From Azolla caroliniana (Eukaryota > Plantae > Polypodiophyta), in assembly GCA_043228905.1 (NCBI GenBank), contig JBHGNT010000001.1, positions 28,892,001 through 28,956,000 on the forward strand: a stretch of 64,000 nt of DNA. Reading direction: 5' to 3'. Each line of letters opens with the position of its first letter. Position 1 is the stretch's first letter. The translations under genes were made by a program, and so were the position numbers. Shown here in pieces: positions 1 through 64,000 of this stretch. Below the pieces are notes generated by a model that did no database searches, was not told where the DNA came from, and saw nothing but the letters and a program-made list of their open reading frames with translations.

Positions 1-565
1 TTTGTTAGAAAGTCTAGATTTAGTTAGGAATTGTTAGTTTAGAATATAAGTTGACCATGTACCTCTATGTGATACCATATAATCAAATATTGTATGAGAT
101 GGATGGGGAATTGAATAGTGAAGCTATATTTAGTGCTCCCTTTCATTGTACTACAATATCAAGTGTGATTTGATTTTGTTTGGTTAATTCAAAAACATAA
201 AGTTTGTTAGGAAGTATTAACTTTAAAGTTTATACATAAGTTGACGACCTTTATGTGCTATTGTCAATGTACTAGATTTATATATTTATTTTTTCCAAAA
301 AAAAACTCCTTCCACAATGTACTAGAATTAAAGTATCGAGCAAGAAGAATATGGTAATAGAATTGTGAAGTTGCATTATTTGCACCCCCTTTTCTCTACT
401 ACTATACTTTTTGTAACCACCATATAAGTGGAATGGTAAAAAGAATGTGCCCAATGGAGAACAAGTGGTCATGGATTCAACCCTTACATTTCACAGTGGC
501 ATCTAGTGAAATAAGAGATGTGTATGAAGTATATAATAGAGAGGTGAGAAATTGTAAATGACTTA

Positions 566-852
566 TGTCGAATACATGTGTATAATGGACGTATTCACAT
601 TATCCCGTTTTGGCCATTTATGTAATTAGCATAAAGGGTAGTTGCCCTAAGTCGGTCACTATATATAGTGACCTTGTAACCTTTTTGTAAGGTTGGTTGT
701 TGTATTATTTGCTTTATGAAATAAAGACTCTTTTGTGTCTCTCTCTCTCTCTCTCTCTGTGCAACGACCTACAATCTCTCATACGCAGGTATTCAGAGAA
801 GAATCGAATGCTCCTTGATCTTCCGCACAGACGACCCTCCTCGCTTCCAACA
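566..852 (+). repeat. 5' LTR of copia element 1
   Basis: TGTCGAATAC...CTTCCAACA repeated at 5664-5950; contains TATA palindrome, AATAAA and (CT)10. Confidence 0.96.
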
Positions 853-854
853 TC

Positions 855-866
855 TGGTATCAGAGC
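855..866 (+). promoter_or_regulatory. Primer-binding site, tRNA-iMet
   Basis: TGGTATCAGAGC 2 nt after the 5' LTR. Confidence 0.95.
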
Positions 867-1456
867 AGAGGTTCGGCCGTCATCACCGCCTGCACAACAT
901 TCGGTTCTTCACTTCATCACGGCCTGCACAGTATTCGCGTCATTCGAAGAAAGAGAGAAGAAGAACAAAAACGAGGTTTGCACCTCATCGCGTTAGATCC
1001 CCTTGCTTGGAGTAAGCCAGCAGGTTGTACTCTGTCCCTTGTGATCGTAACCGCTCGAGGTGAAATCCCCTTGTGCAACTTTGACAACAACCCAAATTTG
1101 TGCTTCATCTGGCTGATCGACATTCGGGAGGATCAGTCGGATTCGTCTCTCTCGTCGCTGCAGTCACCCGAAGCCGAATCGGTCCAGATAATCGGTTTCA
1201 ATAATCGGTATTCGGCATAGATATATCCGAAGCGAACCGGGCTCACTCCGACTCGGCGACATTCGGGAAGACCAGTCGGTTCTGTCCCTCAAGTTACCGG
1301 AGTCAATTCGAGCAAGTTCAACAATACATATATCCGAAGCCGAACCGACTCGGGTTCAAATCCGACTAGAACGATATCGGGTGAGCCAACCGGCTGCACT
1401 CCAACAAGGTTCGTAGTCAACTCCGAACCGAGCTTCGTCAACCAAAACCGAACTTG

Positions 1457-4400
1457 ATGGCATCAACATCCGGCTCGTCAGAAATGAGTCTACGAAAGTT
1501 CGATGGATCGAACTTTAACTTCTGGAAGGAGCAAATGCAGGACTATCTCATAGTCAAGGGGCAAATCGATCCCATCGAAAATGAAGAACCTCCAGAAGGA
1601 TACAAACCAATTGAGTGGCAAAAGCTGGACAGAATCGTCCGCGCCACGATTCGGATGCACCTATCGGAATCGGTATACTTTACGGTGCAATCGTGTATGA
1701 CAACATTCGAACTGTGGAAAACACTGTCGGACACTTATGAAAAGAAGGTCGCCGCAACGAAGATGTTTCTGATCCGGCGCCTCTACAACTTGCGGATGAA
1801 AGAATCCGATTCGGTCCAAGCACACCTCAATGAGTATGAAAGCATAAGCTCCCAAATCTCGTCACAGGGGACGGCAATCGAGGATGAACTCAGAGCAATG
1901 ATACTCATGAGCAGCCTTCCCTCATCATGGGAAACTTTCGTCACAACCGTGTGCAACGCGTCAACCACGGCTGTTAAATACTCTGAAGTCACGAGCGCAA
2001 TCCTGACCGAAGCAGCTCGGAGAAAGTCTTTCGCCAAAGACTCAACAGACGACGCTTACGTAGTACAAGGTTCGACAGACCGATCGAACATACGAGGAAG
2101 AGATTCCTCACGACCGCCGAACAATCAGCGAAGACGGAGCCAGTCACGGGATCACCGAATCTGCAACTACTGCAAGAAACCCGGACACATCAAAGCCGAC
2201 TGCCGCGCACTCAAGAACAAGAACAACAAGAAGAGTGGCCGGCATGAGGAGATCAATTACGTCAGCTTCTCAGCTGATGTACTACCGGACGACCCGAATA
2301 TACTATCAATCGAAAATCCAGTCGGATCAGAAGTTCTACTCACGACTGAAGAATCGAGCACATGGCTCTTAGATTCGGGCGCGTCATTTCACGTGACTCC
2401 TCATCGATCCCAATTTCGGCAATATACGATCCGTCACTCCGACTCAGTTCGGGTCGGCAACTCACAACACTGTGACATCATCGGAATCGGCACAGTAGAG
2501 CTCAACCTTGCAGGTGGCTCTACACTTGTACTCCACAATGTCCGACATGTACCCGAGCTCTCAAGGCCATTGATCTCAGTCGGACAACTAGATGAAGACG
2601 GCATTCGTGCCGGTTTTTCTTCGGGAGGGTGGACACTCCACAGGGGGAACCTCCTGCTTGCTAGAGGACCCAAGATACACTCACTGTATCCGTTACATGT
2701 TACGCTCAGAGAGGGTAACCTGTTTTTGGTGGATATTCCTGTGTCATCACTATGGCACCGAAGACTAGGACACCTCAGCAAGGCCGGCATCACGCACCTA
2801 TCTAGATCCGGATACATCCCCAAACTCTCCTTCTCCGACCATCAATTCTGCGAGCATTGCCAGTATGGCAAACAAGAAGCCGCATCACACCCGACATCAG
2901 CACCCAGAGAAACGAGACCTCTTGATTTGGTCCACTCGGACGTCTGCGGCCCAATGCCGCATCAGTCTCTCGGCGGCGCCTCTTACTTCGTCACTTTTAT
3001 TGACGATTCGACTCGAAAGGTGTGGGCGTATCCAATTCGCACCAAAGATCGGGTCTTCTCGATCTTCTCCGATTGGCTCGCTATGGTAGAAAATCAAACC
3101 GACCGAAAGCTGAAATGCCTTCGGACCGACAATGGGGGAGAGTTTAAATCCGAAGAATTCGTCAAATTCTGCCGACAACGCGGCATCCGACGTGAATTTA
3201 CGGCACCACACAGCCCGGAGCAAAACGGGATTGCCGAACGCATGAATCGGACAATCCAAGAACGGATAGTTTCCATGCTCCAACACTCCGGACTGTCGGA
3301 TGGCTTCTGGGCAGAGGCTCTACTCACAGCAGTACACATAATCAATATGTCGCCAAGTAGACCTCTAGGACTTCAAATTCCTCAGGAACTATGGATCGGC
3401 AGTAAGCCGAATTACGACAAGCTGAGGATCTTCGGATGCGAGGCGTACGCCCTTATTCCGAAAGATGATCGCCGAAAACTTGCACCTCGGTCCAGGAAAT
3501 GCATTTTCCTTGGATATGGATCCGACGGCGAAATGGGATACCGACTCTGGGACCCCGAACGCAGACAAATCGTTCGAAGTTCGGACGTTGTGTTCAACGA
3601 GTCGGCTATGAATCCATCAGTCGAAAAACCGATCGAAGTCCGAAGGGTAACATTCTCCGATGTGCCGACCCTTCAAGAAGGCCCCGCTCTTAACACACGG
3701 TCAGCTTCACGGGTAGCTGAACCTTACACTACCGACTCGGACAACCCCGACTCGGCACAGCAGAACAATCCGCTTTCGGACCATCCGACCTCGATACCCG
3801 ATGCGACCAGTCCAATCATACCTCGACGATCCGAGAGACTGTCGCAACCTCCGGAGAGGTATTCTCCTGGAATTTTCTTCACCGACGCCGGCGAACCGAC
3901 GTCTTACGAAGAAGCATCGACATCTGTCGATTCCGCCACCTGGCATCTGGCGATGGAGTCGGAAATGCACTCCATTCGGGTAAACAAGACTTGGGATCTG
4001 GTCGAACTACCTAGGAACCGACGTGCTCTTCCTTGCAAGTGGGTTTATCGACTAAAAGAGACGTCTGATTCGACCACCCCAAAGTACAAGGCCAGATTAG
4101 TTGCGAAGGGCTTCCGACAAGAATATGGCGTCGACTTCGACGAGATTTTTTCACCAGTGGTGAAAATGACAACCCTTCGTTTCCTACTCAGCGTAGTGGC
4201 AGCCGACAACTTGGAGCTGATTCAGCTAGATGTCAAAACAGCCTTCCTCCATGGTGATCTTGACGAGGAAATTTATATGGAGCAGCCAAAAGGCTTCGTG
4301 GCGACTGGCCAAGAACATCTAGTCTGCCGACTCAGGAAGAGTCTATACGGCCTCAAACAGGCACCGCGACAATGGTACAAGAAGTTCGACGACTTCATCC

Positions 4401-5470
4401 AATCGATCGGCTTCTCAAAAAGCGATGAGGACCATTGTCTCTTCACCAACACAGCTCAAGATGGATCACCCATCTTCCTCATCATTTACGTGGACGACAT
4501 GCTAATTTCTGGACGCCACGCGGGCGAACTTGCCGATCTCATTCGGCAACTGCGGTTGAAGTTTGCCATGAAGGACCTCGGTCCGGCACGACACATACTC
4601 GGCATGAAGATTAGTCGGCATCGCGATAAACGACATCTTTTTTTGTCTCAGACCGACTATATCGGACGTGTCTTGGAACGCTTCAACATGCAATCAGCCA
4701 AATCTGCTTCAACCCCGCTCCCCATGAATCTTCGGCTCTCTCAGCGAGACTGCCCGACATCCGGTCCGGAGGGGGAAGATATGAAGTCGGTACCGTATGC
4801 ACCGGCAGTCGGCTCCCTTATGTACCTGATGGTCGCGACACGGCCTGATATCTCTCATGCCGTAGGAGTCGTTAGCAGATTTATGCACAATCCTGGCCGA
4901 TCGCATTGGAACGCAGTCAAGCATGTGTTCAGATATCTGGCTGGCACAAAAGACCATGGCATTCTTTTCGGTCCGAACCGAACCTCAGGCGTAGTCGGTT
5001 ACACCGACTCGGACTTCGCCGGCTGTATAGACAGTCGGAAATCAACAACCGGATACTGCTTCAAATTCGGCAATGGAGCAATCTCGTGGAAGTCGAAACT
5101 TCAGGAGTGCACAGCGACCTCAACGACCGAAGCAGAATATGTAGCTGCTTCCGACGCGGCAAAAGAAGCCTTGTGGCTCGGTCGGCTGGCGCACACGTTT
5201 CGACAAGTCGACCATGACTCGGCTCCAGTTGTCTACAGCGACAGTCAAGGTGCTGTTGCCTTGTCGAAAAATCCGGTTCACCACAACGCCTCCAAACATA
5301 TCGACGTTCGATATCACTTCGTTCGGGACTGCGTCATTTCAGGGAAAATCGGTCTAGAGAAAATATCCACAACCGACAATGTCGCAGATGGAATGACCAA
5401 GTGTCTTTCGGCAGACCGTTTTCGGTCTCTTCGGCATCAGATGGGCGTAACGACAAACCAGTCCGGTTAG
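1457..5470 (+). CDS. Copia Gag-Pol polyprotein (gag, CCHC knuckle, protease, integrase, RT, RNase H)
   Basis: First ATG at 1457; KFDGSNFNFW gag start; CNYCKKPGHIKADC; WLLDSGAS protease; WHRRLGH...CEHC and HSDVCGP/LRTDNGGEF integrase; YVDDML RT; YTDSDFAG/TEAEYVA/HIDVRYH RNase H; copia domain order. Confidence 0.97.
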   Translation: MASTSGSSEMSLRKFDGSNFNFWKEQMQDYLIVKGQIDPIENEEPPEGYKPIEWQKLDRIVRATIRMHLSESVYFTVQSCMTTFELWKTLSDTYEKKVAATKMFLIRRLYNLRMKESDSVQAHLNEYESISSQISSQGTAIEDELRAMILMSSLPSSWETFVTTVCNASTTAVKYSEVTSAILTEAARRKSFAKDSTDDAYVVQGSTDRSNIRGRDSSRPPNNQRRRSQSRDHRICNYCKKPGHIKADCRALKNKNNKKSGRHEEINYVSFSADVLPDDPNILSIENPVGSEVLLTTEESSTWLLDSGASFHVTPHRSQFRQYTIRHSDSVRVGNSQHCDIIGIGTVELNLAGGSTLVLHNVRHVPELSRPLISVGQLDEDGIRAGFSSGGWTLHRGNLLLARGPKIHSLYPLHVTLREGNLFLVDIPVSSLWHRRLGHLSKAGITHLSRSGYIPKLSFSDHQFCEHCQYGKQEAASHPTSAPRETRPLDLVHSDVCGPMPHQSLGGASYFVTFIDDSTRKVWAYPIRTKDRVFSIFSDWLAMVENQTDRKLKCLRTDNGGEFKSEEFVKFCRQRGIRREFTAPHSPEQNGIAERMNRTIQERIVSMLQHSGLSDGFWAEALLTAVHIINMSPSRPLGLQIPQELWIGSKPNYDKLRIFGCEAYALIPKDDRRKLAPRSRKCIFLGYGSDGEMGYRLWDPERRQIVRSSDVVFNESAMNPSVEKPIEVRRVTFSDVPTLQEGPALNTRSASRVAEPYTTDSDNPDSAQQNNPLSDHPTSIPDATSPIIPRRSERLSQPPERYSPGIFFTDAGEPTSYEEASTSVDSATWHLAMESEMHSIRVNKTWDLVELPRNRRALPCKWVYRLKETSDSTTPKYKARLVAKGFRQEYGVDFDEIFSPVVKMTTLRFLLSVVAADNLELIQLDVKTAFLHGDLDEEIYMEQPKGFVATGQEHLVCRLRKSLYGLKQAPRQWYKKFDDFIQSIGFSKSDEDHCLFTNTAQDGSPIFLIIYVDDMLISGRHAGELADLIRQLRLKFAMKDLGPARHILGMKISRHRDKRHLFLSQTDYIGRVLERFNMQSAKSASTPLPMNLRLSQRDCPTSGPEGEDMKSVPYAPAVGSLMYLMVATRPDISHAVGVVSRFMHNPGRSHWNAVKHVFRYLAGTKDHGILFGPNRTSGVVGYTDSDFAGCIDSRKSTTGYCFKFGNGAISWKSKLQECTATSTTEAEYVAASDAAKEALWLGRLAHTFRQVDHDSAPVVYSDSQGAVALSKNPVHHNASKHIDVRYHFVRDCVISGKIGLEKISTTDNVADGMTKCLSADRFRSLRHQMGVTTNQSG

Positions 5471-5656
5471 AGCCGGACACAGAGCAGGATGGTTCCCGAC
5501 AACCGACATCAGTTCCTTAATGATCGGCTTCAACTATTCCGACCCGACCAGTTCGGTCTTCTGCCTTCGGACCCTGCCGACTCGAACAAAGCTGATATGT
5601 CCGAGAACCTAAGTCTATACCTGTAATCTTAGATAACCCATGTATACGCCCATTAC

Positions 5657-5663
5657 GGGGGAG
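5657..5663 (+). promoter_or_regulatory. Polypurine tract of copia element 1
   Basis: GGGGGAG directly before the 3' LTR TG. Confidence 0.9.
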
Positions 5664-5950
5664 TGTCGAATACATGTGTATAATGGACGTATTCACATTA
5701 TCCCGTTTTGGCCATTTATGTAATTAGCATAAAGGGTAGTTGCCCTAAGTCGGTCACTATATATAGTGACCTTGTAACCTTTTTGTAAGGTTGGTTGTTG
5801 TATTATTTGCTTTATGAAATAAAGACTCTTTTGTGTCTCTCTCTCTCTCTCTCTCTGTGCAACGACCTACAATCTCTCATACGCAGGTATTCAGAGAAGA
5901 ATCGAATGCTCCTTGATCTTCCGCACAGACGACCCTCCTCGCTTCCAACA
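5664..5950 (+). repeat. 3' LTR of copia element 1
   Basis: Copy of 566-852 followed by TSD ACTTA. Confidence 0.96.
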
Positions 5951-8327
5951 ACTTACCCCTAGAGCTAATTACGATAGGGAAAGAGATTTATTGAGGAAGT
6001 ACTAATTTTATATATGTTGACAACCTTTATATGCTATGATCAGTGCACTCGAATCAAACTACTCCACAATAGGGATATGGTAATAGAACAGTGAACTTGC
6101 ATTATGTGCACCATGTTCACTCTACTACTATACTTTTTGTAACCACCATATAAATGGAATCATAACCATAATATGAGAGAGAGAGAGAGAGAGTAATTGT
6201 GAGCTTAATTGTATTGTCTAATTTGATCTCTCAATTGGGCCTTCCTTGTCATGGATAGAGCAAATCCTCATGTATTCATTGTCTATACACTACAAACATT
6301 AGACGAGAGAACACTTTAGATGTATTGTTATATTCTTAATCTCTCGACTATTAATCCTTACGTGTTTATTGTCATATATTACAAATAATAAAAGAGAGAA
6401 CACTTGAGACGAGTTGTTATATTCTTAATTATTGTTAATCTCTCGATTATTAACCCAATGAAACAAGTGTGTATCAAGCATTTTATAATTACTCGTGGTA
6501 CCTTGGATTTTAATAGTATATGTCTTGTTACGATTTTATTGACATGCCAATCATGTTGTATGATTGAAAGAAGAGAATGTTTGTGCAAGTAGACTCCTGT
6601 AAGTTATGTGTTAGAACCAACTAGATGGCATATATTGAATCGTGAACACAACAATGAGCTCTACTCACCAATTGATAAATGAACCTAATGTATGCCATCC
6701 AAACATGGTGATGTCTCTATCTCTCTATGACTGGAGTTTACTTCATCAATTCATTGTTCCAAAAATCAAGTGGACTATTTATTACCATGATGGAATGAAC
6801 TAAATCATCTAACGAGTTGTACTTTTATAGCACTCTACACCGTAAATAGTTAGCAAAACATATTAATGAAAAGATGTAACCTACATTTCTGATCTAACTA
6901 AAGATGACGCAAGATATCTACATAAAATACCACTCTTATTTACTAATAGAAGCCAAACATGCTCAATACAAATTTATGTTTAAATACTTAATATAGAAAC
7001 ATAGGCGTTGAGCTCTTAACCTAGGTTGAGGGACAAATCTAAATCCACAAAAATTTAACAAAGATATGTGAGAGTCAAGATTTTAACTAAAAACCTAATA
7101 GTGTTCCCTTAATAGCTCGCCATCAGGGCAAGTAGTTTACAATAGAAAACATAGAGTAGAACCAAGTAAGCAATCTTCCATGTCGCTTAGGGATAGGTCA
7201 ATGCTTGTAAATAATGAGGACATAACTTTGTATTTAGTGCAAGACCAAAGAGGATAATTTTGGTGGAAGAAGGATAATCTTGTAAAGTATCAAAGAACAA
7301 TTTGAAGCAAGTGGTGGAGGCATATACTACTACTTGTGTGTGATTGTGGTGTCTCAAGAGAATCCCAATTGGATCGCGGTCCTGTAGTGAGTTGGGTTGG
7401 ACTCAAGAAGCCCCAAAATGAGTGGGGGCAAGGAGTCATGATCGATGTTAGCACAAGCATATCGAGTTGGGACCCAAGCAGGGAACTAGTCCCAATCCCA
7501 AAGAAGGGTTTCCACCCTTGGGTTGGGACTACCAGTCCCAATCTGAGTTGGGATTTGAGAAATACCGAGTCCCAGACTCTTGCTACAAAATCAACAACGT
7601 CACAATGCCAAAAACCAATCACAAGGGAGACCAAAAGACACTTCTTGGCCTATATAAGGAGTCTCTTGGGCTAATGCCAAGTGAGCTCAACCACCACCCT
7701 TGGCCTATATAGAAGGAGTCTCTCCTCATTTTGGTTCATTCTCGGATCTAGAAACTCTCTCCACCCTCTCTCCTTAATTATAGCAGCTCTAAGGAGCTTG
7801 TAACTAACTCTTTTTTTAATCATGCTTAAGTTGTATTAACAGAATCTCTCCTTTTCTTATTCTATCTTTTGCCCACCATGTTTTAGGTCCATTTCAAGAC
7901 CCCCAAGTTTTAGGTTCGTTATAGTGACAAAGGTGACAGAGTGGCTGATGAGAAATTCAAAGGGTGTAGAATGAGTAATATGCACGTTGTCCATAGTATC
8001 GGGTCTAAGTAATAAATTGAGATAATTGGCCTTCTCAAGAGTAGAATTAGTTTGAGAGTAGACAAAGGATAATTTGATGAATTTCTCACATACATATGTA
8101 CAGACGTACATAGTTACATTAACACATGCATACATACATACATTCACAGACATACATACATACAAAATACATACATACACGATACATATACATACACACA
8201 GACATAAATACATACAAATATGTACACTGAAGTGTGGACACATATATCTACTTCTTTGGCCTGAACCATATATAATCAAGTCTTCCGGGAAGGAGCAGAT
8301 CCTTCTCGCTCGCTCGATCCACGCACG

Positions 8328-11300
8328 ATGAGCTGCCAACAGATGCTCATGGCTTCCTCGATCTTGCTGTTCATCATCGCAATCTCGTTTTCTTGGGTAA
8401 GTGATATACTTCTTCCTCTCTCTGTATATGTGCTTGTATGAATAAATTTAGATTTTCTTTCTCTACGTCTTCATCCATTTCCCTCTCTCTCAGATTTTGC
8501 TCCCTTTGTCCTCTTTTTTCAGGGTGAAGTTGGTGCTGCTTCAGTGGACTTCCTGGAGAGTACACCAGGCTCTTACCTCCGTGCCACCACTTCCGATCAG
8601 ATTCAGGTTCTTCTATACTCTCATAGTAGTCTTGAAATATTTCTATATGTATAGTATACGTCTATGAGAGAGATATAGATATTCAAATAGATAGATTTTA
8701 TTATTGTGGTTGGACGTAAAATATAACATATGGAACCAAAAGTGAAACATTTTCACATTGTGTGTGCTGTGTTGATCAGTGATTCTCGGAGGTCAAATAT
8801 GGTCTATGAGACCAAAAGTTATTAAACATTTGTAGAATTCCGTAAGGTCACAGAGAATCTCATTAGTTAAGCACTTGACATTTTGAAGTTAGATGGGTGG
8901 AAATTTCTTCCATCAAAAGATCTCCAGCATGGGCTGGCCGCTGATCTGAGGATGGAGAGGTCTTCAAGGTGAGGGAAGCACCTTTGATGTCAGATAATAA
9001 TGTCCTTTATTTGTCAATGAAAAGTGTGATAGGGTTGTGATTCAGATGGGCATGGTCTACATGTGCGAAAAATTGCAGTTTTCTGATATATATCTATTTG
9101 AATATCTGCTATATTGACTATCTTTATGAGGGATCTACGTATATCAAACCACCACAACTTAGTTAATGGTTCTTGGAACTATATATGTTGTATGTGGTCA
9201 TTCATGAGCATCGGGGGCTGCATATCCATGAGAAAGTTGAGCACTGGCAGTCTCATATATGGAGAACTGAGGACTTGTGATTGTCCTAGGTATATGTTGG
9301 ATCGTGTGGATGCTATCTTTTCCTCACCCAAGAAGAATTCTGGTTCTGATCTTGTCACACATACTTGGGTGGTGCTAGACATCATCAATCCCTTCAGTTA
9401 TATCAAGGTTCACCGGCAAGTCTTTGGTAATACAAAATGACTTTAAAGCATCTAGATGTCTTTGTAGTTCCTTTGGGGAGTTGGAGATCAACACAATGCC
9501 ATTAAAATTTAGTAATGTCAGTATGGCTATCCTTGCGAAGCATGCACCTGAACCACCCAATCTCTTTATGTAATTGCATACCTCATCTATATAAAGACTG
9601 AAGAGAGTGGATGATAGTGAGCATCCTTGGTTCACTCCAATTGTGCTACCCACAACCTCCAACAACCTGTAGGAGCACACACCTTTTCTTACACCCGGAT
9701 TATGTAGTGCAAAGATTCCCCATTGCATATCCCCCTTTTCTTACACACGGAACATGGTCCAAGCACACTGTATATAGGTTGTCTGGAAATCCAGGTTTCC
9801 TATTTATGGACTCATCGAGGGCTCGTAAGGTCAATAAATAATTCAAAGTTGTGAACCCCTTTCAGAAACCTGCTTGTCTGGCTGAATGGCTAACATTCCG
9901 TTGTACCCATACACTCAAGTCTAACGCTAGGTTTGCGCCGTATGGTTTGGTCAAGTAATAACGAATCATGAGTGTCTTATAGTTTCTCGATATCATGTGA
10001 TCTTCACTCTTGAAGATCAATACAATGGTATGTTCTTCCAACTAGTAGGGAAACCGTTACACGTAGCCCTATAAGTATGTGTGCAAGAAGTGGTACCAAA
10101 GGTATCTTGGGCATAGATAAAATGGTCACATAGCAATCCATCATGATCTTGGACCTTTCCAAATTGATATTGCCCTTCCCTTCTTCTTTTAGGTCTTTGT
10201 CCTCGCTATGCAGAGTAATATCTTAATGGGAGACTAGGGGCTGCTCAGGAATCTCACTTTCTGGAGTAAAAAACGTGGATTCATGTGGGTGTGAACCATG
10301 TGAAGGGCATGTACTATTCATGCCGAGGCTGAGATGAGGTTAATTGTGTGCTAGCTTGCCTCTCATTAAATATCAAAGGGACACATTCTTATATTTTTTA
10401 TATGCAGGTGCAATATAGGTATCCTCTCTTGTTTTGCTTAATATTCAGCCCCTAGTTTCTATGCTCAATTTGTGACATTGTGCATGGCAGTGTGATCCTA
10501 TGTCTTGCCCTCTTGAACATGTGATGTGAGCTTGGGCATCGCAGCCTCCCTACGCAGCTGCGTTAGTACTCAAACTTAGATCGATATTAAGCTTCTCTGT
10601 CTTGTGTGGAAAGTTCCCAATGTGGCTTGAGTAAACATTGACTCATTTTCTCCCTTTCCTTCCTTTCTTTTCCATGTGCATCCAAATGTTCTTCAGTTCG
10701 GCATCTTGTAAATCATTTGTGGATATTGTGGATGAAAGAAATTTTCTCATGGTTTTCTGCCCTCAAATTTTTTGAAGGCATAAAAGACTCTTGACATTCT
10801 TCCATGTTCTAGTACCATAACGAAGTACAGGAATGTGGCATTAACCTGTAAATATGCTTTTCTTCCATTTGCTAGGAATTTCCTTTGTATGTTCTCCATT
10901 TCTCTCCACAGTTTGCCAAAATACTGCTTATCCAAACCTCAGATCCATATAGCAGAGTTTTCCCAATGCATACACCAGATACTATTGCGCTAATCTACCA
11001 TCATTGGGTTGTGCTGAAGTGGTGCATTTTCTTAAATTCAGAGTATTGGCTTATGCTCTCTTCCTTTTTCTTAGTTAGTTACCTATGCACCCCTTCAGTG
11101 GCATCCTATTCGTGGTAGGCCACTGTCTAATAATCTCAGTTTTGACGATGGTTACGAACCATGAATTTTGGTCATGGTCATATTGATTGCCAGGCTGCTA
11201 TTTTCACAAAAAGTATATAAAAGATTTGGCTGTCTCAGGTTAGAAGATGCCAATAGTGAGACAACATGTGCATAAATCAGAAACAACATTGTGAAATGCT

Positions 11301-14300
11301 CAATGGCTAGTATTTGGTTATGTTGAGCTTAGTCTTCTTGGATGAACTCTACTAGTTGGTCAAGAGATAGGCCAAATTGAGTAGGTGATAAAGAGCATCC
11401 TTGTATCACTCCCATGATGCTCTCTAGAAGTGTCTTCATATGACTTCATGCATCTTGCTTCTTAATATAAGGGTAGCAGTTATGCTTTCATGTGTTTTGG
11501 TACTCCCAAGTTTTTCCATTCTGTCCCATAATCTTGCTTTTAGAATGGCAGAAAACTTCTTGAAATGTACAGAACTGCAGTACACATATCTTCTTTTGAG
11601 TAAAAAACCTGCTTTTCCTGCAGATCTCTTGCTGTGTGTTTCAGTCCATTCACTGAAATGATGTTCAGTGGTACTCATAGAGGTTTAGCTTTAAAAGGTC
11701 CCACCATAATCACACGATAGTTGGTGAGATGGTTTCTGTATTGTGTATTCATCCAGTTATCTTGCAAATCTTGAGGAAACTCTTGTACTGTTGCCTTATC
11801 AGTACTGCATATATCAATACTCGGGCCAGTGGGACTGTGTCACATCACAACGGTCCATCTTAGCATTCCTGGTCACCTGTAAAGTATCTCTGTATTCCAG
11901 CCATGCCATTTCAAAACTTTTCATGGTTCTCATTCGGGAGAAACATGTTGATCATGGTCTTTCATCCACCATCCATAAGTATTCCACATATGTAAAAAGA
12001 GTCTATGATAGCGCTTCATGAATCCTTTGTGTCTTTCTCAAGATATACCGATTCTTGCATCTATAAAGCTCACATTTTCTCCATTTCTTCCGTTTGATGA
12101 TATTGTGTTCCCTTCCAACTTGAGTCCATGCATCACTTGATTCTGGAGTGGCATAACATTTGTGTTTGGCTGGCATATCTTCATTAGTGAACTATACAAT
12201 GTGTGGTGGTTTTTAGACATCTTCTCTTATTGCTTATGTCCGTCATGCATTCTGTAGCTTTGCCCATTGCATTTTTGTAAAACAGCCACAGAATCTCAAT
12301 ATCATATGGATGTTGTGACACATGAACAATTTCTCTTGTGACACATGAACATTTTTCTGTTTCATCATGTGGGACTAATCTGAGGCATGCATAATGGTAG
12401 CAATTAAATGTGTCCCCTCAGATGTGGTGTTGGTGATGGATAAGAGTGACATAGTTTGACCAGAGTCAATGGAACAAGTGTTTTCAATGTTCTTTTACTC
12501 AAGCACTTGGACTTATAGTACTCTAGCTTATCTAGAGCAAGGCAATCAATATATTTCTAGTTTCTTTACCCTCAAGGTCATTGCAAATGGCAATCTGAAG
12601 AGGTAAGAGTCAAGGATTTATATATATACAATTGATGATTGGGAGAAGGATGTCTATATAGAAAGGTAGGTGAAGATTTACTGCTCAAGATCTGCCCTTT
12701 TGATGAGTTGTAGGGCTGCAAACAGTTATTTAGGCACTGTATTTTTTAAACTTAACTTCTGTTTTAAATTATGTATTTTGTGATTAGATAAAATGTATGT
12801 AAAATGTTCACTGATAAGCAATGAAAAATGGATTTGCTGATGTTTGCATTTATATCAGGAACACACATTTTTCCCTGCTGATTTGTCAGCTGCAGTTTCT
12901 GTTCTTCTTGGTATAGCTCCATCATCAATCAGTGATGAAGCTGCATCTAAGGTATGTCATTGTGTTATATAGATTTCAAAACAAGTTTATGTGATTCAGA
13001 GATTTCATCAGCTTCTTGTATACTTTTTTGCAGTTGAATGACCTTTTAGTACCAAACCCTTTCCACAGGCCTCATGGAATCTTAATGTTAACTATCGATC
13101 ATAGTAAATCAGGTATTTATTATGTTCTATATGTATTGATCTTTGTTGGCATATTATGTTCTATATGTATTGATCTTTGTTCTAAAACTGTTTGTGTGAA
13201 CTTGTTCTCCAAAGATGGCAAAGTTAAAATGAAGTCGGCTCAACATTGGGACCTTGAACCCAAAAGCTTCAGAGCAGCATCACTTAAGATTCCAGGTAGA
13301 TTAGAGTTTGCAGCATTGAAGATAGAACATTTTGAGTATATTTAAATCTCAAAATTTTGAAAATTGGTGTTGCAGACTATACAACCTTTTTGCTGCTGAA
13401 TGAAACTCTAGAAGAAGTGTCCCAAATTGATGATGATGTGAAATTGCAAGAAATGGTAGGTGTTGAAGCTGTTCTTGCATACACAACCTTGCAAACATGA
13501 GTATTCTGTGAACCTCATATGTCTCTGTAATGTAGGTTTTCTTACAAATAGACATTTTTGTACTCCTTGTAGGCAACATTTCTAGGAGGCTCTTATACAA
13601 AAGGTAATGGACCAGCAAAAGGAATACTATCACTTTCTCTCGATGATGGTCTGGTAACTCTTGATCTTCCAAAGGCAAGTATCTTCAGAACATGAACATT
13701 AGCTGTTAAAAAGCTGAAGCAGAATCTACAGTGATTAAGGTTAATGTTCTTTCTTTATGTGTGAACTTTATCCAGGTTGGGAACTGGATGTTTGTTCAGA
13801 AGCTCCTTTCTCTAATAGCACATGCAAAGAATGCTGCAGTAGTTTTGAGGAACATCCCTGGTGGGCTCATTGTTGGCACTTTACCAACTGTCGAGGTAAA
13901 ATTGGTATTATTCAATGGGTTCTATGTCCAAAATAAGACTCGTGATCATTAATACCAAATTATTGATTTAGGAACTATACCAAGGCTCTGAAAGCAGCAT
14001 CAGACCAGAGCAGGCATCTGACTTGGTACGCGTCATTGTCAACAAGATCTTTACCTACTTAGATGCAGCCTTCAATGGTATGTATCGATGTTCACCTTCT
14101 CTTAAGCATACCAAGTAAGATTTCTGGATAAGTTAAAGATTCTTCCAATGTAGGTGGACTTGTAGGAGTCATAGTAGATGGTAAAGAACCTATTCTCAAT
14201 TTCAAATTTACTAGCGGACCATCTCGGTTACAGCTGCTACAAACATCAGACACTCTTACAGCTGCTGTTGCAGAAGTTTTGACAGAGACCATAATTGCCT

Positions 14301-14920
14301 ATATCACTGGAATCCTATTTGTTGTTGCATTGATAATAGGGGTAAGTTGCTATACTTTTATTTAGGCTTCTTTTTATGATGCATTATTATGTACATGTAG
14401 TTTTATAAATAAGGATTATAATTATGTCTTTCATGGTTACCGTGTCATCTATTATGCCACAATTGCTTTTATTGACTTCTTTTGATGATTTATACATTAT
14501 TAGCAATGTACATGATCCTATCTCTATAAATTAGGATTATATCTCTTTAAATGTTCATGATTACCACCTGGCCAATATGCTACAATTGCCTGAGAGTAAG
14601 GATACAACTGTCCAAAATGTGTAGCTTGTGGAGTTGTCTAAATCTGTAGTACGTCCAAACAATCCATTTTATTCTCCTGCCAAGTAACTCTGCTAGTTGG
14701 TTCTGTTCCTTCATTGAACTTATGCCTCCTCTTCATACATCAGCTCTCTTCTCAATTTTCTTTTTGGCATATATTGCACCTGAAGGCATTTTAGTGTTTT
14801 TTTTAATCTTCTTCATTTGTAACGGATGCTGATAACATTATTTTTGTGCAGAGTTGCTTCCTCTTCAAAATGCCAGTGACTAAAGATACCTTATTGTATT
14901 CTGGTGCCAAATTGGATTGA
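8328..14920 (+). CDS. Multi-exon type-I membrane protein, AT3G24160 (PMP)/ATP6AP2-like putative V-ATPase accessory protein
   Basis: Spliced by eye: signal-peptide exon 8328-8396, exon 8523-8606, then exons ~12859-14341 and ~14852-14920. Motifs AAVSVLLG, LNDLLVPNPFHRP, TM segment IIAYITGILFVVALIIG and C-terminal MPVTKDTLLYSGAKLD* recall the angiosperm family. Confidence 0.8.
8780..10250 (-). mobile_element. Degenerate RTE-clade LINE (RT and 3' end) in intron 2
   Basis: ORF 9375-9728(-) GVNQGCSLSSTLFSLYIDE...LQRHLDALKSFC is a non-LTR RT remnant; its 3' end resembles 17590-17750 and 53390-53730. Boundaries approximate. Confidence 0.75.
10330..12400 (-). mobile_element. Second degenerate RTE-like LINE remnant in the same intron
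   Basis: ORF 11436-11678(-) RSAGKAGF...YVYCSSVHFKKF...RLWDRMEKLG resembles LINE RT QAGFR/CFVDFKKAFD; many stops. Boundaries approximate. Confidence 0.55.
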
Positions 14921-15185
14921 CACCGTAGATTTTTTAGATTGTATTGCCCTAGAGAAAAAGAATAACCAGCTGCTGTTTTGTATTTTTTAAGCTGAAAGAA
15001 ATCAAAGTTTTTTTTTCTCGTTGTGGTAGAGAAGCAAATACTTGTGTTCGTTATATATTTTACGTATAAATTTTACCTTTGATGTATTTTGTTGTCAAAA
15101 ATTGACAAGACCAGGATTGGCCACAACTATGAATGTAAGTACATCTTTATCAAGCAAGAAGGCAGGAAATTTAGTACTTTAATTT

Positions 15186-15570
15186 ATTTTATGCATGGTA
15201 GCTTGGGACGGGTTAGGGTTTAAGGTTATGTACATTGGAGCAAACATAATGCTAGGCCATCTTTTTGTATTATATATGTTCAGATATTGGTGTTTCTGAT
15301 TGATTGCATACATTATATAGAAAAACTATTTTTATGCATGGTAGCCTAGGAGGGGTTAGGGTTTAAGGTTATGTGCAACATAATGCTAGGCCATCTTTTT
15401 GTATTATATATATGTTCCATTGATATTGGTGCTTCCAATTAATTGCTTACATTATATAGATAAACTATAATTTTTATGCATGGTAGCTTGGGAGGGGTTT
15501 AGAGTTTGTATTATATACGTTCCATTGATATTGGTGTTTCCCATTAATTGCAAACATTATATAGAAAAAC
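15186..15570. repeat. Degenerate ~142-bp tandem repeat, 3 copies
   Basis: TTTTTATGCATGGTAGC(T/C)T(G/A)GG...CATTATATAGA recurs at ~15186, 15329 and 15471. Confidence 0.8.
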
Positions 15571-17296
15571 TCTCTTCACTAGCAAGTAATAAAGTAATCA
15601 ACTGGTGTTTCCAGTTATTTGTATACATTATCTGTTTCTATAATTTATTCATTCTCTAACAAACTATAACTACTTCCAATTTAGCACAAGCTTGTTTGTA
15701 TTAGCCCAAAAAGAAAAAGATTGTTTTGATGGAGCTTTCAATCTAGTTATTTATATACTACTTCCAATTTAGCACATGTTCCCCAAAAAGGAAAAAGATT
15801 GTGTGGCTAGAGCTTTACAAATGAAACTAAGAAAGTGGTTTACTAGTCTACACATAGACAATAGACCATTGGATGTTAACTTCTTCATTGGATGTGAAGC
15901 CCTCTATTCAAAGAGGTGTGCATCGTCTATTAGCATCACGTAAACTTCTTCATTGGGTGTGATGCACTCTATTAAAAGATGTATCATCCACGTGTATCAT
16001 CTGGTTTTGAACCACATAAAACTAAGAAGGGTTTAGGGTTTTCAAATGAATGTTAGCCTTTTCTTTGAAAATCATTGTCTAATAAGGTGGAGAAGTTCAA
16101 TTGATAAAATCCACTACAACACTAGTCACCAATTGCACACATGAATCCTCTACAACACCCGTCACTAGTTGCACACATGAAACAAATTGTGAAGGATAGA
16201 ATATTAGTCTAGAATTTACTCCTATGTAGGACACCCGATAATCCTTGCATTTATAGCCAGCATTGGGAAAGTGCCCATTTCTTTATCTATGCTTCTCAAT
16301 GTGTTCATCTTATAAATTGCTCATAGTTAGACCTTCAACAAAAGTTAGATATTTTCAATAGTTAATTCTCTCCTTGTGAGACTTGGTCAAGATTTTGGTG
16401 TGAACTAGAATTGCTCAAACTTCATATCCAATGAAAAACTCCAATTTACGTAAGTGACGATTCCCTATCGTTATTTTGATCTACTACAAACTAGACTCGT
16501 TCAAACTTTATATCTGATGAAGGCTCAAGTTTTGTTAGAGTTAAAGAAAAGATTCCCTATGATTATTTCAATCTCTGAAATTATGGACAACAATATATTT
16601 GTCCTTGATGATGGTTCAACCACCAAGATTGTTCACCCACGAAGATTGTGCTATAATTTCACTCTATTGTCAGATACTCCCCTTTTTTACCATTATTTAA
16701 CAAACCCTTCCATTACCAGTCCTTTTCAATATCTCTCCTTGTGTTGCAATAGTTTTTGCTTTGAATTTCTCTCTATCTAAATAAATACCTGCTAAGATGT
16801 TGGAGTAACTACCCCCTTGTTTCTCCAAATAGCTGATACAACCGTCTCAACTATCACACCCCTATTGACCCTCCTGCCTCTCCCTAACTCCAATATAGGA
16901 AACACGTAAATTAAATTAGCCACTTTCCACATACTTGTTACATATGAAATATCGACCTCAGCTTACAAGCCCATCTCCATTATAGCCTCCCTCTCCTTAA
17001 ACCCAATCTCAAAAACATGTAACAAAATTAGCTACTTGGCCGTGACCATTCCATATACAAAAAATATGTATGTGCCATAAATATACATCCACTCCCTCTA
17101 GCATGTCAAAGAAAACTTTTACATGATTGCTATCTAGATCTAATTAAAGTAACTTCACATTCAGATTTCACCTACATGCCATGCTATATGCTATATTACA
17201 CATTCATACTAATTAACTTCACATTCAGATTTCACCTACATGCCATGCTATATGCTATATTATACATTCATACAAATCTCCTTGGCACTCTTGACT

Positions 17297-20200
17297 TCAC
17301 AAATTTCTCTCATGAGGCTCAAGCCATGGGAACCCTAGAAAGTCAAAAATCTCTCTTTCGCTTTTACATGGCACTGAGATACTCCTGTCTTTGGCCTGAA
17401 ATATCCAGAAACAATTTATTTGTTTTGACAATCTACAACTACATTTTCTGTTTTGCAAATGGAAATGCCATTGTACTTGTTATTGAAAGTAGATCTAGAT
17501 TTATCTCCAGGCATAGAAGTGTAGTAAATGAACCTTTCATTGTCTGATACTAGCTGGAGAAGATCTCATTTATGCTTTTGGTAATATTTATAATTAAGCA
17601 CTTAATATTTTGAGCTTAATGGGCTGAAACTTTCTTTGCCTTCAAAAGATCTCCAGCATGGGCTGATTAATGATGGTGGGGTCTCTGAAGCAAGGCAAGC
17701 ACCCGTCAACGTCAGGTAATAATAGCCTTCATATGTCGATGACAGGGGTGACAAGATTATGGTACTATAGGATATGACCTATCTACAAGATATATTATTA
17801 TTGCTTGATCTATCGTAACCCCCAATGTTGCATCAAGAGCCCACTTTTCGAGATTATGGTACTACAGGATATGACCTATCTACAAGATATATTATTATTG
17901 CTTGATCTATCGTAACCCCCAATGTTGCATCAAGAGCCCACTTTTGAAGTCCTTAATTGACTTATAGCATTAGCAATGCAGCTAAAGAAGGTTTTGTTGG
18001 TTCTTTGTGTTGGGATTGAAAGTTCTTCAACAACTCTCTCTGTCTCTCTCTGTCTCACAATAAGAGACCCAAGCACATTCTGTCTTCACATTCAATTGCC
18101 TGAAAGGCATTGGTATCTCCTTATTTCATAGAAAATAGCACAATGGCAAATAGTATTCCTTTAATTCACCCCCCCAATAACACAATTGGTGATCTTCTCT
18201 TCCATTAATCTTAGTGCATATCTAAGAGGTCATGAGGTGCACTATCAAACTACCTTGTGTATTAGATCGATGTCAATCCATGTGAGAATGCCTGATCATA
18301 AATCCATCCTACAACATGTGTAAACAAAGGGCCTTATAGTGGGCCATCTTCCTACCACAACCCATCATGGAGCTGATTCTGGTTCTTTTATTATCCAATC
18401 TAATGATCGGTTAGGATTACTCTAATTCTTCTCCATTCTGATCACATCAGGTGTGGACAATCCATGTTATATTGGAATGGGTTGGTTAGTGCACTCATAT
18501 TTCTCACATATGATTGGGGCCATTCTTGCATTTCTCAATAGTGTCGATCTTGAAAGAATGCACAACATTATCACTTCCTCTTGATTAAGATCAAGCTCAC
18601 CTCCAGCCCCTCTCAATTTAGACCCTCAATCTCTCTTCCAACTCTACACTGCATCTCAAGTCTTGCCTCTTTTCTGGAAGGTCTACGTTCAAACCTAAAT
18701 AGTGTTCACCCTCTGTAATTTCTAGAACCCATACTATGTACTGCTCAAAAGTAGAGGAGTACGTTATTTTCCAAATGAAGATTAGGATAGGGGAGGGGTA
18801 AAAACTGGAGATTGGTAACTAAAAGGATAGCTGTGGTGTAAATGAGTAACTAGGACCATTTTCTAGGACATTGGGATTTAAGATTGAACTATACACTAAA
18901 ATTATTCATCAGGTTTGCAAGAAACAAAAATTAAAATTAAAGAGGGGCATTGCTCCTATCCCTAGTTCTAGTAACTCTTCATGTATATATGAGGTCAATT
19001 TCTAGAAGTTTCCAGGTTCTTGAGGGACCTCACATTCACAACAGATATGAAAGAAATTGAAATCAATTTCTCACCTTATTTCCATGAGAGTCTCTTGTTA
19101 TAGGATACAACCCAGTATCATCAAGTCTGTAACCCTTGTGGTCTGCCAGCAATCTCAATCTGCAAAAAGTGAGAAGATATTTATTTGTCTAAAGTTCCTG
19201 TGGTAAACAGAACAAAAATGAAAAAGATTTCCCACTCTTCAGACAGATTAGGAACAAACCTTCTATTCAATACGTCATTTCCAGTCCAGGCGATCAATCC
19301 AAAAGGGTACATTTCAATAGAATATACCTGTCAGACCATGTCCACATTTTACATAAAATAATAGTTCAAAACCTGCTCATCATCCCGATCCTGATATAAT
19401 GTGAAAAAGAATCTAGCAAGAATCTATCATTATATCACAATGAAGTGAAGAAATACAAAAAAAGACCCTATTAATTTCGACATGCCATTTATATCATGAA
19501 CCAAAAACTTTCAAATATGGATAGACTAGAAGAGTTTGTGATGCACCTTGCCAGTTTTACACAAACTATCATTCAAATATGAAGAGTTTTCATAATTTCT
19601 AAGCAAAGTGTTATGAAAAAAATCAAGTCCCTAGAAAACTTAAATAACAGATTTTGCTCCATCTCCAAGGAATCATAACTCCCCAAGAGGTAGTTGCCAA
19701 CAAGACATGCTGTTTACCTTGAATATCAGCTCTCCCAAAAATAACCCGAAATGTCATGGACAGTATATCAATTGGAGACTTCCGGTTATTCTCCACAACC
19801 ATTCATGCGCTGGAAAGACCGTTTCCTATTCGCCTCCAATCCATGATCAAACAGAAGAGAGAGAGGGGAACCAACCTACTCGATTATATCACTTGAATAA
19901 ATACAATAAAAAATTCTCTATGGATTCTGGGGGATGAATTCCCTCTGCTAAATGGCACAAACATGTCCCAATCGTACATATTATATGAAATGTATGATTG
20001 ATAAGAGGTAGGGAGATTCAGAATATATCCAATGATTTGTGTCATTAGTATGTCAAAAAGAGATTTGCATTCACAATATAAATCTCATGGAAAATCTGTG
20101 AGTGCAAGACAGTATCACAAAGATGTGTGATGTAGTCAAGATTTCATAAGATCTAGTAAACAGACATAATTATTTCATTTTGTTGACCCAAAGTACCATC

Positions 20201-23200
20201 ATCATTCAAAAGACACTAAATTATTCATATGATTAAGTGGATGTCCTGAACCCAAATACCACACAATATGAAAGAAACTGTTAAAAGGACGAGGATAATA
20301 TACCTTAAAGTCAATACGATGCCGCAGCTCCCTACCAGGATATTTGCAAAGGCCATAGTATGTATCGACACCTGAATCAGTACCCTGTTATATTGCAAAC
20401 AGTATGTAATGTTATCATTAAGCACATGATGTTGATATCATGTAGTTTGTTTTTCTCCACTGCATGTAGTTCTAGCTCTTTTAAGAGAAAACAGGTCAAG
20501 ACATTATTTAATCCTCGCTAAGAAAGTAGTAAACAATATCCACATGAATACATTTAACATCTGCAAGCTGTTGTCATAAACTAATCATCATCAAGAAAAT
20601 CAATCGCATCTGCTACAAAAGCAGCAGTAATACCTCTAGCAATGGTAGGCACCATGATCACCAGCACAAAGTTGCATTTATCTAGGAAAAGAAATAACAA
20701 TACTGAAGAACAGTTCTCATGAAGGCCCGAATTAGCCGGCTACAAATGCTGAAAAGAGAACTGAAGCTGGTAGCCAATCAATTTCAGCATGGATCACAAG
20801 TCTTCATTGGTCTGACTTGTCAGATTAGTGTTTGAATAAAGTTTTTAGCAATTCAAAACAGCAGTAATTACCGAGAACATAGTTTTCAATGAGTACAGCC
20901 AAGATCATATATAGTTTTCCAAGATGAAGATAATGTTCACAAGTTGCTTGATATTGTTTACATAACCATATTAAAATGGCAAACAAGTTGATAGCATGTC
21001 AGAGTAGCATATACACTCATTGTTAATACATAACATTGGAATATTAAAGTTAGGCCCTGTTCTAGATAAATATATGATATTCATGAAGGTAAAAATGCAC
21101 ACGATTATATATGTATACCTCTATGCTATTGGTAGCAGAAACCAGTAAGTCTTCAGTCAAAAAGTCTATTTTTTTCAATGCTACTATTAGTTTCACCAAG
21201 AATCCACTGTGACTGCAAAACACAACAAAAATTCATAAGCAGTGCTCCAGTAGGAAACACATCTTTAATTTTATCAATATTTGGGCTAAGTATTTATGGA
21301 GGTTCTACGAGAGGCAGCCAACAAAACAGAGGTGCAGACTATAGTTCAGAGGCTATTCAACACTTCCAAGCCAGCCTGGGTAGCTTAGGAAAGAGCAGGC
21401 ATGAGCTTAACACAGAATTAGTTGAATAATTATATTAAACATATATAACAATATACAACAAAAAAAGAATAATTAAATCTACACAACAGAACTAGTTGAA
21501 CAGTTAAATCTACTACAATATACAATAAATAAATAAATTAAGGTGTTACGGAAGTATGAATATTAGACCAGCATTTCCGAAACATTGGAGTTTCATAAAA
21601 CGTATGTTACAATTTTGAGGATGCTTATTTTCTTACCATGCTCGAAAATCATCAGTGTCATTGCAGATAACGAAAATCCAGACACATTTTATGGGTTAGA
21701 GCATCTTTTTCAAGAAATTTGATAAATACCATGAGCCCCAGCAAGTTTGGGGTCAATACATAACATATTCTTAGGATAAGAATAAAAGCATTGTTGTTGA
21801 ATAACTTTATTTCCTTTCTCAATATTGGGTTTCCACCAGTACTTATCCAAATGTCAAATTATTTCCACTGGACATGTATGTTCGAGACTAGTGTATAAAT
21901 AAGTAAGCATGTATAAATAAATACATGATCACTAGTTGCATTACTCAATTAAGCTAAGGTTAAATCAAGCGCACTTCTTCTCATGCATGAACAGAACAAA
22001 AAATGGAGACCATTCTATAATGTTTTTAACTTGAAGTGTTTAACTTAATAGTATGCATCTTGGGAACATAAATTTCGACTGCTAATGGGCAAACTCCATA
22101 CCATGTGCACTTTTTAAGAGATTTCAATTGGACATCCAAACAACTTGCAGTATGTTGTGATTAAGACCTTACAATACTATAACTACAAAGAAAGAAATAA
22201 AAAGCACTTCATAACCGGACCGTAGAAGGATCCATCACCTCGATCCATCAAGATGCGTGATTATAAAATCCATGTCACTGCAAAGTAATTTTCCCCGCCT
22301 ATAAGAACCTCCGCAAAGCACAAGCATCTTCCAATCCAAGAAAAAGTAAAATGAGATAATGAAGTAGATTGAAGGGAACAAATCACTAAGTAAATTTCCT
22401 CCACACCTTATCATTGTTTTCCACAACAATGCTCCAAAAATGACAACATTTTTCTTATACCTTAGCATTTTTTTATAAGACTTACAGATGGTTTGATCTC
22501 CTCAGCAACTCTTTTCACAAGTGTCTCCATCTCCTTGACCTTGAAAATAATACATAAAATGGTTAGAACTTATCCCTATCACCAGAACAATTTTTAACAG
22601 AACCACACAGCAGATGTCACCTCGTGACGAGGAATTTTTACATTCAAGTCATCATAAAATTGCAACCCTACTCTCTGAGATGCAGTGAGTAAACATTCAT
22701 CCTTAAGATCATTTAAGTTTCTATGACCCTTTTCATAGAATCGTTGTGCTGTGGCAGGACCAACACCCCAAATAGATGAGAAAAGGATCAACGTCCGAAT
22801 CTGCATATACAGTATTGTTTTTACATAAGTATCTAAGGAGAACAAATGCCTTGAGGTAAATAAGTAAAGAAATAACCAGATAATTTATAAGCTAAAGATG
22901 TGTTGAACATTAATAACCTTCTCATCATTTTTGAAGCTCTCCAACTTTGATAATTTCCCCGTAATCAATATTTCCTCAATCTGCAGACAGAGACAAAGAC
23001 TATGTATAACGTGTCTGAATACACGTTTTATTACCTTAACCATTGTAACCTACGAACATTGGCAATAACAGAGGTAACATAATTGTTTATCATTTTTAAT
23101 AGAACATTGAGGTTATTTTAAAGAGGGAAATGTTCACAGAAGTATCTATTCTTATAGCCCTAAATGTATATAGTCTTTTAACATGCAAAATTGGACTTCT

Positions 23201-25307
23201 ACATATTTTCAAAAAATTAATTTCAGAATATAATGAACAATCACATTTTCTTGCATGGATTTCCCAATCGTTGGTAACCCCTTCACTTGATCAATGTGTT
23301 CTATTTTGAACGGTAACTTCTCAAGCACAGAAATGGCTTTGTGGTAGCTGAAAGACCTTCTATCATCTCCCATTGCTATTCTGCATCAGAACCATTTATT
23401 CTGGATAAGGATGTACTAGAAACAAAAAACAAAATGAGGAAAAAAAACAGAAACTCTCTATTGTGCTCTGCAAGACCTCTTCTACTTACCATTCTTATAG
23501 ATATCCCGTAGCTCAGCAAATGGTTCAGTTATTTGCTGATTTACATTCGGTGGGATGTATTCACAAGAGGGCTACAAGTTTATTAGAATGTCAAAACCAT
23601 AACAAGTACAGACAATCAAAGCAAAAGCTTAACCATATAACTATGTTTATGTTGTGTTGTGGGTGCGTCCATGTACATACCGATCCAGACTCCTTCACCG
23701 AGGATAGATTCCATGATTCAGAATCATCTCTTCCTCCACTCAAAGTTTTATGATCTGCCATTGAGATAAATTTTCTTCATTTCATGCCAAATGCCATGCA
23801 TTTTTTGAAGCTTCCTAAGTTGCAATGTATCAAACGTACTTTTCAATATACCCATGTTCAATTTGTTCTTAATTCATAGAATATTATATGCACACACCTA
23901 TTTCCTCCAGCTTCCCAGTAACATGTGCATTCATGTTGACATCACTTTGTTGTTGCAAACCTTGAATGCATTGGTTTATAGGTTCAGTCCTTAGCTCATA
24001 AGACTTCGATGGTAGCAAATGACCTTGCTTCAGGCAGTCTTGAATCCATTCGTAACGGAGAACTTTCTGTAACATTTGTTTTTCACATACTATTATTGTC
24101 TACTTCTCCACCTCTAAAAGTACTGCTACACAGGGATCTAGGAGGATTTCATGGAAAATCAGACACATTGCACATCTATAGTTTGCCAATGTAGAGATAA
24201 GTAAGTAGCAACCTCAATCTTTCAAAGGTAAAAGGATCAATAACAAAAGCTGCCCTTGATCATTTGATGCTAAAACCTCGCTTGGTGTGCATAACTCCCA
24301 TTTTTCCCTTATAAATCGTACATACTAAGCACAATGCCAATCTTTTGACAAATCAGTGATGATGGCACAAAACTCTCTCCTTTCAAGTTCGAAATTATGT
24401 TATTGGTATGATTCATAATATCATCCTTCTGCAGGAGGTCAACTGTAACCTTTGGAATTAAAAGTAACATATACATGTACCATACCTAGAACTGCTAGGT
24501 CAAATATGACCTTTTGGACCAAAACAAAATGTGCATGTGCAACTGATGCTAGATGCTTGGAAGATTTTTAACTGATAAGCATTACAACTATTGGGATTCC
24601 ACAATGTGTCCAAAGACAGACTGGGATAAACTGTGTATAGGAACATTATGTCCTCATCAAAATGTGGGTTTGCAAATCAAATGTGATCAACAACAGAGCA
24701 ATGAGTTGTGTAAGAAATCATGAGTCTAATCTTTACGACACATCAAAAAAAGAATAACAATAACATTTCGACCATAAACCCTTCTTAACAAAAGATCTTA
24801 GGCCATTACCAAACGATATTTTTTCAACTTTTGCAATGTAACTCTCTCTTGTAGCTTTCCCGTATCGAGAACAAATATGTGGGTGACATCATGTGAGAGG
24901 TGATCCTCTAACCTTCCACCAAATTGCTTCATTTTATCACTCCATATCTGGATGAGAAAAGAAAAGAATTTTACGTAAAAACCGACACAAACAAAACAGA
25001 ACATTATGTAGTTTAAACCAAAGGGTTTTCAAATTTTCATCAGACTATCAGAAGAAGAATAAGAAGAAGAAGATGGTGATGGTGATGGTGATGGTGACTG
25101 TGGCAAATTTTCTTTTCATACAAGAGAAAGAGAGCAGACCTTAAGGCGACGTGGCTGGATTCCTGACTCGATGAAATAAGCTCTAACTCCTCTGAAGAGA
25201 GAGATGGACTCCTCGGATGAAGAAGAAGAAGAGGAGGAAGAAACCATCTTCTTTCTGGTTATCTGCGGATATGCGTCATCCCCCTTTCGTTCATGGCTTC
25301 CTTCCAT
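17297..25307 (-). CDS. POLL: DNA polymerase lambda (X family, N-terminal BRCT), multi-exon
   Basis: Exons encode BRCT (GIQPRRLK/IW...VTHIF/KVLRYEWIQDCLK), lyase domain (GDDRRSFSYHKAI...GLPTIGKSM), WGVGPATA, CGGSYRRGK..SDMDFIITH, GVDTYYGLC..RHRIDFK, FGLIAWTGNDVLNRRLR and final exon IFDFLGFPWLEPHERNL* (stop 17297-17299). Confidence 0.93.
17590..18700 (-). mobile_element. 3' fragment of RTE-like LINE in last POLL intron
   Basis: Shares TCAAAAGATCTCCAGCATGGGCTG with ~8913-8936; minus-strand remnant CAIFYEIR.RYQCL of the RTE C-terminal region. Boundaries approximate. Confidence 0.6.
17754..17945. repeat. Near-perfect 97-bp tandem duplication
   Basis: AGATTATGGTACTA...GAGCCCACTTTT at 17754 and 17851. 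Confidence 0.9.
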
Positions 25308-25464
25308 TCTCGCATGCTGCCAGTGCTGCCATGTGTCGTTCAGTCAGCGCGTCTCCGCTCAGTCGGATGGAATACGTACATAGAAGAAGAAGAAGAAGAA
25401 GCGCATTTCTAAATTCTGTTCTACTTTGTATGATGTATCATGGACCACTTCTCTCGTCTCATGA

Positions 25465-25517
25465 GTCATGGGCCAAGTTTTAGTCTTAGAAGACGTTAAT
25501 ATATCTTTCTTTCTTTC
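25465..25517 (+). mobile_element. Very short RTE-LINE 3' tail
   Basis: GGGCCAAGTTTTAGTCTTAGAAGACGTTAATATATCTTTCTTTC matches 41457-41506 and 53690-53757. Confidence 0.6.
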
Positions 25518-26862
25518 ACGTGGTGGTGGAGGGGGTGAGATGGGGCGTATGAAGTAAGTGCATGTGATATGATGCAGTCGATCATTAAAGAATGGCAATG
25601 ATGCTTCTTGGGCAGACATGTGCTTTACTAGTGTCGTTGTGGCCACAAGCGACATTAAGGAGCTGATGCAAATTTAGACCCGTTTTGGGTGCTAGATTCT
25701 CGTGTTAGAACAGATCAAATGAATGAAAAATGTCAATCACCTTAAACTTCCACGATGTGCAATTCATTATATCAACCTCACCCCCTAAAAGCAATGACGT
25801 ATGGCCCATCAATGGATCCAGGACCGCTTACAATGATGTCACCTACTCCACTTGGCCGAGCATATTGCAATCATTCTCTCTGTTGTAGTTCTTATGTCTA
25901 CTTGTATCTCATCTTGTAACTCTTGTTGTTGAACAAGTGCATAACCAACATTGCTTGACTGCGATGTTTTAACTTCACCGTGGAATGGAACATACACAAT
26001 CATACCACATGACAAACAAATATAGTATGGAAGCAACGTCATAATGCTATGGTAGAGCACACGTACATATACACAATTACACATTTACGATAGCAACAAA
26101 TATAGATGTAGGAGTGCCTCAAAGTGATTCAACAACCTTAAATCTCTCAACTAGGACTGCGAAGCCCAACAACGAACACAACTAATGCATTTTCTACTCG
26201 GCTACCCACTCGGGTTGAGTACAATAAAATGGAACAGAATGGACACCAAGTGGCGATTGACATGTCGGTTAGCATATTGAGGTTTCGGAGTAGCTATCAC
26301 CGGAAATTCTAGTGCTTTTTCTAAGGGAAGGCAGCTCTAGGTGGTCACTAGTTATCACTCGATTTTGGGTTCCGGGGGTGCGTATGTATGCATGTGTTGT
26401 GTGTATATATACATATATGTCTATCTATGTACATATGTATGTACATGTATGTATGTGCATGCATTCGTGTAAATATGTACATATGTATATCATATATGCA
26501 TGTGACATGCATATGAACCATACGCACCATAAGTGCATTCGTATTCGCGAATAATTCAATCATTCGCGAAAGAAAAACACCATCAACGAATGATAAATAT
26601 CATACTTTTGGATTAACTATTTATTATGAGGTAGATAAGCCTAAAAATGAAAACAAAAAACAAAAAAAAAAAACATTAAAAAAATGGGAAAAAAACAAAA
26701 AAAAAAACACAAGAATGTTTGGATAACATTCTCATTCGTTTTCCAACGTAGGAAAACGAATGTTATACTAGAGGAACACGAATTTTACGTACTATGTGCA
26801 TGTCTATGTATGTATGTACTGTTGTACATATGTATATATGTATGTACATAGGTATGCAGAAT

Positions 26863-27032
26863 TAGGGTTTTGGAAAAGAAATACCCATCCATTCACAAAA
26901 CACTGTCTTTTACCTGCTGCAGTCTTTTCCTCTGTCTCTGTGCGCGTTTTGCTAGGTTTCCTATCTCTGTTGCCTCTGTGCTCGGTTTAGGGTTTCATCT
27001 GTAGCCCTGTGTCTGTGCTCGGTTTAGGGTTT
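26863..27032 (+). promoter_or_regulatory. Three telo-boxes (TAGGGTTT) upstream of RPL12
   Basis: TAGGGTTT at 26863, 26988 and 27025, the last two within a 25-bp direct repeat; telo-boxes are typical of plant ribosomal-protein genes. Confidence 0.75.
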
Positions 27033-27079
27033 CATCTTCATCGCCGTCTCTGCCGCCGCCGCCGCCGGAATAAGGGAAG

Positions 27080-27580
27080 ATGCCGCCGAAGCTAGATCCG
27101 TCGCAGGTGGTGGAGGTGTACGTGCGCGTGACAGGCGGAGAGGTGGGCGCGGCGTCTTCATTGGCGCCGAAGATCGGGCCGCTGGGCCTCTCCCCGAAGA
27201 AGATCGGGGAGGACATCGCGAAGGAGACGGCGAGGGACTGGAAGGGCCTCCGCGTGACGGTGAAGCTGACGGTGCAGAACAGGCAGGCCAAGGTGGCCGT
27301 CGTCCCCAGTGCCGCCGCCCTCGTCATCAAGGCCCTCAAAGAACCCGAGCGAGACAGGAAGAAGACCAAGAATATAAAGCACAATGGCAACATCTCCATC
27401 GACGACGTCGTCGAGATCGCTCGCGTCATGAGGCCCCGCTCCATGGCCAAACAACTCTCCGGCACCGTCAAGGAGATCCTCGGCACCTGCGTCTCCGTTG
27501 GCTGTACCGTCGATGGTAAAGACCCCAAAGATTTGCAGTGTGAGATTGACGACGGAGACGTAGACATCCCTGAAAACTGA
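27080..27580 (+). CDS. RPL12: 60S ribosomal protein L12 (uL11), intronless CDS
   Basis: 166 aa [41 protein letters not shown]...[16 protein letters not shown]. Confidence 0.98.
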
Positions 27581-29040
27581 CTACTCTTCAGATCCTACCA
27601 ATTTTTGTTTTCTTATTTTTCTTGTCTCGCAGAATCAAACCAGGTTAGGATTACGTTGTCAGAAAACTGTTTTTTTTTTTTCTCTTCTTTTCTTTTCTTG
27701 TTCTTCATTCTTGACCCCACTGGTCAGAGGTGTTATAGACGTGTATCTCTTCTTCAAAGCTACATTCCCCGCTCTATGTTCCGTATGGGAATTCCTTCTC
27801 ATGATTCTAATCGCAGCAGAGGTTTCTTGTTCATGTTCTTATCTTTTGTCTTTACAAAACGTGTTTTTGATACTATTGAGTTGTTCATTTGTTGGTGCAT
27901 TTGATTGGAGGTGTTGAATTTTTCATCTTCCAAGTATAGAGGAAGATCTACAATTCATACTGTTATTTATGATCATGTCTGCGAAAGCAATGCTATAGGC
28001 CATCATTGTCACTGTCAATGCTATTTTCTTTTGCATTATGTTGTAATTTTACATCAGACATTCGTATCTTTGATTCCACCCTACTCTGCATGCTACTTTG
28101 TTTTGCATTATGTTGGCTATGTTGCAATTCGACATATCAGTTGTGAGAGCTATACAGCAAACATATATTTTGATCTCAACTACATGGACACTATGTCTTT
28201 TCCATCAGTTGTGTATATTGCAATTCTACATATACATAATGGGCCATGGGGGTTCAATATTTTGTGTTGTTCCAACAGTGACATGGATGCCACACCTCAT
28301 ACTGTTGGATTTTGTCTTTACTACTCAAAGCCTTATGAGCGTGTTTGAAACTGAGGCTTAGTTGATCGTTAAATTTGCCCTATGGCAGAAGTTGACCAAT
28401 TTACTGCAATGTACTATGATGCTCTCGGCAAACTCCAGAATGTGTCACTAAGTTTTATTTGTTTGCATTAAATTGCACCTGATTGATCACTTCCATAGGT
28501 TGGGCCTTATATCGCGTAACACAGGCTTCACATAAATAGAAGGCGCCAACAAAAAAATCTGATGTAACCTAAAATCATCACTTAATTTAGGTGTACGATG
28601 GAAAGTGATGAACACTATGTAACCTCCTAAGTCCTATCTACTGTGGAAAACAGCGACAAAATTTGTGGCTACTGTACAAGCTTGGATTAGTAGTGGGGAG
28701 GTAACAGCAGCAGTAGTATACCAAACAGTAGTGCATTTTATAAAAAAAATAAATTTAAAGGGCATCGTTTGTTTGTGGTGCATTCCAATTCCTGACACCC
28801 CTGCCCTGGTTTCAATCCACAACCTTTTTGATTGTGGACTGGCAAAACCCAGCCAGATTTTGTTCTGGCAGGTAGAAATGGGTTAACCTTCCGTCCTGCT
28901 GTCTAAATCTGTAGGCAGGCAAGAGGCAATCTCGCAAATTGAAACATCTTAGTAGCTGGAGGAATAAAAAGCAAAAGTGATTCCCCTAGTAACGGCTAGT
29001 GAAATGGGAATACCGTAAACCGTGAAATGAGAGCTTTGTG

Positions 29041-29385
29041 GAACAAGCCTGAAAATAACAAAAATGGGCAAGAGCGTCGTTTACTTCCACCATTTTTGTG
29101 TCTTCCTTGTATAGCATTACCAGAATTTGTAAAACAGTATTGATTACAAATGTACAAAAATCAATAACAGTTTTGCCAACTAACACAAAATTTAGCTTTC
29201 AAGCATTGTGGATTAGGTTTTGTGGATTTGTAATTCGAATGAGAACAAGCCTGAAAATAACAAAAATGGGCAAGAGCGTCGTTTGCTTCCATCGTCTTTG
29301 TGCGTCTTCCTTGCGTATAACATTTACCGGAATTTGTAAAACAATATTGTTTACAAATGTACAACAATAACAGTTTCGCCAACTA
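29041..29385. repeat. ~202-bp diverged tandem duplication
   Basis: GAACAAGCCTGAAAATAACAAAAATGGGCAAGAGCGTCGTTT at 29041 and 29243. Confidence 0.8.
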
Positions 29386-32300
29386 GAGCCAAAGTTTAGC
29401 CAACTAACAAAAAAATTAGCTTTGGAGAGTCGTGGATTAGTTTTTGTGGATTTTCAATTCAAGTCAAAACATCGTGAACATGATTTCAATGATATACAAC
29501 AAATCATCCTCAAATAGAGGGACAAAATTGGACATGTTACACACTACTCCAAACACTAGTGAATTCTATGTTCATAAGTTCAACAAAGAAAAATATAGGA
29601 AATCATTATATATGTTTACAAGTGTGCAAAATCAGTAAAAAGTTTATTGCCAACCAAAGCACAAAATTTAGCTCTAGAGTCGAATGTTTGTGCTTTAATA
29701 AAAAGTTTATTGGCAACCAAATCACAGAATTTAGCTCTAGATTCAAATGTATGTGGGTCAATTTATTTGCTCATGAGTTGCTCATGTTGCCCACATCAGA
29801 ACAATGTGAAATGGACAAAATTGGACATGTTAGTATACGACATAATGCTTATCATATGACTTCCCTTCCAAGAGTTCAACACTGATTCGAAACATGTTTG
29901 CATCCATATCATTATGATATATAGTTTTCAACCTTGATCACCGTATCATTGTTAAATTGGATAAGAAAAAACTCCTTAGTGCATAGTTAAATTTAACCAA
30001 TGTACCCATAAAATGCTATATCCTGACCAATATAAGGTGCATCCATGAGTATTTGAAGGGCCACTAGTCCACTAATATAGCCATACAAATGAGTAGGTGG
30101 ATGGATATCCAACTATTGACAATTGTTTTAAAAAAAAATTCAAAACCTTAATTATTTTGTGATCCAAGTCCAAAAACCTAAAAGTACAATTAATTCAAAT
30201 GTAATGATATTGCGATTCATTGCAATCACAATTAGACAATATTTACCACCAACCAATTGACTACTTCAATAATTAAATGAATCACCAATCTTAAATCATA
30301 TCAATTACAATGGTGAGGCAAACAAACATACAATTTATAACACTGAAAAGAGTTATGCCATGAAACAAAAACAAATTTTCAAGATACCAACCTCATTGTG
30401 AGTCGTGACTCGTAACTTGTAAGTAAAGTTTGCTCAACATAAGAAAGCTTGCCACTCTTCTAGCCTTAGTTTTATAACAATGCTTCACTTCTAGTAAATG
30501 AGCCTCTCTAACATAGAGATTCTAACATTAGACCAATATCACCATAACATAACATGTGAATGAAATGAAATGTCACCGAGAGTCAATAGATGATTACTCC
30601 CAATTTCATGTTAAATTTGATGTACAACAATGTCCCATGTATGCCATCTATGTGCCATTTCCAAGCTTCACATTACAAGCAAGATGCACCATAAGCTATA
30701 TTTCGTTTCAACATTAACTCATCAATTGCATGCCTCCTTAGCATGTTTCATGATCATGAACATCGCTTCATGTTAACCCATGTGAATCTTCCTTGTGAAA
30801 TTCTTTACCATGATACATATAACGCATTTCACGAAAACAACTTACAATCATGTTAACTAATGCATGCCAATGGCACCTTACCATGTACCTATATCATGCC
30901 TCCCGTGTGTAACTAAGATGTGTCAATACCTAAATGCCTCATTACCTTGTCAATGTGTGGTATCATACTTCCTTACCATGCTTTATTTTGTACACTTAGT
31001 TGACACACCTTATCTCATCTAACTTCCTCACTATGGTAGTTCAACGTTATTTGTATGTTAATATGTTGTGATTCACGTATTGAATTACTATGGCTCATAA
31101 CACATACTCTCAATACAAAGATAACATGTATTCCCTTACATAAACACATGATATACATACATACAATGTTCTCTCTTATATAAATACATACATTGTATTC
31201 TTTTGTGTAAGAGCACACACAAAGAATTTATACGCCCAAGAAAGAGAAAATGAAGGACAAATACTCGCCCTTCTCATGCTCAACCATGAGGTGATTGGAG
31301 CCTTTGCAAGATGAGTTGACGGACCCGTCTTGGGAACGGCGCATCATGAATTAGTTGAACCATGACTTGAGAGACGATGAGTATATAGTTCTCGAAGAAG
31401 CGTGCGCATATTGCCACCAAAATCATTTTCTCTGCCGATACCCTTTTCTATGCAACACCGTTCCTCAGAAAGCAATATCGGATATAGCCTTGGCTCTGCA
31501 AAATGCCTCATTATTTTTGCCAAATTTTTGTATGCATATTGTATTTAATCTCGTTAGTGTCAATCATATTACCAAATATACTTTAAATATATGGAAGAAA
31601 AGGAAATAACGTAATGGAAACATTTTTGCATGTTGACCAAGTGTAAAATAAACTACTATTTTCTTATAAAATCATATGTATGTGTAATTTCTATTATGTC
31701 ATATTTTTTCATGTGATCCATTGCTCTAAGAAGATGTTCACTTCATGTCTATGACAAAATCGTCAAACCCTTCCTATGCTCAGTAGAGAAATCACACATG
31801 CTGGGTTGGGTTATTGTTAATATTCACTATTGGTTCGCGTGGGTTTAGTTACATATGGTATTTGAACTTCTCAATACGTTTTATAACATAGAATGGTTTG
31901 TCAATATTTCGAAGATCTTGATCGTGTGACACTATTATGCTATCGTCTTCAACCAACCAAATCTTAATGAACACTATGATCACCCATACACAATTAGGGT
32001 TCAAACATAGAATGAATGCACACACAATTAGGGTTCAAACATAGAATGAATGCACTTATGGAGTCTAATGTTATTCAAACATAGAACTCCACAATCTTTA
32101 ATATCATGGAAATATTTGGCTATAAAATATCGGGTCAACTTTCTTGGGAAATTTGCTATATTTTTCGTAGTGTCACCGACAGGGTCTTGTTTGGTGATTT
32201 AAAGGAAATGTTCGGAGGGCAATTCTGTAATTTCACAAAAATGATGTATGTTCGAAAGGAAAGAAAGAAGACGAAGACGACGACGACGAGGAAGAGGAGG

Positions 32301-32521
32301 AAGAAGAAAGACGAAGAAATAATGAAAAAACTGAATCCTTTAGTGAAGAAGAAGAAGCCTTTTTCTGCTTCTTCTTCTTCTTCTTCTGCAGCATCTCCAA
32401 GCTTCCATCGGAGCATGCGACCTTTGCTAGGAATTCTGAAGAAATCCAACGTATAGCGTGTGTATGTGCATTTATATACTAAAGCAGGTTGTTTTTGAAG
32501 CCTACTGTGCAGTAAAGATCG

Positions 32522-35500
32522 ATGGGAAAGAGAAAACTCGCGCAACTTCTGGACTCGGAGGATGAGAATGACGAAGGACCCGTGTTATCTAAAGAGGACC
32601 AAGTTGGAGCGGAGGAAGAAGTGGGAGAAGAAGAAAAAGATGCAAAAGAAGGAGAAGAAGCCATGGTAGCTGTCAATGTTGCTGTTGGATCAGCAGGTGT
32701 TAATGAAGGAGAAAAGGAAAAAGAAAAAGAAGAAGTAGAAAAGGAAGAAGGTAATGTTGGTGATGGTGAAGAAGAAGAAGAAGAAGATGAAGAAGAAGAA
32801 CCTGCGGGTGAACCCAAGCCTTTAGGTGATGTTATCAAACGCAGCGGAAGAGGGAAACTGGAGAAACTATACTATCAAGCGTTTGAACTGGATGGAAATC
32901 GCTATGAACTTGTGAGACATTTTATCGCCTATATTGTCATGCTCTTTGGAACAAATTTCTTTCAAGTAAATTGTGGTATGGTCTGGTTTTCAAGTCCTTC
33001 CCTAACGTTTAACCTTCAGTTATTATTTCCATGAAATTCTTGTTAATACATAAAGATGATTTGTTTTTCACACTCTTCAACAATACACTAACTGTGGTTA
33101 AGACCATTCAGATTAACTGTTTTTTTTTAACTCTTCAACTAAACATTGTTTGGTTTGGTTTTTTATGTCTCTTAAAGTTGAAATATCCTTTATTTCCTAT
33201 TTCTAATGCTGTTATATGTTCACACAATAAAAATCAGTCAAAGATTAACCTTTTATACAGTTTTTAGGTGAATTGTGAATAAAACTCAAGCATTCATGCT
33301 TGACTTTTCAATGGCTACTAAATGAAATTCCGGTTAAAGCTAAAGTTTTAATGCTTCAAATTTGCAACAAATTACTGTCTTTTTCTCCATTCAAGCCTGC
33401 TTAACCTCTGTCTCTATTCTAGATTACCCTGTCTTTATGCAGGATGAAAGATTTGTAGCATGTTTATTGTGTTTTTCTGTGAAGTTTTATTTAAATCGTA
33501 ATTTTTCATGCTCTTGAGCAATGTTTTTTCAAGTAAATGTTGTAATCTGGTTTTTGAGGCTCACAAAACTTGCTTAGTGCTCATTCAAGTTTATTTCACC
33601 TTCATTTCTATTCGTATATTTCTGGCCTTCTGCTGCTTGAAAGTTCATGAGATGCAAAACGGCCAGTTTCTAATCTGACTTTTCCACCTTAATAATTTAA
33701 AGCTTCACGCGATTTGAGCAGTATCCTTTCAAGTAAATCTAGTCTGGTCTGGATTTAAGCCTTCAAAGTTGCTTCCTTTTTTTAAATTACAGTATTTATT
33801 TTGCATTCAAGTGTCTTAATATCTATTCCTACTCCAGATTACCTCATATTTATGCTTCTTCAAAGCTATGAATATGCAATTTATTACGAAAAGCCAGTCT
33901 GTAAAGTAGTTCTACTGCTACTTGTTGAACTTTTAAGTAAATCTTAACTTTTCTTGCTCTTGAACTATGTCTTCTTCAAGGAAAGGCTTTCTATGCTAGT
34001 CTAAAGCTCGAACTTGTTACAGTTTTTGAATAAAAAGTCTTCGTTTTGATTTGTACAGTTATTCCATGAATTTTTAGCTGAAACTTTAATCGGTCATGCA
34101 ATTGAATACTGTTATTTCAAGTAACTGTTGTCCAGTCTGGTTTTTAAATCTTCAAAGCTGGCCATCACTATTCCAGATTATCTTTTCTTGATTTGTTCTC
34201 TGCTCAAAACCTCCTGAGATTATAAGCCAGTATCTACCATGATTCCACAGTTCTTCAATTAACTTTTATAAAATGTCTTGGGCTTGAAGAATTATAAGCC
34301 AATCTGGTCTCGCCAACTATAAGGCTTCAAACTTGCCAGAGTTATTGCCACACACACACACACAGTCTCTCTCTCTCTCTCTGTCCGTTTCAAGTTCATT
34401 TATCTTCTATATTACTCCATATTACTTTGCCTGTATGCTTCTTGGAAGGTCTATAGAGTGGGGGTTGTTTATTACTCAAATTTCATATGCCTATGGATGT
34501 TCAAGGTCTTGATTTAGGTCATTTTCTTCTGTCCATAGTTTATTTATTAAAGTAAATCATACTTCCAAAATCTTAGTGTTTACCTAAAATCGTCACAGAG
34601 CTGAATTCTATTTTAGAGTTTGATATCTCTAGATTACTTGCTATCTGTATAACATAGTGGCTGTATAAAAATATGGATATTCATGTTTTTGATAAACAGA
34701 ATCCTCATTGGAAAATGTTGTTACATTGAGAAACAGTTGTACATGGGATAGAATACATCCTTTCTTATTGTTTTAGATGGTTATTGCCTCATCTTAACCG
34801 TAAATTTGTCAGTGTTTGGAGTTCCAACTAAAGTGAAGAATATAAAATGAACTGACCTTATATTAGGAGTCCATCTTCGAGTTATCAAATGTACTCCATT
34901 GCTCTTTCCATGATAAATGTAACAAATCAATATGTTACCCTATATGACCCGCTTCACCGGAAGAACGTGCAGTAGCCACACGATTTATCCAACATTAAAA
35001 TGAGAGTGTTTGAAATGATAGTTGTCAAATGAGTTTACAATCTACCTCTTGATGAAGACATTTATCTGAGACAAAAATTTAAGTGAGACATATGTCAATT
35101 CTCACTCCAGAATGTGCTCAACCAAGTCTAGCCAGCTTATGGATAATGATCATAGGGAGGGATGCGTATGTATGAACTTGAAACTTGTGTTTGCCGAAAG
35201 GATATTAAAAATGCCAGCATGTTTGCATTTAATCGGTAATTTATACTTTGTTAATTTCAATATCTTTCCATATCATGGGTTTAGTGTTGTCTTTATTGTC
35301 GTTGGTGTAAAGTTTCCATTTATAAATTAAACATTTTGCATAAAGTAATGGTGTATAACGTTATTGATGAATTCGTTTTATACTTTGATTTAACCAATGG
35401 TTTCATTATTTCTAGGAAGATTCTGTGCTTATCACTCCTGAAGAGAAAAATCAAAAGCCTTATGTTGCAATCATAAAGGTATGAGTTGTGCAAAGAATTA

Positions 35501-38500
35501 ATTTCTTTACTTAGAACTCCTTCGTCACTTTTGTGTTTGGGGTTCTTCCCTCTGCTGTAGCTCTATGCAATCTTTATTTAAAAGTTTTCTAATGGATAAT
35601 GTTAGCTGGGATGTATGCGTGATTTTGTGTTTAACCTACTTTAAGGTTAACCTGTTCTGACATTCTTTTCTTGACACTGAGAATTATTTAATATACTCAT
35701 TATTTTCTATTCTCTAAAAAATATAATCTAAGTCATATAAGATGAAATATCAGTATCTACCGATTGCACCTTTTGTAAATTATTTTTAAGAAGCTGTTTT
35801 CTGCAAAATAAATTATCGATTAGGCTCTTTGCTTATGGAAGGGTTAATTTCAAAATGGTGGGCTGGAAGCTAAACTGCTAACGTTCAAACTAATTGTTGG
35901 GCATTCAAACTTATTATATTTGGCATGTGGATTAGATTTATTCTGGAACATGATTGCATGGGTTTCTTGGGTATACTTAGTTGAAAAGTTCGTTTAGTGT
36001 CTTTAGTACTAGGCTTTTGTAGTGCCATTTATCTGATAGAAACAAATATAACATGATGTTTGTCTGTCATTAACTTATGTGTAATCACAATTATCAAGAT
36101 TGTATCGCTATTGGGATGCACTTCATATCAAATCTATATATGCATTGTCCTTATTTATTTCCTAATTATTATTTTCATTACCTTTTAGAAGTTTTGACTT
36201 TGGTTTAGACAGATCATTCTTTCTTGCATAATGCATTTTTGCTGTCCGAATTTCATGATGAAACCTGATATGCTGAATATTTATTGAGGATATTATTTGA
36301 TTTGTAGCTTGATACAAGCTGAATATTTATTGAATACATTATATTTATAGATCTCTTTTGATTTGCATATTGGGTATCAATGTGATAATACTGGGTTGTG
36401 ATCCTTTAACATTCCAGGGTGAAAAGCTGCAAACACCTTGTGGATCATGATCCCTCCTGTATTTATGAAGTTTTTTCTTTGTTGCATTCATAAATACTTC
36501 ACATCTACTGAAATGCAGATGTAACATTGCTCATTTAACATAAAATTGACATGGATGTTGAAAACATGCATCATGAATTATATATTTACATTCAAAATGC
36601 CGGTTTATCATTAATTCCTATTTTTATATTCTGCGATGGAAAACTAATAATGGGAGCAATAAAGCTATATATGGTTATTTATCATTTGGTGTTATTTTTA
36701 TTTTTATCATTTCGCGTTTCAGGAAATTAAACAATCAAAAGACGGGAGTATTGCAATCACAGGACAATGGTTTTACCGTCCAGAGGAGGCATTTAAAAAG
36801 GGTGGAGGTAGTTGGTGTTCTTCTGATTCACGTGAGTTGTTTTACAGCTTTCACCAAGATGAGGTAGCTGCTGAAACTGTAATGCACAAATGTGTGGTGC
36901 ACTTCATACCCCCTCACAAACAGACTCCGGTTCGGTCAAAGCATCCTGGGTTTATTGTGCGGAAAGTTTATGACACCGTTGACAAAAAGCTTTGGAAACT
37001 AACAGACAAGGATTATAAAGATAGTAAACAATTAGAGCTTGACATGCTTGTACAGAAGACTAGAGATGCCCTTGGTGAGCTTCCTGATATTGATCCTGAA
37101 GAAGTTGTAGTTGACCAAGAAGAAACTGATAAGAGCAGAAGTCAGATTCGTAGAAGAACTATACTTCCTATTAACATCAACAAGGACGAAAATTCACCTG
37201 GGGATTTATCTGTAAAAGAATTCCCTGGAAGACCAGATACACCTGGCAGTTGTTTGGCACAATCAGAGGAGTACAAAACTCTAGTTAACTTCAACGTTCT
37301 CACTGGTAATAAGGCACGGGATAGATGGATGGAAAAGATTTTCACAGGTGTGAAATATGTTTGCAAAGTGAACTCAGAGAATGCTGAGAAGAATGTTGTA
37401 AAAGAGGAGACACTTTCTGCAGATACATTGCACACTGTCACAGAAGAGTCCGTTGGAACTCTAACCAATCATGGTAGCAACAATATGCCCAAGGCCTCAG
37501 AGGTGAAATTATTTATCATAACGATGTATTTGCTAGGTGATGGCATGGATTTGATCGTTATGTTTATAATACCTGTGCACAGGCTCAGTTTCATCTTAGT
37601 GGATAACACCATTTAAGATAACTAGGATAACTGTTCTGGTATAGTAGAATGGAGATATGTTAAAGCGAAGTGTTTGCTTCTGCAGATTAATGCTGATCTC
37701 GTTTGGCCTGACGATGCAGTTGCTGCAGTTACAGGGCTTGAGAAAGTAGCTTTTGATACATTAGGCTCTGATATGCACAAATATAACTTGAAGATGCGTC
37801 AGCTTGAATTCAATTTGAAGGTAGTCAATGATCTTCAAGAGTACACAAATTTGGATATTGTAAATCTTATATGTTGTATGATGTGCTCTTCTGGTGTTAC
37901 AGAACAGTACAGTTCTTGCACAACGTCTTCTCAAGAAGGAATTGGATGCATCCAAAGTTCTGAATATGTCTCCAGCAGAGTTAAAGGTGTTATTATTTAT
38001 TGCCCGAAGTTTAATATTCAAATACTATGGTATCTTTCTTGTTAGTTTTTGACCATAACCATGAATTTGTTAATAACAGGATGGCCTGACAGCTGAAGAG
38101 AAGAGTGCCCAGGAGCCAGAAGAGATAGAGACTATGCAGGTGGGTTGTGACTTGCAACCCGATTATAGGATTCGTTAGCTGCTTCATATATGAGATGTTG
38201 GTATAAGGTTGCTATCTTTGTAACAGATGGCAGATGTTCGATGTGCAATATGTGGCGAAAAGAAAGTTGGAGTAACGGACATTATACATGTGGGACATGG
38301 GGATAGATATCAGGTAAAGATGTTAGGACAAGAAGCTAAGATGAGAGCATACTGTTAGGAAACTGGAATGTATTATACTATATATTTGCTATGTATCTGA
38401 CAATGACGTTCTGTCTTGTATCTTCTCAGTTGGAATGCTTGAAATGTGGAAATACATGGTATTCGTCAAGGGATTCTATATCCTCGTTGACAATTCAGAC

Positions 38501-38681
38501 TGTCCACCCCAATCTGACAGTTGGTACAGCACCGTGGGCAACATCAAAATTTGAAGAGGTTGAGCGAGAGCTCACGAGCCCTAAGGATACCAAAAGAGTA
38601 GAAGCTTTAGAAAGTGGTGTAGCAACATCAGAGCAGCATGGTGATATTGGTAAGCAGTCCATTCCGGAAAGCCAAATCTAG
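32522..38681 (+). CDS. BAH + TFIIS-central/zinc-ribbon chromatin protein, AIPP3/BDT1 (AT4G11560)-like
   Basis: Exons 32522-32911, 35416-35478, 36723-37502, 37686-37820, 37902-37986, 38081-38139, 38227-38313, 38430-38681, all GT-AG. Acidic N-terminus, KPYVAIIK, QWFYRPEEA, ELFYSFHQDEVAAETVMHKCVVHF (BAH), KYNLKMRQLEFNLK (TFIIS-M), CAICG...GHGDRYQLECLKCG. Confidence 0.88.
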
Positions 38682-40356
38682 AAATCTAAGCTTTTGAGCC
38701 CATCCTTAAATATATGTAGCCAGAATGAATGGTCCAGTTTGGGATCTGGAATGTATTTGCTAATTCTGTAAATATGTAACTTAGTGAACGATACACCAGT
38801 TCTGATAGGATAATAGTAGCATGTGTCATGTGTGTTGTAAATATCTTCCTGTTTTGGGCCTTTTGTTACACAAGGGGCATACATTTGTTTTTTGGTAGGA
38901 CTTAAGGCGAACTGGTTTGTATATGTCTTTCTTCTAGAGTTTGAAATGAGCTTTTGACACCAAACTTCATTTTCAAATTTTTGTATGAGCATGAATACAA
39001 TTCTTTGTTCTTTGCGTGAGATTTATCAAGTAAAATATTTATCAAGTAAAATTTACTTTTAAGTGAAATCTTTTCTCAATAGAATTATGAAGGAAGTCAT
39101 ATCTTGTTGCTGCAAAACATTTTAAGAACCAAAAAATGTGATTTAACCTTCTGCCTGATGTGCTTGGCATGTGGAATCTTCTGTGTTTTGAAATTTTCTA
39201 GTTATCCTTGTAATTATGTATCTTAACTTCCAAGATGACGTTGCTATAAATAGGAAATGGATGTATGTATTGCTGAGAACAAGGAATTTGATAGCCATAT
39301 TCAAGTAAGGGTAAATATTCTTCCCAATGATCAGTTATGCAAATGATGGGAAATAATTGGGGTTGTGTATGGGATCTATGATATGGTAAATGGTGGCCAA
39401 TATCCCATCATATGGTAAAGGCTGCAACAACATTGTCGTGTTGTGCTTGTAAATTTTAACTTTTTGACTTGTAGAAGAATATTTCAATTGGTTTCATTGT
39501 GCCCGTGAACAAAGTGCGTGTGGATAGAGCTTATAAACTTGTGGATAATGTATTGCAATAACAAGTTTGTAAAGTTGGGACCTGGCTGTGCTGAAATATG
39601 ATGGCAGGTATGGGTGAGAAATATGAAAGCATGGAGGAAACACATGAAATGTAGTTTGTGGTGAAGAGGTCATTGCAACTAATAAAATGAAAATTGAGAC
39701 TTTTTGAAGCAGCAAAAAAGTAGCCATGGTACATAAAGAAAGGGATCTATTAGGAGTTCATCCAACTTGAGAACATCATAGATGGAGGACAAAAGTAGTA
39801 CTTGATAGTTGACTGGCAAATCTTACTTTTTAGACAATTTGCACTTGTCCATAATCTTTCCTTGTGGTCTTTCAGAATGAGCTGGAAAACCTATTCCTAG
39901 GAAGCATCCAAATAATGTACAATATCATGAAGGCACTTGTGAACAAATAATAATCACTAGGAAAGAGAGGTCATGTACATGTATATTGTATCTTGACATA
40001 TGTTTACATAGAAGAGTTGAAAGTTGAACAATGGTACATCCGAGAAAGGGGGTGACAAGGTGAGTATGCATTAGTGTATAGTGGAGTAAAGATGAAACTA
40101 ATGTTGTGACATGTCTTGTAACAATGTGAAAAAAGCACCACTCAAATGTAATGTCAAATGTTGTCTCACATTGTGCTTGGTAACACAATGGTGATGATGA
40201 GGAAGCATTAGCGTATAGTGGAGTAGAGATGAGACTAATGTTGTGATATGTCTTGTAACAATGTTTAAAAAATGCTACTCAAATGTAATGACAAATGTTG
40301 TCTCACATTGTGCTTGGTAACACAATGGTGATGATGAATGTCATGTACATGCACAC

Positions 40357-40407
<51 letters not shown>

Positions 40408-40549
40408 CTTTTGTGTTTGATGGTAGGCATGGAGTGATCATCTTGCTTATTGGCAATGCAACATGTTCCACTACCCATGTAGTGTAGTTAGTGCGTGTCC
40501 ATACTCCATTGTGACACCCATTGTAAGTGTGTGTTCTCATTGAGAGAGA

Positions 40550-40990
40550 GAGCTCAGTTGGTAAGGTTGCCCAATGGAGACCAGGAGGTTATGGGTTCAA
40601 CCTCTACATTCCACCGTGGCATATAGTAAATTAAGAGATATATGTGGAGTAATAGAGAGGTGAGAGATTGGGTTTCGAACCCAAGATGGTTATGGGTTCA
40701 ACCTCTACATTCCACCGTGGCATATAGTAAATTAAGAGATATATGTGGAGTAATAGAGAGGTGAGAGATTGGGTTTCGAACCCAAGATGGTTATTGGTTC
40801 AACCTCTACATTCCACCGTGGCATATAGTAAATTAAGAGATATATGTGGAGTAATAGAGAGGTGAGAGATTGGGTTTCGAACCCAAGATGGTTATTGGTT
40901 CAACCTCTACATTCCACCGTGGCATATAGTAAATTAAGAGATATATGTGGAGTAATAGAGAGGTGAGAGATTGGGTTTCGAACCCAAGAT
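40550..40990 (+). repeat. tRNA-like SINE head followed by 4 x 101-bp tandem array
   Basis: A-box-like GAGCTCAGTTGGTAAG and B-box-like GGGTTCAACC; units start at 40587, 40688, 40789 and 40890 and differ at about one position. Confidence 0.85.
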
Positions 40991-41363
40991 GTAGTGCTTG
41001 TATTGTAACAAATTCCAATACATAAAAAAGAGAGAGGGAGAAGTACTAATGACAATGTTGTCACATTGTGCTTGGTATTAGGTAACAGAAGTGGTGATGA
41101 ATGTCATGTATTTCACACATACATACGTATACATAAATTATAACACACACACACACGTACGTTTTCACACACACACACACACACACATAGGAGAGAGAGA
41201 ATCTACCCGATTTGTGTGTGTATGTGTGAGCCTAACTAACAAACTTTGTTGGTGTGTGCCAAGTGAAAGAAAGTCTCCAGTATGAAGCAAGTGAAAGCTA
41301 AACTTAAAAGCCATGGCTCTCGTGAGTCGTGACAGTCCGCCCTTCTTCTATATAAAAAACATT

Positions 41364-41404
<41 letters not shown>

Positions 41405-41456
41405 ATTTTAGTTATGATGACCGGATAAATACACATTTTTGCTGTAAACCAATTGT

Positions 41457-41506
41457 CTCATGGGCCAATTTTGGCCTTAGAAGACGTTAATATATCTTTC
41501 TTTCTC
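41457..41506 (+). mobile_element. Very short RTE-LINE 3' tail
   Basis: CTCATGGGCCAATTTTGGCCTTAGAAGACGTTAATATATCTTTCTTTC. Confidence 0.6.
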
Positions 41507-41550
41507 TCTACATATACATATACGTACATACATACATACATACATATATG

Positions 41551-41587
<37 letters not shown>

Positions 41588-41608
41588 CAGAGAGGAAGAA
41601 GGAAGAGC

Positions 41609-42823
41609 ATGGCCATGGCAACTCACTCCATTGTGCCCACCATTGTATCGGTCTTGCTAATAAGCTTCTTATATTTAACGTGGCCTCCCTTTCAGCATTC
41701 GCATCTCCATGAAGCCATGGCAGAATCCTCATTGATTGGTAAGAGGAAGGCGGTCCTTCATGATGATCAGGCCTCCTCCTCCTCCTCTTCTTCCATGCCT
41801 AACGCTTATGATGTTCACACAGTCGTCTCTCCCAGAAACCCTAAGACAGGCTCCACCTCCACATCCCAGTTTGCTGTCTGTAAATTAGACCGCGCCCATG
41901 GTGGCGGGGACTGCTTTGGTAGGGTTCTGTATTGCCCATCTTCTTGCTTCTCCATCGCCACACATCATGACACTGACGATGAAGCGGCTACGTCCTATCG
42001 CAGCGCTAGCGTGGAGAGCCGGAAGACAGACGGAAGGGGTAAGAATATTGGCAAAGAGGATTACGACTATTACTACGATGACTATGACTACGGCACTCCC
42101 GGAGGAAATGGTGGGAGTGGTGGTCAGAATGGGGCTCCGGGGGCCCCTGGCAGTGGAGGAGGTGGTACTGGTGGTGGTGGTGGCCTCGGAGGAGCTGGAG
42201 GGGCTGCTTCACCTCCTGCTCAATCAACAATGCCAGGAAGACTGCCTACTCCGCCACGCCCACCACCAGGAGGAGGAGGAGGAGGTAGAAGAGGAGGCGG
42301 CGGAGGTTATGGTGGCCGTAGAAATGGCACCACCAGAGCAGCAGCAGCAGCAGCACCTCCTCCTCCTCCGCCAAGTGCGCCTAGAGACGGAGCTCCCGGT
42401 GCTCCAGGAGGAGGAGGAGGAGGAGCCGGTGGCCGTGGTGGTAATGGCGGCGACCGAAATGGAAATGGAGGAGGTGGTGGTGGTCAAGGTGGAAACGGTG
42501 GCGGTCAAGGTCAAGGCGGCCGGAATGGTAGTCCTGGGCGGGTTGGGAGCGGCGGTCAAGACGGCCAAAGTGGTAGTCCTGGGACGGTGGGGAGCGGCGG
42601 TCAAGGCGGTAATGGGGGTCAAGGAGGTGGTCAAGGCGGCGGGGGGAGGGGGGGTCGTGGAGGAGGTGGAGAAGGTCGGGGTGGGGTTAGAGAAGGAAGT
42701 TTGGAGGGAGAGACTTACAGTGGTGGTGGCCCAATGGCAGGGCAAGTACTAGGTAATGCTAATGGTCATGGTAATGGTGGTTGCATGTATGATTGTGTTA
42801 CCGAGTGCCGCGCATTCTGTTAA
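41609..42823 (+). CDS. Secreted/cell-wall glycine-rich protein with split Cys-rich domain (AT4G21620-like family)
   Basis: Single 404-aa ORF; hydrophobic N-terminus; VC...GDCFGRVLYCPSSCF and terminal GGCMYDCVTECRAFC bracket a ~280-aa Gly/Pro-rich insert. Confidence 0.8.
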   Translation: MAMATHSIVPTIVSVLLISFLYLTWPPFQHSHLHEAMAESSLIGKRKAVLHDDQASSSSSSSMPNAYDVHTVVSPRNPKTGSTSTSQFAVCKLDRAHGGGDCFGRVLYCPSSCFSIATHHDTDDEAATSYRSASVESRKTDGRGKNIGKEDYDYYYDDYDYGTPGGNGGSGGQNGAPGAPGSGGGGTGGGGGLGGAGGAASPPAQSTMPGRLPTPPRPPPGGGGGGRRGGGGGYGGRRNGTTRAAAAAAPPPPPPSAPRDGAPGAPGGGGGGAGGRGGNGGDRNGNGGGGGGQGGNGGGQGQGGRNGSPGRVGSGGQDGQSGSPGTVGSGGQGGNGGQGGGQGGGGRGGRGGGGEGRGGVREGSLEGETYSGGGPMAGQVLGNANGHGNGGCMYDCVTECRAFC

Positions 42824-45405
42824 GATCACCACCACCACCACCATTTCCTGATGCCCTGACCACTATTTTACTACTATCACCTCAATTCAGAGCATGTGAT
42901 CACTTACTTAGCCACTCATTCTGTCTTTTTGTTCCACCTACCACATACTTTAGAGAGTATTATTTTATTACTCGCCTCCCCGTCTGAGTAGTTTTCTCTG
43001 CGCTCTTTCAGTTCCTTCCACCAATTCGCGGTCTCAAAACATTTTCCCCAGGAAGGCTTCGGGGTTGTAGAAAATCTGGATTCTGAATTATTCCCAATGT
43101 AAGCCATATTTAATAAGAAGAACTTGTACATTTGCATCAGAACTTGCATTTTTTTTCTTTTTTTTTTTAACCCGTGTACTCTCAAAAACTGAAGTTAGTT
43201 AAGTTAGTAAAACCGCATTAATATGAATTCAAACTTATTCCTATCCTGGTGTGTGGAAGGAAATCAGGGCCATTGTTTTTTTCATCCCCTTGGCTCTTGG
43301 GTTGTGAAAACTCAAGTTTTGTTGTTTCTTAACCCCCCTTGGCTTGGGTTGTGAAAACTCAAGTTATGAATCCAAACTCTTAAGGATGACAATCCTACTA
43401 TCTTTAATAACTCTCGTGTCCCGACCCCGCTTTGTTTTTGACAAAGCAACTCCGGCGTGGGACTCTTCTAAGGTGATGTGCCATCATGGTCTCGCGACTT
43501 TGTCTGTCCATGGCATAAACTTCACATTTAGATTGGGTGGGTAAATGAAAAATACATAGGATTATTCTATTTAAGAATTTCATGAAATTTATACACTACT
43601 GCTTCCTTATTGTGATCAAGTCAAGAATATTATTTGCTAGAGGAATTGTTGCCATGTTGATGATGTGTGGTAAGTATCTCTTGCGGCAACACTAAATTTG
43701 TTCATGCATTGAACATGAATAACTCAAATTGTATGTGCTTAAAACTATATTGTCACGATTTGTATGAAAGGCTAATGGCATCACCTACAATTTGGGAAAA
43801 TTGTTGGTAAGTAAAAAGATCCAACTTCAAGATGTCAATTTGTTTGTGGTACCACTTTGTAACATCCTCTATAGGAAGGACAAAAATAATTGTTTGTAAT
43901 ACAGAAACACAAGTGTTTACGAGTTAACAAATTGTAAACAAGTTCTCTTTGTCATAACAAATAGCAAATTGGTTTTGGCTAATTTATTTGCCATATCATC
44001 ATTAAAGACCATGATTAAATTTACAAGTGATATTTAGATAATCGTATGATTCACCATGTCTAATACTAGTAATTAATCAATGTATGATGCATTGGGATTA
44101 CTAGATATGACATCTATTAGTTATTGTCAAGATTAGATCAAGCATTAAGTTGATAATAGTAGCAACCCTCTTTTCAACTTTTTCCTATGGTGTCTTCATT
44201 ACCACAATGTATGACAGGAGCCTTTAGCCATACATTCCATGCTTTCCTTCTCTTGTGATACCAATGCGTCTACATGAGGTCAATGTCTTCTAGGAAAGAA
44301 TTTGAAAATGACCAAAGAGGTTTCTACTAATGCCATACCTATAACCAATGCAATACATGTTCCTACTTTAAATTGGATCACATCCCATTGAGATCATAGC
44401 CATGGAAAGGGTGATTGAGTACATGATTAAGATGTTGATCACCACATCAACTCAATTGACACAAGCAAGTTTTAGATAGATGGAAGATATGAGAAATGGT
44501 TTGGAAATAGAAGATTCACTTTTTCTTCACAATGTGTTAATAGATTCTTTCATGAATGAGGTCTTTTTGCAACACCAATGTACCACGTGGGAAAGATGAG
44601 TAGGTTCATCTTTCACATAATATTACACGAGTTGTACTAAACTACAAAACTTCCAAAAAGGAAACCACCCAGCAATACATGCTAGAGCACGTGCCTTTGT
44701 TAGCCATTCACACCAGTGCTTCAATATGAGTTAAATCACATTCTCTTCAATGGGGCTTGACCATGCATATTTTTCCCTAGATTGGTGGAAGTAGCATTGC
44801 TTGATAGAATGTACTATAATCAACCAATTCAAGTGTGTCAATCCAATCCACTCTCTACACATTCCTCTCAATATTACAATGTGTACTCCATTCCGATGTT
44901 TATTAGTGGAACTCTTGAGCCTTCAGTCACACTACTAAATATATAAAAATGATTCAGTTTTGGTTCCATTGATCATATTTAATATGTAATAAGTCAAGTA
45001 TCTTGACAACTTGCTCTAACCATTGTTCTGACTACTTTTGTCTAAATCTGTGAAAATTTTGATCAAATCTTTATCTCAGGAAAAGAAATCACAAGCTCAA
45101 CTGACCTGACATAAACATACATAACTAAGTTCCTTGTGGTGAACAGATAACACCATCTATATAACTGAAAGATTTTTGAATAAAAGGTAATAAGCAGTTG
45201 GAATCATGCCTTCCAATTATATTCCATCCTTATTTATAATGATCTGGAAGTGAACCCTTCCACAGTGATTACTGCAATACTGTAACATGGTCATCTCAGA
45301 CATCTGTATCACAAAACCTCGTATCACAAAACCTTGTTGAACGCCTCTTGAAAGGAACGCGTTAGATGCATGAGAAGGAGAAATGAACTTGTTAGTGAAC
45401 AAAAC

Positions 45406-48400
45406 TTATTTCCCAGCTTTTGAAAATAGGAATCTTGAGAGTAATGTCCGAGGAGCATCTTGAGAGGTTGAAGTTGCTCCTGGCACAAGATCATACACTT
45501 CTTGGCACTTCCTCATCTACAGAAAAGAAGAAAGAAATAAGGTTAAAAAGTCTACGAAGTTGTCAATTTGTACCAAATTGTCTACAAATTAAGGCAACAA
45601 TTGAGAAGAAAGAGATAAAAAATGAGTGGGAAAAATGGTGAATTTGCACAAAATTGACTGCTCATGAAAGCTTAAGAATTTCATACTTCCTCAGGGCTGA
45701 ACTGTAACAACATTGCAATTACAGGTAGCAAGGCCTCTACTTCACCTGTAACCAAAGAACTTTTTTAAATCATCAAAATTTTGAAAATCTACTATTTTTT
45801 GTCTTAGAACATTATAAGAAAATATAGTGCAATGAATACCAGTCTCTAAAAGTTTCATGATAACATTTTTCAGGTATGTCATATCCACACCCTCTCGCTT
45901 CATAGACCGTTCCAGATTCCTTAGCTCTTCTTTCAGAGCTGATTCCTGCATGCACACATGGGATACATGCATTGCTTAAATACATAGAGAACAGGCCATT
46001 ATTGAGAATCAAGATGAGAAACCACAGACTATAAGAGGTTAAACTTATAAATATCAGAAAAAGAAGGAAATAAAATGTGATGAATGCATAGACACCACTA
46101 AAATAAGTTATGCTCTTAAAACTAAAAAAAGTATTTATAAACAAGGAAATATGTATCCATATGTATTTCCCCTTGAACGATGCATACATATTTCCTTGCG
46201 TATAAATAATCAGTTTCGCCAGTTAAAACACATTTTAAATCTCAACCAAACCAGTTAATCTGCAGTTTCACGATTTGGTTTACTCAAGCCAAACAGTTGC
46301 CAATTTCTACCTGAGAGATTCTCTTTGGATCCATTATTTTATGCTTTTCCCTAGAGAACCAAGAATACAAGTGCAAAACCAACATATAGTATCCAACCTC
46401 ATGTCGTCTGAGTAACATGAGAATTGCAGATAACTCAAGTAGACTAGACTGAGAACTGCATCCTATCAAAACAAACCCTCACTAGTTTTTGTATTTCTGA
46501 ATCTGTCCATTGAAGTGTTAACTATCTTGGACAGCTCTACCATTCTGCTTTCATTTCATCTTCCCTTTTAGAGTTTCCTTAGTTCCTTTTTTTATCTCAA
46601 GTGAAGAATTAAAAGCATCAAGCAAAATAGACAATAACCAATACAGAAAATACTAATAAGAGAATAAAACAGTGCTGCTGATCTCATAGCAAACAGCATA
46701 TACTCATGAGACAATGAGCATATAGTAGATGGTTTGAAACCCCAGAATTGACGAATGTATACCTGCTGTGCATGAAGGCGATTCTCATGTTCCAACTCAA
46801 CAATTTCGTCCTGTGATGAAGTACTTAAGTACTCAATACATATTCTAAGGCATTTTCACATTGCTTAAAGCAGAAATGCAGAAATATATTCATTGCATTA
46901 CTTGCAAAGCTTGAATATGGCGGTGGCACTGTGTCAGCTCTTCTTCTCTCTGTGCTTGCTGCCTGGCTAAAATCTATGTAACAAAAATTTGAAACTTCAA
47001 AACGGATATATTGGTATTAGAGTACAGAATATAGACTGCCACACAAATAGGCCTACCAAAATCTGTTGCTCTCCTGTTTCAATGCTGGAAAGGGAAGTAT
47101 CATCTAGATTTCTCTCTGTATTTTTATGTAAGTTTAATTTTCAAAACTTTCATGTATCACATGGAGTTCGTATAGAAACAATAGAAAAGTATAAATTGAT
47201 TCTTACCTCTGTTTGATGCAAAACTCCCTGCAGCCTGTAACGTAAAAAAATGAAAAACTCAATTCAAGCCTTGAAGATTCTCAACAACCTCTTTAAAAAT
47301 CATATGAATGCTTAATGGACAAAGTTATATTCTGGAATCATAATATGGAGACAATACAAATATTGCGGTTATAAATAGTAGCAGTGGGATATTCCTTGTT
47401 GAGAACACTGTTAATATGATCAGCAGAAGTCAAACCAATTTAAAAGCCCATTTGCCATTTCCTTCGGACATTCCCTAAACTTAAGATCATCTGGAAAGTA
47501 ATATTTATGCACTGTCACAAAAAAACAAAACAAAACAAATTTAAGAAGCAGACCAACCTTAGATGCATCAATAACTTTCTGCATGTCACCGATTTGTTCT
47601 AAAAGATGAGTGATTTCTTTATCCTTGGATTCCAACATATTATTTGCCATTTGTTGAAACGAAAAATGTTCATCCTGGAAGTTCATATGCACATGGACAT
47701 ACTAATAAATGCTATGGACCAATGAAAAGGATCTCATTTAAATTGGCTAATATTACCTTGAAATGAGTATAGCTTTCCTTGAGTGAGATGTTCTCCTGTT
47801 CTAACTTATCGTATATTGCACCCTTCTGTTGCAGAGTATTGTATTTATCTGAACTCAAGTAATACAACGTCATTACATAATTTGGGGTAAGTTTTTGCAA
47901 AATGCATGTTATATGCTAGTGTTTCTCACTCACTCCACTTACAATGAAGGAATGATCTGCAATTAGGAGTTCATACACGAAAGCAAGACAATGAGGTGAT
48001 GTTCATAACAAAGAGAAATACTTCTGGTAGATGTGATGTTCACTTGCACAGCATGAGTGTCCATAAAAGTATCCATGCAAATCTGCCTAGGTGGGATCAG
48101 CGACTGCAAATCTCCTCCTATATTTTTGTCGCTTTATCTCTAAAAGTAAGAGGACAAAGCAACTCTGATCATTGTATTCCATCGGTCAACAGAGAGGTTC
48201 AAATCCTCCTCTAAAGGGACAATGTTATCTTCTTCTGATCTCATAAATGATTGGGTAATGACGTACATACTACTCCATCAGATTCGACTTCTTGATTGCA
48301 AAGCTGACAGATGCAGTCTTCAAAATCTATACAAGGATATGATCCAGAATCTCTCCTCCGTTAATGAGATGATACTTGGACCTGTCCTATCGCTGTGTGA

Positions 48401-51400
48401 AAGGCATGTGTGTTTTCATATGCTCGTCTTGAATAATGAGACCATTTGGGGATATGTAATAAGAGGGAAGAGGAACTCATAATTGTGCTTAGTTGCAGTC
48501 TTGGATTTATCATCCTCATCACTTTATTTCTGTCTGACTTAGTCACACACAAACATGGGCAATCAAGGCTATGCTCAAATGTTCGAAGTGCATATATATT
48601 CATGCATGTACTTGGAACCAATCTCTCAGTTTTGAATACCAACAATTGGTCTTGCATTCCTCCGCTAGTTTTATAGATGAAGCAAGAGCTAGTTTGGATA
48701 GCAATGCCTAGGTAATTCGAGATTCAAGGAGATAGAGAGGTTTAGTAACTAAGTTCAGATAATTCATCTATACAGGGATTCTATCCAGGGAAAGAAGAAC
48801 AGGAATGGAAATGTTCCCTTAAAAGGTGTTTGACAAGATATTCAAGGAATTGATGATCCATTCGAGTATAATTTGAAACAATTAGGCCATTGATGATGAA
48901 ATCAACTCATTACTGTGAATGTAAACCAAGGAAATGAAAATCAATACCTTCCCATTCTGCATTTATTTCATCTATACGACTTTGCCAAGACTCTTGTTCC
49001 AGAACCAAACGTGTTTTTGTGGATTCAAGCTTTGTAGCTAGTTCACGAATCTTCTGTTCGGCATCCAGTAATGCAACAGATCTGAAAATCATACTCTTAA
49101 AAATGGAGATTCAAATTAAATCTTGGCAAGATATTGGCATCATAAAAACTTCAGAATCCTGAACCTTGCAGCAAGCTGGCTTTCATGCTCTGTCATCAGA
49201 TCCTTCAACCTTTTCACTGCACGGTCTCTTTCTGTGGTAGCTGTAGCTGCCAAATTTTGTGCGTCCTGTATGTACAGGAGTTCAATTTTAGAAAGCATGC
49301 CTTCCTTATTCCAAATATCAAAATCACTGAAGCCTTTGTGAAATCACCTTTAGAGCTGCTTCCTGTGCAGCCAACCATTCAGCATCTTTTGCAGCAGACA
49401 GCTCAGCTTCTTTCTTTTGGAGTAGAGAATATGCTCTCAGTTTGTATGCATTGAAATCCTTTTCTATAAGAATTGCCTGTACAAATCAAAATACAATTTA
49501 TGCACTCGAACGTGTTACTTAGACCCTTCTAAAACGAATCTATTGAGTCGAACCTGCTCTCTACAAGCATCCCGTTCTGCCTCAGCTACACTCAAGGCCT
49601 GCCGAACACCCTGGAGTTCAGATTCCATTTGACCTATCATGGCCATCAACATGCTTTTTGCTTAACACCAGTCTCTGATAAAAAAATTCTATCAGGAAAT
49701 AGATGTTTACTTTTCTCTCTTGCAGTTATTATCTGATGTTGTAAATAAGACTTCTCACTTTCCTCCAGCTTCAACTTCACAACTTCCAATGTGGCATCCC
49801 AAGTTTCACGCTCTTTCCTCTATCATTTCGAGAAACAAAACTACAAACTGAGTGAAAATTCATTCTGGACATTTCAGAAAGCATAAAAGATTTCATACCC
49901 TAAAGATATGCATTACCACCAATCTACCATAATTCATCATACAATTGTTCTTGAGTAAGTTCTGGAATTGATGGCAGAAGCTTAATCTTGTTTTATTGTT
50001 CCCTCTCTTCTTTAATCTATCGTTCACAGTGCCCATTTCAATATTTATTATCCTATTTATCTTTTACTGTATGCACAGATCAAGGGTGTAGTAGAACAAT
50101 CTAGAGAGGAGATGGAAAATAGGCCTTTTATTAGGAAAAATCTGATTTTGGCGCTGAAATATGAAAAATGACACAACAATTGGTTCACTTAGAAAGGAGC
50201 CATGATGTCCAAATCAATCATCCTTTCAAATCAATTGTTAGAGTCAATGACGGGGTAATCAAAATATTCTGGACAGGCTCACAAAGTCCAATTCATTTTC
50301 TGCATCTGTATCAGCTCTTCAGTTTTGTCCCTATGACAGGAAAGAGATCAGTGTCATTCATCCTACAATATTACAGCCAGGAAACGCATACAAATGCTGC
50401 TTGTCAATTTCTTTGCTAGCTGACAAAGTTATCTCTTTCTAATTCAGTCTTGCTAAAATTACAGAATTTCTTAAACCTTTCACATTCATATGATAAGAAC
50501 TTAGAGAGGACTTGTTCTGCAAGTTTTTTGGAAAGGATACTTTGCGCAAAACATTTAATAAGATTGTCAAATTTAGCTCATATTACTTCATCTGAAACAT
50601 GGTAGAAAACAACCACTAATTACATTCTGCACCATTTATTTGTGCACCTCTCCTTGTCTCATACATGTTCTTGTTCAACCCGTGCTAGTTCCCCTCGAGC
50701 AGATTCCAAAGATGCAGTGAGACGTATCGCCTCTCCAGATGATGTGGCATCCAGCTCAGCAATATGTGCCTCCTTTTGAGCCAGTTGAATCTGCATGCCA
50801 GTTAAACACTTCAGACGTTTCTGCAAACTTTTGATTAAAGCTAAAATGAGTAGTCTTTTTTACCTGCAAGGTAGCCGTGGTTTCAGCTGACTTGGTTCGT
50901 TCAAGGATTGCATCCGCTAACTGAGATTCAAGATCTTCAATTACCTGAAACAAATGCTCAAAATAGAGAATCTCGATACATCATTACCCACGTAAATCAG
51001 AGTCAAACACGTAATGAAAGACCAAGAATTACTTTAAACAAAGATACAAAACCAAGGTTATTTTAGAAAAATTTAATTCGATCAGCTCTTAAACTGGAAA
51101 CATGCATGGAAATACATTTGATGCATAACTACATGTGTCTAGTGTAATACATGACGTAAACATTACAAATAAACATATTCATATGTGCATAATCATTCAA
51201 ATAAGCCCGTAGTCAAAACCTTCTGATGTTTTGACACCACATCAGCAACAATAGCACCATGTTTTTCCTCCACCTCCATCAATTTGTCTGTCAGCTCATT
51301 AACTACCTAAGGAAGAAAGCAACAAGAGAATTCACTTTTATTGCCGAGATATAAGTTTTAGAAAAATGGAGTCAATACAGATGTAGAATGCTTGGCACTT

Positions 51401-54400
51401 AAATTCATGCAAATGCAGTTTCCATACATACGCATGTTACATTGAAGTTAAACCTGTTCTTTTTCAAATGTAATTTGTTGTGCTTCTTTATGTTCTCTCT
51501 CTTTCGTCTCCAAATTGCGTTCAAGGTCCTCAATAAACTCCTTTTGTCTGACATTTCAGACACAAACCAAAAAAAAGGATTAGATTCATACCTGGATGCT
51601 TGTAAAAGAAATCCTAAGATGTGTACATGGTATATTTAATCATTATCCTATGCATACTTCATACTAGTGCCTAATGAATGGAGATCTATCTCTATCTTGC
51701 CTACTATATCCAAAGGTTCAATTAAATGTACACTTATTTTCTGAAAAGAAAAATCTGTGTTGTAGAATATACATAGAACCTATGTGTCACATACAGAAAA
51801 TGCATAGATTTATCAACATGTACAAAACAGAAAATGCATAGATTTATCAACAAGGTTTAAATAGCTTATAATTTCGACACAAAACAGAAAATGCATAGAT
51901 TTATCAACAAGATTTAAATAGCTTATAATTTTAACAAAGTGCTCTAAGGAAGATTAACAAATGAAACAAACAAAACAGAAAATGCAATGAAAACAAACAA
52001 AATAGAAAATGCATAGATTTATCAACAAGATTTAAATAGCTTATAATTTTGACATAGTGCTCTAAGGAAGATTAAAAAATGAAACAAAGTGAACCAACTA
52101 TCTACAGCTTTAGGCTACGTGAATGATCATCTCACTTGTTATTAGCAATCCGGAGCTGTTGCCTTTCAGCATCTAATGTACGAAGAGCTTCACCAGCTTG
52201 TGCCCGTACTCGCTCTAAATCATGTTGCAGTGAGGTACACTGTGATAATGCCTGAGATGCTTTCTCTGAAGCAGCAGCCAGCTGAGATTCAACGTCTTCT
52301 TTCTCCTGAAATGTAATAATATTCTTTCTCATACTTAATTTAGGTCCCTTAAATGAAAACTAATTGCTCTTCATGGCTGCAAGCATTCAGATGAACATTA
52401 GGAAATATATAAACTAAAATAGCACATTGGAAGCCTCAAATTGAAATATATGTTTTCGATAAACATGTTCTTACCTTCTGCATCTCCTGAATTCGTTGTT
52501 TTGCACGTTTCTGCAGTTTTCCAAACTTAGCATCAAGTTCTGTATACTTCTTATCCCGTGCTGTAATTTCGTTTTCCATCTTTTTTTGGGCTGAAATAAC
52601 AAAAAGCACAACATAATCTTCACATAACCTCCTAGAATATGGATTTCCATTAAACATAGTGAAATTCCTCAAAGAAACAAACCTTCTGCAAGTTCCAATG
52701 CTAATGTCTCTGCTCTTTGTTCAGCACCTGAGAGGGACTCACGAAGCTCTGCAACTAGTTTCCCTGATTCTGAAAGTGCAAGATGGTTCTGCTGCAATTG
52801 CTGCCTTAACTTTGTTACCTCTTCATACGAATTACCATTACATTCTGCCACTTGCTCTTGAAAATCTTCCATTTTCCTTGGTTGTTTATTCTCCTCCAGC
52901 TCAACTAAATCTGCTTCTGTGTCAGCTAAAGGAGTCTCTCCTTTTCCCATCTCAAAGCCATTTGAATGATTTGGACTCAGATCCTCGCCAGTATCGTGGT
53001 AATCTGGAGGCACTGTCATCGGGGAAGAAATTTCTATATCATTATTCGGACCATTAGGATCTGATACTGCAACATTGTCCTTTAATTCTGACAGGGGTAT
53101 TGTCTGTTCCTCTGACTGTTCAAGCTTCTCAACCAGGAGCAAAACCAGATACCATTTAAATTCATTAGCTACAAAAAATGAATACTTTTATCTACAGAAA
53201 GAGGTTTCTACGCTTTTTATTTTTTATACAGAGAAACTTAAAGTAAAACGTCTAAAACAAACTCACAGGCTCTTGCCTTGTCAAACCTTACGGTTATTAA
53301 ATCTCATTTTGGCCTCTTAATAGACATTAATATAACTTTCTTTGTTTCTTTCATCGGGCAATGGCAATTTGCCGTGCACATAGGCCCCGGCCCCATGGAC
53401 CACGACCTCGACACCCTTGTCATCGACAGATAAAAGCCATTATCTCCTGCCATCGTAGGTGCTTCCCTCGCTTTGGAGACATTTCCATTTTGGATCGACC
53501 TAGGATAGAGATCTTTCGAAGACAAAAGCTACAATATACCTAACTTGAGAATCTCACATGTGCCAAAACCAGATTCCCTCGTCTCTTTTCTTTTCATCTT
53601 ATTTACTTTTATATTTACTGTGTAATATTTACTTTATTTTGATTTGTTCTCAAAGACGAGAAAACACTTAAGATGTAATCTCTTATTTGGTCTTATAGGC
53701 CATTTTGGCCTCTTAAAAGACGTTAATATATCTTTCTTTCTTTCTTTCTTTCTTTCAGAGCCCAGTCAATTCTTAATCCTGCATAAGTCACATTCCTCCA
53801 GAGATGAAGGTGAAAAATTGCCTCACTGTCCTCTTCAGAGAATCACTCATTGACTCTTCTTTCTCCGCATGAGGGAGAGACAAAATTCACATATCATTGA
53901 CCTCTGCCAGCAGTCCAGCCCACTACACATCGTAACTGGTGCAAGCATAGGCAACAAAATGCATATTTAAAGCTACATATACCCACCCTGTTGTCCAGAG
54001 GACAGAAATGTAAAATTAGGAAATTAGCAAACGCCGAGTCCGAGTATCACGGGCCACCGACGGCTCGGCGGTGTATTAGGGGAAAGGTTATTTAAACGAG
54101 GAGCAGTACCTCAGAGAAGGGGGAGAAGAAAACTATTGGCGGAAGCACTAGCTTAGTCATTCGCAATTAGATAAACTCATAAGGTCACCGGCCATAGGCC
54201 GTGTTCTGTAATCTTTTCTGTCATAGTAATATCTGATTTGTGCCTATTTTTGCTGCATGAGTCTGTGCTTTGATCCATACCTATGAGTTTTACGCTGCCA
54301 CGTCTATCAAGACCTCGCTAGTGTTTTCTCTCTGAGCCCTGTATCTCTCTCGACGCCTCTGTTACGAGCCTTCACGTACCACGCCCTTGAAGACCGATAG

Positions 54401-57400
54401 ACGTAGATCTATCGAAGGTGTTCACCCAAAGGAACAGGTAACACAATTTGGCACGCCCGGTTACAGCTGTGAGTGCACAGCGAACTTCGTTGAAGGTAAC
54501 CACCAGCCGCCGTTACGGCGTCCTCTTGCACCATGAGGTCTCGGCCACCCACCCGACGCCCTGAGCCAGTCGAAGGAACTTCTGACTCGGCGGTCACTGA
54601 CCAATCCTTTACCGATCAATCGGGGGCGTGTCCAGTGCAATCCTCGCCACCGGACACTCGATCGCGAGTTGATTCACCACCAAAACCCCCGTCCAGCCCT
54701 CCGGAGGTCAATCAACCGGAACTAAACCCTTTTCCGGTGCTACCAGAAGACCCACAGTACGACATCATGCCGTACCCATACCCACGATATACCGACGGAC
54801 CAGACGCGGAGTCACACGTCCGTGCCTTCTTATCCACGTGGCAGGCTAACCACTCCACGCACCGCCTCATGCCGGCCGAAATCGATGCCTCGAAGATTGC
54901 CGAGTTCACACTCTCCCTCGATGGACCGGCCGCACGATGGTACTCTCGGCTCGAAATAGGAGAGGCCACCACTTTCCAAATCGTGCGCACAAAGTTCCTT
55001 GAACTTTTTCATCGCGAGGTGCCTAAACGGGAACTGCTCCGGCAATTCTTCTCTATATGCCAGGAACCGCACGAAACGGTCGCGCAGTTCACGATCCGGT
55101 TCCAGGATCTCTACAGACAAGTGGCCGATGATGTCTCGGCACAACATATACCGGACACTTTCCTATCCAGTTTACGAGAACCTCTACGAACGACTCTCGC
55201 ACTTACAAATTTCGCCAACCATACTATCGAACAAGTCATAACGCTCGAGCAGTGCGAATATAATATGTTGAACCAAACAACGGCGGCACCGGTCTGCCAG
55301 ATCGAGCCATGAAATACATACTCTCGACCAACTGCGATCAACCGGATCGATGGCGCCGAGACGACGACTACCAACGTGATAACCGCCGTGATTATTATCG
55401 CAATGACCGGCACGACAATTATGCTCGATACGATGACAATCGCGATGATCGGTATGACCGAAGGAACTCACGCATTGATCGGCGAAACGGCAACCCCAAC
55501 ACACAGCAGGCTGCACCACCACGACCCCGGAAAAGGAAGCAGGCGGAGGAAACGACACTACCGGCCCCGGAACCCCAAACCCAGCCAAGCAAGAGAAGAC
55601 GACTCAACCGCGAGTCCTCGGAAGAACAGAGAGAGCCACAACAAGAGCAAGCCTTAGTGGTCAGACAGAGCAACCTGGCCATCACCCCTGAGGAGGCATC
55701 GCTGAACCAGGGAACGATCGAGCATGGGCAGACAACGCAGATCTCGGAGGATGAAGTCCTCGGGTATAAGGACCTCCCCGCGGAGGCTTACGAATTTAGT
55801 GCGCTCCTACGCCTTGGTAGGTCATTCGAGCTGGTCGACTTCCTCGCCAGAGCCCAAGTCGCGGCAGCCGCTCGAATGACGGAGGAGCACGCCGAAAAAA
55901 AAATGATTCAACGCGCGCTAATAGGTGAAATTGAGCCTCAGGAGGACAGGGCTTTACAAAAAATCGGGAGGAAGAAGCAGGCAAAACAGGCCGCTCTCCT
56001 CATGGAGGTACCCGAGTTGAACACAGCCCTTATCGAGGCATATTGGGACCTGGATCGCACTACGCGGGCAGCCAAAGACATGGCCCGAAAGATAAAAATA
56101 GCCCAAAAACAGGCTAAGATGGCCACAAAACTATGGCACACTGCGAACTAGAAGCTGGCAGCCTGGGAGCAAAACCAGCCGGAACAACAACTCTTGAGTC
56201 TTTTGGTAACGACCACCGAGGCCCTCCCAGCGCCTCCACGCATAACAATGATGGATGCAAGCACCATCACCGACTCAATCCTGAAGGTGCAGGCCAGTAC
56301 ACAAACGGACTCGTTACAAATGGTCGTTGCCTGCACAACAACCGAGGCGCCCACGCCCATGGAGAAGACCGAGATACCACCACCTCGTGCACCCAAGGAG
56401 GTGGCAACCCAGACAGAACCCCCGCTCCAGGATTACCGTGCGGAGCTTAAAGAAGAACAACGGCGAACCGAGAGACACGAACAACGGCATCAAGAGGCGA
56501 TGGCTCGCCTAAAAGAAGAAGCTTCCAAGCAGATGGCCGAAATAAGAGCCCAGGCCGACCAAAGGATACATGAGCAGAACGAAGCACTGGGCCGGGTACA
56601 AGCGCAAGCCGCGGGCAAGGAATCCGAACTCAAAAGCAAGCTGGAGGAATACGCAGCCACAGTGGTGAAGAAAGAGGAGGTTCTAGACCTACAGGCCGCG
56701 CTCGACAATGCAAAAGACTGGAACCAGCGGCAAAAGGAAAGAAATCGCCAACGGGAGGAGAGGATGAATGCGGAGAATGCCGAGCTGCAGAGTTAGCGTA
56801 CGACCCTTAAAGAGATGGCTGACGAGTTTTTCATCAAATGCAAGCTACTTTTGGAGCAAAAAGACGCATTATCGGATTCCTACTTCGCCCTACAAGAAGA
56901 GCAAATCGTCGAACGGGAACAAATCCGGGCCACGTGTCAGAAAGAACGGGAGCAGGCCACCGAAGAACTCACCAAGCGCTACGAGCAGGCTCTCCAACTC
57001 GTAACCGCGGATGCAAAGAACACTCAGGCCATCTATGAGCTAAGAACACAGAAGATTCAGGCCGAGGTCGACGGCTTAAAACAGGAATTAGCAGCCATCC
57101 GAGCACAGCCCGGCATGGATGAGACACGCATCCGAATACTGATCGAGAAACAGCGCCAGCACCTTACCAAAAAGGTCGAGGAAACATTAAGTCGCGCAGG
57201 AGACGAATGGGCAGCCCAAGCTGCCGAATTGCATATTTTACGCGCCGACACCGAGAACCGACGGAAGGAGGGCCGCGGCTTCTACAAAATGGACGAAGCC
57301 AGCATACAAAACCTGCGTGCAGATTTAACTGAGGATTACCAGTCCTTGGCAAAATCTCACACTGCGGCAATCGAGCAAATAATGGAGGACTTCAATGACG

Positions 57401-59100
57401 GTCAGATGCTGTTTCGCCTGGAAGCAGAAGCCTTCGAACGAGAACGACTCGCAGCCATCCCCACCAGCCCTCCAACGGCCACAGAGCAGAAAGAAAAACC
57501 TCCCAGCAAGGAGATCACGGACACGGCACAGGAGGAACTTGCCCCGGCCAACAAACATCCCATGGACGCCCACACGGTACCAGAGCCTGTCGAAGGAGAG
57601 GTCAGCGCCCACGAACCCACACCCCCACCAGAAGAATCGGCCGCACCCGAGGCGGACGCCCGAGAAGATATGCCACCCCTGGACCAAACTCAACCCCCCA
57701 CACCGACAGTCCAACCAGACCACCCTGCCACCACCCCGGACCCCGAAAGCATCCTCGACATCTTAAAGGAGGAATGAAACGAGGATCACGCCTAAAAGGC
57801 AATTTTTGTAATATTGTTAGTATTTTGTAAGTCATGGGTCCGACGGACAAGGTCCTGTCCCACGGGCGTGCCAGGTGTTGTCCAGAGGACAGAAATGTAA
57901 AATTAGGAAATTAGCAAACGCCGAGTCCGAGTATCACGGGCCACCGACGGCTAGGCGGTGTATTAGGGGAAAGGTTATTTAAACGAGGAGCAGTACCTCA
58001 GAGACGGGGGAGAAGAAAACTATAGGCGGAAGCACTAGCTTAGTCATTCGTAATTAGATAAACTCGTAAGGTCACCGGCCATAGGCCGTGTTCTGTAATC
58101 TTTTCTGTCATAGTAATATATCTTATTTGTGCCTATTTTTGCTGCATGAGTCTGTGCTTTGATCCATACCTATGAGTTTTACGCCACCACGTCTATCAAG
58201 ACCTCGCTAGTGTTTTCTCTCTAAGCCCTGTATCTCTCTCGACGCCTCTGTTACGAGCCTTCACGTACCACGCCCTTGAAGACCGATAGACGCAGATCTA
58301 TCGAAGGTGTTCACCCACCACTACACATCGTAACTGGTGCAAGCATAGGCAACAAAATGCATATTTAAAGCTACATATACCCACCCCTTCAATTAAAAAA
58401 AAGTTATTTGTAGCATTTACTTCACATTAGTAAAAATAGGGATCGAGACTCATGAACAATTCATCAAGGAAAAAACCACTTGAATATGCTTAGACCAGAC
58501 TCATATCACAATTGTGCACTCATCTTATATAGCATCACAGCTATTCCCTCCTTCATAGAACCTATATCCTACAGCAATGGTTTATTTGGTGATCTTGTTT
58601 GAGTGAGCTTCTGCCTTTCTTACTTAAATGGTGAATGTAAACTTTTTTCCTGTAATTTACATTTTTGTCTTTGTGTTACCTTTTTTTGAGTCTACAACAA
58701 TGGAGATCCTAGAAAAGACCTATCTATTTTCTCCTTTGTTTTTCCCTTTCTGGGGGGAAAGCTGACCAAAACTTTTCCCTTGACCAGCACCACATTCCAC
58801 TTACTTTTCTTCCACCTACAGATTAGTTAACCTTGTTCCTTTTCGTATATCATTTTGTCCTAAGTTAGATACTAATAGAACTCTTTAACACTTGTGTGGA
58901 AATGTTTCCTGCCCCACAAATTTTCCTTATGAAATGCAATATAACTATGTCTAAATACATTCACTGCATACTACTTTGACTGTGAAACCTGAACACTAAA
59001 CTATCCAGTTGGTATTTTGAAACAAAAAGAACAGATTTTTTACGGATACCTCTTGATCATTGTCCATATGCTTGGATAATGCCACACCTTCGTTCTCCAT
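45406..59100 (-). CDS. GRIP: GRIP-domain trans-Golgi golgin (AtGRIP-like), multi-exon
   Basis: First coding exon 59050-59100 (in-frame stops upstream); RDKKYTELDAKFGKLQKRAKQRIQEMQKEKED; ILARQQAQREEEL; GRIP domain REGVDMTYLKNVIMKLLETGEVEALLPVIAMLLQFSPEE; stop 45406-45408. Acceptor of the ~52684-53120 exon not resolved. Confidence 0.9.
51791..52090. repeat. Intronic AT-rich minisatellite-like repeat
   Basis: A(C/T)AGAAAATGCATAGATTTATCAACA recurs about 4 times with variable spacing, plus a partial copy. Confidence 0.75.
53302..53757 (+). mobile_element. 5'-truncated RTE-like LINE 3' end with (TCTT)n tail
   Basis: 53400-53520 matches the reverse complement of ~8900-9040 (GGTGCTTCCCTC core); ends AGACGTTAATATATCTTTCTTTCTTTC. 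Confidence 0.7.
53989..54445 (+). repeat. 5' LTR of gypsy-type element
   Basis: Starts TGTTGTCC; ends GGTAACA(CA) at 54443 or 54445, 3-5 nt before the PBS. Confidence 0.85.
54449..54461 (+). promoter_or_regulatory. Primer-binding site, probably tRNA-Arg(UCU)
   Basis: TGGCACGCCCGGT is complementary to the plant tRNA-Arg 3' end ...CCCAC(C/T)GGGCGTGCCA (tRNA sequence recalled, not searched). Confidence 0.8.
54533..55312 (+). CDS. Ty3/gypsy retrotransposon Gag (capsid; zinc knuckle apparently deleted)
   Basis: YPYPRYTDGPDAESHVRAF...FTLSLDGPAARWY...KFLELF...ICQEPHETVAQFTIRF matches the Retrotrans_gag pattern. Confidence 0.85.
   Translation: MRSRPPTRRPEPVEGTSDSAVTDQSFTDQSGACPVQSSPPDTRSRVDSPPKPPSSPPEVNQPELNPFPVLPEDPQYDIMPYPYPRYTDGPDAESHVRAFLSTWQANHSTHRLMPAEIDASKIAEFTLSLDGPAARWYSRLEIGEATTFQIVRTKFLELFHREVPKRELLRQFFSICQEPHETVAQFTIRFQDLYRQVADDVSAQHIPDTFLSSLREPLRTTLALTNFANHTIEQVITLEQCEYNMLNQTTAAPVCQIEP
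55309..57777 (+). pseudogene. Long single-frame coiled-coil ORF of the LTR element, interrupted by two TAG codons
   Basis: ORFs 55309-56151, 56194-56796 and 56815-57777 share one frame, separated only by TAG at 56149 and 56794; RD-rich start, basic NLS-like motifs, E/Q/K/A-rich helices, Pro/Glu tail; no PR/RT/RH/INT motifs. Confidence 0.7.
57876..58317 (+). repeat. 3' LTR of gypsy-type element (lacks last ~15-17 nt)
   Basis: TGTTGTCCAGAGG...GGTGTTCACCCA then duplicated host sequence. Confidence 0.9.
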
Positions 59101-60199
59101 ATCATTAACACTCTATTCTTAATGCAGCAACCTGAGAGCCATATCAACTATTAATGATTGGGATTCGATCAACACAAAAAGAACTTTTTAATGAAAGACA
59201 AATTGCCATATAGAATAGAAGTGCAATATGGACACAAAATAATTTCCTTAATCTATCAGAAATACCTAATTATCCATTAGCAAGATTCCTTACACTGTAC
59301 ATTTTTGTTCAGCAAACTTATGAGTTCTTAGGTTCCAGATATAGATAGGAATGATAATTGTCAAGTGTCCATACCAGTAGGTTACACACAGTTTCATGGC
59401 ATTCCTTGTGAAAAGGATGTTTTCCTCCATGATTGAGCTCTCAAAATTCATCAGCAGTCTGAAGACTGTGTCAACAAAATTCAAAATTCAAAAAGGATGA
59501 TGTTGTAGATTCTTTGTCAGTAAAATATACATGTTGGGCTAAATGAAACTTGGAGAAAACCCTGTCACATATGTCTACACTCCTAGCGCAAACCTAATGT
59601 TACATATGTACCAGTAATATAATCACATACACAACCATGAATGGCGTACCCCAAAACATGAATAGCATGACAGAAACGTAAAAGTGCATGCTGTTGATGT
59701 CATCAAGCTTATGACTGTTATCATCAACCTCAAAGTAAAGGTATAGGTCTAGCATTGTTCCTTGACTCTTCATGGAACATTTCACCATTGGTTAAAATGA
59801 TGATTACGTAAATTCTTCAAAAATATGCAAAGATATATGCATATTTGGAAGTCACATTCACAAGAACCTGTTTCTCCTTGAATAATGCATCTGCAACCAG
59901 ACTTTCTAGAGCTATGCAGCTTTAGGAAACTTGAGATACAATTTTCATATACAGTTCCCAGAACCACGCACAAAGCTATGGTCGTGCAATACATTGGTCA
60001 CACCTACCTTATATGGAGCAGAAATTGGGCACCAGTCTCCACAGTGCTGAAGATTACAGAAACATAGAAAGGCCACTATTTCAATGATCAGACATATGAC
60101 AAGAGGCAAAATACCAGTACCAATAACTGTTGGGAAAAATGAGAGAATGCATAAAGTACATAATGAGAAAAACAGGAATTAAAATATTATTAGCAGAAC

Positions 60200-60570
60200 G
60201 CTGAAGCAGGATTAAACACCTGTTGGTTTGATACAATGGAAGCTCTAGCCCATGTATTCCTAGGCAAGCATATACAGCTACAACTCAGTGGGTGAAATGA
60301 GCGCTAATCCTAGAATACATTCTATGTTTGTTGCTGTATAATAGGTTGTTAGACACAACAGTAATCCATCTACCATAATCAATGCACTTGTGAGGATAGT
60401 TGGTGCAGATCGCTGAAGCAGGATTAAACACCTGTTGGTTTGATACAATGGAAGCTCTAGCCCGGGTATTCCTAGGCAAGCATATACAGCTACAACTCAG
60501 TGGGTGAAATGAGAGCTAATCCTAGAATACATTCTATGTTTGTTGCTGTATAATAGGTTGTTAGACACAG
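60200..60570. repeat. ~160-bp direct repeat, 211-bp spacing
   Basis: CGCTGAAGCAGGATTAAACACC...GTTAGACACA at ~60199 and ~60411; possibly within the LTR of the old copia relic. Confidence 0.85.
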
Positions 60571-60599
60571 CAGCTAATTCATCGACCAAATTCAATGCA

Positions 60600-61395
60600 C
60601 CTCCCTTTCCATTGGTTGCACTTGTGTGGATAGTTGGTGGTGCTTGTTCACACCTAACAATCCCCCTTCAAGTGCTTTACCCGTATAAATTGTATCATCT
60701 GATTCAGTTCAGATTCAGTTCAGATTCTGCTTCATCTTTTATACGAGAACCGGGAAGATTTTTAATCCACTCAGGTCCCAGGGCCCCCATAAGAGATTCA
60801 CACAATTGTCCTCCAAAGGATAATAGTCCATCTTCACCTACTCATCTGACATGAGCTTTGGGTTGGGTGGTACTTGGTTTCACTATGCTTGGTCTGGCCA
60901 TGGAACACAGGAATTTTTGTGATAGTAATGCAACTTTGGTTGTCGGATGCTATCTGCATAGACTCCCCCCTCTATCGGCATCCTGATTTCTGTAGAAGCT
61001 TTCTTAGTCCACTGCTACAAGTCCAACATAGCACACCCCCTTATACTCTGCTTCTGTTGAGGACAGTGCAATACAAGTGCCATAGTCTTGAACTTGGACC
61101 TCAGCCTTTCCTTGATCTAGCCGAGATCAAACTCAATGTTGTCCATAGAACCAGACCATCCACATACAACACAAATATACATGCTCACCTTCAATTTTGA
61201 CATAGAAAGTAACATGCACTGAACATCTCTGAAATCCACCTATCATGAGGAATCTATCAATCTGCTCATAGCAGGCCCTTGGCGCTAGCTTCAGCCAATA
61301 TAGAGTTTTCCACACCTTATAGACCCAGTGTCTACTCTATGCATACCTCCTTCTTGAGATATTTATTCAGAAAGCTGTATTTCAGGACCATCTGG
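60600..61395 (-). mobile_element. Degenerate older copia relic (RT fragment, PPT-LTR junction)
   Basis: ORF 61133-61315(-) KTLYWLKLAPRACYEQIDRFL resembles KALYGLKQAPRAWY; minus-strand GAAGGGGGATTGTTAG near 60655-60669. Confidence 0.65.
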
Positions 61396-64000
61396 TGTTG
61401 GAAGCGAGGTCGTCTGTGCGGAAGATCGAGAAGCATTCAGTTCTGTTCTGAATACCTGCGTATGAGAGATTGTAGGTCGTTGCACACAGAGAGAGAGAGA
61501 GAGAGACACAAAAGACTCTTTATTTCATAAACAAAGAATACAACAACCAACCTTACAAAGAGGTTACAAGGTCACTATATATAGTGACCAACTTAGGGCA
61601 ACTACCCTTTATGATAATTACATAAATGGCCAAAACGGGATCGTGTGAATACGTCCATTATACACATGTATTCGACACTCCCCCGTAATGGGCGTATACA
61701 TGGGTTATCTAAGATTACAGGTATGGACTTAGGTTCTCGGACATATCAGCTTTGTTCGAGTCGGCAGGGTCCGAAGGCAGAAGACCGAACTGGTCGGGTC
61801 GGACGTGTTGAAGCCGATCATTAAGGAACTGATGTCGGTTGTCGGGAACCATCCTGCTCTGTGTCCGGCTCTAACCGGACTGGTTTGTCGTTACGCCCAT
61901 CTGATGCCGAAGAGACCGAAAACGGTCTGCCGAAAGACATTTGGTCATTCCATCTGCGACATTGTCGGTTGTGGATATTTTCTCTAGACCGATTTTCCCT
62001 GAAATGACGCAGTCCCGAACGAAGTGATATCGAACGTCGATATGTTTGGAGGCGTTGTGGTGAACCGGATTTTTCGACAAGGCAACAGCACCTTGACTGT
62101 CGCTGTAGACAACTGGAGCCGAGTCATGGTCGACTTGTCGAAACGTGTGCGCCAGCCGACCGAGCCATAAAGCTTCTTTTGCTGCGTCGGACGCAGCTAC
62201 ATATTCTGCTTCAGTCGTTGAGGTCGCTGTGCACTCCTGAAGTTTCGACTTCCACGAGATTGCTCCATTGCCGAATTTGAAGCAGTATCCGGTTGTAGAT
62301 TTCCGACTGTCTATACAGCCGGCGAAGTCCGAGTCGGTGTAACCGACTACGCCTGAGGTTCGGTTCGGACCGAAAAGAATGCCATGGTCTTTTGTGCCAG
62401 TCAGATATCTGAACACATGCTTGACTGCGTTCCAATGCGATCGGCCAGGGTTATGCATAAATCTGCTAACGACTCCTACGGCGTGAGAAATATCAGGCCG
62501 TGTCGCGACCATCAGGTACATAAGAGAGCCGACTGCCGGTGCATACGGTACCGACTTCATATCTTCCCCCTCCGGACCGGATGTCGGGCAGTCTCGCTGA
62601 GAGAGCCGAAGATTCATAGGGAGCGGGGTTGAAGCAGATTTGGCTGATTGCATGTTGAAGCGTTCTAAGACACGTCGGATATAGTCGGTCTGAGACAGAA
62701 AAAGATGTCGTTTATCGCGATGCCGACTAATCTTCATGCCAAGGATGTGTCGTGCCGGACCGAGGTCCTTCATGGCAAACTTCAACCGCAGTTGCCGAAT
62801 GAGATCGGCAAGTTCGCCCGCGTGGCGTCCAGAAATTAGCATGTCGTCCACGTAAATGATGAGGAAGATGGGTGATCCATCTTGAGCTGTGTTGGTGAAG
62901 AGACAATGGTCCTCATCGCTTTTGGAGAAGCCGATCGATTGGATGAAGTCGTCGAACTTCTTGTACCATTGTCGCGGTGCCTGTTTGAGGCCGTATAGAC
63001 TCTTCCTGAGTCGGCAGACTAGATGTTCTTGGCCGGTTGCCACGAAGCCTTTTGGCTGCTCCATATAAATTTCCTCCTCGAGATCACCATGGAGGAAGGC
63101 TGTTTTGACATCTAGCTGAATCAGCTCCAAGTTGTCGGCTGCCACTACGCCGAGTAGGAAACGAAGGGTTGTCATTTTCACCACTGGTGAAAAAATCTCG
63201 TCGAAGTCGACGCCATATTCTTGTCGGAAGCCCTTCGCAACTAATCTGGCCTTGTACTTTGGGGTGGTCGAATCAGACGTCTCTTTTAGTCGATAAACCC
63301 ACTTGCAAGGAAGAGCACGTCGGTTCCTAGGTAATTCGACCAGATCCCAAGTCTTGTTTGCCCGAATGGAGTGCATTTCCGACTCCATCGCCAGATGCCA
63401 GGTGGCGGAATCGACAGATGTCGATGCTTCTTCGTAAGACGTCGGTTCGCCGGCGTCGGTGAAGAAGATTCCAGGAGAATACCTCTCCGGAGGTTGCGAC
63501 AGTCTCTCGGATCGTCGAGGTATGATTGGACTGGTCGCATCGGGTATCGGGGTCGGATGGTCCGAAAGCGGATTGTTCTGCTGTGCCGAGTCGGGGTTGT
63601 CCGAGTCGGTAGTGTAAGGTTCAGCTACCCGTGAAGCTGACCGTGTGTTAAGAGCGGGGCCTTCTTGAAGGGTCGGCACATCGGAAAATGTTACCCTTCG
63701 GACTTCGATCTGTTTTTCGACTGATGGATGCATAGCCGACTCGTTGAACACAACGTCCGAACTTCGAACGATTTGTCTGCGTTCGGGGTCCCAGAGTCGG
63801 TATCCCATTTCGCCGTCGGATCCATATCCAAGGAAAATGCATTTCCTGGACCGAGGTGCAAGTTTTCGGCGATCATCTTTCGGAATAAGGGCGTACGCCT
63901 CGCATCCGAAGATCCTCAGCTTGTCGTAATTCGGCTTACTGCCGATCCATAGTTCCTGAGGAATTTGAAGTCCTAGAGGTCTACTTGGCGACATATTGAT
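61396..64000 (-). mobile_element. Second copy of the copia family (3' part; continues beyond window)
   Basis: 3' LTR 61396-61677, PPT 61678-61684, pol nearly identical to element 1. Confidence 0.96.
61871..64000 (-). CDS. Copia Pol (integrase C-terminus, RT, RNase H), 5'-incomplete in window
   Basis: 707 aa, about 8 amino-acid differences from the matching part of ORF 1457-5470. Confidence 0.95.
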   Translation of the reverse strand: MNMSPSRPLGLQIPQELWIGSKPNYDKLRIFGCEAYALIPKDDRRKLAPRSRKCIFLGYGSDGEMGYRLWDPERRQIVRSSDVVFNESAMHPSVEKQIEVRRVTFSDVPTLQEGPALNTRSASRVAEPYTTDSDNPDSAQQNNPLSDHPTPIPDATSPIIPRRSERLSQPPERYSPGIFFTDAGEPTSYEEASTSVDSATWHLAMESEMHSIRANKTWDLVELPRNRRALPCKWVYRLKETSDSTTPKYKARLVAKGFRQEYGVDFDEIFSPVVKMTTLRFLLGVVAADNLELIQLDVKTAFLHGDLEEEIYMEQPKGFVATGQEHLVCRLRKSLYGLKQAPRQWYKKFDDFIQSIGFSKSDEDHCLFTNTAQDGSPIFLIIYVDDMLISGRHAGELADLIRQLRLKFAMKDLGPARHILGMKISRHRDKRHLFLSQTDYIRRVLERFNMQSAKSASTPLPMNLRLSQRDCPTSGPEGEDMKSVPYAPAVGSLMYLMVATRPDISHAVGVVSRFMHNPGRSHWNAVKHVFRYLTGTKDHGILFGPNRTSGVVGYTDSDFAGCIDSRKSTTGYCFKFGNGAISWKSKLQECTATSTTEAEYVAASDAAKEALWLGRLAHTFRQVDHDSAPVVYSDSQGAVALSKNPVHHNASKHIDVRYHFVRDCVISGKIGLEKISTTDNVADGMTKCLSADRFRSLRHQMGVTTNQSG

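Follow-up and report, generated by a model that had tools for sequence, protein, structure and literature searches.

The element in the window

The window, i.e., the whole stretch of 64 kb of DNA analyzed here, contains a deletion derivative of a land-plant Ty3/gypsy retrotransposon, in which pol has been deleted and, of the coding domains, only gag has been kept. The parts of the element and its flanks are the following:

53920..53988, no strand: left copy of the host-DNA duplication (69 bp) on either side of the element, identical to 58318–58386
53989..54443, forward: 5′ LTR, 455 bp, TG...CA, 97% identity to the 3′ LTR
54444..54448, forward: 5-nt spacer between LTR and primer binding site (PBS), the same in 9 of 9 same-family PBS contexts (loci) and in the window
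54449..54461, forward: minus-strand PBS, TGGCACGCCCGGT, 13 nt complementary to positions 64–76 of tRNA-Arg(UCU) (duplex with the L048 tRNA)
54500..55312, forward: 5′ part of the gag frame, with Retrotrans_gag at aa 136–226 (Pfam E 2.3e-10)
55585..57786, forward: 3′ part of an extra forward ORF, its frame interrupted by two in-frame stops
57803..57830, forward: T-rich tract in a U-box-like position, directly upstream of the tRNA-tail module
57834..57843, forward: copy of tRNA positions 49–58 (5′ strand of the T-stem plus T-loop)
57844..57856, forward: 13-nt insert with a 4-bp hairpin (57845–57848 with 57852–57855) and a variable 3-nt loop
57857..57873, forward: GTCCCACGGGCGTGCCA, copy of tRNA positions 59–76 minus one C (65/66), ending in CCA
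57874..57875, forward: GG, 2-nt spacer between module and LTR, in line with trimming of the U3 end by integrase
57876..58317, forward: 3′ LTR, starting with TG at 57876, last 15 bp missing
58318..58386, no strand: right copy of the 69-bp duplication, identical to 53920–53988

The original prediction had placed the PBS at 54449–54461, the second site at 57857–57873, the GG at 57874–57875 and the TG at 57876, and all of these positions hold in the sequence. The end of the 5′ LTR (54443) is fixed by 18 distinct flanks that follow the same LTR end in other copies, and the alignment of both LTRs contains 10 mismatches and one 2-bp indel. The gag part has 84% identity to aa 1–247 of the gag-pol of an intact partner (locus L043), and the extra ORF part 56% identity to aa 442–1162 of the extra ORF of the same partner. 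Ty3/gypsy elements usually have target-site duplications of 4–6 bp; the window copy lies between the two 69-bp repeats, and its 3′ LTR is clipped. An empty site with a single 69-bp copy was found in a contig of organism C that joins 53988 to sequence like that from 58387 onward. A joint of 53919 with 58318 (runs X1 and X2) was rejected as empty site because it falls one base beyond the repeat. ARAGORN detected no tRNA in the 64 kb window, and Rfam gave nothing meaningful over the element.

A tRNA tail in place of the polypurine tract

These elements have no polypurine tract (PPT), and a copy of the 3′ end of tRNA-Arg(UCU) is located in its place. For LTR retrotransposons and retroviruses, priming of the plus strand by a purine tract that resists RNase H is regarded as the rule (PMC5371799). 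As had been predicted, there is no purine run before the 3′ LTR. Only AGG adjoins it in the window element, and over the 60 nt preceding the LTR the longest run was of 3–4 purines in 39 of 44 copies and of 5–8 in the other five. A copia element in the same window has 7 purines at the PPT position.

The analysis establishes the anatomy, the conservation and the tRNA match of the module that occupies this place. It spans 57834–57873 and copies the final 28 nt of tRNA-Arg(UCU) with one C missing and with the 13-nt insert at the 58/59 boundary, the usual limit of 18 nt for a PBS. The order is then a 40-base tRNA-tail copy, GG and the LTR. On the minus strand, 57857–57873 reads as a PBS and 57834–57843 as the outer half of this second tRNA site. 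It was confirmed that the site ends in CCA and that its last 11 nt are reverse-complementary to nt 1–11 of the PBS. The PBS-type 10-mer occurs at only two places in the 64 kb when both strands are searched, and its sole complement is 57864–57873, outside the LTRs. The match to the tRNA extends, as had also been claimed, beyond the pairing with the PBS, by 16 further nt. The block of positions 49–58 matches at 8/10 in the window copy, at 9/10 in most copies and at 10/10 in the family at locus L029; with a spacer of 0–30 nt and uniform bases, the chance of finding such an extra block is 0.013, 9e-4 and 3e-5, respectively, and a shuffle test on the window copy gave 0.015. The reference tRNA here was a bacterial tRNA-Arg(TCT) gene (L048), a stand-in and not the tRNA of the host. 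The originally proposed match to the end of tRNA-Arg(UCU) therefore stands in that a real tRNA-Arg(TCT) gene agrees with it, but the match is longer than had been described and is split by the insert. A gapped-motif search retrieved, as real tRNA-Arg(TCT) genes, only this one and that of a phage (L046), which differs at position 66. ARAGORN found a single tRNA in the 45 loci described below, a tRNA-Arg(ACG) on a plant contig that matches neither PBS nor module.

The exact 24-mer gave 46 matches in 45 metagenome loci, intact gag-pol elements among them, and the distance from CCA to LTR was 2 nt in all 46. Read depth over this 24-mer rises to a peak in four runs, which come from three organisms. 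These loci were chosen by the motif; read mapping at 80% likeness, free of motif selection, shows the same peak. Together with the lack of an ordinary PPT in the copies collected, this confirms that the window element is not a single aberrant event. The tRNA-like positions are well conserved: T54 is present in 44 of 44 copies, A58 in 43 and G57 in 41, and at least 25 of the 28 tRNA bases pair with the site in all 44. Position 55, with C in 36 copies and T in eight, is the main variable tRNA-matching site in the mapped contigs. The 23 nt of the module that lie outside the search pattern had a median identity of 0.87 over 32 copies, vs. 0.62 for U3/LTR and 0.59 for the upstream 37 nt in the same copies. 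For the GG spacer no variant at ≥2% is listed, and a decayed copy in L014 has TG. In the T-rich tract, the T at 57823–57826 is found in 74–94% of 34 distinct rows.

The L029 family has an unrelated LTR and the same module, with an unchanged 17-mer. Its PBS has only 10 nt in common with the site and diverges at base 11, while the site has not changed accordingly. Among the 45 loci and the window, a small sample, none of the copies showed the additional tRNA base ahead of an LTR, and in no family seen do both ends match another tRNA. When viral contigs were searched for distant relatives with their DNA context, the pattern matched 33 times and none of the matches was confirmed; a looser motif gave one match (L047), which was rejected as unrelated.

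The hairpin of the insert covaries, with 93.6% of the cells paired and six cells changed on both sides, a value that 0 of 500 shuffles reached; the hairpin of L029 is a further compensated version. The folding predictions used parameters for either RNA or DNA alone. With RNA parameters, the hairpin had a probability >0.5 in 33 of 37 copies when the tRNA was bound to the minus strand, in 18/37 on the plus RNA with the PBS, and in 5/37 and 4/37 on the minus strand and the plus RNA alone; under DNA parameters it forms on the lone plus strand in 19/37. The hairpin is thus predicted to form best with the tRNA on the minus strand. The T-stem was predicted in 23 of 37 copies on the plus RNA with the PBS bound and in 7/37 (>0.5) on the free plus RNA. 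A separate count of T-stem pairs across the copies carries no information, since one of its strands, the 3′ one, was set by the search pattern. A long-range pairing between hairpin and LTR start, seen in the alignment, was rejected because it fails in several subfamilies.

Intact partners and lineage

The frame of L043 (1797 aa) contains gag, a zinc knuckle, RT (951–1110), RNase H (1172–1301) and IN (1410–1580); the protease had no Pfam match, and a DGG motif is present. The domain order gag-PR-RT-RH-IN, the direct TG...CA LTRs and the tRNA PBS point to Ty3/gypsy, and the closest solved structure to the RT-RNase H was that of Ty3 RT (4OL8, E 1e-72). The catalytic residues of RT and RNase H in the autonomous partners, enzymes to which the original prediction had drawn attention, are intact. 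Intact elements carry an extra ORF of ~1170 aa with no Pfam match and no transmembrane-like stretch. A chromodomain was not matched at E 0.01 in L043 or P0003, as would be expected of a non-chromovirus. In a quick tree of 94 RT-RH rows, built without REXdb references and leaving out unnamed rows of <44.5% identity beyond the first six, the lineage appears next to liverwort and fern elements, with seed-plant rows as the sister group. By its RPL12, the host belongs to the land plants, a placement that goes no finer. The nearest named RT-RH relatives are those of Riccia (50–55%), Marchantia (50%) and Adiantum (47–49%).

The lineage resembles the plant non-chromovirus Ty3/gypsy elements (Athila, Tat, Phygy and Selgy) in the absence of chromodomain, the size of ~10 kb and the single gag-pol frame, and its extra 3′ ORF is as in some OTA elements (PMC6317226). 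No aRH domain appeared in the profile search, where only RNase H families of the RT type were matched, and Tat (TatI–III, Ogre and Retand) was rejected on this ground. Athila elements also have no aRH, mostly use tRNA-Asp, Asn or Ala at the PBS and in some cases carry ORF-1 (PMC6317226); here the absence of aRH fits, the PBS is Arg and PF03078 (Athila ORF-1) was not matched. Phygy, with a preference for NCGN targets, a tRNA-Trp PBS and no extra ORF (PMC6317226), was rejected, since NCGN was found in 0 of 18 flanks, the PBS is Arg and the extra ORF is present. A tRNA-Arg PBS without aRH is unlike any clade listed in the excerpt of PMC6317226, which also lists no clade devoid of a PPT.

Priming of the plus strand

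The left edge of the LTR is set by the start of plus-strand synthesis (PMC5371799) and, with CCA 2 nt before the LTR, the primer must therefore end in or next to the tRNA-like tail. The 16 extra matching nt and the PBS of L029, sharing only 10 nt, indicate that the common partner of the site would be the tRNA and not the PBS. We consider it probable that a second host tRNA-Arg primes plus-strand DNA on the minus-strand DNA. In the broader form that we also favor, the whole land-plant Ty3/gypsy lineage would have dropped the PPT, with host tRNA-Arg priming both strands, the second by way of a three-way junction. A tRNA-Arg at the 5′ PBS would prime the minus strand as usual and, after strand transfer, RT would copy U3 and the module while RNase H removes the RNA. 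A second tRNA-Arg could then pair its 3′ terminus with the freed DNA over 11 bp and, past a bulge of one base, over another 6 bp; beyond the DNA hairpin its T arm would pair over 10 bp, forming the three-way junction. Its CCA would be extended by RT into GG-U3-R-U5, RNase H would remove the tRNA (by then an ordinary RNA:DNA hybrid) and integrase would trim the two extra bases. More speculatively, the bulge, 11 bp from the end of the primer, and the junction, at 17 bp, might protect the primer from RNase H until it has been extended.

The predicted binding of the last 28 nt of the tRNA was −29.2 kcal/mol at the minus-strand site vs. −21.3 at the PBS, and the pairing of site and PBS was the weakest of the three (−15.8 kcal/mol). 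Both states of position 55 can pair with the tRNA U on the minus strand, which speaks for binding of the tRNA there. A tally of the polarity of changes, with 48 wobble-compatible vs. 21 mismatching, is weak: 36 of the 48 represent one inherited state, leaving 12 vs. 21.

The main alternative, which is less likely, is that a tRNA-like piece of the element's own RNA (17–40 nt) escapes RNase H and, once cleaved after CCA, acts as primer in the manner of a PPT, its likeness to a tRNA suiting an RT that recognizes tRNA-type primers or being a relic of its origin. The same logic of position applies, 2 nt before the LTR, the T-rich tract just upstream recalls the U-box beside PPTs (PMC10085805), and no second tRNA is required. 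However, neither hairpin nor T-stem can form in an RNA:DNA hybrid, and yet the hairpin covaries; the base-by-base conservation of the T-loop on both sides of the 13-nt insert is left unexplained, and the low T-stem frequency on free plus RNA also speaks against it.

The original prediction had offered, besides a second tRNA, a mimic pairing with the PBS. We regard as unlikely a pairing of the module with the PBS of the same element (for 5′-3′ circularization, for dimer linkage, or as a cis mimic of the tRNA that, once cleaved, would prime the minus strand), with the plus strand starting from some other RNA remnant. The 11-bp complementarity allows it, Ty3 and Drosophila gypsy are known to bridge their 5′ and 3′ ends (PMC5371799, PMC1635307), and with the PBS bound the T-stem and hairpin counts given above make a cis mimic feasible. 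Against this, the predicted binding is the weakest, the missing C cuts the pairing of site and PBS from 13 to 11, the L029 site does not follow its PBS, and the precise LTR edge is left without a primer. Priming by a second tRNA on minus-strand DNA thus seems to fit better than pairing with the PBS. There is very little to recommend a plus strand primed by minus-strand DNA that folds back onto the second site with its 3′ end (the tRNA tail copied into DNA, CCA included): the sequence permits 11 bp, but hairpin products would need a nick, the conserved positions 49–65 would not be used, and finished elements carry ordinary direct LTRs. The idea of a neutral relic, in which a piece of tRNA or an inverted PBS was acquired a single time, plausibly by template switching onto a tRNA, and now has no role, is largely refuted by the excess conservation of the module, the compensatory changes in the hairpin and the presence of the module in a family with an unrelated LTR.

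The proposed priming by a second tRNA resembles yeast Ty3 in that a tRNA at the PBS starts the minus strand and the plus-strand primer ends just before U3, the difference being that Ty3 has an element-encoded purine tract of 12 nt (PMC5371799) where a tRNA-tail copy is found here. In the bipartite PBS of Ty3 and Drosophila gypsy there is likewise a second site related to the tRNA, close to the genome's 3′ end; that site is complementary to the tRNA on the RNA strand, binds the T and anticodon arms and coexists with a PPT (PMC5371799, PMC1635307). This type was rejected, since the RNA strand carries the site described here in tRNA sense and with CCA, and the site stands in place of a PPT. The self-priming elements Tf1, Tcn1 and TAR share an element-encoded complement to ~11 nt of the PBS, in their case at the RNA's 5′ end inside the LTR and with the PPT kept (PMC6317226, PMC10085805). 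Here the window's only PBS complement lies outside the LTRs, at the 3′ end, and the tRNA match goes far beyond the PBS, so that Tf1-type self-priming was also rejected. Helenus TRIMs are likewise LTR elements with tRNA-derived sequence, which in their case is a tRNA-like promoter within the LTR that has no complementarity to their own PBS, and they keep the PPT (PMC10886601). A literature match from mulberry (PMC5381547) was a chance match. In agreement with the original prediction, which knew of no such family, no description of an LTR element without PPT and with a tRNA tail was found in the literature searched, among the matches listed.

A successful high-copy lineage without a PPT indicates that the PPT rule can be broken. 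If the proposed priming by a second tRNA is true, it would be a mode of second-strand priming new among LTR elements and retroviruses, and even if the element's own RNA is the primer, a GC-rich tRNA-tail copy would be a new type. The lineage offers a natural test of what turns an RNA:DNA hybrid into a primer instead of a substrate of RNase H. Element finders that require a PPT would probably under-call such elements, and the antisense strand of the element may be a second target for 3′ fragments of tRNA-Arg.

A tRNA-like site in place of the polypurine tract

The replacement of the polypurine tract (PPT) by a structured tRNA-Arg site is real, conserved and lineage-wide in these LTR elements. 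The element in the window and both of its tRNA-related sites, namely its primer binding site (PBS) plus a 17-mer before the 3' LTR, were checked and agree with their description in the original prediction.

Features of the window element and of a second family
53989-58317, + strand: element, LTR to LTR
53989-54443, + strand: 5' LTR
54444-54448, + strand: 5-nt spacer from 5' LTR to PBS
54449-54461, + strand: PBS, after the spacer
between PBS and extra ORF, + strand: gag frame (Retrotrans_gag, E 2.3e-10)
between gag frame and site, + strand: long extra ORF, rear part only
57857-57873, + strand: site, followed by GG
from 57876, + strand: 3' LTR, lacking its last 15 bp
metagenome locus L029, 2604-2990, strand with the 24-mer: second family, LTR ~330 bp, nearby DNA without coding match

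Between the two LTRs there are 10 substitutions and one 2-bp indel; the 15-bp shortening of the 3' LTR is seen with the 5' LTR as reference. Host sequence of 69 bp is duplicated on both sides (53920-53988, right copy to 58386) with no short duplication; the empty site, with a single copy of the 69 bp, is seen in a contig from a related organism. The duplication and the clipped LTR (53920-53988, 58303-58386) suggest a likely insertion with one faulty end, which has no bearing on the motif. A 6-bp hairpin right after the PBS (54462-54490) is also found in PBS contexts of the same family.

Judged from its sequence, the copy in the window derives by internal deletion from an intact gag-pol type element. 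An unbroken gag-pol frame ahead of an identical site is found in three metagenome loci: L025 and L043 (1797 aa in each) and L018, where the contig begins within the frame. All three carry an extra forward ORF before the site. The catalytic residues of RT and RNase H are present in partner elements. In intact elements the extra ORF (~1160-1190 aa; L043, 5645-9130) lies between pol and the tRNA-like module; the L043 copy had no Pfam match and no transmembrane-like stretch. Its rear half is charged and helical-looking, and the ORF as a whole stays open in several subfamilies.

Conservation and structure of the module

The exact 24-mer (site, GG and LTR start) occurred 46 times in 45 metagenome loci, which come from one assembly series, not independent studies, and were chosen by the motif itself. 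Contigs placed on the window at 80% likeness are free of that selection, and their summed depth was highest over 57854-57871 in four runs (four studies, three organism labels). These counts and peaks speak against the single aberrant event that the original prediction had allowed for. In run X1 the peak was ~290,000 vs. 8,000-21,000 at 57800-57829, values that are not copy numbers and of which only the curve shape was used. This shape shows a stretch around the site that is common to diverged subfamilies. At 57835 the loose ends of many different upstream sequences meet. Variants at ≥2% within 57834-57875 were found at five positions only: 57834, 57840, loop bases 57850-51 (up to ~90% in run X13) and the CpG base 57868.

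A gapped motif search found a genuine tRNA-Arg(TCT) gene in a bacterial contig (L048), used here as a stand-in for the host tRNA. The module spans 40 nt (57834-57873) and aligns to the last 28 nt of this tRNA, with 13 nt inserted between tRNA positions 58 and 59 (standard numbering) and one C absent at 65/66; the PBS pairs with the final 13 nt of the tRNA. The 23 module nucleotides outside the search pattern had a median pairwise identity of 0.87 in 32 copies, compared with 0.62 for U3 (300 nt) and 0.59 in the stretch of 37 nt upstream; where the LTRs were <65% identical (299 of 496 pairs), the module value was still 0.78. The insert contains a hairpin of 4 bp whose loop is free, and its stem is paired in 93.6% of 140 cells; six cells were altered on both sides, a covariation reached by 0 of 500 shuffles and by none of the slid controls, and kinship among copies inflates counts of this kind.

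The second family, in L029, has an LTR and internal DNA matching no other locus, and carries the identical 17-mer, GG and 10/10 of the T-arm block (57834-57843 in the window). Its insert has equal length and a hairpin compensated differently; its PBS has no more than 10 nt in common with the site and matches the stand-in over only 10 nt.

Among other loci, a 94-nt phage tRNA-Arg(TCT) (L046, 5998-6091) has additional bases inserted between its anticodon and its T arm, and its 3' end equals the stand-in except at position 66. A tRNA-Arg(ACG) gene near a family 3' LTR (L041, 131-203) matches neither PBS nor site. Module and partial LTR are present twice, 721 bp apart, in L024 (1218-1962), and L014 has a second, decayed module with spacer TG. 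In L013 and L045 a reversed sequence like the LTR of the window's copia element starts five bases inside the family LTR start, a nested insertion.

Priming of the plus strand

The left LTR edge is fixed by the start of plus-strand synthesis in LTR elements (available text of PMC5371799). Here it lies 2 nt past the CCA with just three purines adjoining it, so the plus-strand primer very likely ends with the tRNA-like tail. Folding predictions, from parameter sets for RNA alone or DNA alone and not for RNA:DNA hybrids, favour a host tRNA over element RNA as its source. Overall, a host tRNA probably primes the plus strand. The last 28 nt of the bacterial stand-in are predicted to bind at -29.2 kcal/mol to the minus-strand site and at -21.3 to the PBS, and at least 25 of these 28 bases pair with the site in 44/44 copies. 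With RNA parameters, 37 distinct copies were folded and the hairpin reached P >0.5 in 33 when complexed with the tRNA, against 4 for plus RNA alone, 5 for the minus strand alone and 18 for plus RNA with PBS; the contrast was smaller with DNA parameters (32, 19, 7 and 20 of 37, respectively). The active sites of Ty3 RT are ~13 bp apart (available text of PMC5371799), so that, speculatively, the bulge at 11 bp and the junction at 17 bp might shield the primer.

Counting against host-tRNA priming are a wobble-polarity tally of 12 vs. 21, with a single inherited position-55 change set aside, and a T-stem predicted on PBS-bound plus RNA in 23 of 37 copies. A primer made of the element's own RNA, against which the folding predictions speak, is possible and distinctly less probable; the T-rich tract directly upstream of the module resembles the U-box that adjoins PPTs (available text of PMC10085805) and fits either source. 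The same T-stem favours a pairing of the site with the element's own PBS, which we regard as improbable, with a predicted -15.8 kcal/mol vs. the stronger tRNA binding at both places. Fold-back of minus-strand DNA is very unlikely, and a neutral relic even more so.

Relation to known elements and to the rest of the window

Domain order is that of Ty3/gypsy, chromodomain and aRH were absent in a profile search, and the nearest named relatives came from Riccia, Marchantia and Adiantum (quick tree without reference clades). The lineage is set apart from Tat, which has aRH, and from Phygy (0/18 flanks NCGN, Arg PBS and extra ORF; traits as in the available text of PMC6317226); it may or may not belong to Athila. 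In the parts available of the sources, Ty3 and Drosophila gypsy have 3' tRNA sites that run in the opposite sense and stand alongside a PPT (PMC5371799, PMC1635307), Tf1-type self-primers sit at the RNA 5' end (PMC6317226, PMC10085805), and Helenus has its tRNA-like promoter within the LTR and keeps the PPT (PMC10886601). A literature search, with most subscription papers outside its reach, found no published description of such an element. The element itself is of a known kind; it is the likely second-strand priming route for which the literature searched held no description.

Elsewhere in the window, an intact-looking Ty1/copia element (566-5953; 1361-aa frame at 1385-5470) has 290-bp LTRs 99.7% alike, a Met-type PBS and a 7-purine tract, and a second, inverted copy, 98% identical (61396-64000), ends at the window edge. 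An intronless RPL12 gene, which places the host among the land plants, lies at 27080-27580, exons at 32516-37616 resemble a putative BAH-domain gene, four 101-bp units of 99% identity occupy 40587-40991, and a glycine-rich open frame spans 41570-42823.
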